Assembly (NCBI GenBank): GCA_902826605.1
Contig: CADEFM010000010.1
Span: forward strand, 62,279 to 126,278
Length of the DNA stretch: 64,000 nucleotides
Reading direction: 5' to 3'
Source: an uncultured Acidobacteriota bacterium
GTDB taxonomy: Bacteria; Acidobacteriota; Terriglobia; Bryobacterales; Bryobacteraceae
Shown: positions 1-64,000 of the stretch, one piece after another
How the letters are laid out: each line of letters starts with the position of its first letter
Numbering within the stretch: position 1 is the first letter of the stretch
Notes under the pieces: generated by a model
The model's database searches: none
What the model saw: the letters and a program-made list of their open reading frames with translations, nothing else
What the model was told of the DNA's origin: nothing
Program-made: the position numbers and the translations under genes

Positions 1-119
1 CTGAAAGCCAGAGGCGGGCTAGAGAGCGTCTCTCGGTATCACTCCCATTAATACAAAGCCGGGCCACTTCATCAGCTGATGGATAGCAGTCTCGAAAATT
101 GCGTAAATGCGGAGAAATA

Positions 120-773
120 TCAAACGGTTGCATACTGAGTGGTTTCTGCTAGCCCCCGATACTCTCGCCCCTTACGGTGACTTGTGTAGAGCTTGAGTAA
201 ATGTTCTGTGCGTCGAGAGAGTTGCGTCACTTTGACAAGGGACATCTTGCTCGCCTCGGGATACTTCAATCGCGCAACCAATCCAGCCGCGTGAAAAGGA
301 CTCATGGAGTATTTCTCTAACCTCAGTTTTGAACATGCAGAAGGGAAATCATTCATGCCGTTGCCATAATAGGCAATGCGTAAGTACAGTGCGGGAATTG
401 AATGTTTAGGGACTGCTGACACGAGAAGAGTTGCAAGACCGGCCTCAAGAATTTTTCGCCTTAACGTCCGTTCGAAACGTCCACTTAGCACTCTCACCAA
501 TTGCATCTCGATCGTGCTGGCACCTTCCCGACGTCCGAGAGTCAATCGTCGCCAAATTGCTCGAGCGACGGCGATGAAATCGATACCTGCGTGGTCGAAA
601 AACCGATGATCTTCACCCGAAATAAGTATCGCTTGGGCAATCCACGGTGGGCCGTCCCCATTTTTGTGTAGGTGCTCCCGATAGAGAGTAAGGAGCCGTA
701 TGCGCAGACGTTTCCATTGCGCACGAAATAGCACCGATGCGGTCGTCGAAATGACACATCCGACAGCCATCAT
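120..773 (-). CDS. GT51-family peptidoglycan glycosyltransferase (transglycosylase) domain protein, N-terminal membrane anchor
   Basis: This is the C-terminal 217 codons of ORF 120..1124. Internal Met-Met at 773/770 is followed by the hydrophobic stretch [16 protein letters not shown]51 motifs [12 protein letters not shown] and GASTIEMQL are present, with an MtgA-like downstream pattern ([10 protein letters not shown]). The segment looks lower in GC than the rest of the window. Confidence 0.6.
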
Positions 774-794
774 CCACAAGCGATTACAATCTTG

Positions 795-941
795 CACGTT
801 GCAAGTAAAAGTCTTGCCGGAGCCCGTGACGCCCAGCAGCACCTGATGCTGGTCCCCGTCGCGAATCCCGCGCAGAAGCGACTCGATAGCAGTGACTTGA
901 TCGCCTCGCGGCTGATAATCGATCCCGAGCCGGAAGGCCAT
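795..941 (-). pseudogene. uvrB: 5' fragment of uvrB (about 48 codons, through Walker A), read in frame into the downstream transglycosylase ORF
   Basis: [46 protein letters not shown] matches the UvrB N-terminus. Similarity stops directly after GKTFT. No further UvrB sequence lies downstream. Confidence 0.6.
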
Positions 942-1473
942 GTCTTCAGTATAGGAAGTGAAGTTGGGTTGCGTAGAGTCGAGCGAAGCGGCCGCCTTCT
1001 CGATTGCTTTTTGCGGGCGTCCGGCATCGACTGCAATCCATGAATCTGGGCAGTAAGTTGCGTTCAATCGGCGCTTACAAATCCTCAGAAACCTGCACCC
1101 GGTGTGTGACGGCCAAATCTTCACCTATGAAGCGCTCGACGGCTCCACGGATGGCCGCGATACGAATGGGTTCTATGGTTTGAAGGGCGCGTGGAGCAGA
1201 TCCATCATCCGCGGCGGCTCCAATTATCCAGCCACACGCGTTGCAGGACTTGGTGGCGCGGTCCCCTGAGGCGGGAACGGTCGCAGGCGCCTGATCCACC
1301 AGGAAATTCTACGCCACTTGCGAGAAACCGCCCGCACTTCCTGCTTGACGCGTGTTCCAGCAGGATTCTTCTTATTCCGCGTATTCCTAAGCGAGCATTG
1401 TTAGTTATCAGCATTCGGCTCCCGTTTGCGCACTGGCATTCGGAGTGCTTCTAACTTTCGGGAAGGAGACGTA

Positions 1474-2211
1474 ATGAAACAGTTCATTCTTGCACCGCTG
1501 GCGTTAGCCGCACTGGTGCTTCCGCTAAGCGCTCAAAATCAACGCCGGGCAGAGATCAATGGTGACGGCAATCCTAACCGCGGCAAATGCACCGTGGAGG
1601 TTTACGTGGATGATGCCGCTGAAGTTCAAGTGCGAGGCAACACGGCGACCGTGCGAAACCTGCAGGGCCAAGGCGCCCAACTGCGTCGCTTCCAATGCAC
1701 GAGTACGATGCCCGCGAACCCAGGAAATTTTCGGTTCGAAGGTGTAGACGGCAGGGGCCGGCAGCAGTTGGTTCAGGATCCTCGTAACGGGGGAGCGGCG
1801 GTAATTCAAATTACCGATCCAGACGGCGGCTCGGAAGGCTATACATTCGATCTTATCTGGGACAACACTCAGGGCGGGGGATTCTTTGACGACGGTAGCC
1901 GCTTAGGCCGGCAAAATGGCCGTGGTTTCGACGGGCGGCCGGGCCCTGGAGGAGCGTTCGGTTCCGAGCAAGCCATTCGGTTATGTCAGGACGCAATTCG
2001 TCAGGAAGCAGCCCAGAGGTTCGGGCCGGTGCGCATTTCATTCCGGGATACGAACATTGACAACAATCCGGGCCGCAGCGATTGGATTCTGGGTTTGGTT
2101 AGCGTGGACCGTTCGCGGTGGCGGAGAGCGGAGGTTTACCGATTCTCGTGTTCAGTGGATCTTAGGAATGGTACCCTGCGCACGGCGCACATCGGCGTTC
2201 CCAACTTCTAG
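1474..2211 (+). CDS. hypothetical secreted protein
   Basis: ATG at 1474 is preceded by GGAAGGAG (1461-1468). The signal peptide is MKQFILAPLALAALVLPLSAQ. I recognise no family. Confidence 0.6.
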   Translation: MKQFILAPLALAALVLPLSAQNQRRAEINGDGNPNRGKCTVEVYVDDAAEVQVRGNTATVRNLQGQGAQLRRFQCTSTMPANPGNFRFEGVDGRGRQQLVQDPRNGGAAVIQITDPDGGSEGYTFDLIWDNTQGGGFFDDGSRLGRQNGRGFDGRPGPGGAFGSEQAIRLCQDAIRQEAAQRFGPVRISFRDTNIDNNPGRSDWILGLVSVDRSRWRRAEVYRFSCSVDLRNGTLRTAHIGVPNF

Positions 2212-2228
2212 GTTTGCGAACGAGCTCA

Positions 2229-2260
2229 CGCCGCGTCCACGAGTGCCTCGGGACGCGGCG
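2229..2260 (+). terminator. GC-rich hairpin downstream of the 1474..2211 gene (possible terminator, weak U tract)
   Basis: Perfect 10-bp stem CGCCGCGTCC / GGACGCGGCG with a 12-nt loop, 18 nt after the stop codon. It is not followed by a clear T run. Confidence 0.3.
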
Positions 2261-2324
2261 GGCTTCTCGCGGCCAAGGCCGTGCCGTCCGACCGTGCCGC
2301 ATTCTTCTGTAATAGACTGCGAGT

Positions 2325-3254
2325 ATGCAGCGATTCACGATCGTAATTCTTGCGGCCGTTCTGACGCCGATCGTTGCCCAGCAGAAGTCTAATCCCTTCG
2401 TGGGTAGATGGAACTTCACTATCCGGACGCCGAGTCAATCGAGCGCCTCTTGGCTCAGCGTCACCGAGAAAGACGGCAACCTGCAGCTGTGGGCCCAGCC
2501 AGCCACGGGCAATGTATACCAAGTCCAAGATTTTAAGTTAGAAGGGGCGCATCTGACGCTTACGTTGTCGCAGGCCTCAGACAGCCGCCCAGCCACGATT
2601 TGGGAGTTGGACCCTGCGAGCGGTAAGCTGATCGGTTTCCAGAAACGCGGTGAAAGCGTTATCGCCTTGACGGGTTTGCGCGCCCCAGAGCTTAAGCGCA
2701 GCGTTCCGAAGACTTGGACTAGCCCAGCCATTCTTTTCAATGGGAAAGACCTGGAGGGCTGGGAGCCGCTCGGTGATCGAGCCAACAGCCACTGGGTAGT
2801 GGAAGATGGGCTGTTAGTCAACAAGGATCGCGGCGCGAACCTGAAGACCACGCGCAAATTCGATGATTTTAAGTTGCATTTCGAGGTGAACTGCCCGGAT
2901 GATGCCAACAGCGGCTTTTACCTTCGGGGCCGTTACGAAGTTCAGCTCGAAGATGAACCGTTGGCGAAGAACCCGCCGGAGCGCCGCATAGGATCGATCT
3001 ATGGGCGAATCACTCCCAAAGTCGATTTGCCGCGCAGGCCGGGCACGTGGGAGACTTTCGACGTGACATTGGTGGGCCGCACGGTGACCGTGGTGCGCAA
3101 TGGCATCACGACTATTGACCGGCGGGAGATCGAAGGCATCACCGGAGGCGCTTTGGATGCCGATGAAGGCGAGCCTGGCCCTTTTTATATTCAGGGCGAC
3201 CACACGGGCGGCCTGAAATTCCGTAATATCACGATTTCACTGCCTAAACCCTGA
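2325..3254 (+). CDS. DUF1080 (3-keto-disaccharide hydrolase-like) domain protein, secreted
   Basis: Signal peptide MQRFTIVILAAVLTPIVAQQ. The C-terminal domain shows the typical DUF1080 pattern LEGWEPLG...HWVVEDGLL...FKLHFEV...NSGFYLRGRYEVQ...FRNITI. Confidence 0.75.
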   Translation: MQRFTIVILAAVLTPIVAQQKSNPFVGRWNFTIRTPSQSSASWLSVTEKDGNLQLWAQPATGNVYQVQDFKLEGAHLTLTLSQASDSRPATIWELDPASGKLIGFQKRGESVIALTGLRAPELKRSVPKTWTSPAILFNGKDLEGWEPLGDRANSHWVVEDGLLVNKDRGANLKTTRKFDDFKLHFEVNCPDDANSGFYLRGRYEVQLEDEPLAKNPPERRIGSIYGRITPKVDLPRRPGTWETFDVTLVGRTVTVVRNGITTIDRREIEGITGGALDADEGEPGPFYIQGDHTGGLKFRNITISLPKP

Positions 3255-3265
3255 GCAGCAAAATC

Positions 3266-3838
3266 TCACCCCAACCCGCTTTTTCTGAGTGCGTAGGCTA
3301 TGGCTTCTGGCGGAACCTTAAAATCCCTCATTCCTTTATTCCCCAAGTAACCTAGGTCTTTGATGCCAGCGGCGCTTGTGTAGTAGGCATCCACGGTCAT
3401 TCTTCTCGCCCAATCGAAGAAGCGGATGCCGGCCGCCAACTCCGGCGTTTGGTTGCGGCGATATGCAATTCTCTCGAGCAGCGCGGTCTGTTGCGCCGGC
3501 GACGAGGCCAAGAAATTGAAGGAGTACTCGCGCTTCATGGCAAAATCGATCCACGCCAAGCCCCCGGTGTAAATCGCCAGCATCTGGGGGTTCTGGCTGG
3601 AAAGCAGATCGATGAATTCGGCAGCTCCGCCGTTGGTTGCTCCAGGCACGATCAGTTCGCATAGCTTCTTAAGAGTGTCGAATTCGTGTTGCGTAAGTGC
3701 TTTGGGGTGGTAGACGCCCCCGGCTGCCGCCGCGTCTGCCCTGGCTGTCGCATGCACGTGCTGCGCCGCCTCCAGCCCCAGTGGTCCGGTCAATGCCGCC
3801 GCGGCAATCCTGAAAAGCGCCTCTCTGCGATTAAACAT
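3266..3838 (-). CDS. gluconate 2-dehydrogenase subunit 3 family protein (Tat signal)
   Basis: Twin-arginine-type N-terminus MFNRREALFRIAAAAL. Its size and its 8-nt overlap with the upstream GMC oxidoreductase gene fit the usual two-gene pairing. Confidence 0.7.
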   Translation of the reverse strand: MFNRREALFRIAAAALTGPLGLEAAQHVHATARADAAAAGGVYHPKALTQHEFDTLKKLCELIVPGATNGGAAEFIDLLSSQNPQMLAIYTGGLAWIDFAMKREYSFNFLASSPAQQTALLERIAYRRNQTPELAAGIRFFDWARRMTVDAYYTSAAGIKDLGYLGNKGMRDFKVPPEAIAYALRKSGLG

Positions 3839-5543
3839 TTCCTTTCCTCAATTCCTCCGCCAGATACTCGGCGGTTCGCCAAGCTAGTGCACAAATCGTC
3901 AGTGTTGGATTCTTGTCCGGGTTGCTGACGAAAGGCGCCGCATCCGCTACGAACAGATTCTTCACATCGTGTGCCTGGCAATACCGATTCAGAGCTGAGG
4001 TCTTCGGGTTGTCGCCCATACGAATAGTGCCCACTTCATGGATAATCTCCCCACCCACCGAGATCTTTTCTTTGATAGAACGGGGCGGCGCGGGTTGGGT
4101 AACCGTACCTCCCATCTTTTCGATAAGGTCCGTAAAGGTTTGTTCCATGTGCGCGACTTGTTTTAGCTCACCCTCGCTCCACTGGAAATGGAACTTCAAA
4201 ACCGGGATGCCCCATCGATCGACCACGTCCGGATCGATCTCGCAGTAGGTTTGCGGGTTGGGAATCATTTCGCCGCGTCCGGAAAAATTGACACCCGTGC
4301 CGTAGTCGGCATGGATCGCTTTCTTGAGAGATTCGCCGTATCCTTCCTCCCGTTCGCATACGCCGTGAAAACTTCCGACTTCGGGCATGCGGTATCCGCC
4401 GCCGATCTCAATGTGATATCCGCGCGGGAAATCCAGCTTCTTGTCCCACAGCCACCACGGCATGTAGACATGAGAGCTCCCCATGCCGTCACTATCGTGC
4501 CGCGGCATCCCTTCGAGTGCCGGAACACGGCCGCGCAAACTAAAACCCGTGCTATCCGTCAAATACCGCCCCACCACGCCTGACGAATTGGCCAGCCCAC
4601 TGGTGCGCCCGGGCGCGCGCGAATTCAGCAGCAGCCGCGTGGATTCGCAGCAACTGGCGGCGAGCACCACGGCCCGGCAGTGAATCTGTTTTTCGGTGCG
4701 CGTGGTCTTGTCGATATACGAAACCGCTGTCACTTTCCCAGCCGCATCCGTGATCAGCTCGCGCGCCATTGCGTTGGTGATCAAATTCAAACGTCCCGTC
4801 TTGAGCGCCGGAAAAATCTGCACCTGGCTTGATGAATAGTTCGATGCCGTCGCACACCCGCGCCCGCACTGCCCGCAATAGTGGCAAGGTACGCGTCCAT
4901 TGGTCGGCTGAGTAATGACCGCAAGACGCATGGGGATACACGGAATCCCCAATCTCTCGGACGCTTTCTGGATCAAAACTTCGTGCACACGGGGCGGCGG
5001 GCACCGTTGGAAAATTCCGTCGGGCGCGCTACGAATCCCTTCCTTCGATCCAGTGACACCGATGAAGCGCTCAACCTTGTCGTAAAACGGCGCGAGGTCC
5101 TGATACGAAATAGGCCAGTCGGTCCCAATTCCGTCGCGGGTATACGGCTTGAAATCGTAGTCGGCATAGCGAAGCGAGATACGTCCATAGTGGTTGGTTC
5201 GCCCACCGACAATGCGGGATCGGAACCACTGAAATTGAGAACCCTCACCGGTTGTATAGGGTTCGCCTTCCAGCTGCCATCCGCCGGCATGCGCCGAAAA
5301 GAATCCGAAAGGTCTCCCACGTCCGAAATAAGCGGCGCCGCCGAGGCCCGAGCCGCGGTGCGGGACTTGGTAAGGCCACATATGCTCTTTGAAGTCCACA
5401 GCCGGATTCAGCATCGGTCCGGCTTCCAGCAACGCCACGCTGACGCCCAGGTCGGTCAGTACCTTGGTGACCGTTCCGCCACCCGCCCCAGACCCGATCA
5501 CGACGACGTCATGGACTGGCCTGCTGCGCTGGATTTGAGGCAT
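3831..5543 (-). CDS. GMC family FAD-dependent oxidoreductase
   Basis: N-terminal FAD fold HDVVVIGSGAGGGTVTKVLTDLGVSVALLEAG. Length is 570 aa and the C-terminal GMC pattern is NLFVADAAPF. Confidence 0.85.
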   Translation of the reverse strand: MPQIQRSRPVHDVVVIGSGAGGGTVTKVLTDLGVSVALLEAGPMLNPAVDFKEHMWPYQVPHRGSGLGGAAYFGRGRPFGFFSAHAGGWQLEGEPYTTGEGSQFQWFRSRIVGGRTNHYGRISLRYADYDFKPYTRDGIGTDWPISYQDLAPFYDKVERFIGVTGSKEGIRSAPDGIFQRCPPPRVHEVLIQKASERLGIPCIPMRLAVITQPTNGRVPCHYCGQCGRGCATASNYSSSQVQIFPALKTGRLNLITNAMARELITDAAGKVTAVSYIDKTTRTEKQIHCRAVVLAASCCESTRLLLNSRAPGRTSGLANSSGVVGRYLTDSTGFSLRGRVPALEGMPRHDSDGMGSSHVYMPWWLWDKKLDFPRGYHIEIGGGYRMPEVGSFHGVCEREEGYGESLKKAIHADYGTGVNFSGRGEMIPNPQTYCEIDPDVVDRWGIPVLKFHFQWSEGELKQVAHMEQTFTDLIEKMGGTVTQPAPPRSIKEKISVGGEIIHEVGTIRMGDNPKTSALNRYCQAHDVKNLFVADAAPFVSNPDKNPTLTICALAWRTAEYLAEELRKGNV

Positions 5544-5690
5544 GGATTAATTATAGAAGCCGAATTCAGCGTTAGCAGTGGGCTGTTCGCTGTAAGGGCG
5601 AAGCGGCTCATGCACGTCTTCAGCGCGGCTCTCTGATAAAGTGATGGGGAGTTTAATGCTTCCCGAAGCCAACTTAAAAGGAGCCAGTGT

Positions 5691-6611
5691 ATGAAATTGT
5701 TCCATGCTTCAGGACTACAGATGTCGAGCCTGCTATTGTGGGCCGCTACCATTGTTCTTGCTCAAACGGCACCCAAGCATCTCAATCCGGTGATCGAAAA
5801 ACTTGCCGCGGGCAAACCCATCATCGGCTTTCAAACGGGTGACCTGTCGCTTGAGATGGCGCGGAACATGGCCCGCTCCGATATCGATTACGTTTACCTT
5901 GAGATGGAACATGGTCCGATGGACTTTCAAGGGCTCCACCATTTTGCCGTCGGCATGATCGACAAAGCCGCCATCGTCAAGAAAGGCAATGCTCAGCCCA
6001 ATGTCGCGCTTTTCGCGCGTTTCGCGCCCTCCGGAAGTGAACCGGGCGGCGGATGGGTAGTCAAGCAGGCGCTTGACCTGGGTTTGATGGGCGTGATCTT
6101 CAACGATATTGACACTCCGGAGCAGGCCACGCGTGCTGTCCAGAGCATGCGCTACCCGCAGATGAGAACGTCGAAGTATCCCAAACCGGCAGGGACACGC
6201 GGCGTCGCCCCTGGCTATGCGCTATGGGTGTGGGGCGTCTCCGGCGAGGAATACGAACGCCGCGCCGACGTGTGGCCCTTGAATCCGGATGGCGACCTCA
6301 TCGCCATCGTCATGATCGAATCCGCCGAAGGTCTGAAAAATGTCGACGCCATCGCGGCGACGCCGGGCGTCGGTGCGCTCTTTCTTGGCCAGGGATCCGA
6401 TCTATCGCACAATCTGGGAGTTCCCAGAAATTCACCCGAAGTGGAGCAAGCCTTCCAGACAATTCTCAAGGCCTGCCAAGCCCACAACGTCGCCTGCGGC
6501 ATCACCGCCGTGACCGGTGATAACATTGCGCGGAGGCTTAGGGAAGGCTGGAAGATGATCCGCACAACTCCGGACGCTCTGCGCCAATGGCGCGCCGCCG
6601 GAGGCCAATAG
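5691..6611 (+). CDS. HpcH/HpaI aldolase / citrate lyase family protein with apparent N-terminal signal peptide
   Basis: DYVYLEMEHGPMDF and IVMIESAEGLKNVDAIAATPGV are typical of HpcH/HpaI aldolases. The N-terminus SSLLLWAATIVLAQTAP looks like a cleavable signal. Confidence 0.7.
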   Translation: MKLFHASGLQMSSLLLWAATIVLAQTAPKHLNPVIEKLAAGKPIIGFQTGDLSLEMARNMARSDIDYVYLEMEHGPMDFQGLHHFAVGMIDKAAIVKKGNAQPNVALFARFAPSGSEPGGGWVVKQALDLGLMGVIFNDIDTPEQATRAVQSMRYPQMRTSKYPKPAGTRGVAPGYALWVWGVSGEEYERRADVWPLNPDGDLIAIVMIESAEGLKNVDAIAATPGVGALFLGQGSDLSHNLGVPRNSPEVEQAFQTILKACQAHNVACGITAVTGDNIARRLREGWKMIRTTPDALRQWRAAGGQ

Positions 6612-6620
6612 GAGGACACC

Positions 6621-8324
6621 ATGAAATCCCGAATTGGACTACGAGTCTTGATGGCCCTGGTGTTAGCGGGAGGCGTGTGGCTCTTCGCCCAGGTTAAGGA
6701 TTTCAGCCCCGTCACAGAGGCGATGCTGCGCAACCCAGCGCCGGGCGACTGGCTGAACTGGAGGCGCACCGATAATGCCTGGGGCTATAGCCCGCTGGAT
6801 CAGATCAAACGCGACAACGTTCAAAAGCTTCAGCTTGCGTGGTCTTGGGTCATGGAGGACGGCGCGCAGGAGGCGACGCCGTTGGTCCACGATGGCGTCA
6901 TGTACTTGCCAAATCCACACGGCGTGATCCAGGCACTGGATGCCGCCACGGGAGATCTGATCTGGGAGTACAACCCCAAGGCGCGGGAATCGGCGGCCCC
7001 GACTGGCAGCGTCATCGGGGGCGTTCAGCGCAACATTGCCATTTTCGACGACAAAATTTTCGGGACCACCAACGACGCTCACATCATCGCCGTGAACGCT
7101 CGCACCGGGAAGCTCGTGTGGGAAACCGTAGTCGCGGATTCCAAGCTCGGTTACGGCTATACCTCCGGCCCCATCGTGGTACGCGGTAAGGTTATCGCCG
7201 GGATCAACGGATGCAGCCGGTATAAAGAAGACGTCTGCTTCATCACCGGCCATGACGCGGCCACAGGCAAGGAGCTGTGGCGAACCTCGACTATTGCCCG
7301 TCCGGGAGAACCTGGTGGTGAAAGCTGGGGTGATCTGCCGTTGCGTTTTCGCGCAGGGGGTGATGCGTGGATCGCCGGCAGCTACGATCCGGAGACCAAT
7401 CTCATCTATTGGGGCACTGCGCAGGCCAAGCCATGGGCACGTGTGGTCCGCGGAACGGAGGGCGACGCTCTCTATACCAACTCCACGCTGGCGCTTGACC
7501 CCGATACAGGTAAGTTGCGTTGGTACTATCAGCACCTGCGCGGTGAAACGCACGACATGGACGAAGTCTTCGAAAGCGTGCTGATCGACTTCAATGGCCG
7601 TAAATCGCTTTTCAAGATGGGCAAGCTGGGTATCCTCTGGCAGATCGACCGCACTAACGGAACGTTTGTTCACGCCACCGATCTCGGATATCAGAATTTG
7701 ATTGAAGTTGGGCCGGAGTCGGGAAAAGTCACATACCGGCCCGAAAAGATTCCTAAGATCGGCGTCGAAGTCGATTTCTGTCCCAGCACGGCGGGGTTTA
7801 AGGACTGGCGAGCGATGGCCTTCAGCCCGCAGACCAATGCGTTATACATCCCGATGATGCTCACCTGCGAGCGCGGCACGTTTGGCGAAGTGGAAAAAGT
7901 GGTGGGCCGAGGCGGTAATGGTCCAGTCAAGCGTATCGACTACAAATTCCCGGCAGGGGAAGGGAATCTGGGTGAATTCCTGGCTCTGGATCTCAAGTCG
8001 GGCAAGGTGTTGTGGCGTCACCGCATGCCGACCCCGTTCAACACTGCTGCCCTTACCACGGCCGGTGGCCTGGCGTTCGGCGGTGACTGGGATCGTCACA
8101 TGTTCGCGTATGACGTCTCTACAGGAAAGATTCTCTGGCAGACACGCCTGCTGACGTCACCTCAGGGATTCCCCATCAGCTATATGGCGAAGGGGAAACA
8201 ATACATCGCCATCCCGGTGGGGACCGGCGGCGGGAGTTGGGCGACCTCCGTCCCGGCGTCACTCGCCCGCGAAATACGTCCGCCCAAGCCGGTCAATGCA
8301 ATGTTGGTTTATGCGCTTCCCTAA
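6621..8324 (+). CDS. PQQ-dependent dehydrogenase (quinoprotein beta-propeller), secreted
   Basis: Signal peptide is present, along with WLNWRRTDNAWGYSPLDQI and ATPLVHDGVMYL and repeated W-containing propeller motifs. It starts 10 nt after the aldolase gene. Confidence 0.8.
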   Translation: MKSRIGLRVLMALVLAGGVWLFAQVKDFSPVTEAMLRNPAPGDWLNWRRTDNAWGYSPLDQIKRDNVQKLQLAWSWVMEDGAQEATPLVHDGVMYLPNPHGVIQALDAATGDLIWEYNPKARESAAPTGSVIGGVQRNIAIFDDKIFGTTNDAHIIAVNARTGKLVWETVVADSKLGYGYTSGPIVVRGKVIAGINGCSRYKEDVCFITGHDAATGKELWRTSTIARPGEPGGESWGDLPLRFRAGGDAWIAGSYDPETNLIYWGTAQAKPWARVVRGTEGDALYTNSTLALDPDTGKLRWYYQHLRGETHDMDEVFESVLIDFNGRKSLFKMGKLGILWQIDRTNGTFVHATDLGYQNLIEVGPESGKVTYRPEKIPKIGVEVDFCPSTAGFKDWRAMAFSPQTNALYIPMMLTCERGTFGEVEKVVGRGGNGPVKRIDYKFPAGEGNLGEFLALDLKSGKVLWRHRMPTPFNTAALTTAGGLAFGGDWDRHMFAYDVSTGKILWQTRLLTSPQGFPISYMAKGKQYIAIPVGTGGGSWATSVPASLAREIRPPKPVNAMLVYALP

Positions 8325-8391
8325 GCGACGAAGGGGCACACCAACACCTACGAGCAGACTTCTGGACTTGAACTGGGTATGATGGGAAATC

Positions 8392-9561
8392 ATGAACCGG
8401 CGCACGCTGCTCAAATTGCTTTCGGCTCCCGTCGTTACCGGATTCCCGCTCGGAGCCGCCGAACCCAGACCCAACCGCGTAGTGATCTCAGGGGCAGGCA
8501 TCATCGGCGCCTCCATCGCTTACCATTTGGCGCAACGCGGCGCGCAAGTGACGATTCTTGAGAAGCAACGCCCTGGAAGCGGAGCCACTCGAAATTCTTT
8601 TGCCTGGCTCAATGCCGCCAAGCAGCCGCAACCGTATTACGAATTGAATCTGATGGGAATATTGGGCTGGCACCGATTGAGCACGGAGATTGGCGCCGAA
8701 CTTCAAATTCAATGGGGTGGCAGCGTACATTGGGTGCCACCGGGAGCCGGCGTCGCTTCCTTGCGAAAACGCGTGGATCAGTTCGAGCAGTGGGGCTACC
8801 CGATCAGCGTCGTGAACCAGGACGAGGTAGCCCGATTGCTGCCCGGTGTCAGCCCCGGATCATTCGGCTCCGCGTCTTTCACTTCTCTCGAAGGCACCGT
8901 CGATCCGATGCACGCTCTTATCGTTCTCCTTCACAAGGCCCAGCAGTTTGGCGTGAAAGTGGAGTATCCCTGCGAAGTGACCGGCCTGGAGATGGCGGAC
9001 GACCGAGTGCGCCGCATCCAAACCACGCGTGGACCCATGGAGGCGGACGTTGTGGTGCTCGCGTCCGGCGTCGACACGCCGCGGCTTGCACAGATGGCTG
9101 GAATCACCGTTCCCCTGAGGGAATCTTCCGGGCTTCTTGCGCACACGACTCCGCAGGCGCGGATTCTTGATCGCGTCGCTCTAGCCCCAGGGGCAGATAT
9201 TAAGCAGAACCTCGACGGGCGAATCGTTACCGGCGTGGACTTTGGCCCTTCCGGCAGCACGGATACCAGCCATGAGTCCGGCCAGAAGCTGCTAAAAAAC
9301 GCCGAGCGGTATATCGAAAAGCTCAGTGGAATTCCACTGGAATCCGTCACCCTAGGCTATCGCGTGCTGCCGCAGGATGGATTTCCCATTGTCGGGTTCC
9401 CAGAACGCCGGCCGAATCTGTACATCGCGGCCTTGCACAGTGGCATGACAATGGGCCCGATTATTGGGCAACTTGCTGCGATGGAAATCCTGGACGGCGC
9501 GGCGGTGGATCCCCTGTCCCCCTACCGCTTGTCCAGATTCAGCAAGCGCACGCCGGCTTAG
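8392..9561 (+). CDS. FAD-dependent oxidoreductase (DAO family) with Tat signal
   Basis: MNRRTLLKLL is Tat-like. The dinucleotide fold is VVISGAGIIGASIAYHLAQRGAQVTILE. Confidence 0.75.
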   Translation: MNRRTLLKLLSAPVVTGFPLGAAEPRPNRVVISGAGIIGASIAYHLAQRGAQVTILEKQRPGSGATRNSFAWLNAAKQPQPYYELNLMGILGWHRLSTEIGAELQIQWGGSVHWVPPGAGVASLRKRVDQFEQWGYPISVVNQDEVARLLPGVSPGSFGSASFTSLEGTVDPMHALIVLLHKAQQFGVKVEYPCEVTGLEMADDRVRRIQTTRGPMEADVVVLASGVDTPRLAQMAGITVPLRESSGLLAHTTPQARILDRVALAPGADIKQNLDGRIVTGVDFGPSGSTDTSHESGQKLLKNAERYIEKLSGIPLESVTLGYRVLPQDGFPIVGFPERRPNLYIAALHSGMTMGPIIGQLAAMEILDGAAVDPLSPYRLSRFSKRTPA

Positions 9562-9565
9562 AACT

Positions 9566-10675
9566 CTATTTCACGTTCGCGGCCATCCATTTATGGAGCG
9601 CGGCGGCGATGTCGACGCTGTTTTTCTCCAGCATCATCATGTGGCCATTGCCTCGGATTCCGGCGTCTTCCAAACGCAGCAGGGTATTTTTCACCCCGGC
9701 CTGGGTCAGATACTTGGCGGTGCAGTGGTCGTACACCGCGTGGTAGGAAGCCTCGGCGGTCACAATCACGACCGGAATGCCCTTCAGATTCGACAACTGG
9801 CGCGGCGGATCGGTTTGCTTCCAACACGTCGCGAGGTCCGGTCCGTCAGGCGCTGCATCGCGCACATATTTTATGTCGCCGGCGGCTTTCGCTGGAGGAT
9901 CGTATACGAGTGGAATATCGGTGATGCCCCAGGGGCGCGCCTTGCCTTCGGCGTTCACCGTGTTCTCAAAAGGCGGCCCTTGCGGCTCGGCGGCGATGAT
10001 GCCCCTCACCAGCTTCGGTCTGGCATCCGCCAGTAGCCACCCGAACGGTCCCGCCTGCGAGTGCGTCAGGACTATGGATGGGCCGATTTTATCGAGCAGC
10101 GCCGTGCCCGCAGCCTGCATTAGTGTTTGCGTCTCGATGGCGCCGGCGATGTACTCCACCTGAGTTGCGTAAAAGGCATCGAAGATTGGGTCGCCCTTCT
10201 GTCCCTTACCTGGACCCGATCCCGGCCACTGCGTGTGTTTCTTCGCCTGCGGCCAGTTACCGTTTACTTCGGGTGCGGTGAATCGCTGCGCGATGATCGC
10301 GGGGGAGAAACCCGAAAGAGCGGCGTTGGTTGACGAATGCCAAGCTGAACGCCCCCGCGCGGGTTGATCGACCATATAGACCACATAGCCCTGGGAAAGA
10401 AAATAATCAGCCCATCCCGCGCGCCCATCGGGCGTGCCCATCCAGTTGGTCGCGGTCTGCGCGGCGCCGTGGAGCAGGACCAGTGGATATTTCTGGGTGA
10501 CACGCGCGGGGCGCAAAAACTCAACATACATCTGGCCGGTCATCACCTCGCTTGCGTTAGTGCCCGCGTAGTGGCCGCCCACGTAGAAGAACCCGTGTTG
10601 TGCAGTGGGCTGTTGTTGCCCCGGCGCGCCGAGGGCCGCGATAGCGGCGACGAGAGTAATGAGAGCCGATTTCAT
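9566..10675 (-). CDS. secreted alpha/beta hydrolase
   Basis: Signal peptide is present. HG oxyanion region is LVLLHGAAQT and the nucleophile elbow is LTHSQAGPFG. Confidence 0.7.
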   Translation of the reverse strand: MKSALITLVAAIAALGAPGQQQPTAQHGFFYVGGHYAGTNASEVMTGQMYVEFLRPARVTQKYPLVLLHGAAQTATNWMGTPDGRAGWADYFLSQGYVVYMVDQPARGRSAWHSSTNAALSGFSPAIIAQRFTAPEVNGNWPQAKKHTQWPGSGPGKGQKGDPIFDAFYATQVEYIAGAIETQTLMQAAGTALLDKIGPSIVLTHSQAGPFGWLLADARPKLVRGIIAAEPQGPPFENTVNAEGKARPWGITDIPLVYDPPAKAAGDIKYVRDAAPDGPDLATCWKQTDPPRQLSNLKGIPVVIVTAEASYHAVYDHCTAKYLTQAGVKNTLLRLEDAGIRGNGHMMMLEKNSVDIAAALHKWMAANVK

Positions 10676-10819
10676 CGAGATTTCAGCTTACTTCCCGGCG
10701 GCCATCAAAACAACCGCTTCCGGTGAGCGATTGTAGCCGGAGCGCAGGCCGCTGAGAAGCTGGCGGAACGTACGGCAGGCATCGTGTACGCTTCGGGACT
10801 GAAACAATATACTGAATCC

Positions 10820-12202
10820 ATGCGCCCTCTTCATGCTCTCGTGGCCGTGGGTCTAGCCGTTGCTATATGGTCCCAACAAGGGGCCGCGCAACCACCCACT
10901 GCATCTCAACGCGCAACGCTGTTCGAAGGTGCGCGACTCATCGCCGGGGATGGCCTCGCTCCAATCGAAAACGCGGCGTTTTTAGTGGAAAACGGGCGCT
11001 TTATCCGCGTCGGGCGAAAAGGGGAGATTCAGGCGCCAGCAGGTGCAATTCGCGTGGATCTGACAGGCAAGACAGTGATCCCCGCGCTAATCGACGGGCA
11101 TTCACACATCGGGTACATGAAACACCTGACCAGTGGAGCGCAAAACTACACGCGTGAGAATATCCTCGATCACATGCGGCGATTCGCGTATTTCGGCATC
11201 GCCGCGAGTCAGTCGATGGGGAGCGATTTCGGTGAGCTGCCGTTCCAACTCCGCGACGAAACGGCGGCGGGGAAGTATCCGGATGCCGCGAGATTTTTCA
11301 CCGCAGGCCGAGGTTTAGCGCCACTGGTTGAGATCAGCGCAGATAACATGCGGCAGGCCGCCTTTCCGATTACGACCGTGGCAGGCGCGCGCGCGTCGGT
11401 GCAGGAATTGGCTCCGCGGAAGGTGAAATTGATCAAGACCTGGGTGGACGACCGCGGTGGCGCAATCAGGCCATTGAGTCCTGAACTGTATCGCGCAATT
11501 TTCGATGAGGCGCACCGGAACAACTTGCGTGTCGCCGTTCATGCGACTGATCTTGCGCAGGCCAAGGAGCTATTGCGCGCCGGAATCGATGTGTTCGCAC
11601 ACATGATCAGCGACGTGGACGACGAACTGATCGATCTCTTCAAACAGCACCCGAAGACTGTGATCCTTTCGGCGCTTGGGGGCCCGCGGCGTGTGATTTT
11701 TGCGCCCTGGTTGAATCCGGTGCATCCACTTATTCGCGAGACTGTACTGCCCGAACAGATTGCGCGCTTGCAGCGCCGGATTCCGCTAACGGATTCTGCG
11801 CAACTCGCCACCTCGGCCGCAAGCTGGGAACGGCTGGCACGCGGCGTCGCGAAGCTATCCGCCGCAGGAATCAAGATCGGGGTTGGGACTGACGGCGGCG
11901 GCCAGCAGGGCGATCAGTTCCTGGGATGGACCATGCATACGGAGTTGGAAAATTTGGCGGCGGCTGGGATGACTCCGGCGCAGGTGATCGTCGCGGCCAC
12001 CCGCACGACTGCGGAGATTCTCGGAATTGACGATCTCGGAATGGTGGCTGTGGGCAAGAGCGCGGACTTCGTGGTGCTCGACGCGAATCCGCTGGACGAC
12101 ATCACGAACTCGCGAAAAATCTCTCAGGTCTATTTGCGAGGCGTGGCGATTGACCGTGCCCAACTCAGGGCAGGATTCATGAGCATGGCTGCGGCAAATT
12201 AA
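10820..12202 (+). CDS. amidohydrolase family protein (metal-dependent hydrolase), secreted
   Basis: ATG at 10820 gives the signal-like N-terminus MRPLHALVAVGLAVAIW. Metal-binding motif is IDGHSHIGY, with a later VHA, the GTDGG motif and DFVVLDANPL. Confidence 0.75.
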   Translation: MRPLHALVAVGLAVAIWSQQGAAQPPTASQRATLFEGARLIAGDGLAPIENAAFLVENGRFIRVGRKGEIQAPAGAIRVDLTGKTVIPALIDGHSHIGYMKHLTSGAQNYTRENILDHMRRFAYFGIAASQSMGSDFGELPFQLRDETAAGKYPDAARFFTAGRGLAPLVEISADNMRQAAFPITTVAGARASVQELAPRKVKLIKTWVDDRGGAIRPLSPELYRAIFDEAHRNNLRVAVHATDLAQAKELLRAGIDVFAHMISDVDDELIDLFKQHPKTVILSALGGPRRVIFAPWLNPVHPLIRETVLPEQIARLQRRIPLTDSAQLATSAASWERLARGVAKLSAAGIKIGVGTDGGGQQGDQFLGWTMHTELENLAAAGMTPAQVIVAATRTTAEILGIDDLGMVAVGKSADFVVLDANPLDDITNSRKISQVYLRGVAIDRAQLRAGFMSMAAAN

Positions 12203-12467
12203 CGAGTTTCCTGGCGCAACCTGCACGGGGTGCGCACTAGCCATCGCCCACGGCAGCGATCATGCTTTCGATCAGCGACGCACGCGCTGCATTTCCAAAA
12301 ACTACTCTGTGGTCAAGAAACACTAGCTCTAATCCTTATTGTCAGTCGGGAGACATCAGAGCATACTTCGGGCAGATCTTAAATGATCCATCGAATTTCC
12401 GGTGACAGCAAAAGTCGTGCTACTCCAGATTGGCGCGGCCTAGGCGAAACCCGAAGGATAAGCAACA

Positions 12468-13145
12468 ATGAAACTCAGATGTCTCGCTCCTAAGGCTGCC
12501 TTGATCGTTGGCCTTGGTTCCTTCTTCCTGGCTGCCAGCGCCAGTGCCGGCCCTATCTTCTTCGATACCTTGTCTTCGGGATTCGTGGGGGGCAGTGCGT
12601 GTGTCCCGCCTGCCTTGGGTTCAACGTGTTTTAACAGCACATCTGGCGCCGGGGCGACGATCGGGTTCATAGCGGACCCGCCGGCTGCTGCCCTGGGCAA
12701 CGTCAATTACGGGAATTTTACTCTCGTATGTCCGACTTGCACGACTACGGCAGGCGGCATAGGCGCGTTTTTCCCCGCCCTGACGTTTAACCTGGTTGTA
12801 CACGATATCACCGACAACACCTTCGGGACGTTTGTAGGTACCGCAGCCGCAGGGTCGGTCTTCCTTGATGCTAGTACGATGACCTTCAATTGGGTGCCGC
12901 TGCAACTCGGACCGGGCACTGCCGGCGCATCAGGGGGCAGTGGCAGTTTCGGCACTACCTCGTTCAATATCATTCTGCAAACGAGGATCGTCAATCCGAC
13001 GTCAGGCGCGCAAATCGGGAGTTCGACGGTTCAGGGATCGATCGATGATGGCGTCGTCCCCGAGCCGGCGACACTTGGCCTGGTCGGCAGCGCGCTTCTT
13101 GTTCTGGGTATCTTCCGCCGCAGGATTCTTCCGCAGGCAAGCTGA
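12468..13145 (+). CDS. PEP-CTERM sorting domain protein
   Basis: N-terminal signal peptide is present. The C-terminal VPEPATLGLVGSALLVLGIFRRR is a PEP-CTERM anchor. Confidence 0.85.
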   Translation: MKLRCLAPKAALIVGLGSFFLAASASAGPIFFDTLSSGFVGGSACVPPALGSTCFNSTSGAGATIGFIADPPAAALGNVNYGNFTLVCPTCTTTAGGIGAFFPALTFNLVVHDITDNTFGTFVGTAAAGSVFLDASTMTFNWVPLQLGPGTAGASGGSGSFGTTSFNIILQTRIVNPTSGAQIGSSTVQGSIDDGVVPEPATLGLVGSALLVLGIFRRRILPQAS

Positions 13146-13152
13146 ATCGGTT

Positions 13153-13722
13153 CTATTGCGCGCGCTTGAAATGCGCCACGAACACGGCTGTACCCAAAAT
13201 GTGCCCGTCGAGCGCTTTCATTGCGTCAGCACGGGTCGCCTCAGCGCTCAGGTCGAGTTTCGTATCCAGGGCATACAATTCGAAGGTGTAGTGATGGATG
13301 AGCGCGGGAGGTGCGCACGGCCCGAAATAGCCGGCGGTCTGCCGGATATTCTTCATCTGCTTCGCGCCATTCGGCAAATCGCCATTTTGTACGCCCTCAG
13401 GCAATTCGGTCACGTTCGCCGGAATGTTATAGATGAACCAGTGGGTGATGTCGTAGATGCTCTTCTGCGGATGTGGTTCGGGATCGTGCAGCAGGATTGC
13501 GAAGCTTTGCGTGCCCGCCGGCGTGTTGGTCCACTGAATTCGCGGCGAAACACCCGCTGGTGCATTGCTGCAGGAGAACTTTATTGGTAAGTCTCCACCG
13601 TCCTTTAGATCGGGAATCATCATCGTAAGAGGCGGCGCCGGTGGCGCTTTTTTCGCTTGCTCCTGGGCCTGGATGCCGCAGGCACCCACCAGAAGCGCAG
13701 CGCATAGTAAGAACTGTTTCAT
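13153..13722 (-). CDS. YbhB/YbcL (PEBP, Raf kinase inhibitor-like) family protein, secreted
   Basis: Signal peptide is present. PEBP-type motifs are LLHDPEP, THWFIYNIP and HHYTFELYALD. Confidence 0.8.
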   Translation of the reverse strand: MKQFLLCAALLVGACGIQAQEQAKKAPPAPPLTMMIPDLKDGGDLPIKFSCSNAPAGVSPRIQWTNTPAGTQSFAILLHDPEPHPQKSIYDITHWFIYNIPANVTELPEGVQNGDLPNGAKQMKNIRQTAGYFGPCAPPALIHHYTFELYALDTKLDLSAEATRADAMKALDGHILGTAVFVAHFKRAQ

Positions 13723-14006
13723 TTCAGAAATTCTCCTTCGTTACATGATAACGTGAGACCGTCGCTGACAGATCTCCGCCGATCAGGCCTCGGACTGGGT
13801 GGGATTGCTCCTGTTACCGCCGGCCGCGTAGCGACTGCTCCGGTACCCGAAGCAGTGCCCTGGCGAGGGTTCCTTCTTTCAAGCCGCGAGCCGCGCACCA
13901 GAACCTGGGCTCCCCGACTATCGTGTCAATCAATATTTTGAATGACGCCGGGGTGTCGTTCTCTGCGAAAATCAGGGGTGGAAGCGTTGCTCGCGAGGGG
14001 CAACAC

Positions 14007-15461
14007 ATGCAGTTCAATACTTATCAAACCGAGAACTTTCACGATGAAATGTTCGACGAGAAAGGCGTGGCCCGGCCAGAAGCGCGTTTGCTTCTGGAAA
14101 CCATCCAGTCCCTAGAGGACGGCCAGCTGGAGCGCTGCCAGCTCTCGGCCGAGCGCCTATTGTTACAGTTGGGAATCACGTTCAACGTCTATGGCGATTC
14201 CTCCGGCACCGAGCGCATTTTCCCATTCGATCTGATCCCCCGTATCGTTGATGCAAAGGAATGGGACTGGATCGAGCGCGGTCTGAAACAAAGAATCCAC
14301 GCGCTAAATGCCTTTATCGATGACATTTACCACGACCAAAAAATCCTGAAGGACAGGATTATCCCGGAAGAAGTAATTCATTCGGCGGCTTTCTATCGTT
14401 CGCAGTGCATGGGCATCAATCCGCCCGGAGGGGTCTGGTGCCACATCACCGGCACCGATCTGGTCCGGCACGGCGATGGGCAGATTTACGTTCTTGAAGA
14501 CAACCTTCGCGTACCGTCCGGGGTCAGTTATGTGTTGGAAAACCGCGATCTGATGAAGCGCACCTTTCCGCAGGTTTTTGAAGGCTTGCGGGTGCGTCCG
14601 GTGGACGACTATCCCAGCAAGCTGCTGGAAACGCTGAGCTCGATCGCGCCGAAGGGCGCGACGGACAATCCCACAGTGGTGGTGCTCACGCCGGGAATCT
14701 TCAACTCCGCGTACTTCGAACATAGTTTTCTGGCGCAGAAAATGGGCGTGCAACTGGTGGAAGGCCGGGATTTGGCGGTACAGGACAATTTCGTTTGGAT
14801 GCGCACAACCAAAGGATTGCGTAAAGTAGACGTGATCTACCGCCGCATCGACGACGATTTCCTGGACCCCAAGACTTTCCGCGCCGATTCCGTACTGGGC
14901 GTGCCAGGCCTGGTAGAAGCTTATCGTGCCGGAAACGTGTCTTTGGCGAACGCGCCCGGTAATGGCGTCGCCGACGATAAGGTGGTGTACGCGTACGTAC
15001 CCGACATGATCCGCTACTACGAGGGCGAGGACGCGATTCTGCCGAACGTGCCCACGTATCTGTGCTGGCGCGATCAGGATCGCCAGCACGTGCTGCAGAA
15101 TTTGGACAAACTTGTGGTTAAAGCGGCCAATGAGGCGGGTGGCTATGGGATGCTCATCGGTCCGCATTCAACTGCCGAGCAGCGCGAGGATTTTCACGCA
15201 AGGATCACCGCCAATCCGCGTAACTATATCGCGCAGCCGACGCTTGCGCTCTCGCGCGTGCCCACGCTTGTCGACGATCACTTGGAAGGGCGTCACGTGG
15301 ACCTGCGGCCCTACATACTTTACGGCAAGGAAATCAATGTGCTGCCGGGAGGCCTGACGCGCGTGGCCTTGCGCAAAGGGTCGCTGGTCGTCAATTCCTC
15401 GCAGGGCGGGGGAAGCAAAGACACGTGGGTCCTCGCCGCGGCGGAAGGATCCAAGGCATGA
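14007..15461 (+). CDS. circularly permuted type-2 ATP-grasp protein (DUF404/DUF407)
   Basis: ATG at 14007. Family-typical stretches include [36 protein letters not shown] and [10 protein letters not shown]. The stop overlaps the next start (ATGA). Confidence 0.8.
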
Positions 15462-16489
15462 CCGGCGTGACCCGTCCGCTTTTGAGCCGCGTTGCCGACG
15501 CCCTTTACTGGATGGGGCGCTACATGGAACGGGCGGAGAGCGTCGCGCGTTTCATCGGTGTGAATCTGAACCTGCAACTGGATTTGCCGCTCGATCCGGC
15601 GCGGCAATGGCAGCCGCTGATCGACACCAGCGGAGACACGGAGGTTTTCAAAGAAAGGTACGGCGCCGCAACCCAGGATAGCGTCATTGAGTTTCTGGCT
15701 TACGACACCGAGAACCCCAATTCGATCTATTCCTGCCTGACGTCCGCCCGCGAAAACGCGCGCTCCGTGCGCGAGACCATCTCATCGGAAATGTGGGCTC
15801 AAGTCAACAGCATGTACCTACAGGTGCAGTCCCAGCGGGAGATGCCGGACCCCGAATGGCTGCCCGAAGTGTTCCGCAGCATCCGTCTTGGTTCGCACAT
15901 GTTTCAGGGCGTCACCGACGCCACGATGTCGCACAGCGAGGCGTGGCACTTTGTCCGGCTGGGCCGTAAGCTGGAGCGCGCGGATAAAACATCGCGCATC
16001 TTAGACGTGAAATATTTCATGCTCTTGCCTTCCTTGCGCGACGTGGGAACGCCGTATGACGATATTCAATGGTCCGCCGTGCTTCGCTCCGTGAGTGCGT
16101 TCGAGATGTATCGCAAGAAATATGGGCGGATCGCCCCGCGCGAAATTGTGGAGTTTCTGGTGTTGGACCGTGAGTTTCCGCGCTCCGTGCACTATTGCAT
16201 CCGCACGGCGGATGAATCTTTGCATGCGATCACCGGGGCGCCTATGGGATCGTATAGGTACCCTTCCGAGCAGTACATTGGACTGTTGCGATCGGAACTC
16301 GATTTCATGTCGGTGGAATCCATCATCGGACAGGGAATCCACGAATACCTCGATGCCCTGCAAGTGAAAATGAATACCATCGATAGCAGCGTCGCAAACG
16401 ATTTCGTGGCCCGGATTCCACAGGACCAGACTGCACCATCGCAGTCCCAATCCCAATCCCAAGCTCAGGCCGGAAGAAGCAGCCGCTGA
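15458..16489 (+). CDS. alpha-E domain protein (DUF403)
   Basis: [20 protein letters not shown] is the hallmark alpha-E N-terminus. It is translationally coupled on both sides. Confidence 0.8.
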
Positions 16490-19400
16490 TGGGGATTCGA
16501 GTCGCATTGCATCACAAGACGGTCTATCGATATGACCGTTTGGTCACGCTTTCGCCGCAAACCGTCCGCCTGCGGCCCGCGCCGCACAGCCGCACGCCTG
16601 TTCCGAGCTACTCCTTAGGCGTCCTGCCCAAGGGGCATTTCATCAACTGGCAGCAGGACCCGCAGGGCAATTTTCTGGCGCGTCTTGTGTTTCCCGAACC
16701 CACGCGCGAGTTCTCCGTGGAAGTGGATCTGACTGCGGAGATGACCGTCATTAATCCGTTCGATTTCTTTCTCGAACCGTATGCCGAAACGTTCCCGTTC
16801 CGCTATGAAGGCTGGCTGGAGCATGAGCTTGCGCCGTTCCTGATCGCTGCGCCAGCGGGTCCGCGCTTGCGAGATTTTCTGGCATCGATCGACCGGACTC
16901 CAGCTCAGACCATCAACGCTTTGGTGAATCTGAATCGTCTGGTGCAGAATGCCGTGCGTTACCTGATCCGCATGGAGCCGGGCGTGCAAAGTGCGGAGGA
17001 GACGCTTGAACTGGGCTGCGGCTCCTGCCGCGATTCGAGTTGGCTGCTGGTGCAGGTACTGCGTCATCTGGGGCTGGCGGCACGTTTCGTTTCGGGATAT
17101 TTGATTCAGCTCAAACCCGACGTGAAGCCGCTCGAAGGTCCCGAAGGGCCGCAAACGGACTTCACGGATTTGCATGCCTGGGCCGAAGTTTATTTGCCGG
17201 GCGCCGGCTGGGTGGGATTAGATCCGACTTCCGGATTGCTGGCAGGCGAGGGGCACATTCCATTGGCGGCGACGCCGGAGCCGCACTCCGCCGCGCCCAT
17301 CTCGGGATTGGTGAGCCCTTCCGAAGTCGAATTTCACCACGAGATGAAGGTAACGCGAATTCATGAAGATCCACGCGTCACCAAACCCTATACGGATGAA
17401 CAGTGGCAGCGCATTACGAAATTGGGCGAGCAGATCGACGCTGAACTTGAGGCGGGCGATGTGCGCCTCACTATGGGAGGAGAGCCGACATTCGTCTCGA
17501 TTGACGACATGGACGGCGATGAGTGGACCACTGCGGCGTTTGGCCCTACGAAGAAACGGCTGGCGGGAGAGTTGCTCGGCCGGCTGCGGCAAAAGTTCGG
17601 CCCCGGAGGCTTGCTGCATTTTGGACAAGGCAAATGGTACCCGGGCGAATCCCTGCCGCGCTGGGCTTACACCTGTTACTGGCGAACTGATGGACTGCCC
17701 GTGTGGTGTGACCCGCAATGGTTTGCGGACCCGGACCGCGACTATGGCTTTGACACGGAGCATGCTCGGAAGTTTGCCCAGGGATTGTCGGTGAGGCTGA
17801 ACCTTGGTCAAGAGCATTTGATCCCAGCCTATGAAGATGCGTTTGTTTATGAGCAAAAGGAACGTCAACTTCCGGTAAACGTCAACCCGGAGGATAGCAA
17901 AGTGGACCGCCCTGAAGAACGCGAGCGTCTTCGCAAGGTCTTCTCCCGAGGGTTGAAGGAACCGGTCGGATTCGTTTTGCCTATACAGCGTGCCGACGGC
18001 AAGGACGGGCCAGAATGGCAGACTGGACCATGGAAGCTGCGGACGCAGGATCTATTCTTGATTCCAGGCGATTCCCCGGTTGGGCTGCGTCTTCCTCTGC
18101 AGAGTCTTCCGTGGGAACCTCCGGAAGAGGTGCAAGAAGTCTGGGAGATTGATCCGATGTCACCGGTTGTTGCCTTGCCGGCGCCGAAGCGGCACAGCCT
18201 TGAAAGCGATCCCGCAGCGCGAGATGGAGTTGCCACTCAGATGCGGCCCGCGCCGCCGAAGCACGTAGTCCGAACGGCATTGGCCTTTGAAGCGAGGGAA
18301 GGCAGGGTATGTGTTTTCCTTCCCCCCGTGAAGTCCGCGGAAGACTTCGTGCATCTGCTTGCCGCACTCGAAGACACAGCGGCGCGCCTGCAGATGCCGG
18401 TTCTGATAGAGGGCTATTCGCCACCCTACGATCCGCGCCTGCAATCCATTAAGATCACGCCGGACCCCGGCGTGATCGAAGTCAACGTGCATCCCGCCAG
18501 GAACTGGAGCGAACTCGTCGACCATACCACGACGCTTTACGAGGAAGCGCGTCTGACCCGGTTGGGCACCGAAAAATTCATGCTGGACGGACGCCATACC
18601 GGCACGGGAGGCGGCAATCATCTGGTGCTGGGCGGCGCGACTCCGCAGGATAGTCCATTTCTGCGGCGTCCCGATCTACTCAAGAGCTTTATCGGATACT
18701 GGCTGAATCACCCTGCGTTGTCTTATCTTTTTTCAGGGATGTTCGTGGGGCCAACTAGTCAGGCGCCGCGTGTGGACGAGACTCGGCCGGATGCCATCTA
18801 CGAGTTGGAAATCGCGTTCGGTCTCTTGGAAGGAAAGGAAGGGAAGTGCCCGCCCTGGCTGGTGGATCGCCTCTTCCGGGATCTCTTGGTGGACGTAACC
18901 GGCAACACACATCGAGCCGAATTCTGCATCGATAAGCTCTATTCGCCCGACAGCGCGACGGGCCGGTTAGGCTTACTGGAGATGAGAGCCTTCGAAATGC
19001 CGCCTCATGCGCGGATGAGTCTGGCGCAGCAACTACTGGTGCGCGCGCTGATCGCCTATTTTTGGCGCAAGCCATTCGAGGACAAGCCTGTGCGCTGGGG
19101 AACTCGATTGCACGACCGATATCTGCTGCCCTACTTCGTCGAAAAAGATTTTCGAACAGTGATTGAGGATCTGCGGCGCGGCGGCTATTCGATGGAAGCC
19201 GAATGGTTCACTCCGCATTTGGAATTTCGGTTTCCGGTGCATGGCCGCGTGGATTATGAAGGCATAGAGATCGAACTAAGGCAAGCGATTGAACCGTGGT
19301 ATGTATTAGGCGAGGAGCCGGGTGGCGGCGCGACCGCGCGCTACGTGGATTCTTCGGTGGAGCGTCTGCAAGTGCGCGTGAAAGGTTTGACGGAACGCTA

Positions 19401-19800
19401 CATCGTTACGTGTAACGGCCGGCGATTACCGCTGCAATCCACCGGGACTCATGGCGAGTATGTTTGCGGCGTGCGCTATCGGGCCTGGCAACCCCCGCGT
19501 TGTCTGCATCCGACCATCCCGGTGCAGGCTCCTTTGGTGATCGACCTGGTGGATGCTGTGGCAGGACGTTCCATCGGAGGCTGTACCTACCATGTGGCGC
19601 ACCCAGGCGGGCGGAACTACGACACCTTTGCGGTAAACTCCAATGAGGCGGAGGCGCGCCGCAAGACGCGTTTCTTTGCCTTCGGCCATACGCCGGGTCC
19701 CATGCCCATTCCCGCGATAGAGGAAAATCCGGAATTTCCGTCGACCCTCGATCTGCGCTGGCAGAGTGGCCGGCAGGCGGCCGCGAACACCCGGAGTTGA
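16489..19800 (+). CDS. large transglutaminase-like protein (Bact_transglu_N + transglutaminase core + DUF2126)
   Basis: 1103 aa. The transglutaminase core is GSCRDSSWLLVQVLRHLGLAARFVSGY...HAWAEVYLPGAGWVGLDPT. The long C-terminal extension is typical of the DUF2126 family. Confidence 0.8.
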   Translation: MGIRVALHHKTVYRYDRLVTLSPQTVRLRPAPHSRTPVPSYSLGVLPKGHFINWQQDPQGNFLARLVFPEPTREFSVEVDLTAEMTVINPFDFFLEPYAETFPFRYEGWLEHELAPFLIAAPAGPRLRDFLASIDRTPAQTINALVNLNRLVQNAVRYLIRMEPGVQSAEETLELGCGSCRDSSWLLVQVLRHLGLAARFVSGYLIQLKPDVKPLEGPEGPQTDFTDLHAWAEVYLPGAGWVGLDPTSGLLAGEGHIPLAATPEPHSAAPISGLVSPSEVEFHHEMKVTRIHEDPRVTKPYTDEQWQRITKLGEQIDAELEAGDVRLTMGGEPTFVSIDDMDGDEWTTAAFGPTKKRLAGELLGRLRQKFGPGGLLHFGQGKWYPGESLPRWAYTCYWRTDGLPVWCDPQWFADPDRDYGFDTEHARKFAQGLSVRLNLGQEHLIPAYEDAFVYEQKERQLPVNVNPEDSKVDRPEERERLRKVFSRGLKEPVGFVLPIQRADGKDGPEWQTGPWKLRTQDLFLIPGDSPVGLRLPLQSLPWEPPEEVQEVWEIDPMSPVVALPAPKRHSLESDPAARDGVATQMRPAPPKHVVRTALAFEAREGRVCVFLPPVKSAEDFVHLLAALEDTAARLQMPVLIEGYSPPYDPRLQSIKITPDPGVIEVNVHPARNWSELVDHTTTLYEEARLTRLGTEKFMLDGRHTGTGGGNHLVLGGATPQDSPFLRRPDLLKSFIGYWLNHPALSYLFSGMFVGPTSQAPRVDETRPDAIYELEIAFGLLEGKEGKCPPWLVDRLFRDLLVDVTGNTHRAEFCIDKLYSPDSATGRLGLLEMRAFEMPPHARMSLAQQLLVRALIAYFWRKPFEDKPVRWGTRLHDRYLLPYFVEKDFRTVIEDLRRGGYSMEAEWFTPHLEFRFPVHGRVDYEGIEIELRQAIEPWYVLGEEPGGGATARYVDSSVERLQVRVKGLTERYIVTCNGRRLPLQSTGTHGEYVCGVRYRAWQPPRCLHPTIPVQAPLVIDLVDAVAGRSIGGCTYHVAHPGGRNYDTFAVNSNEAEARRKTRFFAFGHTPGPMPIPAIEENPEFPSTLDLRWQSGRQAAANTRS

Positions 19801-19801
19801 C

Positions 19802-22339
19802 GTGAAGAATACGGCCCTGCGGGAACCCAAAACGCGCGAGCACGAATGGCGCTACCAACCTACGGAAGGCCACTGGGATGAAGCGCTTTGGCGCAAAGGC
19901 TTTCCACGCAGGCATTGGCGTGAATTGATGGTTTCGCTGGGGCGCATGGGCTTTCAACAGCTTAGCCGCCGCTGGCGCGCCGGCCAGCAGCTGATCCAGA
20001 CCAACGGCATCACTTACAACGTTTACGGAGACCCGCAGGGCAAGGAACGCCCGTGGCTGATGGATCCGATTCCGCTGGTGCTGGACGCAGCGGAGTGGGC
20101 GGGGATCGAAAGCGCTCTCATGCAGCGAGCGACGCTTTTGAACGCGGTTCTGGGAGATCTGTACGGAGCGCAGACCCTGATCCGCAATCGTGAGCTTCCT
20201 GCCGCGTTACTGTTCGGTAATTCCAATTTCCTGCGCGCGTGCTCGGGTATTGTTCCGCCGCAGAGTGTCTATCTTCACAATTACGCGGCGGACCTGGCAC
20301 GTTCTCCGGACGGCACGTGGTGGATAATTTCAGATCGCACGCAGGCCCCTTCTGGAGTGGGGTATGCGCTTGAAAACCGTCTGGTGAGCGCGCGCACTCT
20401 GCCTTCGGTTTTCAGCCAATGTAATGTGCGGCATCTGGCCGGATTTTTCAATGAACAGAGAGACGGACTGCTGCAATTGGCTCCCAATCATCGCAGCGAT
20501 CCGCGTATTGTCTTGCTCACGCCTGGACCGCACAATGAAACGTATTTCGAGCATTCTTTTCTGGCGCGGCAATGGGGCTTCCCGCTGGTGGAGGGTGCTG
20601 ATCTCACCGTTCGCGACAACCGTGTTTTCTTGAAGACTCTGGCCGGACTGGAGCCCGTGGATCTGATCTTGCGGCGCATGGACGACGGCTTTTGCGATCC
20701 GTTAGAATTGCGCGGGGATTCGCTGTTGGGTATTCCAGGTTTGGTCCAGGCCGTGCGGTCAGGCCACGTGGCGGTAGCCAACGCGCTGGGCAGCGGATTG
20801 GTGGAATCAGCCGCGCTCATGCCGTTCTTGCCTGCGCTTTCGCGGCACCTGTTGGGCGAAAAGCTGGGCATGCCTTCGGTTGCGACGTGGTGGTGCGGCG
20901 ATCCGCAACCCAGGCAATACGTACTGGAACATCTGGAACAAGTGGTGATCAAGCCGACATTTCCCCGTGCCGGCCCGGGCGCTGAATTTCCAGCGCGGAT
21001 GAGCGCTTCGGAACGTGAGAACTTGGCGCGGAGGATAGAAGCCCAGCCGGAACAGTACGTCGCGCAGGAGCAGGTAGCACTTTCCACGACGCCGGTACGC
21101 ACCGATGCGGGATTGGCAGCGAGACACGTGGTGCTGCGCGTCTTCGCTGCCTGGAATGGACACGGCTACTCAGTGATGCCAGGGGGACTCACGCGTGTTT
21201 CCACCGAAGACCGTTCTCTGGTTGTTTCCATGCAATTGGGCGGGGGGAGCAAGGACACCTGGGTCCTGAGTGCACATGAACAGGCGTTCGCGCTGCGCGC
21301 CGGACCCGTTCCGCTCTCCCAGCCGCGGGGGTTCGGGGAGCTCCCCAGCCGTGTGGCCGACAATCTGTTTTGGCTGGGCCGCTACGCGGAGCGTGTGGAA
21401 GCGGGCGTACGGATGGCACGTGCACTGCTTCCTGGCCTTTCCGGAGAAGAGGACTTTGGACGCACGGCGTCGATCGATACCATTGTTCATTTGCTGGCGG
21501 GACTTGGATTCTTGCCGGCTGAGCTGCTGCATTCGTCTATAGGTCACCAGCGCTGGCAAGTAGAGCGGCTGTTGGGCAACATGGTATTCGATCCTAGCCG
21601 GACGTCGGGGATTGGATGGAATCTCAAACACCTCCGCCGCGTGACTTGGCCACTGAAGGAACGGTTATCGCAGGACACTTGGCGGGTACTGCAGCAATTG
21701 GAACTGAATTTTTCCACGGCGCCGCCAGCGAGCCCGGAGCACCGATTGGTGATGGCGATGAATCTGCTGGATCAGTCTATCGTCACGCTCTCCGCGTTCG
21801 CAGGCCTGCTGATGGAAAATACCACGCGAGGTTACGGGTGGCGCTTCTTGGACATCGGACGACGGCTGGAGCGTGCACTGCAGATGACGGAGTGGCTGCG
21901 CGTCGGTATCGCACAAGCTCCTTTTGAGAATGAGCCGCATTTGGAATTGCTGCTCCAGGTTGCCGATAGTTCCATTACCTATCGCACCCGCTACTTGACG
22001 AACATGCGCACTGAGCATGTTCTGGACTTGCTGTTGGCGGATGAAGCCAATCCACGATCGGTGGCATTTCAACTCGCGACGCTGCTGGAACATGTTCAAA
22101 ATTTGCCGGATCCAAGCAATGGCGAAAGCACGCCTCACGATTATGAGGTTGCAGGCCGGCTGCTTAGCTCTGTCCGGCTCGCTCAGGCAGAAGATTTGGC
22201 GACTCGCGATGCAGACGGCAATATGGGCGCACTGGAGGAACTACTGGGTCAGATCAAGACAGATCTTTACGATGTGTCCAACGCACTCACTGCACGCTAT
22301 CTCAGCCATCTGACGATGTCTCGCATGAAGTCCTTCTAG
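19802..22339 (+). CDS. fused circularly permuted ATP-grasp / alpha-E protein
   Basis: GTG at 19802 lies 6 nt after GGAG. The N-terminal half parallels 14007..15461 ([36 protein letters not shown]). The C-terminal half contains the alpha-E motif RVADNLFWLGRYAERVE. Confidence 0.8.
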   Translation: MKNTALREPKTREHEWRYQPTEGHWDEALWRKGFPRRHWRELMVSLGRMGFQQLSRRWRAGQQLIQTNGITYNVYGDPQGKERPWLMDPIPLVLDAAEWAGIESALMQRATLLNAVLGDLYGAQTLIRNRELPAALLFGNSNFLRACSGIVPPQSVYLHNYAADLARSPDGTWWIISDRTQAPSGVGYALENRLVSARTLPSVFSQCNVRHLAGFFNEQRDGLLQLAPNHRSDPRIVLLTPGPHNETYFEHSFLARQWGFPLVEGADLTVRDNRVFLKTLAGLEPVDLILRRMDDGFCDPLELRGDSLLGIPGLVQAVRSGHVAVANALGSGLVESAALMPFLPALSRHLLGEKLGMPSVATWWCGDPQPRQYVLEHLEQVVIKPTFPRAGPGAEFPARMSASERENLARRIEAQPEQYVAQEQVALSTTPVRTDAGLAARHVVLRVFAAWNGHGYSVMPGGLTRVSTEDRSLVVSMQLGGGSKDTWVLSAHEQAFALRAGPVPLSQPRGFGELPSRVADNLFWLGRYAERVEAGVRMARALLPGLSGEEDFGRTASIDTIVHLLAGLGFLPAELLHSSIGHQRWQVERLLGNMVFDPSRTSGIGWNLKHLRRVTWPLKERLSQDTWRVLQQLELNFSTAPPASPEHRLVMAMNLLDQSIVTLSAFAGLLMENTTRGYGWRFLDIGRRLERALQMTEWLRVGIAQAPFENEPHLELLLQVADSSITYRTRYLTNMRTEHVLDLLLADEANPRSVAFQLATLLEHVQNLPDPSNGESTPHDYEVAGRLLSSVRLAQAEDLATRDADGNMGALEELLGQIKTDLYDVSNALTARYLSHLTMSRMKSF

Positions 22340-22347
22340 TCGGCGCC

Positions 22348-23217
22348 ATGCTCTATCAGGCAACCCACATCACCCGCTACCGCTATGACGAACCCGTTTC
22401 GCATTGCCTGAATGAGGCCCGGCTGACGCCTCGCAATTTCCCCGGGCAAGTACTGCATCAATCGCGGCTGCATGTGGAGCCCGAACCGGCGATGATGGAG
22501 CGCCGCAAGGATTATTTCGGCAACGATGTGACCACGTTCGCGGTGTTTCGCACGCACGATCTTTTTTCGGCCACGGCCACCAGCGTGGTGGAGGTGCAGG
22601 CCCGGCCGTTTGCCGATACACCACGAATCCCTTGGGAAGATGCGCGCGATCAGTTGAGCCATCACGCCACGGATGATTTGTTGGAAGCCTATGAATTTGT
22701 GTTCGACTCTCCGTTCGTCGCGTCCGCGCGTCCGCTTCTGGAGTACGCTCTGCCCAGCTTTACCACTGGCCGGCCGTTGCTCGATGCGGCGGAGGAACTA
22801 TCACACCGCATCCACAGCGACTTCCGCTACGAGCCAGAATCCACTTCGATCGATATGCCTTTGCTCGAAGTCTTCGAGCATCGTCAAGGTGTATGTCAGG
22901 ATTTTGCCCATATCATGATCGGAGCGCTACGATCTTTGGGTCTGGCCGTGCGCTATGTGAGCGGATATCTGCGCAGTGGCGCAACTTATCAGGGCGCGGA
23001 CGCATCCCACGCATGGGTGTCCGTCTTCGTCCCAGGCGCTGGATGGACGGACTTCGATCCCACCAATGACGTGCGGCCCTCCGAGGGTCATCTTACGCTC
23101 GGCTGGGGCCGCGACTACAGTGATGTTACTCCCATGAAGGGAATTGCACTCGGGGGCGGGAAGCAGATCGTGGAAGTGGAAGTGCGCGTGGAGCCATTGG
23201 CGCGAACGTCCGAGTAG
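22348..23217 (+). CDS. transglutaminase family protein (Bact_transglu_N + transglutaminase core)
   Basis: YQATHITRYRYDEPV N-domain. The core is GVCQDFAHIMIGALRSLGLAVRYVSGY...HAWVSVFVPGAGWTDFDPTN. Confidence 0.85.
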   Translation: MLYQATHITRYRYDEPVSHCLNEARLTPRNFPGQVLHQSRLHVEPEPAMMERRKDYFGNDVTTFAVFRTHDLFSATATSVVEVQARPFADTPRIPWEDARDQLSHHATDDLLEAYEFVFDSPFVASARPLLEYALPSFTTGRPLLDAAEELSHRIHSDFRYEPESTSIDMPLLEVFEHRQGVCQDFAHIMIGALRSLGLAVRYVSGYLRSGATYQGADASHAWVSVFVPGAGWTDFDPTNDVRPSEGHLTLGWGRDYSDVTPMKGIALGGGKQIVEVEVRVEPLARTSE

Positions 23218-23230
23218 TGCAGCGACGCTC

Positions 23231-24880
23231 TCATGCACCCAGTACTACGCGTTGATGCGCGATGCGAGCCACGGCCGGGCGGTGCGTGATGACAATCGCG
23301 GTACGCCCTCTTAGAGCAGCTTCCAAGGTGTCCGCGATGGCTTGTTCATTCACGTCATCAAGGGATGAAGTCGGTTCATCAAGGATAAGGACTTTGGGGT
23401 CCGCCAGCAGTGCGCGGGCCAGCGCTAGTCTTTGGCGTTCGCCTGCGGAGAGCGTCTGCCCTCGTTCAGCAAGCGTGGTGCGATAACCCTCCGGCAGTAA
23501 CAGAATGCGTTCGTGAATTGACGCGGCCTGCGCGGCTGCGGTGATTTCATTTTCGGTTGCGTCCGGGCGGGCGTAGGCGATGTTTTCCTGGACGGTTGCG
23601 TGAAATAGATAGGGGTTCTGGTCCAGCAGCATCACGGAACGTCGAAGGTCTCCCAGACGCAACTCCCGAAGATCTGTCCCATCCAGGCGAATCGACCCCG
23701 AGTCCGGATCGTAGAGACGGATCAGGAGATCCGCGAGAGTGGATTTGCCGATGCCGCTTGGGCCCACAATCGCGCAGATGGACCCGGCTGGCACGTGGAA
23801 CGATAAATCACGGAACAACTGATGGTCGCGATGACGAAAGGCGAGAGAATCGCATTCTATTTCGCCGCGCACGGAAATCAAACCTCGCGCCCCTGGAATT
23901 TCCAAAACCTCGGGAGTCGCGTCAAAAAGCTCCCATACGCGTGATAGCGATACACCGCCAGAAATCAAACTGCTATAGAGGCTCATCAGATTTTGCAACG
24001 GCGCCAACAGGCGCGCATGGTAGGCCATCAATGCGACCAGGGTGCCGGTGGTGATCTGGCCGTCGATCACGAGTTTGCCGCCATACAAAAACAAAGCAGC
24101 GGTGCACAGCGTGAGGACGACACCCGGCACGGCGCCGGATAGAAACGATGTCAATTGCATCTTTAACAGCGCATCTACGAACTCTCGATTCCGGCTTTGA
24201 AAGCGTTTCACTTCCCGGCTTTCCGCGCTGGTGGCGATAACGACGCGCATGCCCAGCAGTGTTTCCAGAAGGAAGCTGCCGATCTCCGAGCTCCGCTCGC
24301 GAACCGTGCGGACGCGATCCGCCAACCGTTGCTGATAGTGCGCAAGCGCCCATACACTGACGGGCAGGAAGGCCACGCTCACCAGGAACAGCTTCCAATA
24401 CAGGGACGCCATGATCGCCGCACTGCCTACAAGAAACACAATATTCGAGAAGATACTCAACACGGAATCGGCGGAAACACGCTGCACTTCCGCTACGTCG
24501 TTGTTGATTCGAGACACCACGTCGCCCAGCTTCATAGTCGTCCAAAACCGTGGTGACAGTGTTTGAAGGTGCCGATAGAGCGCCAAACGCATATCGAAAA
24601 GGACTGCGGCCGAAACCCGCACATACTGGTAGCTGGATAAAATGTTGAGCGCGAAACTGAGAATTGCCGCGACCACCAGCAAAACGCTGATTTCAACGAG
24701 CGCTCCAAAATTCCGCCGCAACAGCGCCTCGTCAATGAGAAGCTTCGATATGTAGGGTTGCGCCAGCCCGAAGGATGTCGCGACGATCCCTGTGAACATC
24801 ACCAACGCAAGCTTAGGCCAGTACGGAATCGCGAAGCGCAGCGCCCGGCGATAGCCCGCGAGAGGGAATTCATTCTGCAT
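23231..24880 (-). CDS. ABC exporter, fused permease/ATPase (MsbA-like)
   Basis: The N-terminal domain has six TM segments. Walker A is GPSGIGKST, the signature is LSAGERQR and Walker B is LILDEPTS. It is convergent with the transglutaminase gene across a 13-nt gap. Confidence 0.85.
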   Translation of the reverse strand: MQNEFPLAGYRRALRFAIPYWPKLALVMFTGIVATSFGLAQPYISKLLIDEALLRRNFGALVEISVLLVVAAILSFALNILSSYQYVRVSAAVLFDMRLALYRHLQTLSPRFWTTMKLGDVVSRINNDVAEVQRVSADSVLSIFSNIVFLVGSAAIMASLYWKLFLVSVAFLPVSVWALAHYQQRLADRVRTVRERSSEIGSFLLETLLGMRVVIATSAESREVKRFQSRNREFVDALLKMQLTSFLSGAVPGVVLTLCTAALFLYGGKLVIDGQITTGTLVALMAYHARLLAPLQNLMSLYSSLISGGVSLSRVWELFDATPEVLEIPGARGLISVRGEIECDSLAFRHRDHQLFRDLSFHVPAGSICAIVGPSGIGKSTLADLLIRLYDPDSGSIRLDGTDLRELRLGDLRRSVMLLDQNPYLFHATVQENIAYARPDATENEITAAAQAASIHERILLLPEGYRTTLAERGQTLSAGERQRLALARALLADPKVLILDEPTSSLDDVNEQAIADTLEAALRGRTAIVITHRPAVARIAHQRVVLGA

Positions 24881-25170
24881 GGGATCTCCTGAGTAATACC
24901 TTTGTCACTCAGGCGAGGAGTGCGATTGCGGCGCGCGACTAGGCGCGAGTGCGACCTATGATTTCAGGGTAGTGCGCGTGTACGGCCCCGTCAATACCGA
25001 GAGCGAAATTCGAGGTTTTCAGCGCATCGCAACGATAGAAATTATCGATTGGACGGCGCAGGAGCCCGATGATAGGCTGAGGTTGTCAGTGGGTCTGATC
25101 CCAGCAAACGATCGCTGATCCTTCCTCGGCCACGTCACGCCTCATATCCCATCAGTACTACGGAGGAGTG

Positions 25171-25878
25171 ATGAAGAGCTATGTCCTTATGTTCTTAAGT
25201 TTGGCTATCGTCTCCGGTCAGGATCATACGGTTGCGGTCGAAAGCGATTGTAGAAGGGCCTGGCTGCGAGGGACCGAAAAGACGATCTCCGTGACGCGTT
25301 TGCGCCATAGACCACCGCGCGAAGCTGTTTCCGCTTTCTTCCGCGCTCTAGCCCAGGCTGACAAGCGCCGATGGCGTTCTGCGGCGAGCTATCTTGAACG
25401 TGCTATCGTCTTGGATCCAGAATTTTCGGAAGCATACTCGAATCTGGGCGTCCAGTACATGAGCCTGGGCAGGGCAGAAGACGCTTTGGCTCACTTCATG
25501 CGAGCCATTGAGCTCGACGGATCCACATCCCTCTACCATTCCAATTTGGCGTACGCGCTTTTTTCACTGGGGAAGTATGCCGAGGGTGAACGAGAAGTAC
25601 ACAGCGCCTTGGCCCTGGACGCTTCCAATCGCACTGCACGCTTCTTGTTGGGATGGCAGCTGGCCCGCCACAATGAAATAGACGAGGCGATCCGGCATTT
25701 GCAATATACGTCTTGTGCTTTCCCCGAAGCTCATGAAATTCTCGCGGCCGTCTGGACACTAAAAGGCGACAAAGAACGCGCTCGTCAGGAATTGAGTGAG
25801 TACCGTAAAATGGGCGCGGAACAAGTGGGGATTAGCAGCGCAGGGTGGGTTTCAGGCTTTGCGCCAGGAATGAAATGA
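25171..25878 (+). CDS. TPR repeat protein, secreted
   Basis: GGAGGA RBS lies upstream of ATG 25171. A signal peptide is present, followed by several TPR-like repeats (AYSNLGVQYMSLGRAEDALAHFMRAIELD and others). Confidence 0.65.
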   Translation: MKSYVLMFLSLAIVSGQDHTVAVESDCRRAWLRGTEKTISVTRLRHRPPREAVSAFFRALAQADKRRWRSAASYLERAIVLDPEFSEAYSNLGVQYMSLGRAEDALAHFMRAIELDGSTSLYHSNLAYALFSLGKYAEGEREVHSALALDASNRTARFLLGWQLARHNEIDEAIRHLQYTSCAFPEAHEILAAVWTLKGDKERARQELSEYRKMGAEQVGISSAGWVSGFAPGMK

Positions 25879-25887
25879 ACTTTGCTA

Positions 25888-25917
25888 TTGACACTTTTTT
25901 GGACTGCGTGGTAAGAT
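25888..25917 (+). promoter_or_regulatory. sigma70-like promoter upstream of the TonB-dependent receptor / qhp genes
   Basis: TTGACA (25888-25893), an 18-nt spacer, then TAAGAT (25912-25917). This would give a roughly 225-nt 5' leader. Confidence 0.4.
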
Positions 25918-26147
25918 CGAACACCTGATCGAAGCAGATCAGCCTTCCTTGAAGAATTTGCACTTAGTTTAGTGCGCTCCTCCTAGTTCAGAGACAACCT
26001 CCACGAGTCCGGTTGATGCGCGGGGTCGTTATCCCGCGAACCGATACGCTTCACCGCTGCCACGAACGGCAAGGGAAGCATTCACCGATTCCTGCGCCCG
26101 CTCAGCTATCGCGCAGGAACTGCAAGTCAATCCTTGGGAGGAGATAA

Positions 26148-29100
26148 ATGTCCACAAGTTTACGCATAATATGTCTGTTTTTCTGTTGGCTATTTGCCAC
26201 CGCTCTGGCCGTTGCGCAATCCACGTACGGGACGATTTTGGGAACTGTAAAAGATCCTTCTGGATCCTTCGTGGCGCAAGCCAAGGTGAAAGTAGTGAAT
26301 CAGGGCACCTCAGCCGAGCGCTCCGCCACCACCGATGATAACGGCGCGTACCTGGTGCCTAACCTGGAGCCTGCGATTTACAAAGTGACCATCGACGCCA
26401 CCGGATTCGCGATGCGCACTGTTGAAAAAGTTGAGCTTGGCGCACGGCAGACTTTGCGCGTGGACGCAGCGATCGATCTGGTTTCTGTTACCGAGTCGGT
26501 GAACGTCAACGCCTCCGCCGGGCCGATGATCAATACGGAAACTTCGACGATCGCTCAGACCAAAAGCGGAAGCGATCTCATCAACCTGCCGGTAACGCTG
26601 GGCGCTCGCGCGGCTGGCTCCACCAGTCCGATGTCTACGCTGACAGCCCAGCCGGGAGTTCAGACCGACGCGCAGGGCAACATGTCGGTGGCGGGCGGGC
26701 AGCCCAGCCAGCTCTCGGTAAGCGTCGATGGCATCAGCAGCGTGGGCGTGCGTACTAGCGGTCCGCTGAACGAGTTGTTCCCATCGATGGACACCATCGC
26801 GGAAATTCGCATCAATCAGGTGAACAACAGCGCGGAATACGGATCGGTATCCGACATCACGACCATATCGAAGAGCGGAACCAATCGCTTCCACGGCGGG
26901 GGCTTCTGGAATTTTCAGAGCTCCGCGATGGAAGCGCGAAATCCTTTCGCCGCCACCAAGCCGTTCAAGGTGATGAACGACGTCGGCGGAAGTATTGGCG
27001 GACCGTTGATCAAGGACAAAACCTTCTTCTTCGCGGCGGTTGAGGGCCTGCGTCTCCCCAATCAGCGCCTGGTGGTGCAGAGCGTACCGTCCATGGCGTT
27101 CCGTAACGGCGATCTTTCCAGCATCGCGACGGCAATCTACGATCCTTCCACCGGTCTGCCGTTTCCGAATAACCAGATCCCGGTCAGCCCGGTCGCGGCG
27201 AACCTCCTGAGACTGGTGATGCCCGTCCCGAACACCGGCGCGGCGAATCTGCAAGCCAATAACTATCGCGAGCTCTTTCGCATTCCCATCAATACCAACC
27301 AGGGCGATATTCGCGTCGACCACACCTTGAGTGACCGCCAGAACCTGTTCGTGCGGTTCACCTACAAAGACGTCGATTCCACCACCAGTCCCGGGCAGAC
27401 CAGTCCCACCATCTCGGCGCTGGCTGGCACAATTCGCGTTCCCGAGCAGGTCGCCGCCCTGACGGTGGCGCACAACATGGTACTCAAACCTACGCTGTTC
27501 AATGAAATTCGGGCCGGCTTCACCGGCCGCAATTTCCTGCGTACTTACGAGCAAGACGCGGCGACGTTGATTAGTCAGATGGGCATCACCGGCCTAGCTG
27601 CGCCTCCTGCGGGCGCGGCTCTTCCGGACGTTCAAATCGCCGGATATCAGAGAGTCGGCGGCCTTGCGGAATCGGCCACTCGCGACCGCACGTTTCAGCT
27701 TCTGGATAACGTCACCTGGACTAAGGGTTCGCACACGCTGAAGTTCGGCGGTGATATCCGTTACATGCGCGGCACGTCCGTCAACGTATTTGGCACGCGG
27801 CGTCTCGGGGTTTACATTTTCGATGGTTCGGTGACCGGCGTCGCCGCCAGTGGGCAGAATCATCCCTTGATCGGCAACACGTTTGCAGCGTTCCTTCTCG
27901 GCGTGCCGGATTCCACGTCCAATGCGGATGTAAAGGTCGCGGACTTGCGGGCGTACGCGACGCACTGGGCGGGCTATGCGCAAGACGACTGGAAGGTCAC
28001 TTCCCGGCTCACTTTGAACTACGGCTTGCGCTGGGAATATCATCCGATGTTCAAGGACAAGCTGCTGAACGTCACCAACTTCATGACCGATTACGTCGGT
28101 TTCAATAACGGCCAGCCCGTGCGTGGAGCGGTGGTGGTGCCCAACGAAGAATCGCGCGCCCTGACGGCGCCCGGGTTCGCCACCTCAATCGGCAATACCC
28201 CGATTCTGACAGCCGCGGAGGCGGGCATTCCGGAATCGCTGCGGTTTACGCAGAGGACCAGTTTCGCGCCGCGTTTTGGCTTTGCATGGAGGCCGTCCAG
28301 CGACGAAAAGACAGTGATCCGCGGCGGCGTGGGCCGCTACATCGTCACCCTGATGGGCGGCTTGGTCGGAGCGCAATGGGGCGTGCACGCCTCCAACGTT
28401 ACGCTGTTCTCGCAGCAGGTAGTGAACGGCGCGCCGCTGCTGCAATTTCCGTCGCCCTTCCTCACGGGATCGGCCACTGTCGGTACGCAAAACTTCCAAC
28501 AAGCGCAGCAAATTGATTACAAAGACCCGTACGTCTATCAGTGGAATCTCACGATCGAGCGAGAAATCGCACGCAACACGGGGATCCGTCTTTCGTACAA
28601 CGGCTCTCAGGGAAACCGGCTCTCCGTTCCAGTCGACTACAACCAGGTTCCCGCGAACACCATCGGGTATAACGCGGCGAAGCTGAGCCGGCCCTTTACG
28701 AACTGGGCAAAGGTACAGGCCATCACGAATGGCGCGGAAGCCCGCTTTCATTCGGTGACCATTGAAGGCAATCGCCGCATGTCCGCAGGAGTGCAGTTCC
28801 AGGCATCGTACTCGCTTTCGAAGAATCTTTCGAACGTGAACGGCATCGCGCCCACCAACTTCGCGACCGAGAATGGCAACATCATCAGCGACCGGTTTAA
28901 CCCTGGTATCGATATTGGCAACGTGGCGTACACGCGCCGTCATCGGTTCCTGACTACCTTCACCGTGCAGCTTCCATTCGGCAAAGGCCGGCCGTTGTTC
29001 GGCAACTCGTCGAAACTTGTGGATACCGTCATCGGGGGATGGGACGTGGCTGGCGTAACCTTGATGCAGTCCGGTCCTTTTCAGACTGCCCAAATCAACG

Positions 29101-29519
29101 GCGCCGATCCCTCCGGCACGGGTTTGCCGACCTTGTGCGCGTGTAACGTCCGTCCGGACATCGTGAGCGGGATGACGGGCAATCTGCCGGCCGATCAGCG
29201 CAGCATTGACCGCTGGTTCGATCCCGCGGCTTTCGTCCGGCCCCCGAACAATATCGGCCGTTTCGGAAGCGCGCCGGTGGGCAATCTGATTGGTCCGGGC
29301 ACCGTGGTGCTGTCCGCTTCGGTGAGCAAGAAATTCGTGATCTCGGAATCGATCGGAGTGATGTTCGCGGCACAGGCGACCAATCTGCTGAACCACCAAA
29401 ACTACGACGTTCCGAATACCGTTGTGGGCACCGCGAATTATGGCCGCATTTCAAATCTGCAATCGGCAGAAGGCGCGGGTCCAAGGGTGATGCAGTTGGT
29501 ACTGCGTCTTACGTTCTAG
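26148..29519 (+). CDS. TonB-dependent receptor with N-terminal carboxypeptidase-regulatory-like domain
   Basis: 1123 aa with a signal peptide. CarboxypepD_reg pattern is GTILGTVKDPSGSFVAQAKVKVVNQGT...TDDNGAYLVPNLEPAIYKV. The beta-barrel body ends in a C-terminal Phe (LRLTF). Confidence 0.85.
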   Translation: MSTSLRIICLFFCWLFATALAVAQSTYGTILGTVKDPSGSFVAQAKVKVVNQGTSAERSATTDDNGAYLVPNLEPAIYKVTIDATGFAMRTVEKVELGARQTLRVDAAIDLVSVTESVNVNASAGPMINTETSTIAQTKSGSDLINLPVTLGARAAGSTSPMSTLTAQPGVQTDAQGNMSVAGGQPSQLSVSVDGISSVGVRTSGPLNELFPSMDTIAEIRINQVNNSAEYGSVSDITTISKSGTNRFHGGGFWNFQSSAMEARNPFAATKPFKVMNDVGGSIGGPLIKDKTFFFAAVEGLRLPNQRLVVQSVPSMAFRNGDLSSIATAIYDPSTGLPFPNNQIPVSPVAANLLRLVMPVPNTGAANLQANNYRELFRIPINTNQGDIRVDHTLSDRQNLFVRFTYKDVDSTTSPGQTSPTISALAGTIRVPEQVAALTVAHNMVLKPTLFNEIRAGFTGRNFLRTYEQDAATLISQMGITGLAAPPAGAALPDVQIAGYQRVGGLAESATRDRTFQLLDNVTWTKGSHTLKFGGDIRYMRGTSVNVFGTRRLGVYIFDGSVTGVAASGQNHPLIGNTFAAFLLGVPDSTSNADVKVADLRAYATHWAGYAQDDWKVTSRLTLNYGLRWEYHPMFKDKLLNVTNFMTDYVGFNNGQPVRGAVVVPNEESRALTAPGFATSIGNTPILTAAEAGIPESLRFTQRTSFAPRFGFAWRPSSDEKTVIRGGVGRYIVTLMGGLVGAQWGVHASNVTLFSQQVVNGAPLLQFPSPFLTGSATVGTQNFQQAQQIDYKDPYVYQWNLTIEREIARNTGIRLSYNGSQGNRLSVPVDYNQVPANTIGYNAAKLSRPFTNWAKVQAITNGAEARFHSVTIEGNRRMSAGVQFQASYSLSKNLSNVNGIAPTNFATENGNIISDRFNPGIDIGNVAYTRRHRFLTTFTVQLPFGKGRPLFGNSSKLVDTVIGGWDVAGVTLMQSGPFQTAQINGADPSGTGLPTLCACNVRPDIVSGMTGNLPADQRSIDRWFDPAAFVRPPNNIGRFGSAPVGNLIGPGTVVLSASVSKKFVISESIGVMFAAQATNLLNHQNYDVPNTVVGTANYGRISNLQSAEGAGPRVMQLVLRLTF

Positions 29520-29542
29520 ATAGCCGTTTAACGGAGAAACAG

Positions 29543-31324
29543 ATGGATCTCAATCACAAACAACTTCGATTCGTGGCTCTCACGTTCGTGGGGTGCATGA
29601 CTCTTCTTCCGGTGGCCGCGCAAACCGCGGCTCCGGAGGGAATCCCCATCGACCACCAGCTCACCATTCAGAAATGCGGCGGCTGCCATCAGCGCGATTC
29701 CAGCGGCATGATGCGCAGGCTTTCGTATATCCGCACCAGTCCGGAAGTCTGGGAACAGGCCATCAAACGGATGGTGCGTTTGAATGGGGTCAGCATGACC
29801 CCGGTGGAGGCGCGCGAGATCCTGAAGTATCTCACCACGAACAATGGGTTGGCTCCCGAAGAAGTAAAGCCCATCTTCTGGGAAGCCGAGCACCGCATGT
29901 CGCGCGATCAATCGGACAAGATCCCGAACGACGCGCTGCAACATACCTGCAACTTCTGTCACAACATCGGGCGCGTTCTATCGCAACGGCGGACGCGGGA
30001 CGACTACCAAAAACTGACGGCCATGCACGTGGGCATGTTCCCGGGGGCGGAGAACGTGTTTCGCCCGCGCCGGCCCACGGGGCGCGAGCAGGAGCCTCCG
30101 GCCCGGACCTTCGCGGTGGGCAGCGGGAATCCCGCCGCTGAAGTGCTGGCCGGCCCAACCGCGGCGAGAGCCGATGCGAAGTACCCGGTGGATATCGCCA
30201 TCGATTATCTGGCGAAGGCGCAGCCGCTGATGACGCCGGAATGGGTTGCGTGGAAATCCGCGATGAAGGCGCCGAAGCTGGCTGGAAAATGGCTGCTGAC
30301 CGGCTATCAAGTCGGCAAGGGGCGGATCTTTGGAACGTTGACCGTCGATCCAGGCCCTTCACCGGAAGACTTCATAACCAAGTTAGAGATCGAGTACGCG
30401 TCGACGGGACAGACGTTCACGCGGACCGGGAAAGGTCTCGTCTACACCGGTTTCAACTGGCGCGGCCGCAGCACCATGCCGAAGACCGATGTCGACCCTA
30501 CCCATAACCCCGCGGAGTGGCGCGAAGCGCTGTTTGTCTCGCGCGACGGAAACAGCATGGATGGCCGTTGGTTCTGGGGCGAATATCAGGAGTTCGGCAT
30601 CGATGCACACCTGGTGCGGATCGGAACACAGCCGCTGCTCGCGGGAGCTAGCGTCTTTTCGCTCATGTCGCCCTCGACCACCGAGATGAAACTCTACGGC
30701 GCGAACTTTCCGGCAACGCTGAAGCCCGCGGACTTCGATTTCGGAAGCGGTGTGACGGTCAAGCGCATCGTGAAAACCACTCCGGGCGTGGTGACCGTGG
30801 AAGTGGAAACCGCCGCGAAACTGCCGACCGGAATTCGAGACGTGGCCCTGGCGCACTCCGTCGCGGAAAAGGCGCTGGCCATTTACGACAAGCCGGCCTA
30901 TATCAAAGTGATGCCCGACGCGAATATGGCGCGGCTGGGCGGAATCACCACCGGGAAGCAATTCGCTCAGTTTGAGGTCATCGCGTACGCGGCCGGCGCG
31001 GACGGGAAGCCGCAAACCGCCGACGACGTGCCGTTAGGCCCCGTCAAGGCCAACTGGGGAATGGATGAGTTTCCTTCCACGCCCGGCGATGACGATGTGA
31101 AGTTCGTCGGCAACGTCGATCAAGACGGCATGTTCACGCCGGCGGTCGAAGGTCCGAATCCGGAACGCAAACAGCAATCGAACAACTATCCGACCAACAA
31201 TTGGGGTGACATCTGGGTATCGGCGACCTACGACGCGGGCGGGACGAAGCTAAAGGCCCGCTCTTACCTGGTGGTGACGATCCCAACTTATGTTCGCTAT
31301 GACCAGCCGGAGGTGGGGCAATGA
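29543..31324 (+). CDS. qhpA: quinohemoprotein amine dehydrogenase alpha subunit (dihaem cytochrome c subunit)
   Basis: Signal peptide is present with two CXXCH motifs (CGGCH, CNFCH) in the N-terminal roughly 140 aa. It is followed by the diagnostic order radical SAM/SPASM, small Cys-rich peptide, propeller. The stop overlaps the qhpD start. Confidence 0.8.
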   Translation: MDLNHKQLRFVALTFVGCMTLLPVAAQTAAPEGIPIDHQLTIQKCGGCHQRDSSGMMRRLSYIRTSPEVWEQAIKRMVRLNGVSMTPVEAREILKYLTTNNGLAPEEVKPIFWEAEHRMSRDQSDKIPNDALQHTCNFCHNIGRVLSQRRTRDDYQKLTAMHVGMFPGAENVFRPRRPTGREQEPPARTFAVGSGNPAAEVLAGPTAARADAKYPVDIAIDYLAKAQPLMTPEWVAWKSAMKAPKLAGKWLLTGYQVGKGRIFGTLTVDPGPSPEDFITKLEIEYASTGQTFTRTGKGLVYTGFNWRGRSTMPKTDVDPTHNPAEWREALFVSRDGNSMDGRWFWGEYQEFGIDAHLVRIGTQPLLAGASVFSLMSPSTTEMKLYGANFPATLKPADFDFGSGVTVKRIVKTTPGVVTVEVETAAKLPTGIRDVALAHSVAEKALAIYDKPAYIKVMPDANMARLGGITTGKQFAQFEVIAYAAGADGKPQTADDVPLGPVKANWGMDEFPSTPGDDDVKFVGNVDQDGMFTPAVEGPNPERKQQSNNYPTNNWGDIWVSATYDAGGTKLKARSYLVVTIPTYVRYDQPEVGQ

Positions 31325-32763
31325 GCACTGTAGCCGAACTGGCGCCGTCGTATCAGCTGTGCGAGCATCACGCGTTCGAAGCGGCGGGGACCGAATTCCT
31401 GTACCTGGTTCCCAGCGGCGCCATCTTCGCGCTGGATCCACTTGGAAAAGAAGTCATCTCGCGAGTATCCGAACGCTCCTACACGCGTGAGGAACTCGTC
31501 GGCAGATTGAGTGACCGCTACAAGCCGCGCCAGGTGGAAACCGTGCTCACCGAACTCGAGCACTCCGATGTCATCTCCTTCGGCACGCCCGAGATGCAGC
31601 TCCCCAAGGTGCCTGAACGCACCTTCCCGCTGCAGCGCATCGTGCTGAACGTGACGAACCAGTGCAACCTGGCATGCACCTACTGTTACGAATATTCGGC
31701 CGACAGAATCAGCCAAACCGAAGGCAAACCCAAGCATATGAATCACCAGGTGGCCGAGGCCGCCATCGATCTGCTGATTCACGAATCAGGACAAAGGCGT
31801 GCGATTCACGTGACGTTCTTCGGCGGCGAAACGCTATTGAACTTTTCCGTCATGCGAACCTCCGTCGCTTATGCAAAACGAAAAGCAGCGGAGGCTGGCA
31901 AGTACGTCGAGTTCAGTCTGACCACGAACGCGACGCTGCTTACCGAGGAAATCGTCGACTTCCTTTCAGAGCACCACATTGGCGTCACAGTGAGTATCGA
32001 TGGCGACCAGGAGCTCAACGACAAGATGCGCGTGTTCAAGGACGGGCGCGGCAGCTACGACGTGATCGTGCCTCGCATTAAAATGCTGCTCGCACGGCAC
32101 CGGACCAACTCCATTGGAGCGCGCGTCACACTTAGCTCCGGGGTATCGCATGTCCGCCGCATCTACAATCACCTGACGCAGGAAGTAGGCTTCGACGCGG
32201 CCGGATTCTCGCCGGCCACTGCGAATCCAAGCCGCCTCTATTCCATCGGCACTCAAAAGATGGAAGCGGTACTCGGTGGATTCGAAGAGCTGGCATGGGA
32301 ATACCGGGACTTCGCGGTTGCGGGGAAAGTTCACGGCTTCACCAACGCGAACGACACGATCAAGGAATTGCACTCCGGCATCAGCAAAGCCTACCCCTGC
32401 GGAGCGGGGCTCGGGCTGTTGGGCGTGGGTACGGCAGGCGACATCAGCTTGTGCCACCGCTTCGTCGATTCGCCGGTCGGCAAAATGGGTCACGTCATGA
32501 ACGGAGGCGTGGATCACGACGCCCGAGGGGAGTTTTTGACTACCCACCACTTGGGCGCGCGCACGGATTGCCACACCTGCTGGGCCCGGCCGGTTTGCGC
32601 GGGCGGCTGTTACCACGAGGCCTATATCCACTATGGAGAAACTTCCGCGGCGACGTTGCACTACTGCGACTGGATCCGCAACTGGAATGACTTGTGCTTA
32701 CGGATTTACGGCGAGATCAGCGTCACGAATCCGTCGTTCTTGGACCGCTTTAACGAAAACTAG
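31321..32763 (+). CDS. qhpD: radical SAM/SPASM maturase of the QHNDH gamma subunit
   Basis: Radical SAM motif NVTNQCNLACTYCYE. The C-terminal SPASM-type Cys cluster is CHRF...CHTCWARPVCAGGCYHE. It sits between qhpA and the small peptide gene. Confidence 0.85.
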   Translation: MSTVAELAPSYQLCEHHAFEAAGTEFLYLVPSGAIFALDPLGKEVISRVSERSYTREELVGRLSDRYKPRQVETVLTELEHSDVISFGTPEMQLPKVPERTFPLQRIVLNVTNQCNLACTYCYEYSADRISQTEGKPKHMNHQVAEAAIDLLIHESGQRRAIHVTFFGGETLLNFSVMRTSVAYAKRKAAEAGKYVEFSLTTNATLLTEEIVDFLSEHHIGVTVSIDGDQELNDKMRVFKDGRGSYDVIVPRIKMLLARHRTNSIGARVTLSSGVSHVRRIYNHLTQEVGFDAAGFSPATANPSRLYSIGTQKMEAVLGGFEELAWEYRDFAVAGKVHGFTNANDTIKELHSGISKAYPCGAGLGLLGVGTAGDISLCHRFVDSPVGKMGHVMNGGVDHDARGEFLTTHHLGARTDCHTCWARPVCAGGCYHEAYIHYGETSAATLHYCDWIRNWNDLCLRIYGEISVTNPSFLDRFNEN

Positions 32764-32786
32764 CTCGGCAAAGGAGACCGACAGAT

Positions 32787-33125
32787 ATGAATTCCATGAG
32801 AGCCATCAATCGCAAGGCACGCAAGGTGGAAGACCTGGTGATTGCGGAGACCGGGGAAGTGCAGGCGCTACAGGCCCGCGGAGGGGAAGGCAAAATCTAC
32901 TATCCGATGGGCTGCACGCTGAACTTCACGCCCGGCTGGGAAATCGATGTTTCCGGCGGAACCGCCGGCTTATGCCAACCCGTGGAGCGCGATCTCTTCG
33001 ATTGCCACCTGGGTTGTGGATGGCCCGCGCAGGTACCGGATCACCTGAATAACGCGGCGCAGTGGACCGACAAGTGCGCCTCGGCCGCCAATGACTGGCG
33101 CAAGGTGGATATCGTTTTTCCGTAA
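32787..33125 (+). CDS. qhpC: quinohemoprotein amine dehydrogenase gamma subunit precursor (CTQ-bearing crosslinked peptide)
   Basis: 112 aa with a leader-like N-terminus, then a Cys/Asp/Glu/Trp-rich core (GCTLNF...GLCQPVERD...CHLGCGWPAQVPD). Cys43-Trp79, Cys63-Asp69 and Cys77-Asp85 have the spacings I recall for the CTQ and thioether crosslinks. Confidence 0.75.
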   Translation: MNSMRAINRKARKVEDLVIAETGEVQALQARGGEGKIYYPMGCTLNFTPGWEIDVSGGTAGLCQPVERDLFDCHLGCGWPAQVPDHLNNAAQWTDKCASAANDWRKVDIVFP

Positions 33126-33171
33126 GGGAAATAGCTTTTGCAATAGAGACGCGAATGGAGGACTCCTTTTC

Positions 33172-34320
33172 ATGAGACTCACTGCCAGAACATTTTCCGT
33201 GGCTTGCTTGCTGGGCGCGCTTTTGTGCGCCCCCGCAGCGTGGGCAGCGGACCTCTTCGCTTACATCGGCACGCTCGACAAAAAGCTGCTGGTGATCGAC
33301 GAAGACAAAGAAGAAGTGGTGGGCGAGATCCAGCTGGGCGGCATTCCGCGCACTGCCGCGTTGTCCGCGGATCAGAAGAAGCTGCACCTGTTCACCACCC
33401 AGATGCTGATTGAGACGGTGGATCTGGAAGCCCGTAAGGTGACCAGCAGCTTCAGCATCTCCGACCCGCGTAGCCGGCCCCGGATCATCGCGAACGCCGC
33501 CGACATGATCAGCTTTGGCGGATCGCTGCGCTATTCGGGCGTCGCCGTCGATCCGAACGGGCGCTACCTGTATACGACGATGCGGGTGGCCTACAAGGAC
33601 ATCGATCAATACCGCCTAGATCCTCCCAAGTTCGTCGCCATCGATTTGCAGGACAAGAAAATCGGCAAGACGTTCGATTTCCCCAAGGACATGGACCAGG
33701 GCTTCGGCTTCGGCGCAACGTACAAGGTTTCGCCGGATGGCAAGCTTCTGTACGTGTTCCAGGAAGACATCCTGGTGTTCGAACTGGACACCTTCAAGAT
33801 GGTGGACAAAATTGAACTATCGCAACCCGAGTATCCCGGTGCATCGCCCTATAGACTGGCGGCGATGGAAGACCCCTATGACGCCCCCAATACCGCTACT
33901 TCGGTGTTCACCTCCGTGGACAACATCGTCCGGAAGGGCACGCTGGGTCTCGCCACCATCGACCTGACGGCGAAGAAAGTGGACTATGTGCCGATTGGGC
34001 CATCGCTCCCCATGATCGGCTTCATGGTGTCGCCGGACCGCAAGCGGGGCTATTCCGTGATGCCCACCGTCGGCACGGGCGGCAACCGCATTACGGAGTG
34101 GTGGGTGTGGGACATTGCGAGCCACAAAGTAATTCGCAAAAAGGAATTCGAATCGCGCCCGACGTTCCGCTTTTCCATTGCCAGCGACGGCAAGAAGCTG
34201 TACCTGTTCGGCGCTGGCTCCACGCTTGAGATCTGGGATGCGGACAAGCTGGAATCGCGCAAGCTGATTTTCTTGAACAAAGACACGACCACCAACCTGA
34301 TCACGATCGCGCAGCGTTAA
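33172..34320 (+). CDS. qhpB: quinohemoprotein amine dehydrogenase beta subunit (beta-propeller)
   Basis: ATG at 33172 follows GGAGGA. Signal peptide is MRLTARTFSVACLLGALLCAPAAWA. The repeated propeller-like sequence and the position after qhpC fit qhpB. Confidence 0.7.
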   Translation: MRLTARTFSVACLLGALLCAPAAWAADLFAYIGTLDKKLLVIDEDKEEVVGEIQLGGIPRTAALSADQKKLHLFTTQMLIETVDLEARKVTSSFSISDPRSRPRIIANAADMISFGGSLRYSGVAVDPNGRYLYTTMRVAYKDIDQYRLDPPKFVAIDLQDKKIGKTFDFPKDMDQGFGFGATYKVSPDGKLLYVFQEDILVFELDTFKMVDKIELSQPEYPGASPYRLAAMEDPYDAPNTATSVFTSVDNIVRKGTLGLATIDLTAKKVDYVPIGPSLPMIGFMVSPDRKRGYSVMPTVGTGGNRITEWWVWDIASHKVIRKKEFESRPTFRFSIASDGKKLYLFGAGSTLEIWDADKLESRKLIFLNKDTTTNLITIAQR

Positions 34321-34359
34321 ATCGGGTTGCATGGATCTTTATAGAAAGGAGCATGGCAA

Positions 34360-35322
34360 ATGGAATGGACCCTGCATGTCTCCCAGCCAGGAGATGTAAG
34401 GGCCGACTTTCTGCCGTCGGAGTGCGCTCGCCAGAGCGCTTCCTCGGCGGATTCCCGGATCCAGAAAACCATGAGCGTACCCTTCCGTCTCATGGACGAA
34501 GTCTACGGCCGGATCCACGCGTCGCGCATCGCGTTTGGTACGGAGTTCTGCGAGAATCTGATCGGCGATCCCCACCCGCTGACGGCCGTGCTCGCGGAAG
34601 TCCGCCGCCAAGGCCTGGACTTCACATTTCTAACGCCTTACGTGAGTGACCGCGGCATCGCGCGGCTGCGGCCTTTGTTCGCGGTGCTGCTCACTCACGC
34701 GGAGCGCGTGGGACGCCCCATGGAGGTCGTTTTTAACGATTGGGGCGTGCTGCGTCTCCTGCGGAGGGAGTTTCCGGAACTGGAGCCTGTGCAAGGCCGG
34801 CTCCTCAACAAAAGCCTGCGGGATCCGCGGATTACCGGGCTTTTGCCGGACTCTCCCTCTGGACTGATTCAACTCAGCACAACCGCCGCGCTGAAGCAGA
34901 CCAACCTCGATTCCAGCGGCTATGTTCAATTGCTGCTCGAAATGGGGGTGGGGCGAGTCGAGCTCGACAATCTCCCGCAAGGCCTGGATTTGGAAGCCGT
35001 GCCACCGGAGCTGAAGATCGGAGTCTATGTGCCATTCGGTTTCGTCGCGACGGCTCGTGCTTGTATGGCCGCCGGACTGGGATATGAGGCGGCGCAGAAG
35101 TTCGTGCACGGGGCGTCGTGCAAACAAGAATGCCAGACCCATCACCTGATCTACACCTACACGAATTCGCCGTTCCCGAACCGCGATCAGGAATTTTATC
35201 TGAAAGGCAATACCTATTTCTACGGCCACACCGACAAAATGTTGCGCAATATCGACGCACACGCGCTCGAAGGCCGGATTGACCGGTTCATGTTTCAACC
35301 ACACCTGCCCATGTGGAACTGA
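34360..35322 (+). CDS. divergent U32-family (UbiV-like) protein with 4-Cys pattern
   Basis: AAGGAG lies 8 nt upstream of the ATG. The pattern parallels E. coli UbiV as I recall it: FGTEFCENL (first Cys), VVFNDWGVL, GRLLNKS, then TARAC...GASCKQEC (C, C-x3-C). No signal peptide. Confidence 0.55.
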   Translation: MEWTLHVSQPGDVRADFLPSECARQSASSADSRIQKTMSVPFRLMDEVYGRIHASRIAFGTEFCENLIGDPHPLTAVLAEVRRQGLDFTFLTPYVSDRGIARLRPLFAVLLTHAERVGRPMEVVFNDWGVLRLLRREFPELEPVQGRLLNKSLRDPRITGLLPDSPSGLIQLSTTAALKQTNLDSSGYVQLLLEMGVGRVELDNLPQGLDLEAVPPELKIGVYVPFGFVATARACMAAGLGYEAAQKFVHGASCKQECQTHHLIYTYTNSPFPNRDQEFYLKGNTYFYGHTDKMLRNIDAHALEGRIDRFMFQPHLPMWN

Positions 35323-35330
35323 GAGCTGCC

Positions 35331-36383
35331 ATGAAGATTCTTGCCCCTATAAAATCGCATGATGAGCTCGAAATGCTGGTGGAGAGCGGCGCGGAGGAGC
35401 TGTACTGCGGCATCACGCCGGAAGAATGGCAGCAGGAATATAGCGGAGCGGCCTGGCTCAGCCGCCGCAGTCCCAAGGGTGGCGGATTTGAAAGCTGGAG
35501 TGAGTTACGCAAGACCGTGGACGACGCGCATCGCGCCGGCTTGCACGTCTTCATCACGTTGAACGCGCCGTTCTATACCACCGCGCAGATGGATTCCGTG
35601 GTCAAGATCGCGCATCGCTTGGACGACGAGATCGGCGCTGACGCGTTGATCATCGCTGACCCGAATTTGTTGCTGCGCATGCGTCAGGAAAAGATTCGCG
35701 CCGCGTTGCATGTCAGCTCCGTTGCGGCGGCATTAAACTCGGAAGCCATCCGGTTTCTGCTTGATTTCGGAGTCAAACGGGTGGTGCTTCCCCGCAGCGT
35801 GGGCCTCTCGGAAATCGAAGCGATCGTGAACGCAGTCCGCGGGGAAGTGGAGATTGAAACGTTCATCCTGAATGACGGATGCGCTTTCGAGGAAGGGTTT
35901 TGCTCCACCACGCATCATCACGCCGTAGGTGCGTTCTGCACCGGCCTCTCCGGCATGGACACGGAGTTCGAAGGCGTGGCCGGGCAGGATTTGACCTATT
36001 CGCAAACCGTCAAGCTGAAGCGCAATCTTCTGGATTATTGGAAATATATCTGGTATCTCAACGGAAATGGCTGTTCGACGGCTCCGAACGGCTTGCCGTA
36101 CGGCCCATGCGGCCTGTGCGCCATCAAGGATCTGATGCGCATCGGCGTCGATTCGCTGAAGATCGTCGGCCGCGAGTCCGGACCGTTTAAGAAATTGGCC
36201 AGCGTGAAGATGGTGGCCGACATCGTTCGCAAAGCGCGGGCCGGCGCGGACCGCTTGTATTTGATCGAGCGGGCACGCTCGCTGCGAAATACGCAGGAGC
36301 ATTGCGATGCCGGATTCATGTGCTACTACCGCGGTGAGAGTCCGGTTCCGGAAGAGGAAGCGCTTCTGGAGCAAACTGCATGA
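35331..36383 (+). CDS. peptidase U32 family protein (UbiU-like, 4-Cys Fe-S motif)
   Basis: It is collinear with UbiU/U32: MKILAPIKSHDELEMLVESGAEELY, FITLNAPF, GADALIIADPNLL, HVSS..LNSEAIRFLLDFGVKRVVLPR, ETFILNDGCAFEEGFCS, AFC, GPCGLC, LKIVGRES. The stop overlaps the qhpE-like start (ATGA). Confidence 0.8.
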   Translation: MKILAPIKSHDELEMLVESGAEELYCGITPEEWQQEYSGAAWLSRRSPKGGGFESWSELRKTVDDAHRAGLHVFITLNAPFYTTAQMDSVVKIAHRLDDEIGADALIIADPNLLLRMRQEKIRAALHVSSVAAALNSEAIRFLLDFGVKRVVLPRSVGLSEIEAIVNAVRGEVEIETFILNDGCAFEEGFCSTTHHHAVGAFCTGLSGMDTEFEGVAGQDLTYSQTVKLKRNLLDYWKYIWYLNGNGCSTAPNGLPYGPCGLCAIKDLMRIGVDSLKIVGRESGPFKKLASVKMVADIVRKARAGADRLYLIERARSLRNTQEHCDAGFMCYYRGESPVPEEEALLEQTA

Positions 36384-37075
36384 GCATCCGGATCGCGGTG
36401 GTGGATAGCGGCGTTCATCTGCAGCACCCGCACATCATTGCCCGGACCCACGGCGTCGCGATCGGCGCCGAAGATTCCGATCCATCGTTCGCGGACGGTT
36501 TGGGGCACGGCACCGCAGTGATGGCTGCCATTCAGGAAAAAGCTCCGCACGCGGAATATTACGCCGTGAAAATCTTCGGTGATTGTTTGCGCACCACCGT
36601 GGATCATCTGGTGCGCGGCATCGATTGGGCCATCGAAAATCGTATGCACCTGGTCAACTTGAGCCTTGGCGTCACCGGTCCGCAGTACCAGCCGCTGCTC
36701 GCGGACGTAGTCCATCGGGCCCGTGCAGCAGGCGTGATCCTGGTCTCGGCCTGGGAAGCCGGCGGCAAGCGCGCGATGCCTGGCTGCATGGACGGAGTGA
36801 TTGGCGTGGAACTCGATTGGGACTTGCCGCGCAGCCGCTTTCGCGTGATGGACGGCGGCCCTGTTCGATTTGCCGCTTCGGGTTATCCCAGAACTCTGCC
36901 GGGAGTCCCGCCGGAGCGCAATCTGAACGGCATCAGTTTCGCGGTCGCCAATATGACCGGCTTCGCCGCACAGGCCCTGCAGCGCAGAGGTGCGGCATCG
37001 GTGGACGAACTGATCGAAACCCTCCGCGATGGGTCGCGGATTTTCGACGACGTGCCGGAACTCGTGAATTCATGA
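36380..37075 (+). CDS. qhpE: subtilisin-like (S8) serine peptidase, QhpE-like leader peptidase
   Basis: The Asp region is IAVVDSGV and the His region is GHGTAVMAAI. It is small (231 aa), cytoplasmic and located in the qhp operon. Confidence 0.6.
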   Translation: MSIRIAVVDSGVHLQHPHIIARTHGVAIGAEDSDPSFADGLGHGTAVMAAIQEKAPHAEYYAVKIFGDCLRTTVDHLVRGIDWAIENRMHLVNLSLGVTGPQYQPLLADVVHRARAAGVILVSAWEAGGKRAMPGCMDGVIGVELDWDLPRSRFRVMDGGPVRFAASGYPRTLPGVPPERNLNGISFAVANMTGFAAQALQRRGAASVDELIETLRDGSRIFDDVPELVNS

Positions 37076-38493
37076 AGCAGCTCATCGCAGCCCTTTTCCT
37101 TTGTGCTCCGCTCACGTTCGCCGGCGGTGCGCCCTTTTCTGTGGAAGCGCGGGAAGACGTCAGCGCCGATTTCCCGGGCGCGCCGCGTCTGCACTCCTTC
37201 GCGTTCGCGCAGTGGCAGGGCAAGTGGGTTTTCATCGGAGGCCGCACGAACGGGTACCACAGCGTGGGCGGCGGTCCCGCCGAGTTCATGCGCGCGGATG
37301 CGAATGACCAGGTGTGGGTGATCGATACCACCGTGCATCCCGCGCGCACTTATCACGCGCCCGTGGCGGATCTGCCCGCGTCGCACGTCGCCGTCAAGGA
37401 TCAGTGGATCGCCTCCGCGTTCAGTCGCATTCAGGTGGGCGACAAACTCTACATCGCTGGCGGCTATGGTCAGGATCACACGGGTAGCTGGGTCACCCAT
37501 GCGCTTCTCTCGGTGGTATCCATCCCGGCTTTGGTTGAAGGAGTGATGCACGGCAAGGTCCCTCCTGAAAGCGTCCGCTTTCTGGAAACGCCATGGGTGC
37601 AATCGGCGGGTGGCGGGCTGATCAAGATCCCCGGCGGCAATTTCTATCTGGTGATGGGTCACGTGTTCACCGGAAGCTATACCGCATTTGAAGGCAACGC
37701 GGAAGAAAACACCAAACATGCCAGCCAGATCTATCTGGAGGAAGTCCGCGAACTGAAGATCACCGAAGGCGAAGAGATCGCAGTGGAGCTTCTGCAACGA
37801 TTTCACGATTCGGAATTCCATCGACGCGATCTGAATGTAGTTCCACTGTACTCTCCAAAGGGTGCCGGATTCGCTGCCTACGGTGGCGTCTTCACGCCGC
37901 GCACCCAGCTGAACTATACCAAGCCAGTCTACATGGTGCCCGGCCAAGGCCTCTTCGTCGATTCCATCTTTGAACAAAAAATGCACTCCTACAGTACCGC
38001 CCGCTTGCTCCTGTATGACAAGGCGAAAGCCACCATGTACACGACATTTTTCGGAGGCATCAGCCGGAACTTCTGGGACGCATATGCAAAAGCATTTGTG
38101 GAGTATCCGACGCACGGCGACCGCAATGCGGCCGTCTATTTGGACGGTTTGCAGTGGAATGACCAGATTTCCTCGTTAGCGCGCGGAATGAATGAGTCGG
38201 ATGGCAAGACCGTCGAATGGGTCCACGCGGCTGAGTTGCCAGCCTATCTGGGCACGGATGGATTCTTTATTCCTCGGGATGACCTTGCCGAAGTTGACCC
38301 GGGCACGCAGATCCTGGATCTCGGCCCGCTGCGCGGCAAGCGAACGTTGGTGGGGTATTTATACGGAGGCATTCGCGCCTTTCCGTATCGTTTCCCCTAC
38401 GACAAATCGGCTCAGCCGTACAACGCGGGAACGATTCCAAGCAAGGCGAGCGAGTCCATTTTAAATGTGTATTTGACGGTGCCCGGCGAATAG
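37072..38493 (+). CDS. secreted Kelch-like beta-propeller protein of unknown function
   Basis: ATG 37072 overlaps the qhpE-like stop (ATGA). Signal peptide is MKQLIAALFLCAPLTFAGG. GG-containing blade motifs recur (WVFIGGRTNG, LYIAGGYGQD, AAYGGVF, TFFGGIS, YLYGGIRA). The upstream 163 codons of ORF 36583..38493 are an out-of-frame overlap with qhpE. Confidence 0.6.
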   Translation: MKQLIAALFLCAPLTFAGGAPFSVEAREDVSADFPGAPRLHSFAFAQWQGKWVFIGGRTNGYHSVGGGPAEFMRADANDQVWVIDTTVHPARTYHAPVADLPASHVAVKDQWIASAFSRIQVGDKLYIAGGYGQDHTGSWVTHALLSVVSIPALVEGVMHGKVPPESVRFLETPWVQSAGGGLIKIPGGNFYLVMGHVFTGSYTAFEGNAEENTKHASQIYLEEVRELKITEGEEIAVELLQRFHDSEFHRRDLNVVPLYSPKGAGFAAYGGVFTPRTQLNYTKPVYMVPGQGLFVDSIFEQKMHSYSTARLLLYDKAKATMYTTFFGGISRNFWDAYAKAFVEYPTHGDRNAAVYLDGLQWNDQISSLARGMNESDGKTVEWVHAAELPAYLGTDGFFIPRDDLAEVDPGTQILDLGPLRGKRTLVGYLYGGIRAFPYRFPYDKSAQPYNAGTIPSKASESILNVYLTVPGE

Positions 38494-38564
38494 AACCCGG
38501 ACCGTTTTTAGGGAGGGAAGACATCTTAAAGCCGTAAGTTGTATACTTCCAGTAGGTTTGCGCC

Positions 38565-39203
38565 ATGTTTGCGCGTCTACTGGCAATTGTTTGCCTGCTC
38601 TGCGTGAGCACTAGTTCGGGAAGGGCTGCGTCGCTCCCTCGGGTGGAGACTACGCTAGCTGTGCATCTGCAGGCGAATGCAGCATTTTCACCCGAAATAC
38701 GCAATCAAATGAAAATGGAGTTGGACTCCATCTTGGAGCCCGCCGCTATCCGCATCTTCTGGCTCGATGCTCAGGAATCCCGCGATTTCAGATCTATGCG
38801 TGTTGAGTTAAAAGGATCGTGCGGTGTGCCCAATCATGCGGACGGACATGCAGTTCTTGGCGCAATCCCCGCTTCGGCTCTGGCATCCACGTCTGTTTAC
38901 AAAGACAGCATTCTACCGTCGAGCTGGGTAAACTGCGACACGCTGAATCGTTTGCTGCTCAGTTCCATTGCATTACAGCCCAAGTGGATTCGTGATTACG
39001 CATATGGACGCGCGATGGCCCGCGTGCTCGCGCATGAAATTTATCACATTCTGGCCCAGACTCAAGTGCATACTTCGACCGGAGTCGCCAAAGAATCGGT
39101 GAGTGCGGCGGACCTTGTCTCCTCTCGGTTCGTATTTAACTCTGAAGCGATTATTGGACTCAGATCGCACAACCGTGTCCTGCTTGGCGCTGCGAAAAAC
39201 TAA
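38565..39203 (+). CDS. hypothetical secreted protein with HExxH motif
   Basis: Signal peptide is MFARLLAIVCLLCVSTSSGRAAS. The only recognisable motif is a single LAHEIYHIL (HExxH). Confidence 0.5.
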   Translation: MFARLLAIVCLLCVSTSSGRAASLPRVETTLAVHLQANAAFSPEIRNQMKMELDSILEPAAIRIFWLDAQESRDFRSMRVELKGSCGVPNHADGHAVLGAIPASALASTSVYKDSILPSSWVNCDTLNRLLLSSIALQPKWIRDYAYGRAMARVLAHEIYHILAQTQVHTSTGVAKESVSAADLVSSRFVFNSEAIIGLRSHNRVLLGAAKN

Positions 39204-39338
39204 CCTCAGTTCCGCAACAAGCATTATTCATACCAGTCGGAAACGCCCAGCCCGATGGGGCATCTAATAGGGGACACAATCGCCCGGCGCAATTGACCTC
39301 CCGATTTTCGTGAGGACTCGTTCGAAAGGACTTATACC

Positions 39339-39602
39339 ATGTTCGGATTTTTGGGCTGGATTCTCTTTGGGTTAGTCGTAGGTATCATCGCGAAACTTTT
39401 GATGCCGGGGAGGGATCCCGGCGGCTTTATAGTGACGATCCTTCTAGGAATGCTGGGGGCGGGACTGGGCGGGTGGCTTGGCCGCACTCTGGGACTCTAC
39501 GCACCCGACCAACCCGCCGGGTTCTTCATGGCGCTTGTGGGAGCAATCATTCTGCTGGCACTCTATCGAATGTTCACGCGCCGCCGCGTCACGTCTGGAT
39601 AG
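39339..39602 (+). CDS. GlsB/YeaQ/YmgE family stress-response membrane protein
   Basis: 87 aa. GWILFGLVVGIIAKLLMPGRDPGGFIVTILLGMLGAGLGGWLG is the typical family sequence. Confidence 0.85.
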   Translation: MFGFLGWILFGLVVGIIAKLLMPGRDPGGFIVTILLGMLGAGLGGWLGRTLGLYAPDQPAGFFMALVGAIILLALYRMFTRRRVTSG

Positions 39603-39670
39603 ACACGTACCTGGCGAGCGACGGTCCACATGACTTTGCGAACCGTCGCTTACAAGTTGGGAGAGTTTTG

Positions 39671-40240
39671 CTACCTCTTGCCCTTAGCCCCGCCATTCGA
39701 GGATTTTCGGCCGACACCGGCAAATTCTGCTTCCTCTTCTTCGTCGGAGTTATCCATTTCCTGCGAGTCATACAACTCGAACGCCACGTCGGTCAGTTTG
39801 GAGTCCGCAGCCTTCTCCTCGTCCTCGGTCATTTGCAGAAGCTTGCTTACCTTTTGATTCCCAACTTTCTCCGCGATCGTGCGCGCCGTGCCGTATCCGG
39901 AGATTTCATAGTGCTCAACCTTTTGCGCCGCGGCAATGATGGCCAAATCCAACATTGCGCCGGGTTCTTCTTCGCTTAAGGCTTCGCTGCCTTCCGCGAG
40001 TAGCCCGCGCATTCCTTTGCAAGGTTTGCTCTTCGCAGTCTCACCCATCGCTTCAAAGGCCTCTTCCAGCCGGGTGACCTGTTCTTTGGTTTCCTCCAAA
40101 TGACTGGCCAGTCCGTCTTTGAGATCGGTATTTGTGGCAGCCTTGACCATCTTAGGGAGGGCTTTCACGATCTGTTTCTCGGCGTCGTAGAGATCACGCA
40201 AGCACTCGGTTAATAGTTCTTTCAAAGTTTCTTGTTCCAT
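39671..40240 (-). CDS. ferritin-like DUF892 (YciE/YciF-like) protein
   Basis: LRDLYDAEKQIVKALPKM and HLEETKEQVTRLE are typical of the family. It has an acidic C-terminal tail. Confidence 0.8.
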   Translation of the reverse strand: MEQETLKELLTECLRDLYDAEKQIVKALPKMVKAATNTDLKDGLASHLEETKEQVTRLEEAFEAMGETAKSKPCKGMRGLLAEGSEALSEEEPGAMLDLAIIAAAQKVEHYEISGYGTARTIAEKVGNQKVSKLLQMTEDEEKAADSKLTDVAFELYDSQEMDNSDEEEEAEFAGVGRKSSNGGAKGKR

Positions 40241-40364
40241 GGTTATCCTCTCGGGAAGAATCGATTCCTGGGGTTAGATCGGAGATTGCAGAAAGTGTTT
40301 CCGCTTTCCGCGGATACGCTAGTCAGGGTTGCATCCTCGCGAGCAGCGCACTAGGATTGGTCCC

Positions 40365-40880
40365 ATGCACAAAGTTCCCATCCTCACAATTTTGACCCTG
40401 TCATTCATCGGTCTAGCCCATGCTCAGCAGCAAGGCTCCATGGCGAAGAATATTCGGACGACCAGGGAGATCAAAGTCATTTCCAGTGCCGGTGCACGTG
40501 CCTTGGCGGACGCCTGCACGACCTGGGCCGAGCAAAATAAGCAAACGGTGGCGATGGCAATTCTCGATTGGGGCGGAAACCTCATCGAATCCCATGCCAT
40601 GGAAGGCGCTGCGCCGAACGCGATTGATACTGCGCTATTGAAAGCAAAGTCTGCGCTGCGATGGCGGCGCGCCACTTCGGAAACCAACAAGATGGTCCGG
40701 AACGGGGAAAATTTGGCCCCCACTTTTATGAACGACTTCCCTCAGCCGGGCGCGCTTCCGATCGTTCTAAATGGCCAAGTGATTGGCGCAATGGGCGTTT
40801 CCGGTGCCGACGGCGAGAAATGCGCCAAAGCGGCGATCGACACCGTGTTCAACGGGCAAGCGGCGACCGCCGCACGCTAG
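40365..40880 (+). CDS. GlcG/HbpS-like haem-binding (DUF336) protein, secreted
   Basis: ATG at 40365 gives a signal peptide. GAMGVSGADGEKCAKAAI is typical of DUF336. Confidence 0.7.
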   Translation: MHKVPILTILTLSFIGLAHAQQQGSMAKNIRTTREIKVISSAGARALADACTTWAEQNKQTVAMAILDWGGNLIESHAMEGAAPNAIDTALLKAKSALRWRRATSETNKMVRNGENLAPTFMNDFPQPGALPIVLNGQVIGAMGVSGADGEKCAKAAIDTVFNGQAATAAR

Positions 40881-40915
40881 CTTCGCGGCGGGCCTGCGCT
40901 ATACTGAAGGCTCTC

Positions 40916-41050
40916 ATGGCAGACGACAAACTCTACAAAGCCGAGTATGTGGGCAGCGGCACGTTCATCATCTCGAAGCCCAAGCGCAAGGCGGCCAAGC
41001 GGCGGCAGTCCAAGTTAAAAGGCACCGTTCGCGGCGCTCGCAAATCCTAG
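40916..41050 (+). CDS. possible small basic protein (44 aa)
   Basis: ATG at 40916 is 10 nt downstream of TATACT. MADDKLYKAEYVGSGTFIISKPKRKAAKRRQSKLKGTVRGARKS fills an otherwise empty intergenic gap. I recognise no homology. Confidence 0.25.
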   Translation: MADDKLYKAEYVGSGTFIISKPKRKAAKRRQSKLKGTVRGARKS

Positions 41051-41063
41051 GACCTCTGCGCCC

Positions 41064-42998
41064 CTAGCGCGGCTGGGTCACCACATCCACCATCGCCGGC
41101 TCGCCCTTAGCCACCACATCGAGCGCTCGTTTGATGGCTGGTCCCAGATCTTTCGGGTCCGTGATGGGTCCTTCGCCATACACTCCCATGCTCCGGGCTA
41201 GCGCGGCGTAATCAATGTTCGGATTCTTGATGGTGGTGCCGATCTCGGCCGTGTCAATCCCCCGCTGATGACGATTCGCCATCCGTTGCAGATGCATCAC
41301 TTCCTGATGATAGGCGCGGTTGTTGTGCATCACGTTCAACAGCGGAATGTTGTGGTGGGCAGCAGTCCACAGGACGCCCGGCGCGTACATCAAATCGCCG
41401 TCGTTCTGAATGTTCACTGAAAGCCGTCCGTACTTCTTGTTCGCGAGCGCAGCGCCCACCGCGGCCGGAGCGCCATAGCCCACGCCCGCGCCCCCGGAGC
41501 CGCCAATGTACTGGTAGTGTTTGTCGAAATTCCACAGCCTCTGTGGCCAGCTCTGATTCGACACGAGCGACCAGTCCTTAGTCTTCACCTGCGCCCATAT
41601 CTCAGCCGACAAGCGCGCGACGCTGATGGGGCTGGCGTCCCAGCCATAACTTGCTTCCACACGCATGCGTGCATCCGCGTCCGCGCAGGCTTCCGCCAGT
41701 TTCTTCCCGCGTTCCGCGAAGGCGCGCTTGCGGTCGGCTGTGATGAGTTTCTTGCAGGCTTCGGCCAAGGCGGGTAAGGTAGCTTCGGAATCCGCAGCCA
41801 TGGAAATATCCAGGTCGGGGAAGCGCTGGAAGTCCTGATAATTGCTGCGCGTGTTGAGATCCGTCGCGGAGATGCTAATGAACTTCGCGCCGGCCTTCGT
41901 GATGGGTCGCGAGGTGCGGTGCAGTTGATCGCGGAAGTTGTTGACTGTGCCCCAGAAATCCCATACTTCCAGACCGAGAATGACATCGGCGTTCGCGATC
42001 AACGCACGGCTGCGCTCGGTGTGATTCAGGGGATGCTTCGTCGGAAAATTCATGCGGCCAAATTGATTGATGACCGGCGCTTGCAGCGTTTCCGCCAGTT
42101 CGACGAGCGCCTTGATGCCGGCAGGGGTACGCGCGCAGCGATCGGCGATCAGCACTGGGTTTTCGGCATTCACCAGAAGTTTTGCCGCTTCAGCGACACT
42201 GCCGGAATCACCTTGCGGCGGCCCGGCGAGTGTGAACTTTGGAATGCGCGGATTTTCGCCGTTGCGCATGGGGTCTTCCTGCAAATCGCCATCCACCACG
42301 AGCAGCACCGGCATCATGGGAGGCGTGACCGCGATCTTATAAGCACGCACCGCTGATTCCGCGAAATGCTGGAGCGACATCGGCATGTCATCCCATTTGG
42401 TGAAATCCCGCACCAGGACTCCGGCATCCTGCACGCTGTGCGCCCACTCGACACCTGGACGCCGTGTGGCTGCGTCCAAGGTGTTGCCGATTACCATGTA
42501 CACCGGTGCGCGGTCGCAGTAAGCGTTGTAGAGCGCCATGGAAGCGTGCTGCAGTCCCACAGTGCCGTGCGCGAACACGCATGCGGGCTTGCCTTCGATC
42601 TTGGCGTACCCGTGCGCCATGGCCACCGACGATTCTTCATGACAGCAAGTGATGAACTCCGGGGCTTTGTTTCCACCGTAGTTGACCACCGATTCATGCA
42701 GCGCCCGGAAGCTGGACCCGGGATTCGAAAAGACGCACTCAAATCCCAGAGACTTGAGCACGTCGACCATGAAGTCCGACCCAGGGTGATCCGCAGTGAG
42801 CACTTCGGCGGATGACGCCGGATCGCGCTCCTGCGGCGCCACGGGAGCGGTAGCAGAACGCGCCGGGGAGTCGGCTGAGCGAGGCTGCTGCGCGGCAAGC
42901 GGCGGAGCGGCGGTTACGGCCAGCGCTGCGGCTGCTCCCTGCAGAAAGCCGCGCCGTCCTACGGGGACCTTTTGCGATTTCACGATTTTTTTTGACAC
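41064..42998 (-). CDS. thiamine pyrophosphate-dependent enzyme (acetolactate synthase-like fold) with Tat signal
   Basis: The twin-arginine signal GRRGFLQGAAAALAVTAAPP precedes three TPP-enzyme domains, including the GGSGGAGVGYGAPAAVGA...QNDGD TPP-binding motif. Confidence 0.75.
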   Translation of the reverse strand: MSKKIVKSQKVPVGRRGFLQGAAAALAVTAAPPLAAQQPRSADSPARSATAPVAPQERDPASSAEVLTADHPGSDFMVDVLKSLGFECVFSNPGSSFRALHESVVNYGGNKAPEFITCCHEESSVAMAHGYAKIEGKPACVFAHGTVGLQHASMALYNAYCDRAPVYMVIGNTLDAATRRPGVEWAHSVQDAGVLVRDFTKWDDMPMSLQHFAESAVRAYKIAVTPPMMPVLLVVDGDLQEDPMRNGENPRIPKFTLAGPPQGDSGSVAEAAKLLVNAENPVLIADRCARTPAGIKALVELAETLQAPVINQFGRMNFPTKHPLNHTERSRALIANADVILGLEVWDFWGTVNNFRDQLHRTSRPITKAGAKFISISATDLNTRSNYQDFQRFPDLDISMAADSEATLPALAEACKKLITADRKRAFAERGKKLAEACADADARMRVEASYGWDASPISVARLSAEIWAQVKTKDWSLVSNQSWPQRLWNFDKHYQYIGGSGGAGVGYGAPAAVGAALANKKYGRLSVNIQNDGDLMYAPGVLWTAAHHNIPLLNVMHNNRAYHQEVMHLQRMANRHQRGIDTAEIGTTIKNPNIDYAALARSMGVYGEGPITDPKDLGPAIKRALDVVAKGEPAMVDVVTQPR

Positions 42999-43004
42999 GG
43001 CGCC

Positions 43005-44075
43005 CTACTTGTTCTTGACGAATTTCACAACCGTGAGCAGGCCGGCGTCACCGCCGTAAATCGCGTTGCCGTTTGGCGTAACCCCAATACCTTCCATATT
43101 GGTGCGGTCCGGCCCCGCTCCCTCCCAGACCGAGTTTGGCCTGACTTTCGGGATAAAGCCGGTTACTTTGCCGTCTTTGGCGCTCCCAATGTAGATGCCG
43201 TTTTGGAAACCAGGACGGTCTTTGGTCGACTGCGTGTCAGTGACGTACAGCACGTCGTTCTGGTCAATGGCGAGGCCGCTCGGCCGGCCGAACTGCTTCC
43301 ACTCCGTGACGAACTTTCCATCCTGGTCGAAGATCTGGATGCGGCCATTGGGACGGTCGGCAACGAACACGCGGCCCTGGGAATCCATCGCGATCGCGTG
43401 CGGGGCTTCGAATTGGCCGGGGCCTGCTCCGCGCGTGCCCCACTCTTTGACGTATTTGCCATTCTTGTCGAACTTGACGATACGAAAGTTGGTTCCCACG
43501 CCGTGGCCATCCGCCACGAAAATGGAGCCGTTGCGCGCAATAACAACGTCCGACGGAGCGTTGAAAGTGTCTTGACCCGACTCCGCCACGCCCGGCTTCC
43601 CAAGCGCTAGCAGGACTTTACCGTTCTTGTCCACATGCAGCACTTGATGCCCTCTTCCGGGGTTGTTTTTGTCAATCCCATTGGGGGCCGTGGCATCGGT
43701 CAGCCACATACTCAGATCCGGCCTCACATCGATTCCGTGGGGCCATACGATCAAGCCCGCCCCGAGGCTCCTGACAAACTTGCCCTCCGGGGTGTAGACC
43801 AGAACCGGCGGCACGTCATTGTGGCCGGTGCACGAGTTTTCCACGCAGCGATGAAAAACATAGATGTTGTTGTCCCGTCCCGCTTTCACGCTGGACACCG
43901 ATCCCAAAGACTTCATGCCGGGCGGCATCTCCAATTTGAAGCTTTCGTCAACGTGATACGGATTCGGCAATGGCAAGGGACTGGGCGCCTGCGCGCCGGC
44001 CCAATCCGCCATCAGCGCCATCAAAGCAAGCACCGCTGCCATCGTCGTCACGCGGACCCGATTTATTGGGGACAT
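43005..44075 (-). CDS. secreted NHL-repeat six-bladed beta-propeller protein
   Basis: ATG at 44075 is preceded by GAGGGAGGG. A signal peptide is present. NHL-like repeats include IFVADGHG, VFVADRPNGRIQIFDQDGKFV and LYVTD. Confidence 0.7.
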   Translation of the reverse strand: MSPINRVRVTTMAAVLALMALMADWAGAQAPSPLPLPNPYHVDESFKLEMPPGMKSLGSVSSVKAGRDNNIYVFHRCVENSCTGHNDVPPVLVYTPEGKFVRSLGAGLIVWPHGIDVRPDLSMWLTDATAPNGIDKNNPGRGHQVLHVDKNGKVLLALGKPGVAESGQDTFNAPSDVVIARNGSIFVADGHGVGTNFRIVKFDKNGKYVKEWGTRGAGPGQFEAPHAIAMDSQGRVFVADRPNGRIQIFDQDGKFVTEWKQFGRPSGLAIDQNDVLYVTDTQSTKDRPGFQNGIYIGSAKDGKVTGFIPKVRPNSVWEGAGPDRTNMEGIGVTPNGNAIYGGDAGLLTVVKFVKNK

Positions 44076-44170
44076 CAAACCCTCCCTCATCTCTGCTGAA
44101 GTATACATTCAGGAACCGTTGGAAACAACTGAAGCACTCCGTGGGCGCGAAACGACGCTATCCTGTGTAA

Positions 44171-45181
44171 ATGAAACGCGTCATGGTGTTCGTACTCACA
44201 CTGGCTGTATCCACAAGTGTCGCGTTCGCCCAAAGCGGCGGCTCGATCACTGGCACGGTTTCCGACCTGGCGGGAGACAAAGTCGCGAGCGCTCCCATTG
44301 TGGCGACGAATGTGACTACCAAGGCGGTCTATAGGGCCACCAGCTCCGCCGCCGGCGCCTATACGTTGGAAGCGCTGCCAGCGGGCGCGTACGACGTGGC
44401 CGTCACGGTGCTCGCCTTCGCTCCTTTCGCTCAGAAAGATGTGGCCGTCGCCGCGGGGCAAACGCTGCGCCTGGACATCCACCTGTTCGATTTCCAGCTC
44501 AATACGCTGGGCGACGGCAGGGAATTTCAGACGGACCGTCTGAGCGCCCATCCTGCGCCCACGGGCCCCGCGCCACGTACTCCGGAAGGCAAGCCCGACT
44601 TCACCGGCGTCTGGTACGCGCAGCGCCCCGTGGACCCGGGCACGCCGCAGATGCTGCCGTGGGCCGAAAAGCTGTTCAAGGAGCGCGTGGCGAACAATGC
44701 CAAGGACGCTCCGGGCGCGCGCTGCCTGACGCGCGGCATCACGGCGGCCGGCGCCTTGTTCCCGTATGAGATGGTGCAAACCCCGCGCCGCCTGGTGATG
44801 ATCTTCGAGGACGACATCCCCAGCCACCGCACCGTCTATCTGGACGGACGCGGCCATCCCAAAGATCCGAATCCGAATTGGATGGGCCACTCGATAGGCC
44901 GGTGGGAAGGCGACACGCTGGTGGTGGACACGGCAGGGTTCAACGATAGGACGTGGCTCGACAACCTGGGCCATCCGCACACGGAGATGCTGCACGTAAC
45001 CGAGCGCCTCCGCCGGGTCGATTTAGGGCATCTGGAAATCGAGTTCACCATCGAAGACCCGGGCGCGTATACGAAGCCGTGGATCATTAAGCGGGTCGCG
45101 GAGCTCGATACCGATGACGAGGTCGGGGAGTACGTGTGCACCGAGGGCGAGCGGGACGCGCCGCATATGGTCGGGAAGTGA
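44171..45181 (+). CDS. carboxypeptidase-regulatory-like domain protein with uncharacterised C-terminal domain, secreted
   Basis: Signal peptide is present. The CarboxypepD_reg pattern is GSITGTVSDLAGDKVASAPIVATNVTTKAVYRATSSAAGAYTLEALPAGAYDV. Confidence 0.65.
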   Translation: MKRVMVFVLTLAVSTSVAFAQSGGSITGTVSDLAGDKVASAPIVATNVTTKAVYRATSSAAGAYTLEALPAGAYDVAVTVLAFAPFAQKDVAVAAGQTLRLDIHLFDFQLNTLGDGREFQTDRLSAHPAPTGPAPRTPEGKPDFTGVWYAQRPVDPGTPQMLPWAEKLFKERVANNAKDAPGARCLTRGITAAGALFPYEMVQTPRRLVMIFEDDIPSHRTVYLDGRGHPKDPNPNWMGHSIGRWEGDTLVVDTAGFNDRTWLDNLGHPHTEMLHVTERLRRVDLGHLEIEFTIEDPGAYTKPWIIKRVAELDTDDEVGEYVCTEGERDAPHMVGK

Positions 45182-45201
45182 GGGGGGGATAGTGTCTTCG
45201 G

Positions 45202-45209
45202 ATCTGCTA
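45202..45209. repeat. left copy of 8-bp direct repeat ATCTGCTA bracketing the lower-GC islet
   Basis: An identical octamer recurs at 47401-47408. The two copies enclose exactly the lower-GC genes 45232..47375. Confidence 0.3.
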
Positions 45210-45231
45210 CTTAGTTGGTGAAGACCTCGGA

Positions 45232-46359
45232 CTAGTTTCCAATGATGCCCTCCCGTTCGAGTACGCGCCGGATCTCCTCGAAGCTGGCTCCAATACTGCC
45301 TTTCGGAAATCGTATTTGACCTAGACCCTGGATATTGGTGAACTCCTCACAGCCTTCTTCGAGGAGGATAATAGCCCTCGTAAAGCCGAGCCGTCCCTGG
45401 AATAGGCCGGCCTCGTGGATAACGTTCATTCGAGCTTGCAGTTTCCCATCTGCTTGCTCATCCTCTGCAGTGAGAATAATGAAGGCGATAGAGGCCGCAT
45501 CCAGCATCTCGGATAAACGCGCTATATTCGTGATTCCTGCAACGGGAACTCGATTGAATTCATCCCAAGGTAAGCGCAAGCGTTCATTGACGAAATCCTT
45601 CAAGTCTTTCCAAACAGAAGATCTTCCGTGGCCGATGAATACATTCGTGCCAATCCTGTCTAAACGGCGTTGACTGTTCTCCATCCGGCCGAGGTACGCG
45701 GCTGCGTTGCGCGCGATCCGATGGAGTTCCTTGCAAGCTCGATGCGAGTCGCGCAGAAAGCTAATGTCGGCGATGATATCCAGGTGGGGCGGTAGGAAAA
45801 GGCCCTGGAGGACTGCCTCCGAATCGCGCGAAACGAGTTGTCCTTTCGGTTTCCATATTTCAACAAAATCGCGCTTCTGTAGGAGTCGAAGTCCACCGAT
45901 ATCTTCCAGAAGCTTGCTTAGATAGTGATCGTTACGCGTGGCGGTCGCCGAGTGCAAAATCGAAACCACCTCATCGAAGTTCGTCTCGAAAACTTGTGCT
46001 CCCTTTTCGCGCATCCGTTCCGACTCCGACAGATCAGGGCGACCGCAAGCGTTATTGATAAAGTGCTTGACTTCCTCGGCGCTATACTGCCTCCAATCTC
46101 CGCGGCTACCCATGTCTCCATATACTTCTTTCAAGCCCCACTCGACACTAAAACTCGAGTTAGCCGGTGGGTGTCGAAAGCCATCGTAGTACACGCGCGC
46201 GTGATAACCCATCCAAGAGCCACTCCATGATTCACCGATTCTACGGGCGCTGTCCTCAAGCGAATTTAAGGTAGCATCGACTCTTGACCATTCACTTGCG
46301 TTGAGGAAATCGTTTAGCCGATCCCTGATTCTCTGTAACTCCGATGAAAGATTACTCAT
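45232..46359 (-). CDS. protein with C-terminal TIR-like nucleotide-binding domain (CAP12/Pycsar-effector type) and unknown N-terminal domain
   Basis: The C-terminal roughly 130 aa are NVFIGHGRSSVWKDLKDFV...IAFIILTAEDEQADGKLQARMNVIHEAGLFQGRLGFTRAIILLEEGCEEFTNIQGLGQIRF. This matches the pattern of the predicted nucleotide-binding TIR-like family (VFIvHG...AivLlTpDD...RaRqNVifElGyf.G.LG..rv..L). ATG at 46359; a TTG at 46431 is an alternative start. Confidence 0.7.
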   Translation of the reverse strand: MSNLSSELQRIRDRLNDFLNASEWSRVDATLNSLEDSARRIGESWSGSWMGYHARVYYDGFRHPPANSSFSVEWGLKEVYGDMGSRGDWRQYSAEEVKHFINNACGRPDLSESERMREKGAQVFETNFDEVVSILHSATATRNDHYLSKLLEDIGGLRLLQKRDFVEIWKPKGQLVSRDSEAVLQGLFLPPHLDIIADISFLRDSHRACKELHRIARNAAAYLGRMENSQRRLDRIGTNVFIGHGRSSVWKDLKDFVNERLRLPWDEFNRVPVAGITNIARLSEMLDAASIAFIILTAEDEQADGKLQARMNVIHEAGLFQGRLGFTRAIILLEEGCEEFTNIQGLGQIRFPKGSIGASFEEIRRVLEREGIIGN

Positions 46360-46480
46360 GTTCTCGCGCACTATTGCCAGAAACGGCTTCGAATATCTTG
46401 TAATCGCCTCAGCAGGTAGAACCGAAGGCAAGGGCCTCGGGTCATTATAAAGAAAAGAAATAGGCGCTCAGCGTGCGCCA

Positions 46481-46825
46481 CTACCATCCTACCTTCCGTT
46501 TCTCCCGATCACTGAGTGTTTCGTGCAACAGAGACTTGATATAAGTCTGGTACGGCAGTCCCTTGCGCTCCGCCTGCTTTCGCGCCAAAGCCAAATCTGC
46601 TTCTGGAATCCGCAAGGAGACCACGGGCGCTGGCGTCCTTCGGGACGCCGCGAGCCGCGCCTGCAGTTTTTCTTTCGTCAACACCTGAGCTTGGCCGCTC
46701 TTCACAGCCGCGAGAAACTGTTTGCCGTGTCTTTCACGATTCCGATACCACCACTCCGCCTCTTCCGCCTCGGTGGCGAATTTCGGCACTACAATTGTGG
46801 ATTGTCTTTCGATCTGCTTCTTCAT
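46481..46825 (-). CDS. brnA: BrnA-family antitoxin
   Basis: The C-terminal RHH-like SLRIPEADLALARKQAERKGLPYQTYIKSLLHE is present. It overlaps the upstream BrnT gene by 4 nt. Confidence 0.75.
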   Translation of the reverse strand: MKKQIERQSTIVVPKFATEAEEAEWWYRNRERHGKQFLAAVKSGQAQVLTKEKLQARLAASRRTPAPVVSLRIPEADLALARKQAERKGLPYQTYIKSLLHETLSDREKRKVGW

Positions 46826-47121
46826 CTTAATTTCTCCAGGAAGAGTTTCCGGTCGGCAACGCCTGCGGGAAAAGCTGTTATGGCCCGGATTTTGCCATCA
46901 CGGGCCGCCCATGCCACCGTCAAGAGGCGGCCTCTATTCGTCAGGCCCACCGAGCGGTACCGCTCTTCGTGGTCGACGATCTCGCATGCCAGATCCATGG
47001 GTTCGTTGTTCATCACCTCTTCGAATTCGGGGGACGATACCCTGTGGACGGCCAAGTGTTTTCTGTTCTCGTCATCCCAATCGAAATCGAGGCGGCCAGT
47101 CACAATGATAGTGTAGCGCAA
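46822..47121 (-). CDS. brnT: BrnT-family (DUF497) toxin
   Basis: FDWDDENRKHLAVHRVSSPEFEEV...EERYRSVGLTNRGRLLTVAWAARDGKIRAITAFPA fits the DUF497 pattern. Confidence 0.75.
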   Translation of the reverse strand: MRYTIIVTGRLDFDWDDENRKHLAVHRVSSPEFEEVMNNEPMDLACEIVDHEERYRSVGLTNRGRLLTVAWAARDGKIRAITAFPAGVADRKLFLEKLR

Positions 47122-47165
47122 CGTATATACGCGGCGGGTTACAGCCCTTGTGAAACAATATAGGC

Positions 47166-47375
47166 ATGAAACGCCAGTTCTCCGTCACGGTTTGGAAAGA
47201 AGAAAACTGGCACGTCTCTCAATGCCTGGATCTGGATGTTGCCAGCCAAGGTGAGACGGAAGATGAGGCTCTGGCCAATCTGAAAGAAGCACTGGAATTG
47301 CACTTCCAAACTCCACGTGCGACCCTCCCGCCCAAGGTTCGGACGATTGAGGTTGAGGTTGGCGCACTCGGATAG
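47166..47375 (+). CDS. HicB-like (UPF0150) antitoxin domain protein, no partner toxin seen
   Basis: FSVTVWKEENWHVSQCLDLDVASQGETEDEALANLKEALELHF is typical of the small HicB N-domain fold. I could find no HicA-like ORF on either side. Confidence 0.6.
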   Translation: MKRQFSVTVWKEENWHVSQCLDLDVASQGETEDEALANLKEALELHFQTPRATLPPKVRTIEVEVGALG

Positions 47376-47400
47376 ACAAATTTGCCGCGACGGCCTCCCC

Positions 47401-47408
47401 ATCTGCTA
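47401..47408. repeat. right copy of 8-bp direct repeat ATCTGCTA
   Basis: It is identical to 45202-45209 and overlaps the extended -10 element of the his leader promoter. Confidence 0.3.
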
Positions 47409-47412
47409 TACT
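47404..47412 (+). promoter_or_regulatory. extended -10 promoter element TGCTATACT for the his leader / his operon
   Basis: TGn-TATACT ends 8 nt before the A of the leader ATG. A weak TTGCCG lies at 47382-47387. Confidence 0.45.
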
Positions 47413-47420
47413 CCAATTTC

Positions 47421-47495
47421 ATGCTTTCCGCCCGCCATCATCACGGACGCCATCATCACCACGGGCATACCATGCCGCGGCGGGCTCACGACTAA
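47421..47495 (+). CDS. hisL: histidine operon leader peptide (24 aa, 9 His)
   Basis: atg ctt tcc gcc cgc cat cat cac gga cgc cat cat cac cac ggg cat acc atg ccg cgg cgg gct cac gac taa translates to MLSARHHHGRHHHHGHTMPRRAHD. It lies directly upstream of the terminator and hisI. Confidence 0.8.
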   Translation: MLSARHHHGRHHHHGHTMPRRAHD

Positions 47496-47532
47496 CCAGA
47501 CATCGATTTCAAACGATTTCGAGAGCCCGCCG
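47478..47532 (+). promoter_or_regulatory. antiterminator helix of the his attenuator
   Basis: CGGCGGGCTC (47478-47487, inside the end of the leader ORF) is perfectly complementary to GAGCCCGCCG (47523-47532). The latter overlaps the 5' arm of the terminator. Confidence 0.65.
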
Positions 47533-47556
47533 GTTGATTCCGGCGGGTTTTCTTTT
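47526..47556 (+). terminator. intrinsic terminator (attenuator) upstream of hisI
   Basis: CCCGCCGG, loop TTGATT, CCGGCGGG, followed by TTTTCTTTT. It ends 28 nt before the hisI ATG. Confidence 0.8.
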
Positions 47557-47583
47557 GGGGCAACAACTTTCTTAGGACATGAC

Positions 47584-47961
47584 ATGACGCAACTCGATTT
47601 CAGCAAGCTCGACGGCCTCCTTCCGGCGGTCATTCAAGATCACCAGACCGGGCGCGTGCTAATGGTCGGCTTCATGAACGATGAGGCCTTCCGCATCACG
47701 GTGACGACCGGGTTCGCTACCTTCTACAGCCGCTCGCGCAACAAGCTGTGGCTCAAGGGGGAAAGCTCCGGCCATAGACTGGTGGTGAAGGAGATCTCCA
47801 CGGATTGCGATCTGGACACGGTGCTGATCAAGGTGGAAGCGCAGGGTCCGGGCGTGTGCCATGAAGGCTACCAGAGCTGCTTCTTCCGCAAGCTGGAGGG
47901 CGGGGAATGGCAGGTGAGCGAGGCGAAGACTTACGATCCCGGCACGGTGTACGGAAACTAA
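47584..47961 (+). CDS. hisI: phosphoribosyl-AMP cyclohydrolase (monofunctional)
   Basis: [24 protein letters not shown]...[16 protein letters not shown]...[11 protein letters not shown]...[14 protein letters not shown]. Confidence 0.9.
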
Positions 47962-47962
47962 C

Positions 47963-48832
47963 ATGAAATTGAAACTCGGCATTCCCAAAGGCAGCCTGGA
48001 AACCGCGACCGTCGATCTCTTCCGGCGCGCGGGGTTTCAGATTACCGTGAGCAGCCGCTCGTACTTCCCGGCGATTGACGATCCGGAAATTGAATGCATG
48101 CTGATTCGCGCGCAGGAAATGGCGCGCTACGTGGAAGATGGCATCCTGGACGCTGGACTCACCGGCCGCGATTGGGTGGAAGAGAACAACGCCAAGGTGG
48201 AAACCGTGGCCGATCTCATCTACGCGAAGCAAAGTTTCGGCAAAGTGCGCTGGGTGCTGGCGGTGCCGGAGTCGTCGTCGGTTCGATCGGTGAAGGATTT
48301 GAACGGCAAGATCATCGCGACCGAGCTGGTCAAAGCCACTGAGCGTTATCTGGCGCGCAACGGGGTCACTGCGAAAGTGGAATTTAGCTGGGGAGCGACG
48401 GAAGTGAAGCCGCCGACGCTCGCCGACGCTATCGTGGAAGTGACGGAGACTGGTTCGTCACTGCGCGCCAATAACCTGCGCATCGTTGAAACCGTGCTGG
48501 AATCGAACACGCAGTTGATCGCGAACGTAGATTCCTGGAAAGATGCGGAAAAACGCCGCAAGCTGGAAGACATGAAGATGCTCTTGCAGGGAGCGATTAA
48601 TGCGCTGGGCAAGGTGGGTCTGATGATGAACGTGGAAAAAACGAATCTCGACCGCGTGCTGGGCGTGCTTCCCGCGCTGAAGCGACCTACGATCTCCGCA
48701 TTGAGCGATGACGGGTGGATCGCGGTGAACACGATCCTGGATGAAACCACGGTGCGCACCATTATTCCTCGGCTCAAGGAAGCCGGGGCGCAGGGCATCG
48801 TGGAGTATCCGCTGAACAAGATCATCATGTAG
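47963..48832 (+). CDS. hisG: ATP phosphoribosyltransferase (long form)
   Basis: [13 protein letters not shown]..., 289 aa including the C-terminal regulatory domain. It starts 1 nt after the hisI stop. Confidence 0.9.
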
Positions 48833-48844
48833 CGGGGTGCATAA

Positions 48845-50068
48845 GTGATCCGGATTCTCACACCCAAAGACGCACAGGCGCTGATTCAACGCAAGGCCGT
48901 CCACTTGCAGGAAGCCGAACGGATCGTAGCGCCTATTCTCGTGGACGTGCGCGATCGCGGTGACGCGGCTCTGCTCCATTACGCCCGCAAGTTCGACCGC
49001 TTCACCGGCGACAGCGTGCGTCTGAAGGTTGCTGGTGCACTAGAGCCTGAGTTCCTTGAGGCAGTGGAAACGGCGGCGAAGAATATTCGCGAGTACGCGC
49101 AAGCGCAGTTGCCAAAGGAATGGTTCATCGACTATCCGGACGGTCGGCGGCTCGGTCAAATCATTCGTCCCTTGGATGCGATGGGCGCGTATGTGCCAGC
49201 GGGGCGTTACCCGCTGCCATCCACGGTGTTGATGACAGTGATTCCGGCGCAGGTAGCGGGCGTGCTCACCACGTGCATCGCGTGCCCGCATCCGAGTGCG
49301 GAGATTCTTGGCATTGCGCACCTGCTTGGCGTCACGCACATGTTTCAGATGGGCGGCGCACAGGCCATCGCTGCGCTCGCGTATGGAACGGAGACAGTGC
49401 CGAAGGTCGATCGAATTGTCGGTCCGGGTAACATCTACGTTGCTGCCGCGAAAAAGTTGATCGCGGGAGAAACCTCCATCGATTTCGTCGCGGGGCCCAC
49501 GGAGATCGTCATCATTGCTGCCGAGGGAAACCCGCGCTGGATCGCGGCGGACCTGCTGGCGCAGGCTGAGCATGATGTGGACGCATCCGCGATTCTATTG
49601 ACCACATCTCGGCGGCTGGCCGAAGGAGTCGCGCGGGAAGTGGAATGGCAAGTGGAAACGCTGCCCACGGCACAAGTGGCACGGCCCGCGATCGATAACA
49701 ACGGAGCTATCGTCGTGGTGGATTCGCTTGACCAGGCGGTAGAACTCTCAAACGCCCTTGCGCCGGAACACCTCGCTCTGCACGATGGAAACCTGCTTGC
49801 GAAAATACGCCATGCAGGCGCGGTCTTCATTGGTCCGCACAGTCCGGAATCGGCTGGAGATTACGCGTCTGGACCGAATCACGTATTGCCTACGTCGGGT
49901 GCGGCGCGGCAAAGGGGTGGGCTCTCGGCTGCGGATTTTGTGAAGGTGATTGCCGTGCAGGAGATGACCCCCGCGGGTCTGCGGCAACTCACGCCGACGA
50001 TTGTCCGTTTAGCGCGCGCGGAAGGATTGGAAGCGCACGCCCGATCCGTGGAGGTTCGCAATGAGTAA
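48845..50068 (+). CDS. hisD: histidinol dehydrogenase
   Basis: GTG start. Motifs seen are GAYVPAGRYPLPSTVLM, IVGPGNIYVAAAK, AGPTEIVIIA, QAEHD and GDYASGPNHVLPT. Confidence 0.9.
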   Translation: MIRILTPKDAQALIQRKAVHLQEAERIVAPILVDVRDRGDAALLHYARKFDRFTGDSVRLKVAGALEPEFLEAVETAAKNIREYAQAQLPKEWFIDYPDGRRLGQIIRPLDAMGAYVPAGRYPLPSTVLMTVIPAQVAGVLTTCIACPHPSAEILGIAHLLGVTHMFQMGGAQAIAALAYGTETVPKVDRIVGPGNIYVAAAKKLIAGETSIDFVAGPTEIVIIAAEGNPRWIAADLLAQAEHDVDASAILLTTSRRLAEGVAREVEWQVETLPTAQVARPAIDNNGAIVVVDSLDQAVELSNALAPEHLALHDGNLLAKIRHAGAVFIGPHSPESAGDYASGPNHVLPTSGAARQRGGLSAADFVKVIAVQEMTPAGLRQLTPTIVRLARAEGLEAHARSVEVRNE

Positions 50069-51122
50069 TCCGCTGCAGCCTCGCCCCGCGGTGAGGAACA
50101 TGGCCCCGTACACTCCGCCGACGGGCAACCGCGCGGGAAAACTGCGTCTGGATTTCAACGAAAATACCATCGGTTGTTCCCCTCGCGTGATCGCAGCGTT
50201 GCAACGCTACCTCAGCGCCGATGCGCTCACGGTGTATCCGGAGTACATGGATGCGATGCGTGAACTGGCTTCGTTTTTCGTGGTCGCCCCGGGTGAGTTG
50301 CTGTTGTCGAACGGGACGGACGAAGCGATCCAGGTTCTGATCAACACCTTCATTGATCACGGTGACGACGTGCTTTTGCTGAAACCTTCCTATGCCATGT
50401 ATCGCTTCTATGCGGAAGTGGCTGGCGCGGATGTGCGCGAAATGGAGTACCGCGAGCACGACTTGGCGTTTCCGCTGGAAGAACTGCTGGCGGCCGTCCG
50501 GCCGGAGACGAAGGCAATTCTGATCGCCAACCCGAATAATCCCACGGGAACCGGAGTCAGTGTGGACGGTGTGCGCCGCATTCTGCAAGCGGCCCCTGAT
50601 GCCGCCGTGCTCATAGATGAGGCCTACTATGAATTCTCCGGTGTAACGGTGCTGCCGCTGCTGCGCGAATACCCAAACCTGTTCGTCAGCCGGACCTTTT
50701 CGAAAGTCTATGGCATGGCCGCGATGCGCTGCGGATGCTTGTTCTCGAATGTGGAAAACGTCCGCTGGATGCACAAGGCGCAGTCGCCTTACAGCGTGAA
50801 CATGCTGGCGGCAGTGGCCGCGCGGGCGGCGGTGCAAGATCGTGAGTATGTGGCAAACTACGTGAAAGAAGTCCTGAGCGCGCGCGACTTTGCATGCGAT
50901 GGATTGCGCAAGCTGGGGATTCCGTTCTATCCGAGCCAGGCAAATTTCGTCCTGTTTCAAGCAGGGGAACGCGCCATCCCCATCCGCGACGCGCTGCGTG
51001 AAAAAGGCGTGCTCGTTCGTGATCGTAGCTATGAGATCCCAGGTTGTGTCCGCGTGACCATCGGAACACGCGGACAAATCGTACGATTCCTGACCGAGTT
51101 GGAGAGCCTGTGGATCAAGTAA
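50061..51122 (+). CDS. hisC: histidinol-phosphate aminotransferase
   Basis: Class-II aminotransferase pattern: LDFNENTIG, NPNNPTG and the PLP lysine region SRTFSKVYGMAAMRCG. It overlaps hisD by 8 nt. Confidence 0.9.
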   Translation: MSNPLQPRPAVRNMAPYTPPTGNRAGKLRLDFNENTIGCSPRVIAALQRYLSADALTVYPEYMDAMRELASFFVVAPGELLLSNGTDEAIQVLINTFIDHGDDVLLLKPSYAMYRFYAEVAGADVREMEYREHDLAFPLEELLAAVRPETKAILIANPNNPTGTGVSVDGVRRILQAAPDAAVLIDEAYYEFSGVTVLPLLREYPNLFVSRTFSKVYGMAAMRCGCLFSNVENVRWMHKAQSPYSVNMLAAVAARAAVQDREYVANYVKEVLSARDFACDGLRKLGIPFYPSQANFVLFQAGERAIPIRDALREKGVLVRDRSYEIPGCVRVTIGTRGQIVRFLTELESLWIK

Positions 51123-51787
51123 TCGTATTTGACATGGACGGCGTGCTTGCCGAAGTGACCGAATCCTACCGCGAGTCGATTGTTCAAACGGTACGCCACT
51201 TCACGGGTAAGACCATCGAGCGAGATCTGATTCAGGATTACAAGAATCGGGGGGGCTGGAACAACGACTGGGCGCTCTCGCAAAAAATTTCTGCCGATTT
51301 GGGCGTGGACGTGGACTACAACACCGTAGTCGACCAATTCAACGTTTTTTTCCTTGGTCCGAAGGGCGACGGCCAGGGACTGATCCTCCGCGAGCAATGG
51401 TTTCCGAAGCCCTGGCTGCTGGAACGCCTGGGGAAGAAGTACGAGCTCTCCATCTTTTCGGGCCGTATCCGATTTGAAGCGGATCTGACGCTGCGCCGCT
51501 TCGCTCCGCAGATTCGTTTTGATCCCACGCTCTACGCCGATGAGATCGACGCGGGCAAGCCAGCACCGGATGGTCTGATTGAAATCCAAAGCCGCCGCCC
51601 CGCGAGCACGCTTTGGTACATCGGCGATACCGTGGATGACGCACGCTGTGCCCGGGCCGCCGGAGTTCCTTTTATCGGTATAGCAGCGCGGACACACACG
51701 AAACGCGGCGAATTGGTCGCGCTGTTTGAACAGGAAAAGGCCGTCGCGATATTTGAAAACGTAAATGAGATCGAGGAGATTCTATGA
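51110..51787 (+). CDS. HAD-IA family hydrolase embedded in the his operon (candidate histidinol-phosphate phosphatase)
   Basis: HAD motif I is [12 protein letters not shown], the lysine motif is GKPAPDG and motif IV is [15 protein letters not shown] at 51110 is the last start that retains the nucleophilic Asp. The stop overlaps the hisB start (ATGA). Confidence 0.7.
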
Positions 51788-52377
51788 AAGCGCGCCGGGC
51801 CGCCGTGGAACGGATCACCAAAGAGACGCAGATTCAGGGCGCTCTCAACATTGATGGCCGCGGCACGTACGAAATCTCCACCGGAGTGCGTTTTCTCGAT
51901 CACATGCTGGAATTGTTCGCGAAGCATGGCGGCTTCGATCTGAAGATCAAAGCAACCGGCGATCTCGATATCGATCAGCACCACACCGTGGAAGACGTCG
52001 GCATTACACTCGGGCAGTTGTTCGCGAAAGCGCTCGGAGACCGCAAAGGTATCAATCGTGCAGGATACTTTGTCTTGCCCATGGACGAGACGCTTGCCGT
52101 GGCGGCCGTGGATCTGGGCGGCCGCCCCGCATTAGTGTACAAGGATCTGGTCCGGGTACGCTTGGTGGGCGACCTCCAAGTTGAGCTAGTGGAAGACTTC
52201 TTCGGCGGCTTTGTGAATCACGCCGGAGCGAATCTGCACGCCAAGATCTTGTACGGCCGCTCCAGTCACCACAAAATAGAAGCCATCTTCAAGTGTTTCG
52301 CCCGTGCGATGAAATACGCCTGCTCGAAGGACGCGCGATTGAAAGATCAATTGCCATCGACCAAGGGGCTTCTGTGA
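51784..52377 (+). CDS. hisB: imidazoleglycerol-phosphate dehydratase (monofunctional)
   Basis: RITKETQI..., [39 protein letters not shown]. Confidence 0.9.
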
Positions 52378-52967
52378 TCTCCATTTTCGACTACGGTGCA
52401 GGCAATCTCCGCTCAGTGGAAAATACGCTCGGCGCGATCGGCGCCGAGTACCAGCTGATCCGGACTGCGGACGAATTGCGCCTGGCGACCAAGGTAATTC
52501 TCCCTGGCGTTGGGCACTTCGGCCAGATGATGCGCAAGCTCGATGAGATGAACGTGCGCGCGGCGCTGATCGACACCATTCGCGCGGGTGTGCCCTTTCT
52601 TGGAATCTGCCTCGGCCTGCAGGCACTGTTCGCGGCCAGTGAGGAAGCGCCCGAAGAACGCGGCCTGGGAATCTTCGAAGGGCAAGTGAGGCGATTTCAA
52701 GGCGACATGCGCATCCCGCATATGGGATGGAATCAATTGGAGCGCGTCCGCCCATCGCGCCTGTTGCGAGACACGGGTGAAAAGCCGTACCTATATTTCG
52801 CCCACAGTTATTACGCCCCGCTCGTGCCCGCCACGGCGGCTTCCTGTGAGTACGCCGTGCCGTATACCGCTGTGCTGGAGCGCGACAATATCTTGGGCGT
52901 CCAGTTCCACCCTGAAAAGTCTGGCGACTTAGGTTTGAAGATTGTGCGTAATTTCGTCGAGAGCTAA
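52374..52967 (+). CDS. hisH: imidazole glycerol phosphate synthase, glutamine amidotransferase subunit
   Basis: GTG 52374 overlaps the hisB stop. Motifs seen are [32 protein letters not shown] and the catalytic-Cys context FHPEKS. Confidence 0.9.
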
Positions 52968-52968
52968 T

Positions 52969-53727
52969 GTGCTAGCTAAACGCATCATCCCCTGTCTGGA
53001 CGTCACCGGCGGCCGCGTCGTGAAGGGCGTAAATTTCGTTAACCTGCGTGACGCAGGTGATCCAGTGGAACTCGCCGCGCGCTATAACCAGCAGGGCGCG
53101 GATGAGCTGGTGTTCCTCGACATCACCGCTTCCAGCGACAACCGCGACACCATGGTGGATGTGGTAGTCCGCACCGCGCGCGAAGTGTTCATCCCGCTTA
53201 CGGTGGGCGGCGGAATCCGCACCGTGGATGACGCGCGCAGGATTCTGCACGCGGGTGCGGACAAAGTTAGCGTAAACACGGCGGCAGTACACAGGCCTGA
53301 ACTCATTAAGGAACTCAGCGAGGAATTTGGCGCACAGGCAGTGGTCTTAGCGATCGACGCACGCCGTCGTCCGTCAGGAGGCTGGAACGTCTTCACGAAA
53401 GGCGGCCGCTACGATGAGGGCATCGACGCCGTGGAATGGGCCGCGCGCGGTGAAGCACTGGGCGCGGGCGAGATTCTGCTGACCTCCATGGATACTGACG
53501 GCGTGCAAACCGGCTTCGACTGCCCGCTCACTCGCGCCGTGCATGATGCCACCCGCATTCCCGTGATCGCCTCCGGCGGCGCTGGAAGACCGGAAGACTT
53601 CGCGGAAGTATTGCGGAACGCGGCCGCCGACGCTGCGTTGGCCGCTTCCATTTTTCACTATGAGACTTACACCGTGGCCGATCTAAAGCAGTTTCTCGCG
53701 AAGCAGGGAATTGAGGTGCGCCCGTGA
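52969..53727 (+). CDS. hisF: imidazole glycerol phosphate synthase, cyclase subunit
   Basis: GTG start giving (M)[11 protein letters not shown]..., followed by [21 protein letters not shown] and IASGGAG. Confidence 0.9.
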
Positions 53728-54407
53728 TTTTCCCCTGTATCGATTTAATGGATGGGAAAGTAGTGCAACTGGTCCAGGGCCGCGACAAAGCTCTGGAGGG
53801 TGATGCGCCGCTGGAAATGCTTCGCAAGTTCGCAGCTTTTCCCGAAATTCAGGTGATCGATCTGGATGCCGCCATGGGCAAAGGCGAAAACGATGCGCTT
53901 GTCGAAATGATAGCGGCGCGTGCGCGATGCCGTGTGGGAGGTGGCGTCCGCACGCCGCAACGCGCTCGCCGACTGATTGAGCAAGGCGCTCACCGCGTGA
54001 TTGTTGGAACGGCGGCGTTCACTCCCGTGATGACGCAGATCGCCTCCGCTGTGGGGCCAGAGCGAATTGTGATCGCCCTCGACTCCAAAAATGGAAAAGT
54101 TGTCGTCAAGGGGTGGCAAGAAGCGACGAATCTAACGGCCGAAGCCGTTATCCGCCAGCTCGAACCCTTATGCAGCGGCTTTCTCTGCACGTATGTCGAT
54201 AAAGAAGGCATGATGCAGGGGACCGATCTCGATTGGTTCCGGCGTCTCCGCTCGGCAACCAAGCACGAAATCACCGCGGCGGGCGGCATCACCACGCTGG
54301 ATGAGGTACACGCGCTGGGCGAGATGAACGTGCACGCAGCGCTCGGCATGGCGATCTATACGGGCCGGCTGGACTTAGCTGAGCTGGCGAGGGCCAATCG
54401 CATATGA
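53724..54407 (+). CDS. hisA: 1-(5-phosphoribosyl)-5-[(5-phosphoribosylamino)methylideneamino]imidazole-4-carboxamide isomerase (HisA family)
   Basis: [30 protein letters not shown] and [11 protein letters not shown] are present. At 227 aa it is shorter than typical HisA. It is the last gene of the operon. Confidence 0.75.
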
Positions 54408-54412
54408 CCGGA

Positions 54413-56284
54413 TCAATGTCGTGTTTCCAGAATCGGCAAAGTCGTGAACGTGCCGGCCGGTGTGAAGCGTAGCCCGATCATACTAATATTACCTCCCGGG
54501 GGCGGCGCTGCTTCAATCGTGCCGCGCCGTCCGGCTGTAATTCCGAATCGGTCTGCCAATACGAACGATGCGTGTCCGTAGGGCTCAACAATAAAGTCCG
54601 AAGTTCCCAACAACGCACCCGCCTCATCCCGGAAGGTCAGCCGCACATACCCGCCCACTGCTGTGCTGTTAGCAAGCGCGAATCCAGTGGCCATGGAATT
54701 GGTGTTGTCGTAAGTCAGCCAATAGGAACTGGCGCTGCGGGCTTCCAAAGGAACAACGGCTTCTTGACCGGTCGCATGCAGCCCGAGAATTGCGAACCCG
54801 CTCACGTCGCCGGTGAGTGTTGCGGAACCCACAATCAACGCTTCGGGGGTTTGCTGCGAATCGATCCACAACGAAGATCCGGACGGAAGCGTCTGCACAA
54901 GACCAGGCACTTGGGAAAATATCGCGCCAGTCTGCGCATCACTGAGCGTTAAGGGCAGCGGGTTTCCAGACGGATCGAAGAAATTCAGCGCCGGGTCCGC
55001 ATTCGCGTTCGTACTGTTCACTATGGTTAAAGATGTAGACCAACCGCCCATGATTGCGAGGTGCGCGATGGACGCTGGCAAGCCGGCGGAAAAAGCGGGC
55101 GACCCGGAGCTCAATAACGGCAGTGTCGTTATCGCTTGGCCATTCACGCGCAGGCCAATGGCGTCCACGGGATCCCCGCTGGCGGAGTAAAATTCCAGCG
55201 TTCCCCGCTTGTCCAGGGTGGCCGGATAAAGTGTATCCAGCATCACGGAAGTATGTCCCAACGGCGCCAGATCGATGGACCCGTTGGCCAGCAAACCGCT
55301 GGGGCCGTCGCGCACCACGGTAGTGACACTCACTGGCGCGGTGGAAAGATTCGCTAGCGCGAACCCTGTGCGTTTTCCCGACGTGTTGTCGAAAGCCAAA
55401 AATTGCGGACGGGGATCCCCCCGCCGCATGGGAACCGCAGCCTCTTGGTGCGTTGCCAGGTTCGTGATTACCACATAGCCCTCAATATTGCCGGCAGTGA
55501 CGAGCTTGGCCCAGCCCTCCAACAAATTAGCGACATTGACCGGCGAAGTCTCCAGCACCATGACTGCTCCCGGTTCCAGCATTTGCGAAAGAGTGGCTCC
55601 CAGCACGGGAGCTGACATCATCACCGGGTATTGCGGGCAACTTAACGGTATTGGCAGTGGCTGTCCGGCATTGTCGTAAAAATCAAGTTGCGCCACTGCT
55701 GGTGTCGATCCGGTATTCAAAAGCGTAATGGTAGTTTTCCAGACCCCGCCAGTAACTACATGTGCCATCGACCCGGTCTTGAAGACTGCACCCGGCGGAG
55801 TGGGCAGCGGATAAGGCGCCGGCAAGGTGATTGCGCTCCCTTCTCCCTGGAAGGGCAATGCATCGCCGGCCGCGGACGAAGCCACGATGTTAGAAAGCAT
55901 GGCTGGAGCTGTGAACCCTGATAATGCGAGTGCACGCAGCCGCACGGTTGCAATGACACCATCCACCACAGAGTCCGAATTTGCACCAGCCAGAACGCAG
56001 CGAACCAGTGCGTACTTGCCCGAACATTGCAGCGCTTTCCCGGCGCCGGAGGGGCCCGCGATCACACTTTCCAGTTCGGCGACCGGAAAGCCGACTGTCC
56101 ATTCAACCGCGGATGGCTGAGTGCCGCCTTGTGCATTCAGGGTGATATCAAGGGAAAGAATTTCGCTCGACGCATCCCAACCCGCAGTGGGAACCAAGCC
56201 AAGGGTTTGAGAGTTGGCCTGCGGCGTTACAGCGAAAAAAAACAAGAAGCACACGACGGCGTGCAACAGCTCCCAGCGCGTCAT
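54413..56284 (-). CDS. secreted protein with N-terminal cohesin-like domain and two roughly 215-aa tandem repeat units
   Basis: Signal peptide is present. The repeats start at GGVWKTTITLLNTGSTPAVAQLDFYDNAGQPLPIPL and GGWSTSLTIVNSTNANADPALNFFDPSGNPLPLTL. Both end with ...TTLPLL / TTLPIL. Confidence 0.6.
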   Translation of the reverse strand: MTRWELLHAVVCFLFFFAVTPQANSQTLGLVPTAGWDASSEILSLDITLNAQGGTQPSAVEWTVGFPVAELESVIAGPSGAGKALQCSGKYALVRCVLAGANSDSVVDGVIATVRLRALALSGFTAPAMLSNIVASSAAGDALPFQGEGSAITLPAPYPLPTPPGAVFKTGSMAHVVTGGVWKTTITLLNTGSTPAVAQLDFYDNAGQPLPIPLSCPQYPVMMSAPVLGATLSQMLEPGAVMVLETSPVNVANLLEGWAKLVTAGNIEGYVVITNLATHQEAAVPMRRGDPRPQFLAFDNTSGKRTGFALANLSTAPVSVTTVVRDGPSGLLANGSIDLAPLGHTSVMLDTLYPATLDKRGTLEFYSASGDPVDAIGLRVNGQAITTLPLLSSGSPAFSAGLPASIAHLAIMGGWSTSLTIVNSTNANADPALNFFDPSGNPLPLTLSDAQTGAIFSQVPGLVQTLPSGSSLWIDSQQTPEALIVGSATLTGDVSGFAILGLHATGQEAVVPLEARSASSYWLTYDNTNSMATGFALANSTAVGGYVRLTFRDEAGALLGTSDFIVEPYGHASFVLADRFGITAGRRGTIEAAPPPGGNISMIGLRFTPAGTFTTLPILETRH

Positions 56285-56346
56285 CGCTCAATTATATCGG
56301 CATCTCAGCGATGTCCCAATAGCGTTAGGGCTGTTTCCCCTAAGAA

Positions 56347-58260
<1,914 letters not shown>

Positions 58261-58355
58261 GACGTCTCCAGAACTACCATCGGCTCGCACACGGCGCGAT
58301 AAGACTTGCCCATCCCGCCACTACATATAAGGACGAAAGATACAGGGTAAAAGAT

Positions 58356-59771
58356 TCACCGGTTTCCCTCAGCGGTCTCGAAAATCCGTAGAACCGGGCT
58401 TTCACCCGCGTTCGCCGCGAATTCTGCTGCCGCGCCGAATTGTCTCGCCCACAGGATCCGCCCTCCTCCTGTAACAATCGGCCAATCCAGCCGCAGCCAA
58501 GAGGGTATACGCGCCTGTTGAAACAAATCGTGGATTTTCCGGCCTCTCTTATGCCCCAACGGACAATATTGATCGCCTGGCCGCCACCCTCTCAAGCGAA
58601 CAGACGCGGGCAGGCGTTTCAGACTCAGTTGCGCCGCTTTCAGCGTAGCACAGGGAGCATCAGCCACCTCGAACATCACTGTGGGCCCCCCTTCCGCCAT
58701 TGTGATCCGGCTCGGAATTGCTACTTCCATTTCCCCTGGTGCAACTCGTAAATCCAATGGTTCCATTCGAATCCAATCGAACGAGCGTGTGACGCGGAGG
58801 CCCGGAAGCGTTACCTGTCCTTCCCCGGCCCTCAGCTCCACCAGTTCCAGTACCCTCTCCACGTGCTCGAATTCGGTTCCTCGGACGTCGCCTTTGATAC
58901 CTGTAATTGCCCGGCGGATCAACCGGCGCGCCAGCGCGCGAGGCAAGGCGGCCAACTGGTGAGTTTGAAATTCGATACCGTCAGCGCGTTCCACCAGGTA
59001 TTTGGCCGCGCGCCGTTCGATGGCGGCGTTCCACCAGCGTTCCTCGTCATATGCCAAGTCAGCCAGTTGCGACAAGGCTTCGGACACGTTCGGATTCCAC
59101 TCCTGCTCTAGTTGCGGCAGCAATTCTTGACGGATGCGATTCCGGGCGAATCGCAGCTCTGCGTTTGTACTGTCCACGCGCGCCTCCAGGCCTCGCTCGC
59201 GCATGTACGATTCCACGTCAAAGCGCGTGACATTGATGAGCGGACGAATCAACCCTTCGGCTGTGACTGGCAAAACCCCCGCAAGGCCAGCAAGACCCGA
59301 CCCGCGCAAGATCCGGAATAGCACGGTTTCAGCCTGATCGTCACGAGTGTGGCCCAATGCGATCAGATCCACCGCGTCTTCCTGCCGGAGCCGGGCGAAA
59401 AAAGCGCGCCGCCCATCGCGCGCGGCTTGCTCCAGATTCCCAGTAAGCGAAAAGGGATCAGCCTCCGCCCGGTACATCGGCAGACCCATCCTGTTCGCTA
59501 TTTTCGAAACGAAGCCTTCGTCATCATCGGACGCCGCGCCGCGAAGCTTGTGATTGAAATGCGCGACCGATAGAACCACTCCTAACCGCGGCGCGCACTC
59601 CGCGAGAACGTGCAACAAACACACGGAATCGGGTCCACCCGAGACGGCCACCGCCACACGGGTTGGTTGCCGGTCCGCAGCCGGCCGCGCCGAGCTAACG
59701 CGGCCCGCCGGAGCCAGCATGTTATAACGGGAAATAGTCTTAAGCACTCTGTCGATCACAGGGGCCTGCAT
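58356..59771 (-). CDS. tilS: tRNA(Ile)-lysidine synthase
   Basis: The PP-loop is VAVSGGPDSVCLLHVL. It lies upstream of ftsH as in many bacteria. ATG 59771 is preferred over 59807, which would overlap the divergent kdsC. Confidence 0.85.
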   Translation of the reverse strand: MQAPVIDRVLKTISRYNMLAPAGRVSSARPAADRQPTRVAVAVSGGPDSVCLLHVLAECAPRLGVVLSVAHFNHKLRGAASDDDEGFVSKIANRMGLPMYRAEADPFSLTGNLEQAARDGRRAFFARLRQEDAVDLIALGHTRDDQAETVLFRILRGSGLAGLAGVLPVTAEGLIRPLINVTRFDVESYMRERGLEARVDSTNAELRFARNRIRQELLPQLEQEWNPNVSEALSQLADLAYDEERWWNAAIERRAAKYLVERADGIEFQTHQLAALPRALARRLIRRAITGIKGDVRGTEFEHVERVLELVELRAGEGQVTLPGLRVTRSFDWIRMEPLDLRVAPGEMEVAIPSRITMAEGGPTVMFEVADAPCATLKAAQLSLKRLPASVRLRGWRPGDQYCPLGHKRGRKIHDLFQQARIPSWLRLDWPIVTGGGRILWARQFGAAAEFAANAGESPVLRIFETAEGNR

Positions 59772-59776
59772 TCTTA

Positions 59777-60322
59777 ATGAATCCACAACTTCTTCAACGC
59801 GCTTCACGCGTCCGTCTCTTGTTGATGGACGTCGACGGAGTCCTGTCGGATGGGACGCTCTATTATTATGCGTCCGGTCCGGATGGGAAGATCATCGAGA
59901 CCAAAGGATTCAATGCCCAGGATGGCATGTCTTTGCAATGGCTGCACTGGCATGGCATCGACACGGGAGTCATTAGCGGACGGGTTTCCCCGGCAACCAC
60001 GGAGCGCGCCAAGCAAGTGGGAATGAAATATGTCTATCAGGGTCACATCGAAAAGATCCCATTGCTCGAAGAAATCATCGTGAAAAGCGGGCTGGCGAGT
60101 GAGCAAATCGCTTTCGCCGGCGACGATTTCACCGATATCGTGGTCATGCGGCGAGTGGGCCTGGCGTTCGCGCCCGCGAACGCCCGGCCGGAGGTGAAAC
60201 GCGCGGCGCATCACGTAACGGACGCATCAGGCGGAGCGGGCGCAGTCCGCGAAATGGCCGAGATCCTGCTTCAAGCCCACGGTCACTGGGCGGATATTCT
60301 AAAGAAATACGAGGTGGATTGA
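59777..60322 (+). CDS. kdsC: 3-deoxy-D-manno-octulosonate 8-phosphate phosphatase (HAD-IIIA, KdsC family)
   Basis: LLLMDVDGVLSDG, FNAQDG, GVISGR and FAGDDFTD are present. Length is 181 aa. Confidence 0.8.
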   Translation: MNPQLLQRASRVRLLLMDVDGVLSDGTLYYYASGPDGKIIETKGFNAQDGMSLQWLHWHGIDTGVISGRVSPATTERAKQVGMKYVYQGHIEKIPLLEEIIVKSGLASEQIAFAGDDFTDIVVMRRVGLAFAPANARPEVKRAAHHVTDASGGAGAVREMAEILLQAHGHWADILKKYEVD

Positions 60323-61021
60323 GTGGCGAAACGGAAATTACCAGACGAGCCTGAAAAAGCCGCACCCCGCAAACTGGGCATCGCCATTCAATCGCGTACG
60401 GGTCCAGGTATTCTGCATGAAGTCACCGGTGTGATTGCGCGCTATCGCGGCAACATCACCAGTGTCGAAATCCTGGAAGGCCGCCAGAAGAACACGGAGG
60501 ATGTATATTTCGAAATCGAATTTTCTGGCGATCCTCTTCCGATGATTGCGGATTTGAAAAAGCTTCCGGTCGTCCGGCGAGTGGCGCCGGTTGACACGAT
60601 GGAGAAAATCTACGGAAAGCGCATCATCATCGTGGGGGGCGGAGCGCAAGTAGGGCAAGTGGCTTTGGGGGCCATCCTCGAAGCGGACCGTCATAATATC
60701 CGCGGCGAGCACATCTCCATCGACACCATACCGCTGGTGGGCGAGCAGCCTTTGGCGGCAGCCGTGCGTGCCGCGGCACGTCTGCCGCGCGTGGAAGCCA
60801 TCGTTATGGCTGGATCTCTCATGGGCGGCGAAATCGAAAAAGCGGTCCGTGAAGTTCGCGCCCAAGGGCTCCTGGTTGTAAGTCTCAACATGGCGGGCAG
60901 CGTCCCGGATGCCGCCGATCTAGTGGTGACTGATCCCGTGCAGGCTGGCGTCATGACGGTAATGGCGGTGGCCGATACGGCGAAATTTACGGTGAAGCGT
61001 TTGAAACGCAGGCTCTTTTAA
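60323..61021 (+). CDS. ACT domain-containing protein
   Basis: GTG start. The N-terminal ACT-like region is IAIQSRTGPGILHEVTGVIARYRGNITSVEILE. The C-terminal domain is uncharacterised. Confidence 0.55.
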   Translation: MAKRKLPDEPEKAAPRKLGIAIQSRTGPGILHEVTGVIARYRGNITSVEILEGRQKNTEDVYFEIEFSGDPLPMIADLKKLPVVRRVAPVDTMEKIYGKRIIIVGGGAQVGQVALGAILEADRHNIRGEHISIDTIPLVGEQPLAAAVRAAARLPRVEAIVMAGSLMGGEIEKAVREVRAQGLLVVSLNMAGSVPDAADLVVTDPVQAGVMTVMAVADTAKFTVKRLKRRLF

Positions 61022-63021
61022 TTTCCACTCGCGCTTGCGCGCTCTGGAGTCAGCGCCTCCAGCGTCTGAATCTCATGCCTCAACGTCTCCAGATCTCGAA
61101 TCGCGGTTTCAAAATCGCCGCGTCCAGCCGCTTGCTCGATGCGCTGTGCGCATTCTTCTAGGGGCCGTGACGCAAGCTGCTCAGCCGCTGCCGCGATCTT
61201 TCGGGCTTCCGTGCTGAGTGTGGTTGCATCCTCTTGGCCAGCGGCAAGTTTCAGCTTCTCCATGCGATCGGGTGCGAGCTGTAGGAACACGTGGAGTAGG
61301 TCGTTAACCATCTCTGTTTCCTCGCGCATGAGCCGGTCCGTCAACTCCCGTTCCAACGGGCTCGGAGGCACGGCGGGGGGCGGGTCCACACCCTGTTCCA
61401 TGTATTGGTCTATTGCCGCCAGAAACGGAACCGGCTGAATGGGCTTGGAAATATGGCCATTCATACCTGCCAGCAGGCAGCGTTCCCGGTCGCCCTGCAT
61501 CGCGTGGGCTGTCATGGCGATGATGGGCAGCCGTTTCCAGCGCGGATTTTTTCGTACGATTCGGGTGGTGTCCAGACCATCGAGGACCGGCATCTGTACG
61601 TCCATAAGAACCAGATCGTAGCCCTCCTTCGATGCCTCCAGCATCTCCAAAGCTTGCTGGCCGTGATTGGCCACGTCGATGTGATAGGCCTTCTTGCGCA
61701 GAATGGCTTGCACGACTTTCTGATTGACCAAGTTGTCTTCGACCAGCAATAAGCGTCCCCGCGCGGGGGCGCCGTCCGCACGCGCCGTCATTACAGGTCT
61801 GGCCGGCGCCTTCACGGTTTCCCCGCGTTCGTAGGGCAACGTAATGCTAAATGTGCTCCCGACTCCCACATCGCTTTTGAGCGAAACGGCTCCGCCTTGC
61901 ATTTCCACCAACTGTTTGATGATGGCCAGACCCAATCCCGTGCCGCCATACTTGCGGGTGATGGCGCCGTTCGCCTGGGTAAATTTCTCGAAGATCTCCG
62001 ACAGCTTAGAGGCTTCGATACCGATGCCCGTATCCTGAACTTCGATGCGCGCCTCCAACCGATCCTTCACGGTTTCGACAATGTCCAGCCGCAGGCACAC
62101 GCGACCGCGCTCCGTGAATTTGATGGCGTTCGAAAGTAGATTCGTTACGATCTGACGCAGACGCAGGGGATCTCCAAGCACATCGCACCGTGCACCGGAT
62201 ATCTCGAGATCCAAGCTGACACCCTTTTGCGTGGCTCTGGCATGGAAGGATTTGCCACAATCTTCCAGAACCCCATGCAAGTCAAAAGGAATTTTCTCCA
62301 GTACTAGCTTGCCTGCTTCAATTTTGGAAAGATCCAAAATGTCATTGAGCAGCGCCAACAGCGAAAACGCGCAACGTTGGGCCGTTTCCAGTTGATCCCG
62401 CTGCTCAGCCGCCAGCGGGCTATCCAGCGTGACGTCCAGCATGCCAAGGAGTCCATTCATTGGCGTCCTGAGTTCATGAGAGGTATTAGCGAGGAAGTCG
62501 CTCTTCGCCTGGCTCGCTGCGACCGCCGCCTGCAAGGCTTTTTCCAATTCTTCGGTTCGCTGGCGGATGCGGTCTTCTAACAACTCCCGATGCTGCTGGA
62601 TTTCACGGTGCGAAGTGGATAGTTCCGCGATCATCAGGTTAAAGCTGCGGCCTAGTTCTTCGATCTCATCTCGCGTGTCGCTCACCTGGATCGGTTCGAA
62701 TTTGCCCTGGCCCACCGATGTGATACCTTGCTGCAGCAACGCGAGAGGACGAGCGAGAATCTTCATTGTGAAGCGGGAAATCGCCCCCACCACACCCAAC
62801 ACCACCAGCGACAAGCACAGGGTTTCTATTAAGTCGAATTTGTGACGCAGGACGTCCAACGACATCACAACCATCAGCACCCACCCCAGCAGTACGGCGG
62901 TGAAAGTGGAGAATTTGGATGCCAGGGAGCGGTACTTTGTGCGTTTGAGCGGAGGAGTCTCGCTCACCGCATTGAGCGGCACCTCCGGCAAGTGCGTTGT
63001 TTCGGCGGAACAGTTCTCCAC
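61018..63021 (-). CDS. hybrid sensor histidine kinase / response regulator with C-terminal HPt domain
   Basis: It has a TM segment plus HAMP, the H-box SHELRTPMNG, and the N/G boxes of HATPase_c (GTGLGLAI). The receiver domain is LLVEDNLVNQ...DLVLMDVQMP...K. An HPt-like C-terminus follows. Confidence 0.9.
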   Translation of the reverse strand: MENCSAETTHLPEVPLNAVSETPPLKRTKYRSLASKFSTFTAVLLGWVLMVVMSLDVLRHKFDLIETLCLSLVVLGVVGAISRFTMKILARPLALLQQGITSVGQGKFEPIQVSDTRDEIEELGRSFNLMIAELSTSHREIQQHRELLEDRIRQRTEELEKALQAAVAASQAKSDFLANTSHELRTPMNGLLGMLDVTLDSPLAAEQRDQLETAQRCAFSLLALLNDILDLSKIEAGKLVLEKIPFDLHGVLEDCGKSFHARATQKGVSLDLEISGARCDVLGDPLRLRQIVTNLLSNAIKFTERGRVCLRLDIVETVKDRLEARIEVQDTGIGIEASKLSEIFEKFTQANGAITRKYGGTGLGLAIIKQLVEMQGGAVSLKSDVGVGSTFSITLPYERGETVKAPARPVMTARADGAPARGRLLLVEDNLVNQKVVQAILRKKAYHIDVANHGQQALEMLEASKEGYDLVLMDVQMPVLDGLDTTRIVRKNPRWKRLPIIAMTAHAMQGDRERCLLAGMNGHISKPIQPVPFLAAIDQYMEQGVDPPPAVPPSPLERELTDRLMREETEMVNDLLHVFLQLAPDRMEKLKLAAGQEDATTLSTEARKIAAAAEQLASRPLEECAQRIEQAAGRGDFETAIRDLETLRHEIQTLEALTPERASASGN

Positions 63022-63187
63022 GTATTCATGGTCTGATGATTTCGCCTTCTGCGAAATCAGTTGGATACCTTAGTGCCTCACCCGATGCCCAGTAGTCTTC
63101 ATGGAAATAGCGAACTAGGCAGTATCCATCGTAACCGTCGGATTTCATGTGGCTTCCGTAGCGTCGTGACTGGTATGCTGTGTCCAA

Positions 63188-64000
63188 GTGTCCTCCAGGT
63201 TGGCCATATCTTTATGCGGGATTTCTCTTAGGACTCCGGTACTTGCCGCTTCCGGAACCTATGCCTACGGGGTGGAGTTGCGGGAGATCGTGGACTTGTC
63301 CCAAGTGGGTGGCATCATTACCAAAGGTCTATCCCGTGAGCCGATTGAAGGGAACGCCGCGCCCCGTCTGTTTGAAACCGAGTCCGGCATGATGAATTCC
63401 GTGGGTCTGCAAAATATTGGCGTCCGCGCCTTTGTCGCCGAGAAGTTGCCGGAGTTGCGCGGCATCGGAACGCCAGTATTTGCCAATGTGTTTGGGTATG
63501 CGATTGAAGACTATGTGGAAGTCATACGAGTGTTGGAGGATACCGAAGGCCTGGCGGGATATGAGCTCAACGTTTCTTGTCCAAATACCAGACACGGCGG
63601 CATGTTCTTCTCAAACGATCCCGTATTGCTTGCGGAAGTGGTGAGCGCCGCTCGCATGGCGGCGCGGCGGCCTATTGTCGTTAAGCTTTCCCCGAACGTC
63701 GCCCGAATAGAGACGCTGGCGAGGGCCGCGGAAGACGCTGGTGCGGACTCCCTTTCCTTAGTGAACACATTCGTGGCGCTCGCCATAGATGCGCGTACAC
63801 GCCGGCCCAGGTTGGGTAACGGCTTCGGTGGCCTTTCGGGCCCTGCCATCAAGCCTATAGCGCTTCGTATGGTCTATGAAGCGGCTCAAGCGGTGAAAAT
63901 TCCCATTATCGGTCTGGGTGGAATCACTACGGGCGAAGACGCCGCCGAATTCCTGATCGCTGGTGCGAGCGCCGTGGAAGTGGGCACCGCAAATTTTTGG
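63188..64000 (+). CDS. pyrD: dihydroorotate dehydrogenase, class 1 catalytic subunit (5' part, runs off the window)
   Basis: The frame is open from the TGA at 63167 to the window end. GTG at 63188 gives (M)SSRLAISLCGISLRTPVLAASGTYAYG. Further motifs are MMNSVGLQN, ELNVSCPN, VKLSPN, NGFGGLSGPAIKPIALR and IIGLGGI. It is not in the supplied ORF track because it has no stop in the window. Confidence 0.85.
   Translation, partial: MSSRLAISLCGISLRTPVLAASGTYAYGVELREIVDLSQVGGIITKGLSREPIEGNAAPRLFETESGMMNSVGLQNIGVRAFVAEKLPELRGIGTPVFANVFGYAIEDYVEVIRVLEDTEGLAGYELNVSCPNTRHGGMFFSNDPVLLAEVVSAARMAARRPIVVKLSPNVARIETLARAAEDAGADSLSLVNTFVALAIDARTRRPRLGNGFGGLSGPAIKPIALRMVYEAAQAVKIPIIGLGGITTGEDAAEFLIAGASAVEVGTANFW

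Follow-up and report, generated by a model that had tools for sequence, protein, structure and literature searches.

A U32-type protein pair proposed to replace the flavoenzyme QhpG in quinohemoprotein amine dehydrogenase operons of Acidobacteriota

Biogenesis of the cysteine tryptophylquinone cofactor of quinohemoprotein amine dehydrogenase is currently described as dependent on the O2-using flavoenzyme QhpG. This flavin monooxygenase hydroxylates an aromatic ring twice en route to a quinone, and both of the oxygen atoms that it adds come from O2 (PMC7876137). The 64 kb stretch of Bryobacteraceae DNA analysed here, referred to below as the window, contains a qhpA-D-C-B...E operon in which two further genes, ORF5 and ORF6, are tightly packed between qhpB and qhpE. 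A preliminary description of this DNA had stated that the operon is without a qhpG-like gene, and we confirmed this for the whole of the window. No QhpG-like ORF (NF049967) was found in the window or in any of the related loci that carry the ORF5-ORF6 pair. The question that this locus raises is what hydroxylates the QhpC tryptophan here, and whether the pair does so.

The genes of the region are listed in Table 1, and the canonical qhp gene order used for comparison was taken from PMC7876137. QhpA, QhpD, QhpC and QhpE all score above their NCBIfam cut-offs, the QhpB-like protein scores below its cut-off, and an ABC exporter is present. QhpA also matches four Pfam QHNDH alpha domains. In QhpC, the leader occupies approximately residues 1-38 and the cofactor motif is CHLGCGWPAQVPD, with Cys73, Cys77, Trp79 and Asp85 conserved. 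The start codon of the qhpB-like gene is uncertain (33091-33208) and alternative gene calls exist, but the position of this gene is kept in all loci. The divergently transcribed qhpF-like gene is a candidate for the exporter of processed QhpC; in most related loci it lies within the operon, and homologues with 43-70% identity are found there between the U32 gene and qhpE. ORF8 had no match in Pfam or NCBIfam, and its homologues were confined to near-identical contigs and one further locus, L036. ORF8 is translationally coupled to qhpE. It is not conserved with the pair, and is probably accessory or unrelated.

Table 1. Coordinates of the qhp genes and adjacent features in the window
Feature	Product	Position	Strand	Basis
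qhpF-like	ABC exporter, fused permease and ATPase	23231..24880	-	PF00664 and PF00005
qhpA	dihaem alpha subunit, quinohemoprotein amine dehydrogenase	29543..31324	+	TIGR03908, 462 bits (cut-off 274)
qhpD	radical SAM/SPASM maturase, thioether crosslinks in QhpC	31321..32763	+	TIGR03906, 564 bits (cut-off 453)
qhpC	gamma-subunit precursor	32787..33125	+	NF037958, 117 bits (above NCBIfam cut-off)
qhpB-like	beta-propeller subunit, divergent	33172..34320	+	TIGR03907, 61 bits (under cut-off 223)
ORF5	cytoplasmic protein of 320 aa, unnamed family	34360..35322	+	four invariant Cys, predicted TIM barrel
ORF6	Peptidase_U32 protein of 350 aa	35331..36383	+	PF01136, 115 bits
qhpE	subtilisin-like leader peptidase	36380..37075	+	NF049966, 169 bits (cut-off 165)
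ORF8	predicted secreted protein of 473 aa, unnamed family	37072..38493	+	ATGA overlap with qhpE

The coordinates and junctions of ORF5 and ORF6 were as first described. An AAGGAG sequence at 34346-34351 lies 8 nt before the ATG of ORF5, and the TGA of ORF5 (35320-35322) is followed by an 8 nt gap and then the ATG of ORF6. ATGA overlaps are found at 36380, where ORF6 ends and qhpE starts, and at 37072, between qhpE and ORF8. In related loci the order is qhpADCB-[pair]-F-E, in some cases with an overlap of 4 nt between the gene for ORF5 and that for the U32 protein. The pair is thus translationally coupled within qhpADCB-[ORF5-ORF6]-E. A scan for promoters and terminators returned counts close to those obtained with shuffled sequence.

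When ORF6 was used to query Pfam, it matched PF01136 with 115.4 bits (cut-off 22.4) over model positions 2-231 of 233, and the same domain was present in 120/120 ORF6 homologues. On these profile matches, ORF6 is clearly a bona fide Peptidase_U32 protein. It shares 27% identity with Escherichia coli UbiU (BLASTP, E 2e-18), and matches the UbiU equivalog model NF047963 with 95.8 bits, well under the cut-off of 440, the match covering ORF6 residues 1-193 and model positions 1-178 of 331. The score against the TrhP model was also far below its cut-off (71 bits versus 534). Judged by these scores, ORF6 is UbiU-like but not a UbiU orthologue. Residues C184, C191 and C203 of ORF6 align with the cluster ligands C169, C176 and C193 of UbiU and form an invariant motif, C184-X6-C191-X11-C203, where the U32 family motif is CX6CX15-16C with a fourth Cys. 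The fourth UbiU ligand, C232, sits in an insertion that is not aligned, and C248 is the invariant Cys that comes next in ORF6; from the alignment, the candidates for a fourth ligand are C248, C260 and C263. Hence, of the four UbiU cluster Cys that were initially thought to be kept in ORF6, three align, but the assignment of the fourth to the GPCGLC motif was not confirmed. In all, eight Cys (184, 191, 203, 248, 260, 263, 325 and 331) are invariant in the ORF6 family. The AlphaFold2 (AF2) model of ORF6 (pLDDT 79.8) returned 5d88, the only solved U32 structure, as its top Foldseek match (E 1.7e-8, TMt 0.61), approximately 100-fold ahead of the next. We propose that ORF6 would be the catalytic Fe-S hydroxylase subunit of the pair.

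The Pfam family name, Peptidase_U32, and the reports of PrtC and HP0169 as collagenases point to another role, in which ORF6 would be a true, collagenase-like peptidase that, with ORF5, cleaves QhpC or another subunit. A few pair loci (L008/L009) have no qhpE nearby, which would fit this, but the leader peptidase QhpE is kept in most pair loci, the invariant Cys motifs fit the Fe-S hydroxylase subfamilies, and what pair loci lack in comparison with canonical clusters is qhpG rather than qhpE. We therefore consider a peptidase very improbable.

The partner, ORF5, was assigned to no family by Pfam or NCBIfam searches. Its residues C64, C235, C254 and C258 are invariant in 120 homologues, and the FGTEFC, ARAC and SC-x3-C motifs noticed earlier are real, as they hold C64, C235 and C254/C258, respectively. 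The invariance of Cys residues, proposed at the outset as a test of the pair's role, therefore held in the families of both proteins. In UbiV the ligands C39, C180, C193 and C197 have been defined experimentally, with the first far upstream of the others (PMC6747719). The ORF5 pattern, C64...C235-X18-C254-X3-C258, resembles the CXnCX12CX3C of UbiV, a likeness of pattern that no statistically supported alignment accompanies. The AF2 model of ORF5 is a TIM barrel (pLDDT 79.1, pTM 0.80) and its top Foldseek match is again 5d88 (E 7.1e-4, TMt 0.48), though unrelated TIM barrels score nearly as well. The best signal for ORF5 came from hhalign against the ORF6 family, at a sub-threshold probability of 11.5% (E 0.0026) over 207 collinear columns, with C235 and C254 of ORF5 falling on C191 and C203 of ORF6; in the same procedure the ORF6 and UbiV families, which are true co-members, reached only 6.6%.

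Direct comparisons of ORF5 with UbiV found less. There was no BLASTP match, hhalign gave a probability of 0.8% with both small and large alignments, and the ORF5 HMM scored 0.3 bits against UbiV, a value reached by 49/2000 shuffles (p ~0.025). PF01136 was not detected in any of 20 ORF5 family members at E values up to 10, and a search of the PDB with an ORF5 profile returned only spurious matches to calbindin. Likenesses between ORF5 and UbiV in a MAFFT alignment (NDWGV/SDLGV, VQGRLLN/VAGHALN, FYLKGN/FVLNG and C235 on C180) were set aside, as they are without statistical support. A semi-global shuffle test was uninformative, with free end gaps producing trivial overlap everywhere except in the ORF6-UbiU positive control. 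A search with E. coli UbiV for a wider profile left the profile unimproved; the matches listed were at least 85% identical, bar one misassembled entry at 73%. Homology of ORF5 to U32 proteins, to go by its sequence and model, is plausible but not statistically significant. The description of ORF5 as a UbiV-like U32 protein thus draws on the Cys pattern, the TIM-barrel model and the sub-threshold collinear alignment, not on significant sequence similarity, and we propose that ORF5 may be a UbiV-like Fe-S partner subunit.

Across 160 related loci, the two genes lie side by side and within a qhp cluster with few exceptions. ORF5 served as the anchor for 80 metagenome loci. It is followed by the U32 gene in 57 of the 61 that have enough downstream sequence, qhpB is upstream of ORF5 in 48/50 and qhpC is present in 36/39 of those with enough sequence, and qhpE or qhpF is downstream in 20/23. 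ORF5 homologues form 607 clusters at 90% identity and ORF6 homologues 704, and as these numbers are accompanied by conserved adjacency, the pairing is far beyond chance. The distance matrices of QhpD, ORF5, the U32 protein and QhpB correlate with one another (r = 0.85-0.91; 0.85 for ORF5 and the U32 protein), with stronger conservation of the U32 protein than of QhpD. Conservation of the pair in orthologous qhp clusters therefore held, and the pair is strictly tied to these clusters and co-diverges with them. The adjacency, the 8 nt gap or 4 nt overlap and the co-divergence of the two proteins bear indirectly on the idea that ORF5 and ORF6 form a heterodimer, which we consider likely. Hosts with a named lineage are soil Acidobacteriota (Blastocatellia and Bryobacteraceae). 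The genome scan for qhp clusters covered the best 80 relatives, in Acidobacteriota and Gemmatimonadota, with Proteobacterial clusters outside the sample, and its search pattern, C[WF]WPA[QH]VP, does not match the CGWPAQVP of the window itself.

U32 proteins are widespread and include the housekeeping members TrhP, RlhA and UbiU/V, so the pair might be an unrelated neighbour of the qhp genes, such as a housekeeping RNA or quinone hydroxylase. To this we give next to no weight, given the near-constant presence of qhpB and qhpC in the ORF5-anchored loci with enough sequence, the translational coupling of the pair to qhp genes, the co-divergence with QhpD and QhpB (r ~0.9) and the position of ORF6 far under the UbiU and TrhP equivalog cut-offs.

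When the presence of the pair was tabulated against that of qhpG, no co-occurrence was seen. A QhpG-like gene was found in 0/18 informative pair loci versus 26/45 informative non-pair loci (Fisher p = 8e-6, a statistic that ignores shared ancestry), and in none of the 80 ORF5-anchored loci. Conversely, no non-pair locus contains a U32-like or ORF5-like ORF. The search was able to find its target, recovering QhpG (218 bits) and a short QhpG-like family in 31 non-pair loci. One clade of a QhpD tree has pair loci and QhpG-like loci intermixed, and even here no locus carries both. The pair and QhpG-like genes are therefore mutually exclusive at the level of the locus. Flavoproteins encoded in or beside the window were considered as a hidden QhpG and rejected; they are ThiO-like, GMC-type and HpnE proteins. 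Mature QhpC is conserved across all classes of cluster, as are its cofactor Trp and Cys, and some pair and non-pair loci have the very same mature sequence. As the same mature QhpC is found with and without the pair, we conclude that hydroxylation is still needed where the pair is present.

The absence of QhpG here covers approximately 70 kb around the pair. Among the informative non-pair clusters, 19/45 have no QhpG-like gene within approximately 10 kb either, so hydroxylase genes can lie elsewhere in a genome, and local absence does not prove genome-wide absence. Where a cluster has no pair and no QhpG, a third type of hydroxylase was sought among the downstream genes, which proved to be unrelated (sulfatase, urocanase, fumarase, phosphorylase and alcohol dehydrogenase [ADH]). 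That approximately 40% of non-pair clusters do without a nearby QhpG-like gene leaves room for a different reading, in which the pair is a dedicated but non-hydroxylating maturation factor for the amine dehydrogenase, and a QhpG-type flavoenzyme encoded elsewhere hydroxylates the Trp. Such a factor might pass electrons to or from QhpD, chaperone crosslinked QhpC or make another modification, and the four invariant Cys of ORF6 beyond the UbiU-type set would suit electron transfer. However, a role independent of QhpG predicts some co-occurrence with it, and the counts above show none. Furthermore, canonical systems manage without an additional factor of this kind (PMC7876137), and the U32 Fe-S proteins characterised so far have all been linked to the hydroxylation of aromatic or heteroaromatic rings. 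We regard this reading as unlikely, though it is the strongest of the alternatives.

Our preferred interpretation, to which we assign a probability of roughly 0.6, is that ORF5 and ORF6 constitute a cytoplasmic two-subunit U32-type Fe-S enzyme that matures QhpC and replaces QhpG in these Acidobacteriota. The preliminary description had suggested such a substitution. Conservation of the pair, its exclusion of QhpG and the invariance of its Cys residues partly support the suggestion and do not refute it, but the assignment of ORF5, that of the fourth UbiU-type Cys and the reach of the search for nearby qhpG limit it. We infer from the Cys patterns that the pair binds Fe-S clusters, and from its context that the Trp of QhpC is its substrate. 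Its independence of O2, and the identity of its oxygen donor, would follow by analogy with characterised U32 proteins.

The closest analogues are UbiU and UbiV (YhbU/YhbV in E. coli), which stand in for the flavin hydroxylases UbiI/H/F with prephenate as the oxygen donor, and which hydroxylate an aromatic ring several times en route to a quinone (PMC6747719, PMC10990095). Like them, the pair consists of low-identity partners encoded by two adjacent genes, one aligning with UbiU, including three cluster Cys, and the other sharing the UbiV arrangement of a first Cys far upstream followed by C-Xn-C-X3-C, and it holds the functional slot of ring-hydroxylating flavin monooxygenases. It differs in that ORF6 is not an orthologue of UbiU (96 bits versus 440) and has four extra invariant Cys, and in that ORF5 has neither significant similarity to UbiV nor a Pfam U32 match. 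No UbiT-like SCP2 lipid-binding partner was seen beside the pair in the contexts examined. The pair is found in Acidobacteriota rather than Proteobacteria and in a RiPP-like protein-maturation operon, where the presumed substrate is a peptidyl tryptophan, not a prenylated phenol.

With QhpG, the pair shares its operon context and, by our inference, both the reaction, 6,7-dihydroxylation of the precursor Trp in crosslinked QhpC, and its place, the cytoplasm, ahead of leader removal and export. The two are not homologous, QhpG being a single-subunit flavoprotein that uses O2 and the pair a predicted TIM-barrel Fe-S enzyme that would be independent of O2. LodB and GoxB, maturases of the CTQ enzymes LodA and GoxA, likewise hydroxylate a Trp destined for cysteine tryptophylquinone, but are O2-using flavoproteins related to QhpG and not to U32. 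TrhP, TrhP1/TrhP2 (YrrN/YrrO) and RlhA, which are needed for the formation of ho5U in tRNA and ho5C in rRNA, share the U32 domain and conserved Cys motifs with the pair. All of them hydroxylate an aromatic heterocycle in an O2-independent, prephenate-linked reaction, and TrhP1/TrhP2 is a heterodimer. However, their substrates are RNA bases, and none is found in a protein-cofactor maturation operon.

In the pathway that we propose, QhpD would first put three thioether crosslinks into QhpC. ORF5/ORF6 would then hydroxylate the indole ring of Trp79 at C6 and C7, taking oxygen from an organic donor rather than O2, possibly prephenate by analogy with UbiU/UbiV, and passing electrons via the [4Fe-4S] clusters of the pair to an acceptor. 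QhpE would next cut off the leader peptide, and the ABC exporter would deliver QhpC to the periplasm. Completion of the quinone and of the Cys-Trp link would follow there, in the assembled enzyme. To our knowledge, U32 proteins act only on small molecules or RNA, and a protein substrate would therefore be unprecedented. Cultured soil Acidobacteriota (Blastocatellia and Bryobacteraceae) are largely aerobic, and a selective reason for an O2-independent route is consequently not obvious. We see about an even chance that the pair would be the first Fe-S hydroxylase of the U32 family to act on a protein, a peptidyl-tryptophan 6,7-dihydroxylase that depends on prephenate or is otherwise independent of O2, and that works in step with the oxygen-labile QhpD to make a tryptophylquinone cofactor without molecular oxygen.

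We found no literature that links U32 proteins to quinohemoprotein amine dehydrogenase, in keeping with the earlier view that the link is undescribed. A 2025 review gives QhpG and QhpA alone for this step of CTQ biogenesis, and also records that methyl-coenzyme M reductases contain 6- and 7-hydroxytryptophan (PMC11951088). If our interpretation is correct, a quinone cofactor derived from a protein could be made without oxygen, and the exchange of a flavin monooxygenase for a U32 pair known from ubiquinone synthesis would have taken place again in another pathway. U32 'oxidases' would then act on proteins as well as on lipids and RNA, and QhpC would serve as a soluble, genetically encoded peptide substrate for an in vitro assay of U32 hydroxylases, which is still missing in the field. 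Other anaerobic hydroxylations of protein residues that are so far unexplained might likewise be the work of U32-type enzymes. We know of no enzyme assigned to the 6- and 7-hydroxytryptophan of methyl-coenzyme M reductases, and these residues would be one example.

ORF calling placed ORF5 and ORF6, the two genes between qhpB and qhpE in the quinohemoprotein amine dehydrogenase (qhp) operon, at the coordinates claimed in the preliminary description, which had proposed that this pair may be an O2-independent substitute for the monooxygenase QhpG. The junctions it gave were also confirmed: AAGGAG lies 8 nt before ATG 34360 (at 34346-34351), TGA 35320-35322 is separated from ATG 35331 by 8 nt, and ATGA overlaps join ORF6 to qhpE at 36380 and qhpE to the next gene, ORF8, at 37072.

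Features of the window and of one related locus
Feature	Position	Strand	Size or profile score	Remark
ABC exporter	23231-24880	-		homologue of the qhpF-like gene found within the operon of related loci
Outer-membrane beta-barrel protein	26148-29519			N-terminal CarboxypepD_reg domain; immediately upstream of qhpA
QhpA	29543-31324		462 bits on TIGR03908, cut-off 274	
QhpD	31321-32763		564 bits on TIGR03906, cut-off 453	
QhpC	32787-33125		117 bits on NF037958, cut-off 50	
QhpB-like propeller	about 33172-34320		61 bits, cut-off 223	
ORF5	34360-35322	+	320 aa	
ORF6	35331-36383	+	350 aa	
QhpE	36380-37075		169 bits on NF049966, cut-off 165	
ORF8	37072-38493		473 aa	signal-peptide-like N-terminus; translationally coupled to qhpE; no Pfam match
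ORF9	38565-39203		212 aa	directly after ORF8
Short QhpG-like protein	L037:13445-14485	-		others include L030, L033, L034, L039, L043, L044, L047, L056, L057, L059, L060, L066, L070

In Acidobacteriota, long contigs reached by exact-protein look-up of homologues show the gene order qhpA-D-C-B-ORF5-U32-(F)-(E). GTDB species genomes were scanned with an alignment of QhpC (the gamma subunit bearing the cofactor tryptophan) as the anchor. The best 80 qhp loci, belonging to Acidobacteriota and Gemmatimonadota, had their ORFs called and then classed by BLAST and HMM. The pair was present in 12/80, a full-length QhpG in 9/80 (218 bits on NF049967), a shorter, divergent QhpG-like protein in 22/80 and neither in 37/80, many of these on truncated contigs. 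When 80 further metagenome loci were collected using ORF5 as the anchor, the U32 gene was downstream in 57 of the 61 with enough sequence, qhpB upstream in 48/50, qhpE or qhpF downstream in 20/23, and qhpC was found in 36/39. Among 28 pair loci, the distances of QhpD, ORF5, the U32 protein and QhpB correlate pairwise (r = 0.85-0.91); QhpD is less conserved than the U32 protein, and QhpB evolves fastest of the four (mean distance 0.42). The correlation and the conservation of the U32 protein indicate that the pair is inherited with the qhp cluster under strong constraint; that it is a chance neighbour is extremely improbable.

No QhpG-like gene was found in any of the 80 ORF5-anchored loci, and no U32-like or ORF5-like ORF in any non-pair locus. 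With the count limited to loci whose flanks cover the usual QhpG-like positions (18 pair, 45 non-pair), a QhpG-like gene is present in 0/18 versus 26/45 (Fisher p = 8e-6, phylogeny ignored), and the pair and qhpG are mutually exclusive at the locus level. In a neighbour-joining QhpD tree the pair loci form three groups, one of them interleaved with QhpG-like and 'neither' loci, and no locus carries both. The lack of a qhpG-like gene, previously remarked for the operon, extends across the 64-kb window; the flavoproteins there and one just past its right end were rejected as QhpG, being ThiO-like, GMC-type and HpnE. The short QhpG-like family (about 315-375 aa) adjoins many Acidobacteriaceae/Terriglobia qhp clusters (22 loci). 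It scores only 57 bits on the QhpG model (over region 157-324), has no Pfam match, and its N-terminal dinucleotide-binding motif (VVIEGDGMAS) looks degenerate. However, 19/45 non-pair clusters also have no QhpG-like gene nearby, and the genes downstream there are unrelated; hydroxylase genes can therefore be unlinked. These clusters are the main weakness of reading the pair as a replacement, exclusion being known at the locus level only. It is possible, though rather unlikely, that the pair has a different maturation role and that qhpG lies elsewhere in the genome.

ORF6 is a member of the U32 family, because it matches Peptidase_U32 (PF01136; 115 bits, Pfam profile search), resembles Escherichia coli UbiU (27% identity, E 2e-18), shares cysteine columns with it, and yields an AlphaFold2 model (pLDDT 79.8) for which 5d88, the only solved U32 structure, is the clear top structural match (E 1.7e-8, TMt 0.61). 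The collinearity with U32 proteins noted earlier is borne out. The top NCBIfam match is UbiU (96 bits, N-terminal half only, equivalog cut-off 440), followed by TrhP (71 bits), and ORF6 is UbiU-like yet represents a separate subfamily. C184, C191 and C203 align with UbiU C169, C176 and C193, which are among the four [4Fe-4S] ligands established by experiment (PMC6747719), but the fourth, C232, falls within an insertion that does not align with ORF6. Three of the four UbiU-type cysteines first reported therefore stand, and the assignment of GPCGLC as the fourth is uncertain. Eight cysteines (184, 191, 203, 248, 260, 263, 325 and 331) are invariant in 120 homologues, four more than in UbiU. The last five, in NGNGC, GPCGLC and HC-x5-C, follow the UbiU-aligned three; one of them presumably completes a UbiU-type cluster, and the remainder would be enough for a second predicted metal site (Fe-S or zinc) absent from UbiU.

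ORF5 belongs to a large and well conserved family (607 clusters), but it lacks a Pfam or NCBIfam match, as do 19 further members even at E up to 10. C64, C235, C254 and C258 do not vary across 120 sequences, and their pattern, C-Xn-C-X18-C-X3-C, fits the UbiV ligand architecture, CXnCX12CX3C with the first cysteine far upstream (PMC6747719). The AlphaFold2 model is a TIM barrel (pLDDT 79.1, pTM 0.80, low confidence confined to the Cys-rich loops) with 5d88 as its top PDB match (E 7e-4, TMt 0.48), and several unrelated barrels score just as well. BLASTP and hhalign found nothing between ORF5 and UbiV, and the ORF5 HMM gave UbiV 0.3 bits, reached by 49/2000 shuffles. The best signal, hhalign against the ORF6 family, spans 207 collinear columns, sets C235 and C254 on ORF6 C191 and C203, and is below significance (probability 11.5%, E 0.0026). 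As a calibration, ORF6 and UbiV, both accepted U32 proteins, reached only 6.6% by hhalign, and neither detects the other in HMMER. As these two barely match each other, the non-significance of the ORF5 matches is weak evidence against homology. Sequence statistics leave homology to U32 unestablished; of the UbiV likeness first suggested, the cysteine layout persists without significant similarity by BLASTP, hhalign, HMM or Pfam. ORF5 is probably a divergent, U32-derived, UbiV-style putative partner.

Between pair and QhpG clusters, the sole swap is ORF5 plus U32 for QhpG, and the substrate is the same. Mature QhpC is conserved across all locus classes, including the cofactor Cys and Trp and the thioether residues, and some pair loci share an identical mature sequence with non-pair loci. 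In the window, residue 78, directly before the cofactor Trp, is Gly (CHLGCGWPAQVPD), as in one other pair locus (CYLGCGWPAQVPD); Phe (CFW) occupies this position in nearly all relatives, and Trp (CWW) in the consensus for Proteobacteria. Because of this Gly, the QhpC pattern of the GTDB scan would miss the window itself. The flavin monooxygenase QhpG adds two hydroxyl groups to Trp on the path to the quinone, with both oxygens from O2 (PMC7876137). The Fe-S U32 proteins UbiU/V, TrhP and RlhA are needed for O2-independent aromatic-ring hydroxylation, tend toward low-identity heterodimers with several Fe-S clusters, and in ubiquinone synthesis take their oxygen from prephenate (PMC6747719, PMC10990095). 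UbiU/V stand in for flavin monooxygenases in quinone-ring building. A real protease is a very unlikely identity for the pair. The best explanation (probability about 0.6) is non-orthologous replacement, in which ORF5/ORF6 would act as a U32-type Fe-S peptidyl-tryptophan dihydroxylase in place of QhpG; this prediction is specific and backed by comparative genomics.

Several other features of these loci were observed. Small genes interrupt compact qhp operons in L005 (8410-8805 and 10945-11580, PDDEXK_3 and Uma2-family endonuclease-like genes) and in L095, L096, L097, L106, L126 and L168. In L005 and a number of the metagenome loci, the inserted gene separates ORF5 from the U32 gene. Such insertions seem to be tolerated by the operon or drawn to it. 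CAWBAE010000012.1 (Terriglobia) has two qhpC-qhpB copies about 11 kb apart (L080, L082), only one with adjoining qhpA and qhpD and neither with the pair or QhpG nearby. MAGs labelled 'uncultured Clostridia' or 'Rhodospirillaceae' (L019, CAZJQQ010000022.1; L024; L048) hold Acidobacteriota-like qhp clusters of nearly identical organisation and sequence, likely reflecting mis-binning or mis-classification, not a broader taxonomic range. Assemblies differ in the start codon called for qhpB, whose product departs strongly from the curated QhpB model. Homologues of ORF8 and ORF9 (49% and 39% identity) adjoin a qhp cluster without the pair (L036), which hints at a loose tie to the amine dehydrogenase, not to the pair. 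The large beta-barrel protein, which we take to be of the TonB-dependent-receptor-like type common in Acidobacteriota, could import the amine substrate; a similar protein is near many other qhp clusters (29 related loci). Further upstream, circularly permuted ATP-grasp, Alpha-E, transglutaminase-like and DUF2126 amidoligase genes (13923-23217) appear unrelated to the pair.

In full-text searches, which covered literature other than subscription-only, we found no paper joining U32 to either tryptophylquinone or quinohemoprotein amine dehydrogenase, in keeping with the earlier remark that no description of the link was known. U32 goes unmentioned in the QhpG paper (PMC7876137) and a 2025 review on protein-derived cofactors (PMC11951088), as does the dehydrogenase in the two principal papers on UbiU/UbiV and prephenate (PMC6747719, PMC10990095) and the Kimura classification of U32 subfamilies. 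A 2024 review gives only ubiquinone and RNA as U32 oxidase substrates. If the replacement is real, a U32 O2-independent hydroxylase system would have been recruited into protein-cofactor biogenesis.

Follow-up and report, generated by a model that had tools for sequence, protein, structure and literature searches.

The histidine operon and its leader ORF

The window, by which we mean the whole 64-kb stretch of DNA analysed, carries on its forward strand the nine-gene operon hisI-hisG-hisD-hisC-(HAD hydrolase)-hisB-hisH-hisF-hisA, which opens with the hisI ATG at 47584. NCBIfam matches cover HisI, HisG, HisD, HisC, the HAD hydrolase and HisB; hisH, hisF and hisA were assigned by their ORF translations. 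The gene upstream on the same strand, DUF7387, ends at 47375. A preliminary description had placed a 24-codon histidine-rich leader peptide ahead of hisI, and all of its coordinates and sequence statements proved correct on recheck. The features of the locus are the following:

47402..47412, + strand: candidate promoter, extended -10 (T-n-TG-n-TATACT) with no conserved -35, from the logo of 80 sequences
47413..47420, + strand: 8-nt discriminator CCAATTTC with a pyrimidine tract at its end, from spacing counts in 80 sequences
47421..47495, + strand: hisL-like leader ORF of 24 codons, MLSARHHHGRHHHHGHTMPRRAHD, with a counterpart in 79/80 Bryobacterales loci
47430..47436, + strand: region 1, GCCCGCC (codons 4-6), 5' strand of the anti-antiterminator helix 1:2 in the MFE structure
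47436..47468, + strand: putative regulatory His codons (6-8, 11-14, 16), the His run being kept in relatives
47478..47487, + strand: region 2, CGGCGGGCUC (codons 20-23), pairing with region 1 or region 3
47499..47520, + strand: spacer hairpin between leader stop codon and terminator, from folding; sequence not conserved in relatives
47521..47556, + strand: intrinsic terminator, from folding (-21.5 kcal/mol)
47521-47533, + strand: region 3, terminator 5' arm, from folding
47534-47539, + strand: terminator loop, from folding
47540-47552, + strand: region 4, terminator 3' arm, from folding
47548-47556, + strand: terminator U tract UUUUCUUUU, from sequence
47574..47577, + strand: hisI Shine-Dalgarno AGGA, absent from most relatives
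47584..54407, + strand: presumed regulated operon of nine genes, hisI to hisA

The leader ORF ends with TAA at 47493-47495 and contains nine His codons among its 24, eight of these inside 11 codons. It is unique in the window, on both strands, among ATG-initiated ORFs of 10-45 codons with at least five His in 11; block-shuffled windows contain such ORFs at a mean of 0.06 and a maximum of 1. No further leaderless mini-ORF enriched in a single amino acid turned up in a scan of the 64-kb window. Public gene calls at the locus do not include the leader ORF.

Four pairing regions in the leader RNA

Downstream of the leader ORF, the core stem CCCGCCGG (47526-47533) pairs with CCGGCGGG (47540-47547) and is followed by TTTTCTTTT at 47548-47556. 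The full stem counts 13 bp (47521-47533 / 47540-47552); as it extends into the U tract, a simple terminator scan did not list it. Within the last codons of the ORF, CGGCGGGCTC (47478-47487) is perfectly complementary to GAGCCCGCCG (47523-47532), and the last base of this region 2 lies 6 nt 5' of the leader stop codon. When the antiterminator stem-loop forms, the spacer hairpin (47499..47520) becomes its apical part.

The switch has four regions, not the three seen in the preliminary description: both the terminator and the antiterminator helices it had named are present, and it had overlooked helix 1:2, between codons 1-6 and region 2, in which GCCCGCC of codons 4-6 (47430-47436) pairs with GGCGGGC of region 2 (47479-47485). 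The 5' strand of helix 1:2 lies immediately ahead of the His run, so that stalling at the first His codons would place the ribosome over region 1 and free region 2, following the trp/his paradigm.

The folding energy of the whole leader is -52.5 kcal/mol, which corresponds to z = -2.95 relative to dinucleotide shuffles. Comparing the helices by folding, as had been proposed, gave duplex energies of -25.9 kcal/mol for 2:3 and -17.9 kcal/mol for the best 1:2 duplex, against -21.5 kcal/mol for the terminator. In nascent RNA that lacks region 4, helix 2:3 forms (-26.4 kcal/mol). A ribosome at the leader stop codon has a footprint of 47478-47505, which masks region 2, and masking these positions in the fold abolishes helix 2:3. 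Even with region 2 free, the equilibrium fold favours the terminator over the antiterminator, so an attenuator model needs kinetic, co-transcriptional control, as in E. coli. Because 2:3 is stronger than 1:2 in the window, the branch in which absence of translation leads to termination is less secure here than in the relatives.

Conservation across Bryobacterales and Terriglobales

Our comparison drew on about 120 related loci overall; its core set comprises 80 sequences, that is, 79 Bryobacterales loci (HisI 73-88% identical) plus the window. The proposed scan of related his operons for a His-run mini-ORF with a terminator found both. An ATG-initiated His-rich mini-ORF lies 5' of hisI in 79/80 Bryobacterales genomes, and a hairpin followed by a U tract (-13 to -26 kcal/mol) in 80/80 sequences. 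The leader counterparts have 15-25 codons with a median of six His, 30% His overall; beyond the His run the peptides diverge widely, e.g. MFVARRHHHGPHHHHG..., MHSAHHHHHRHVWRSAAI and MAAITVARHHHHHHAH... Searching 611 kb of Bryobacterales loci yielded 78 His-rich mini-ORFs, 74 of them at the pre-hisI position.

The genes upstream of the element differ among relatives. The gap from the terminator stem to the hisI ATG is 7-21 nt and U-rich in most of them and 30-96 nt in several, and the hisI Shine-Dalgarno is weak or absent in most.

The HisI protein search returned only close relatives (79-97% identity), and breadth beyond these comes from a metagenome pattern scan and the HisG of locus L180. 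Matches of the scan consisting of MHGNHHHHH... repeats or long ORFs were discarded. In L080, a bin labelled Chthoniobacterales with a HisI 75% identical, the element is absent from the 640 nt of upstream sequence at hand.

In Terriglobales, an order other than Bryobacterales, all four lineages sampled have a His-rich mini-ORF 5' of hisI and the same four-region layout, with different sequences, terminator included:

Terriglobales region 1: GACUUCGCUGUCAC
Terriglobales region 2: GUGUCAGCGGAGG
Terriglobales region 3: GCCCGCUGAC
Terriglobales region 4: CAGCGGGC

There, helix 1:2 spans nt 2-17, and a CCG/CGG to CUG/CAG change is concerted in regions 3, 4 and 2.

Covariation and ribosome footprints

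For 77 of the 80 sequences, the best duplex partner of the terminator 5' arm is the last codons of the ORF (median -19 kcal/mol). In our MAFFT alignment (A1), in which regions 2-4 are well aligned, 79% of helix 2:3 cells pair; sliding the partner lowers this to 27-42%. Columns 99/157 hold UA in 26 and GC in 24 sequences, and columns 100/156 GC in 19 and CG in 17. The covariation score, the percentage of cells paired and the number of double-sided changes were each reached by 0/500 shuffles, a control that treats the sequences without regard to their relatedness; counts of pairs and of pair types were unexceptional (43/500 and 32/500 shuffles). Scored sequence by sequence against shuffles, the 2:3 duplex has modest z-scores (mean -1.8), a consequence of the G+C richness of the region.

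Region 1 is poorly aligned in A1, its N-terminal length being variable, and helix 1:2 was therefore tested by searching each sequence for duplexes and by a contingency table of motifs instead of column counts. Its median energy in relatives is -16.5 kcal/mol, and GUCGC/GCGAC alternates with GCCGC/GCGGC (A-U to G-C), consistently in 25/29 cases. Helix 3:4 covaries weakly in Bryobacterales, where the terminator core GCCCGCC/GGCGGGC is almost invariant. Across the sequences compared, regions 2, 3 and 4 covary. Pairing, folds, the partner position in 77/80 and covariation all agree with the earlier claim that terminator and antiterminator helices are mutually exclusive.

Footprint geometry separates the two states of the switch. 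With the first codon of the His run in the A site, region 2 is entirely free in 77/78 leaders; once the stop codon has reached the A site, the ribosome covers a median 89% of the paired bases of region 2. This geometry in relatives, together with masked folding of the window, upholds the suggestion that ribosome position is the selector.

Promoter region and start of the leader

In the window TGCTATACT (47404-47412) is followed by the 8 nt CCAATTTC and then by the ATG at 47421. This arrangement is kept: TAnnnT occurs in 79/80 sequences and its TG extension in 76/80, and a logo anchored on the -10 box reads T.TGcTATACT, with zero information content farther upstream. With ORF starts in the relatives set by an explicit -10/spacing model, the distance from -10 to ATG in the 80 sequences is 8 nt in 61, 9 nt in 13, 7 nt in two, 10 nt in one and 11 nt in two. 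A simple sigma-70 scan of the locus gave no -35/-10 pair, as one would expect of a promoter of the extended -10 type.

Positions -3 and -2 are T in 70/80 sequences, and the last 4 nt are purine-free in 55/80. Since this pyrimidine tract fills the gap between -10 and ATG, a Shine-Dalgarno sequence cannot be accommodated; its absence, noted before in the window, is conserved. The first purine within the usual start-site range is the A of the leader ATG, and the start codon is ATG in every counterpart among the Bryobacterales loci. The leaders have the features looked for in leaderless attenuators, namely no Shine-Dalgarno and a -10 hexamer TAnnnT just 5' of the ORF, with the single exception of L041, in which the -10 box is displaced about 20 nt upstream and GGGAG precedes the ATG.

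Leaderless genes have been predicted in three Acidobacteria at 9.7-19.4% (Zheng et al. 2011). Seven long ORFs of the window have TANNNT exactly 6 nt 5' of their ATG; given the 8-nt spacing of the leader, its transcript may begin at the A or 1-2 nt earlier. The fixed -10 spacing and the lack of a Shine-Dalgarno support a leaderless reading of the leader ORF as first proposed, with the qualification that the start perhaps lies 1-2 nt 5' of the A: a 5' UTR of 1-2 nt and a true 5'-AUG seem equally likely. The start of the 24-codon ORF is thus probably the 5' end of the transcript, or 1-2 nt from it.

Proposed mechanism and alternatives

We propose that the element is a ribosome-mediated transcription attenuator of the trp/his type, probably leaderless, which controls the nine-gene hisIGDC-HAD-hisBHFA operon (probability about 0.85). 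Its sequence anatomy, the energetics of its alternative folds, its conservation, covariation and footprint geometry are as described above. The model in turn predicts the transcription start, leader translation, termination in vivo and histidine response. The extended -10 promoter at 47404-47412 would start the transcript at the AUG at 47421 or 1-2 nt 5' of it, and it is this start that would allow the 24-codon leader to be translated without a Shine-Dalgarno. When charged His-tRNA is abundant, the ribosome would reach the stop codon at 47493 and cover region 2; the 3:4 terminator would then form, and RNA polymerase would halt at about 47556. When it is scarce, the ribosome is expected to stall in the His codons (47436..47468), at the first of them (47436 onward) covering region 1 and leaving region 2 free. 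Region 2 would then capture region 3 as soon as it is made, no terminator would form and the operon would be transcribed. If the leader is left untranslated, helix 1:2 would form, with termination by default. The operon is thus most likely switched on by histidine shortage.

The same logic could operate on a leader that is not leaderless, with transcription starting farther upstream, for instance at a promoter not yet recognised or as read-through out of the DUF7387 gene, and unconventional initiation without a Shine-Dalgarno. The stretch from 47375 to the -10 box contains no terminator, the sigma-70 scan lacks a -35/-10 pair, and the 8-nt spacing exceeds by 2 nt that of the window's other putative leaderless genes; moreover, as hisI has no Shine-Dalgarno in most relatives, such initiation on internal AUGs may be common. 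We nevertheless consider an upstream start improbable: conservation over 79 loci begins exactly at T.TGnTAnnnT, nothing being kept 5' of it while the upstream genes vary, and 74/80 keep a fixed spacing of 8-9 nt. Besides, all leaders have ATG, a requirement of leaderless initiation, and GGGAG has been gained at the one locus where the -10 box is displaced.

Still less probable is a switch that acts mainly on hisI translation, with the hairpin by the hisI start modulating ribosome access. It would fit the hisI ATG of most relatives, which follows the stem by 7-21 U-rich nt with a weak or absent Shine-Dalgarno, and has a precedent (bioRxiv 10.1101/834739). However, all 80 hairpins carry a U tract typical of intrinsic terminators, the hisI Shine-Dalgarno of the window (47574-77) is unpaired and 22 nt past the stem, and the 30-96-nt gap of several relatives argues against it too. 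The switch may still act at both levels. We give hardly any credence to a functional His-rich micropeptide, e.g. a metal binder, or to incidental His codons beside the terminator of the upstream unit, even if His-rich peptides are able to bind Ni, Zn or Co and a same-strand gene ends at 47375. The element always precedes hisI whatever the upstream gene, a promoter lies between that gene and the hairpin, and the peptide is free to vary in length and sequence outside the His run. Its conserved C-terminal 'RRA' or 'WRSAA' is explained by RNA, as differing peptides still pair with region 3 and their bases covary with the terminator flank.

Beyond the attenuator proposed above, the his attenuator of Terriglobia might work as a device with three inputs, peculiar to leaderless mRNA, perhaps with dual transcriptional and translational control, an extension that we regard as speculative and rather unlikely. 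As region 1 begins at nt 2-10 of the transcript, helix 1:2 would hide the 5'-terminal AUG, and the switch would also report 70S loading during the brief interval until region 2 is transcribed; his expression would then be tied to global initiation capacity in addition to His-tRNA. The same refolding could also gate hisI translation, given the lack of a Shine-Dalgarno and the short distance to the stem in most relatives. If leader peptides of this leaderless kind also stand before other amino-acid operons, a dominant soil phylum could be controlling such operons chiefly in this way.

Implications for Acidobacteriota

Acidobacteriota rank with the most abundant bacteria of soils. To our knowledge, almost nothing has been learned about their gene regulation, and we know of no studies of transcription-translation coupling or intrinsic termination in this phylum. 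As a cis-regulatory device the element is clear and very well conserved, occurring in both Bryobacterales and Terriglobales and hence in at least two orders. Its input, His-tRNA charging, can be predicted, as can its output, the nine-gene his operon. If the mechanism holds, these slow-growing bacteria would couple transcription to translation, 70S ribosomes would initiate on a 5'-terminal AUG quickly enough to direct a polymerase some 130 nt further on, and canonical intrinsic terminators would be functional in Acidobacteriota. Annotation would also be improved by the missing leader ORF, and the element could become a compact histidine-responsive part for acidobacterial genetics.

Relation to known attenuators

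The preliminary description knew of no such element in Acidobacteriota, and we found no paper on it in this phylum. Its remark that attenuators are documented mostly in Proteobacteria is outdated: they are also documented in Actinobacteria, Firmicutes and Bacteroidetes. The present element is a well-conserved addition to a known attenuator type and leaves the concept of attenuation unchanged.

At E <= 10, Rfam gave for 46800-48200 only chance matches (SNORD50, anti-hemB, ylbH), far under gathering scores, and at gathering score it gave no family in 12 related loci. These searches rule out homology to His_leader (RF00514), T-box or named Acidobacteria motifs. T-box leaders are about 200-300 nt long; a His T-box is rejected here both by the missing match and by the much shorter leader, of about 135 nt.

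With enterobacterial hisL the element shares a short His-run leader ORF, alternative helices chosen by ribosome position, an intrinsic terminator ahead of the first his gene and, as predicted here, His-tRNA charging as the signal. It has no detectable sequence or structure homology to it (Rfam His_leader RF00514). The his leader of E. coli and Salmonella follows a six-segment A-F scheme, whereas the four regions found here are trp-like; the first gene is hisI instead of hisG, the leader lacks a Shine-Dalgarno, and its His codons are interrupted (HHHGRHHHHGH) instead of seven in a row. An origin independent of enterobacterial hisL is likely.

The element also resembles the leaderless leader peptides of Actinobacteria, which include ilvL, trpL and leuL of C. 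glutamicum and leuL, trpL, ilvL, thrL and others of S. lividans, and for which transcription starts have been mapped in Corynebacterium and Streptomyces (PMC8079986, PMC11857589). They too lack a ribosome-binding site, with TAnnnT a few nt 5' and a hairpin with a U stretch 3'. Their leader ORFs begin where transcription does, as is predicted here from sequence, and a 5'-proximal hairpin serves as anti-antiterminator and is able to block leaderless initiation (PMC8079986, PMC11857589). The phylum, here Acidobacteriota, and the amino acid, here histidine, are different; for histidine in C. glutamicum, a T-box-like leader has been proposed as the control (PMC3896937).

Candidate His attenuators of Firmicutes, in the B. 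cereus group, Peptostreptococcaceae and Erysipelotrichales, have leader peptides with 3-5 consecutive His codons (PMC9413887, PMC2965389). Like the present element, they are lineage-specific, with independently evolved leader peptides and a terminator plus antiterminator, known through comparative genomics only; in contrast to it, they are not reported to be leaderless, and their gene order and sequences are unrelated. The mycobacterial polycysteine short ORFs (bioRxiv 10.1101/834739) are likewise leaderless sensory ORFs in which stalling remodels the downstream RNA, with cysteine being sensed there.

Three hisG-first loci in our sample (L088/L111, L143 and L184) have apparently unrelated hisL-hisG arrangements.

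The leader region upstream of hisI

Re-reading the window sequence confirmed all coordinates that the preliminary description had given for the his leader. The elements are as follows:

47404-47412 (+), -10 element TGCTATACT
between 47412 and the ATG at 47421 (+), 8-nt spacer CCAATTTC
47421-47495 (+), leader ORF, product MLSARHHHGRHHHHGHTMPRRAHD, 9 His
47478-47487 (+), CGGCGGGCTC, perfect complement of GAGCCCGCCG (47523-47532)
47526-47533 / 47540-47547 (+), 8-bp GC stem, then TTTTCTTTT at 47548-47556
47584 (+), hisI ATG, with AGGA just 5' of it

Among the ATG-initiated ORFs of 10-45 codons on both strands of the window, the leader alone has a stretch of 11 codons holding 5 or more His; shuffled windows contain 0.06 such ORFs on average. 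The leader RNA is predicted to fold at -52.5 kcal/mol (z = -2.95), with the terminator as a 13-bp stem (47521-47533 / 47540-47552). The predicted fold also pairs GCCCGCC (47430-47436, codons 4-6) with GGCGGGC (47479-47485), a helix unmentioned in the preliminary description. We number the pairing regions 1 (47430-47436), 2 (47478-47487), 3 (47521-47533) and 4 (47540-47552, then the U tract): helix 1:2 is the putative anti-antiterminator, 2:3 the antiterminator and 3:4 the terminator stem.

Conservation of the leader ORF

A HisI protein scan, with one genome per GTDB species, gave 80 loci (HisI 73-88% identical), nearly all named Bryobacterales, Bryobacteraceae or Solibacteraceae. A His-rich mini-ORF lies at most 200 nt upstream of hisI in 79 of them: the conservation in related genomes that had been left to check is borne out. 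After start refinement, every leader begins with ATG and spans 15-25 codons, with 3 to 9 His each (median 6; 30% of all residues). Across 611 kb of these loci, 74 of 78 His-rich mini-ORFs sit at the hisI-upstream position. The peptide types look unrelated: MFVARRHHHGPHHHHGHP.PRRAHS; MHSAHHHHHRHVWRSAAI; MA..TVARHHHHHHA.TRRA.F; MFAARHH.HPHHGHAVTG. Conservation lies in the reading frame and the run of His codons, not in a protein.

The sole genome locus without the element (L080:1-650) comes from a bin labelled Chthoniobacterales, its HisI being 75% identical to the window's; no His-rich ORF was found in the 640 nt upstream. The absence may reflect loss of the element, an operon that starts elsewhere, or mis-binning.

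Alternative helices and the position of the ribosome

RNA comparisons covered 80 sequences, the 79 loci and the window. All 80 have, 17-45 nt past the leader stop codon, a hairpin of -13 to -26 kcal/mol with a U tract on its 3' side. With the whole leader searched, the best duplex partner of the terminator 5' arm is the last ORF codons in 77/80 (median -19 kcal/mol), the duplex ending a few nt from the stop codon. On the MAFFT alignment of the leaders, 79% of helix 2:3 cells are paired, and 27-42% when the partner is slid by 1-3 columns. Its two outer pairs covary (UA 26 / GC 24 at one, GC 19 / CG 17 at the other). None of 500 shuffles equalled the alignment in covariation score, share of cells paired or number of cells changed on both sides; the counts of pairs and of pair types were unexceptional (43 and 32 of 500). 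Helix 3:4 is nearly invariant within Bryobacterales, so little covariation is on offer there. The kept partner position and the covariation of helix 2:3 support the mutually exclusive terminator and antiterminator first proposed.

Helix 1:2 has a median energy of -16.5 kcal/mol in relatives. Where the common motif is present on both strands, GUCGC/GCGAC alternates with GCCGC/GCGGC, the variable pair being A-U in 21 cases, G-C in 4, A·C in 3 and G·U in none. The pairing in helices 1:2 and 2:3 thus explains two conserved peptide motifs, 'AR' ahead of the His run and 'RRA' close to the C terminus, as RNA constraints; this is supported by WRSAA-type leaders, which have a different peptide and keep the pairing.

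The ribosome was given a footprint reaching from 15 nt before to 12 nt after the first base of the codon in its A site. When that codon is the first of the His run, region 2 stays wholly free in 77/78 loci; when it is the stop codon, a median of 89% of the paired bases of region 2 is covered. In the window, a transcript grown only as far as the terminator loop is predicted to form helix 2:3 (-26.4 kcal/mol). The helix is lost when 47478-47505, the span of a ribosome at the stop codon, is masked; a mask over the first His codons also hides region 1. The full transcript favours the terminator at equilibrium, so the choice between folds must be kinetic, as in classical attenuators. Footprint geometry and window folding thus support ribosome position as the selector: stalling at His codons would allow helix 2:3 and read-through, and a ribosome at the stop codon would allow termination. 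We put the probability that the leader works by ribosome-mediated attenuation at about 85%. The original interpretation is supported, except that helix 1:2 had to be added.

In most relatives (L001-L079, the loci of the genome scan with the element), only 7-21 nt of U-rich sequence separate the terminator stem from the hisI ATG. A Shine-Dalgarno core of at least 4 nt precedes hisI in 18/79 relatives and none is present in 28; hisG clearly has one more often. The window, with a 27-nt gap and AGGA, is atypical. The RNA switch may also act on hisI translation.

Promoter and probable leaderless start

Anchored on the -10 hexamer, upstream conservation is limited to T.TGnTAtaCT, so the conserved block begins at the promoter; no -35 element or other conserved sequence was found further upstream in this alignment. 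The hexamer-to-ATG distance (n=80) is 8 nt in 61 sequences, 9 in 13, 7 in 2, 10 in 1 and 11 in 2. The three nucleotides next to the ATG read T, T, C/T in ~88% of sequences, and the last four are purine-free in 55/80. On sequence grounds, there is no space for a Shine-Dalgarno before the leader ATG: the -10 box abutting the ATG, as noted earlier, is corroborated by the 8-9-nt spacing in 74/80 and by the pyrimidine tract. At locus L041 (3860-3919 and upstream), the -10 box is ~20 nt upstream and GGGAG stands five nt before the ATG. This natural 'leadered' variant is the only family member with a conventional Shine-Dalgarno.

TANNNT precedes the ATG by exactly 6 nt in seven long window ORFs (background <1 per offset), several of which have signal-peptide-like N termini. 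Their ATGs are:

2325, 10820, 38565, 44171 (+)
56284, 5543, 941 (-)

A sizeable share of this genome's genes is probably leaderless; leaderless genes were predicted at 9.7-19.4% in the three Acidobacteria analysed by Zheng et al. (PMC3160421). The -10 box of the seven putative leaderless ORFs is 2 nt closer to the ATG than that of the his leader, whose RNA may therefore start at the A itself or 1-2 nt upstream of it. Start-site selection would favour that A, the first purine after the pyrimidine tract. A his leader 5' UTR of 0-2 nt is likely.

Metagenome loci and Terriglobales

Scanning metagenomes with TATACT-N7-9-ATG-N6-30-(CAY)5 gave 120 loci, ~36 of which carry the same leader family followed by hisI-hisG-hisD-hisC. 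Some are divergent forms, with HisI 55-63% identical and short peptides such as MLSHIHHHHHHHSMA. The loci L141, L152, L187 and L194 form this divergent subfamily, with leaders of 14-17 codons; the His codons base-pair with those that follow, and region 2 is immediately 3' of the stop codon, not inside the ORF. Loci L088/L111, L143 and L184 have His-rich mini-ORFs and terminators before hisG-hisD operons. Their HisG is only 27% identical to the window's and their HisD 44-46%; these hisL-hisG arrangements probably have no relation to the family and were caught by the pattern.

Metagenome locus L180 has HisG 62% identical, and its close HisG relatives were named Terriglobales by submitters. We sampled four further Terriglobales lineages via HisG proteins: all four have the element, with TAnnnT 7-10 nt before the ATG, and leaders including MTSLSHGHRHHHHH..VSAEVYT, MVSLVHRHHHHHAHSASAGVSG and MRSHRLHRHHHHAHSAPAGVPF. 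The terminator is GCCCGCUGA...UCAGCGGGC plus a U tract, and region 2 (GUGUCAGCGGAGG) pairs with region 3 and with region 1 (GACUUCGCUGUCAC, nt 2-17). This dual pairing is clear in L180 and in 3/4 sampled lineages; helix 1:2 is weak in the Terriglobales loci L205 and L206 (-12.4 and -6.2 kcal/mol). Bryobacterales CCG/CGG becomes CUG/CAG in Terriglobales jointly across regions 3, 4 and 2, which we regard as the strongest single evidence for the alternative helices. Conservation spans at least two Acidobacteriota orders.

Relation to known attenuators

No Rfam match was obtained at the his leader or, at gathering score, in 12 related loci, and a full-text literature search found no description of leader peptides or attenuation for Acidobacteria, Solibacter or Bryobacter. 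Gamma-proteobacteria have His attenuators. Three Firmicutes lineages have candidates of their own, which evolved independently (PMC9413887; PMC2965389). Leader peptides without a 5' UTR, their transcription starts mapped, occur in Streptomyces lividans (PMC8079986) and in Corynebacterium glutamicum, where a 5' hairpin serves as anti-antiterminator and also prevents leaderless initiation (PMC11857589). In mycobacteria, leaderless short ORFs rich in Cys exert their effect on translation. The element belongs to the class of leader-peptide attenuators as a lineage-specific member that apparently arose independently. It joins His sensing to a probably leaderless layout, of which the descriptions to date come from Actinobacteria. 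The concept of attenuation is not new; the element is valuable for an understudied phylum and testable.

Operon and genomic neighbours

By NCBIfam, the genes 3' of the leader are hisI, hisG, hisD, hisC, a HAD-family hydrolase and hisB; hisH, hisF and hisA, judged from translations, come next. The hydrolase (51044-51787, +), between hisC and hisB, matches TIGR01548 below the family cut-off and also Pfam HAD_2; it may supply the histidinol-phosphate phosphatase activity. With the listed TTG as start, the gene would overlap hisC by 79 nt; translation therefore probably begins further 3', close to the conserved DMDG motif.

The leader ORF is missing from the public annotation of identical contigs. 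That annotation also places an 87-aa ORF (47139-47402, -), for which no family match was found, over an ORF of 69 aa (47166-47375, +) matching Pfam DUF7387 above the cut-off; the former is probably a mis-call. Directly upstream of the his promoter lies a small defence or toxin-antitoxin islet (45232-47121, -):

45232-46431 (-), 399-aa protein with CAP12/PCTIR TIR-like domain
46481-46825 (-), CopG/BrnA-like antitoxin
46822-47121 (-), BrnT toxin

In relatives, this position is occupied by other genes.
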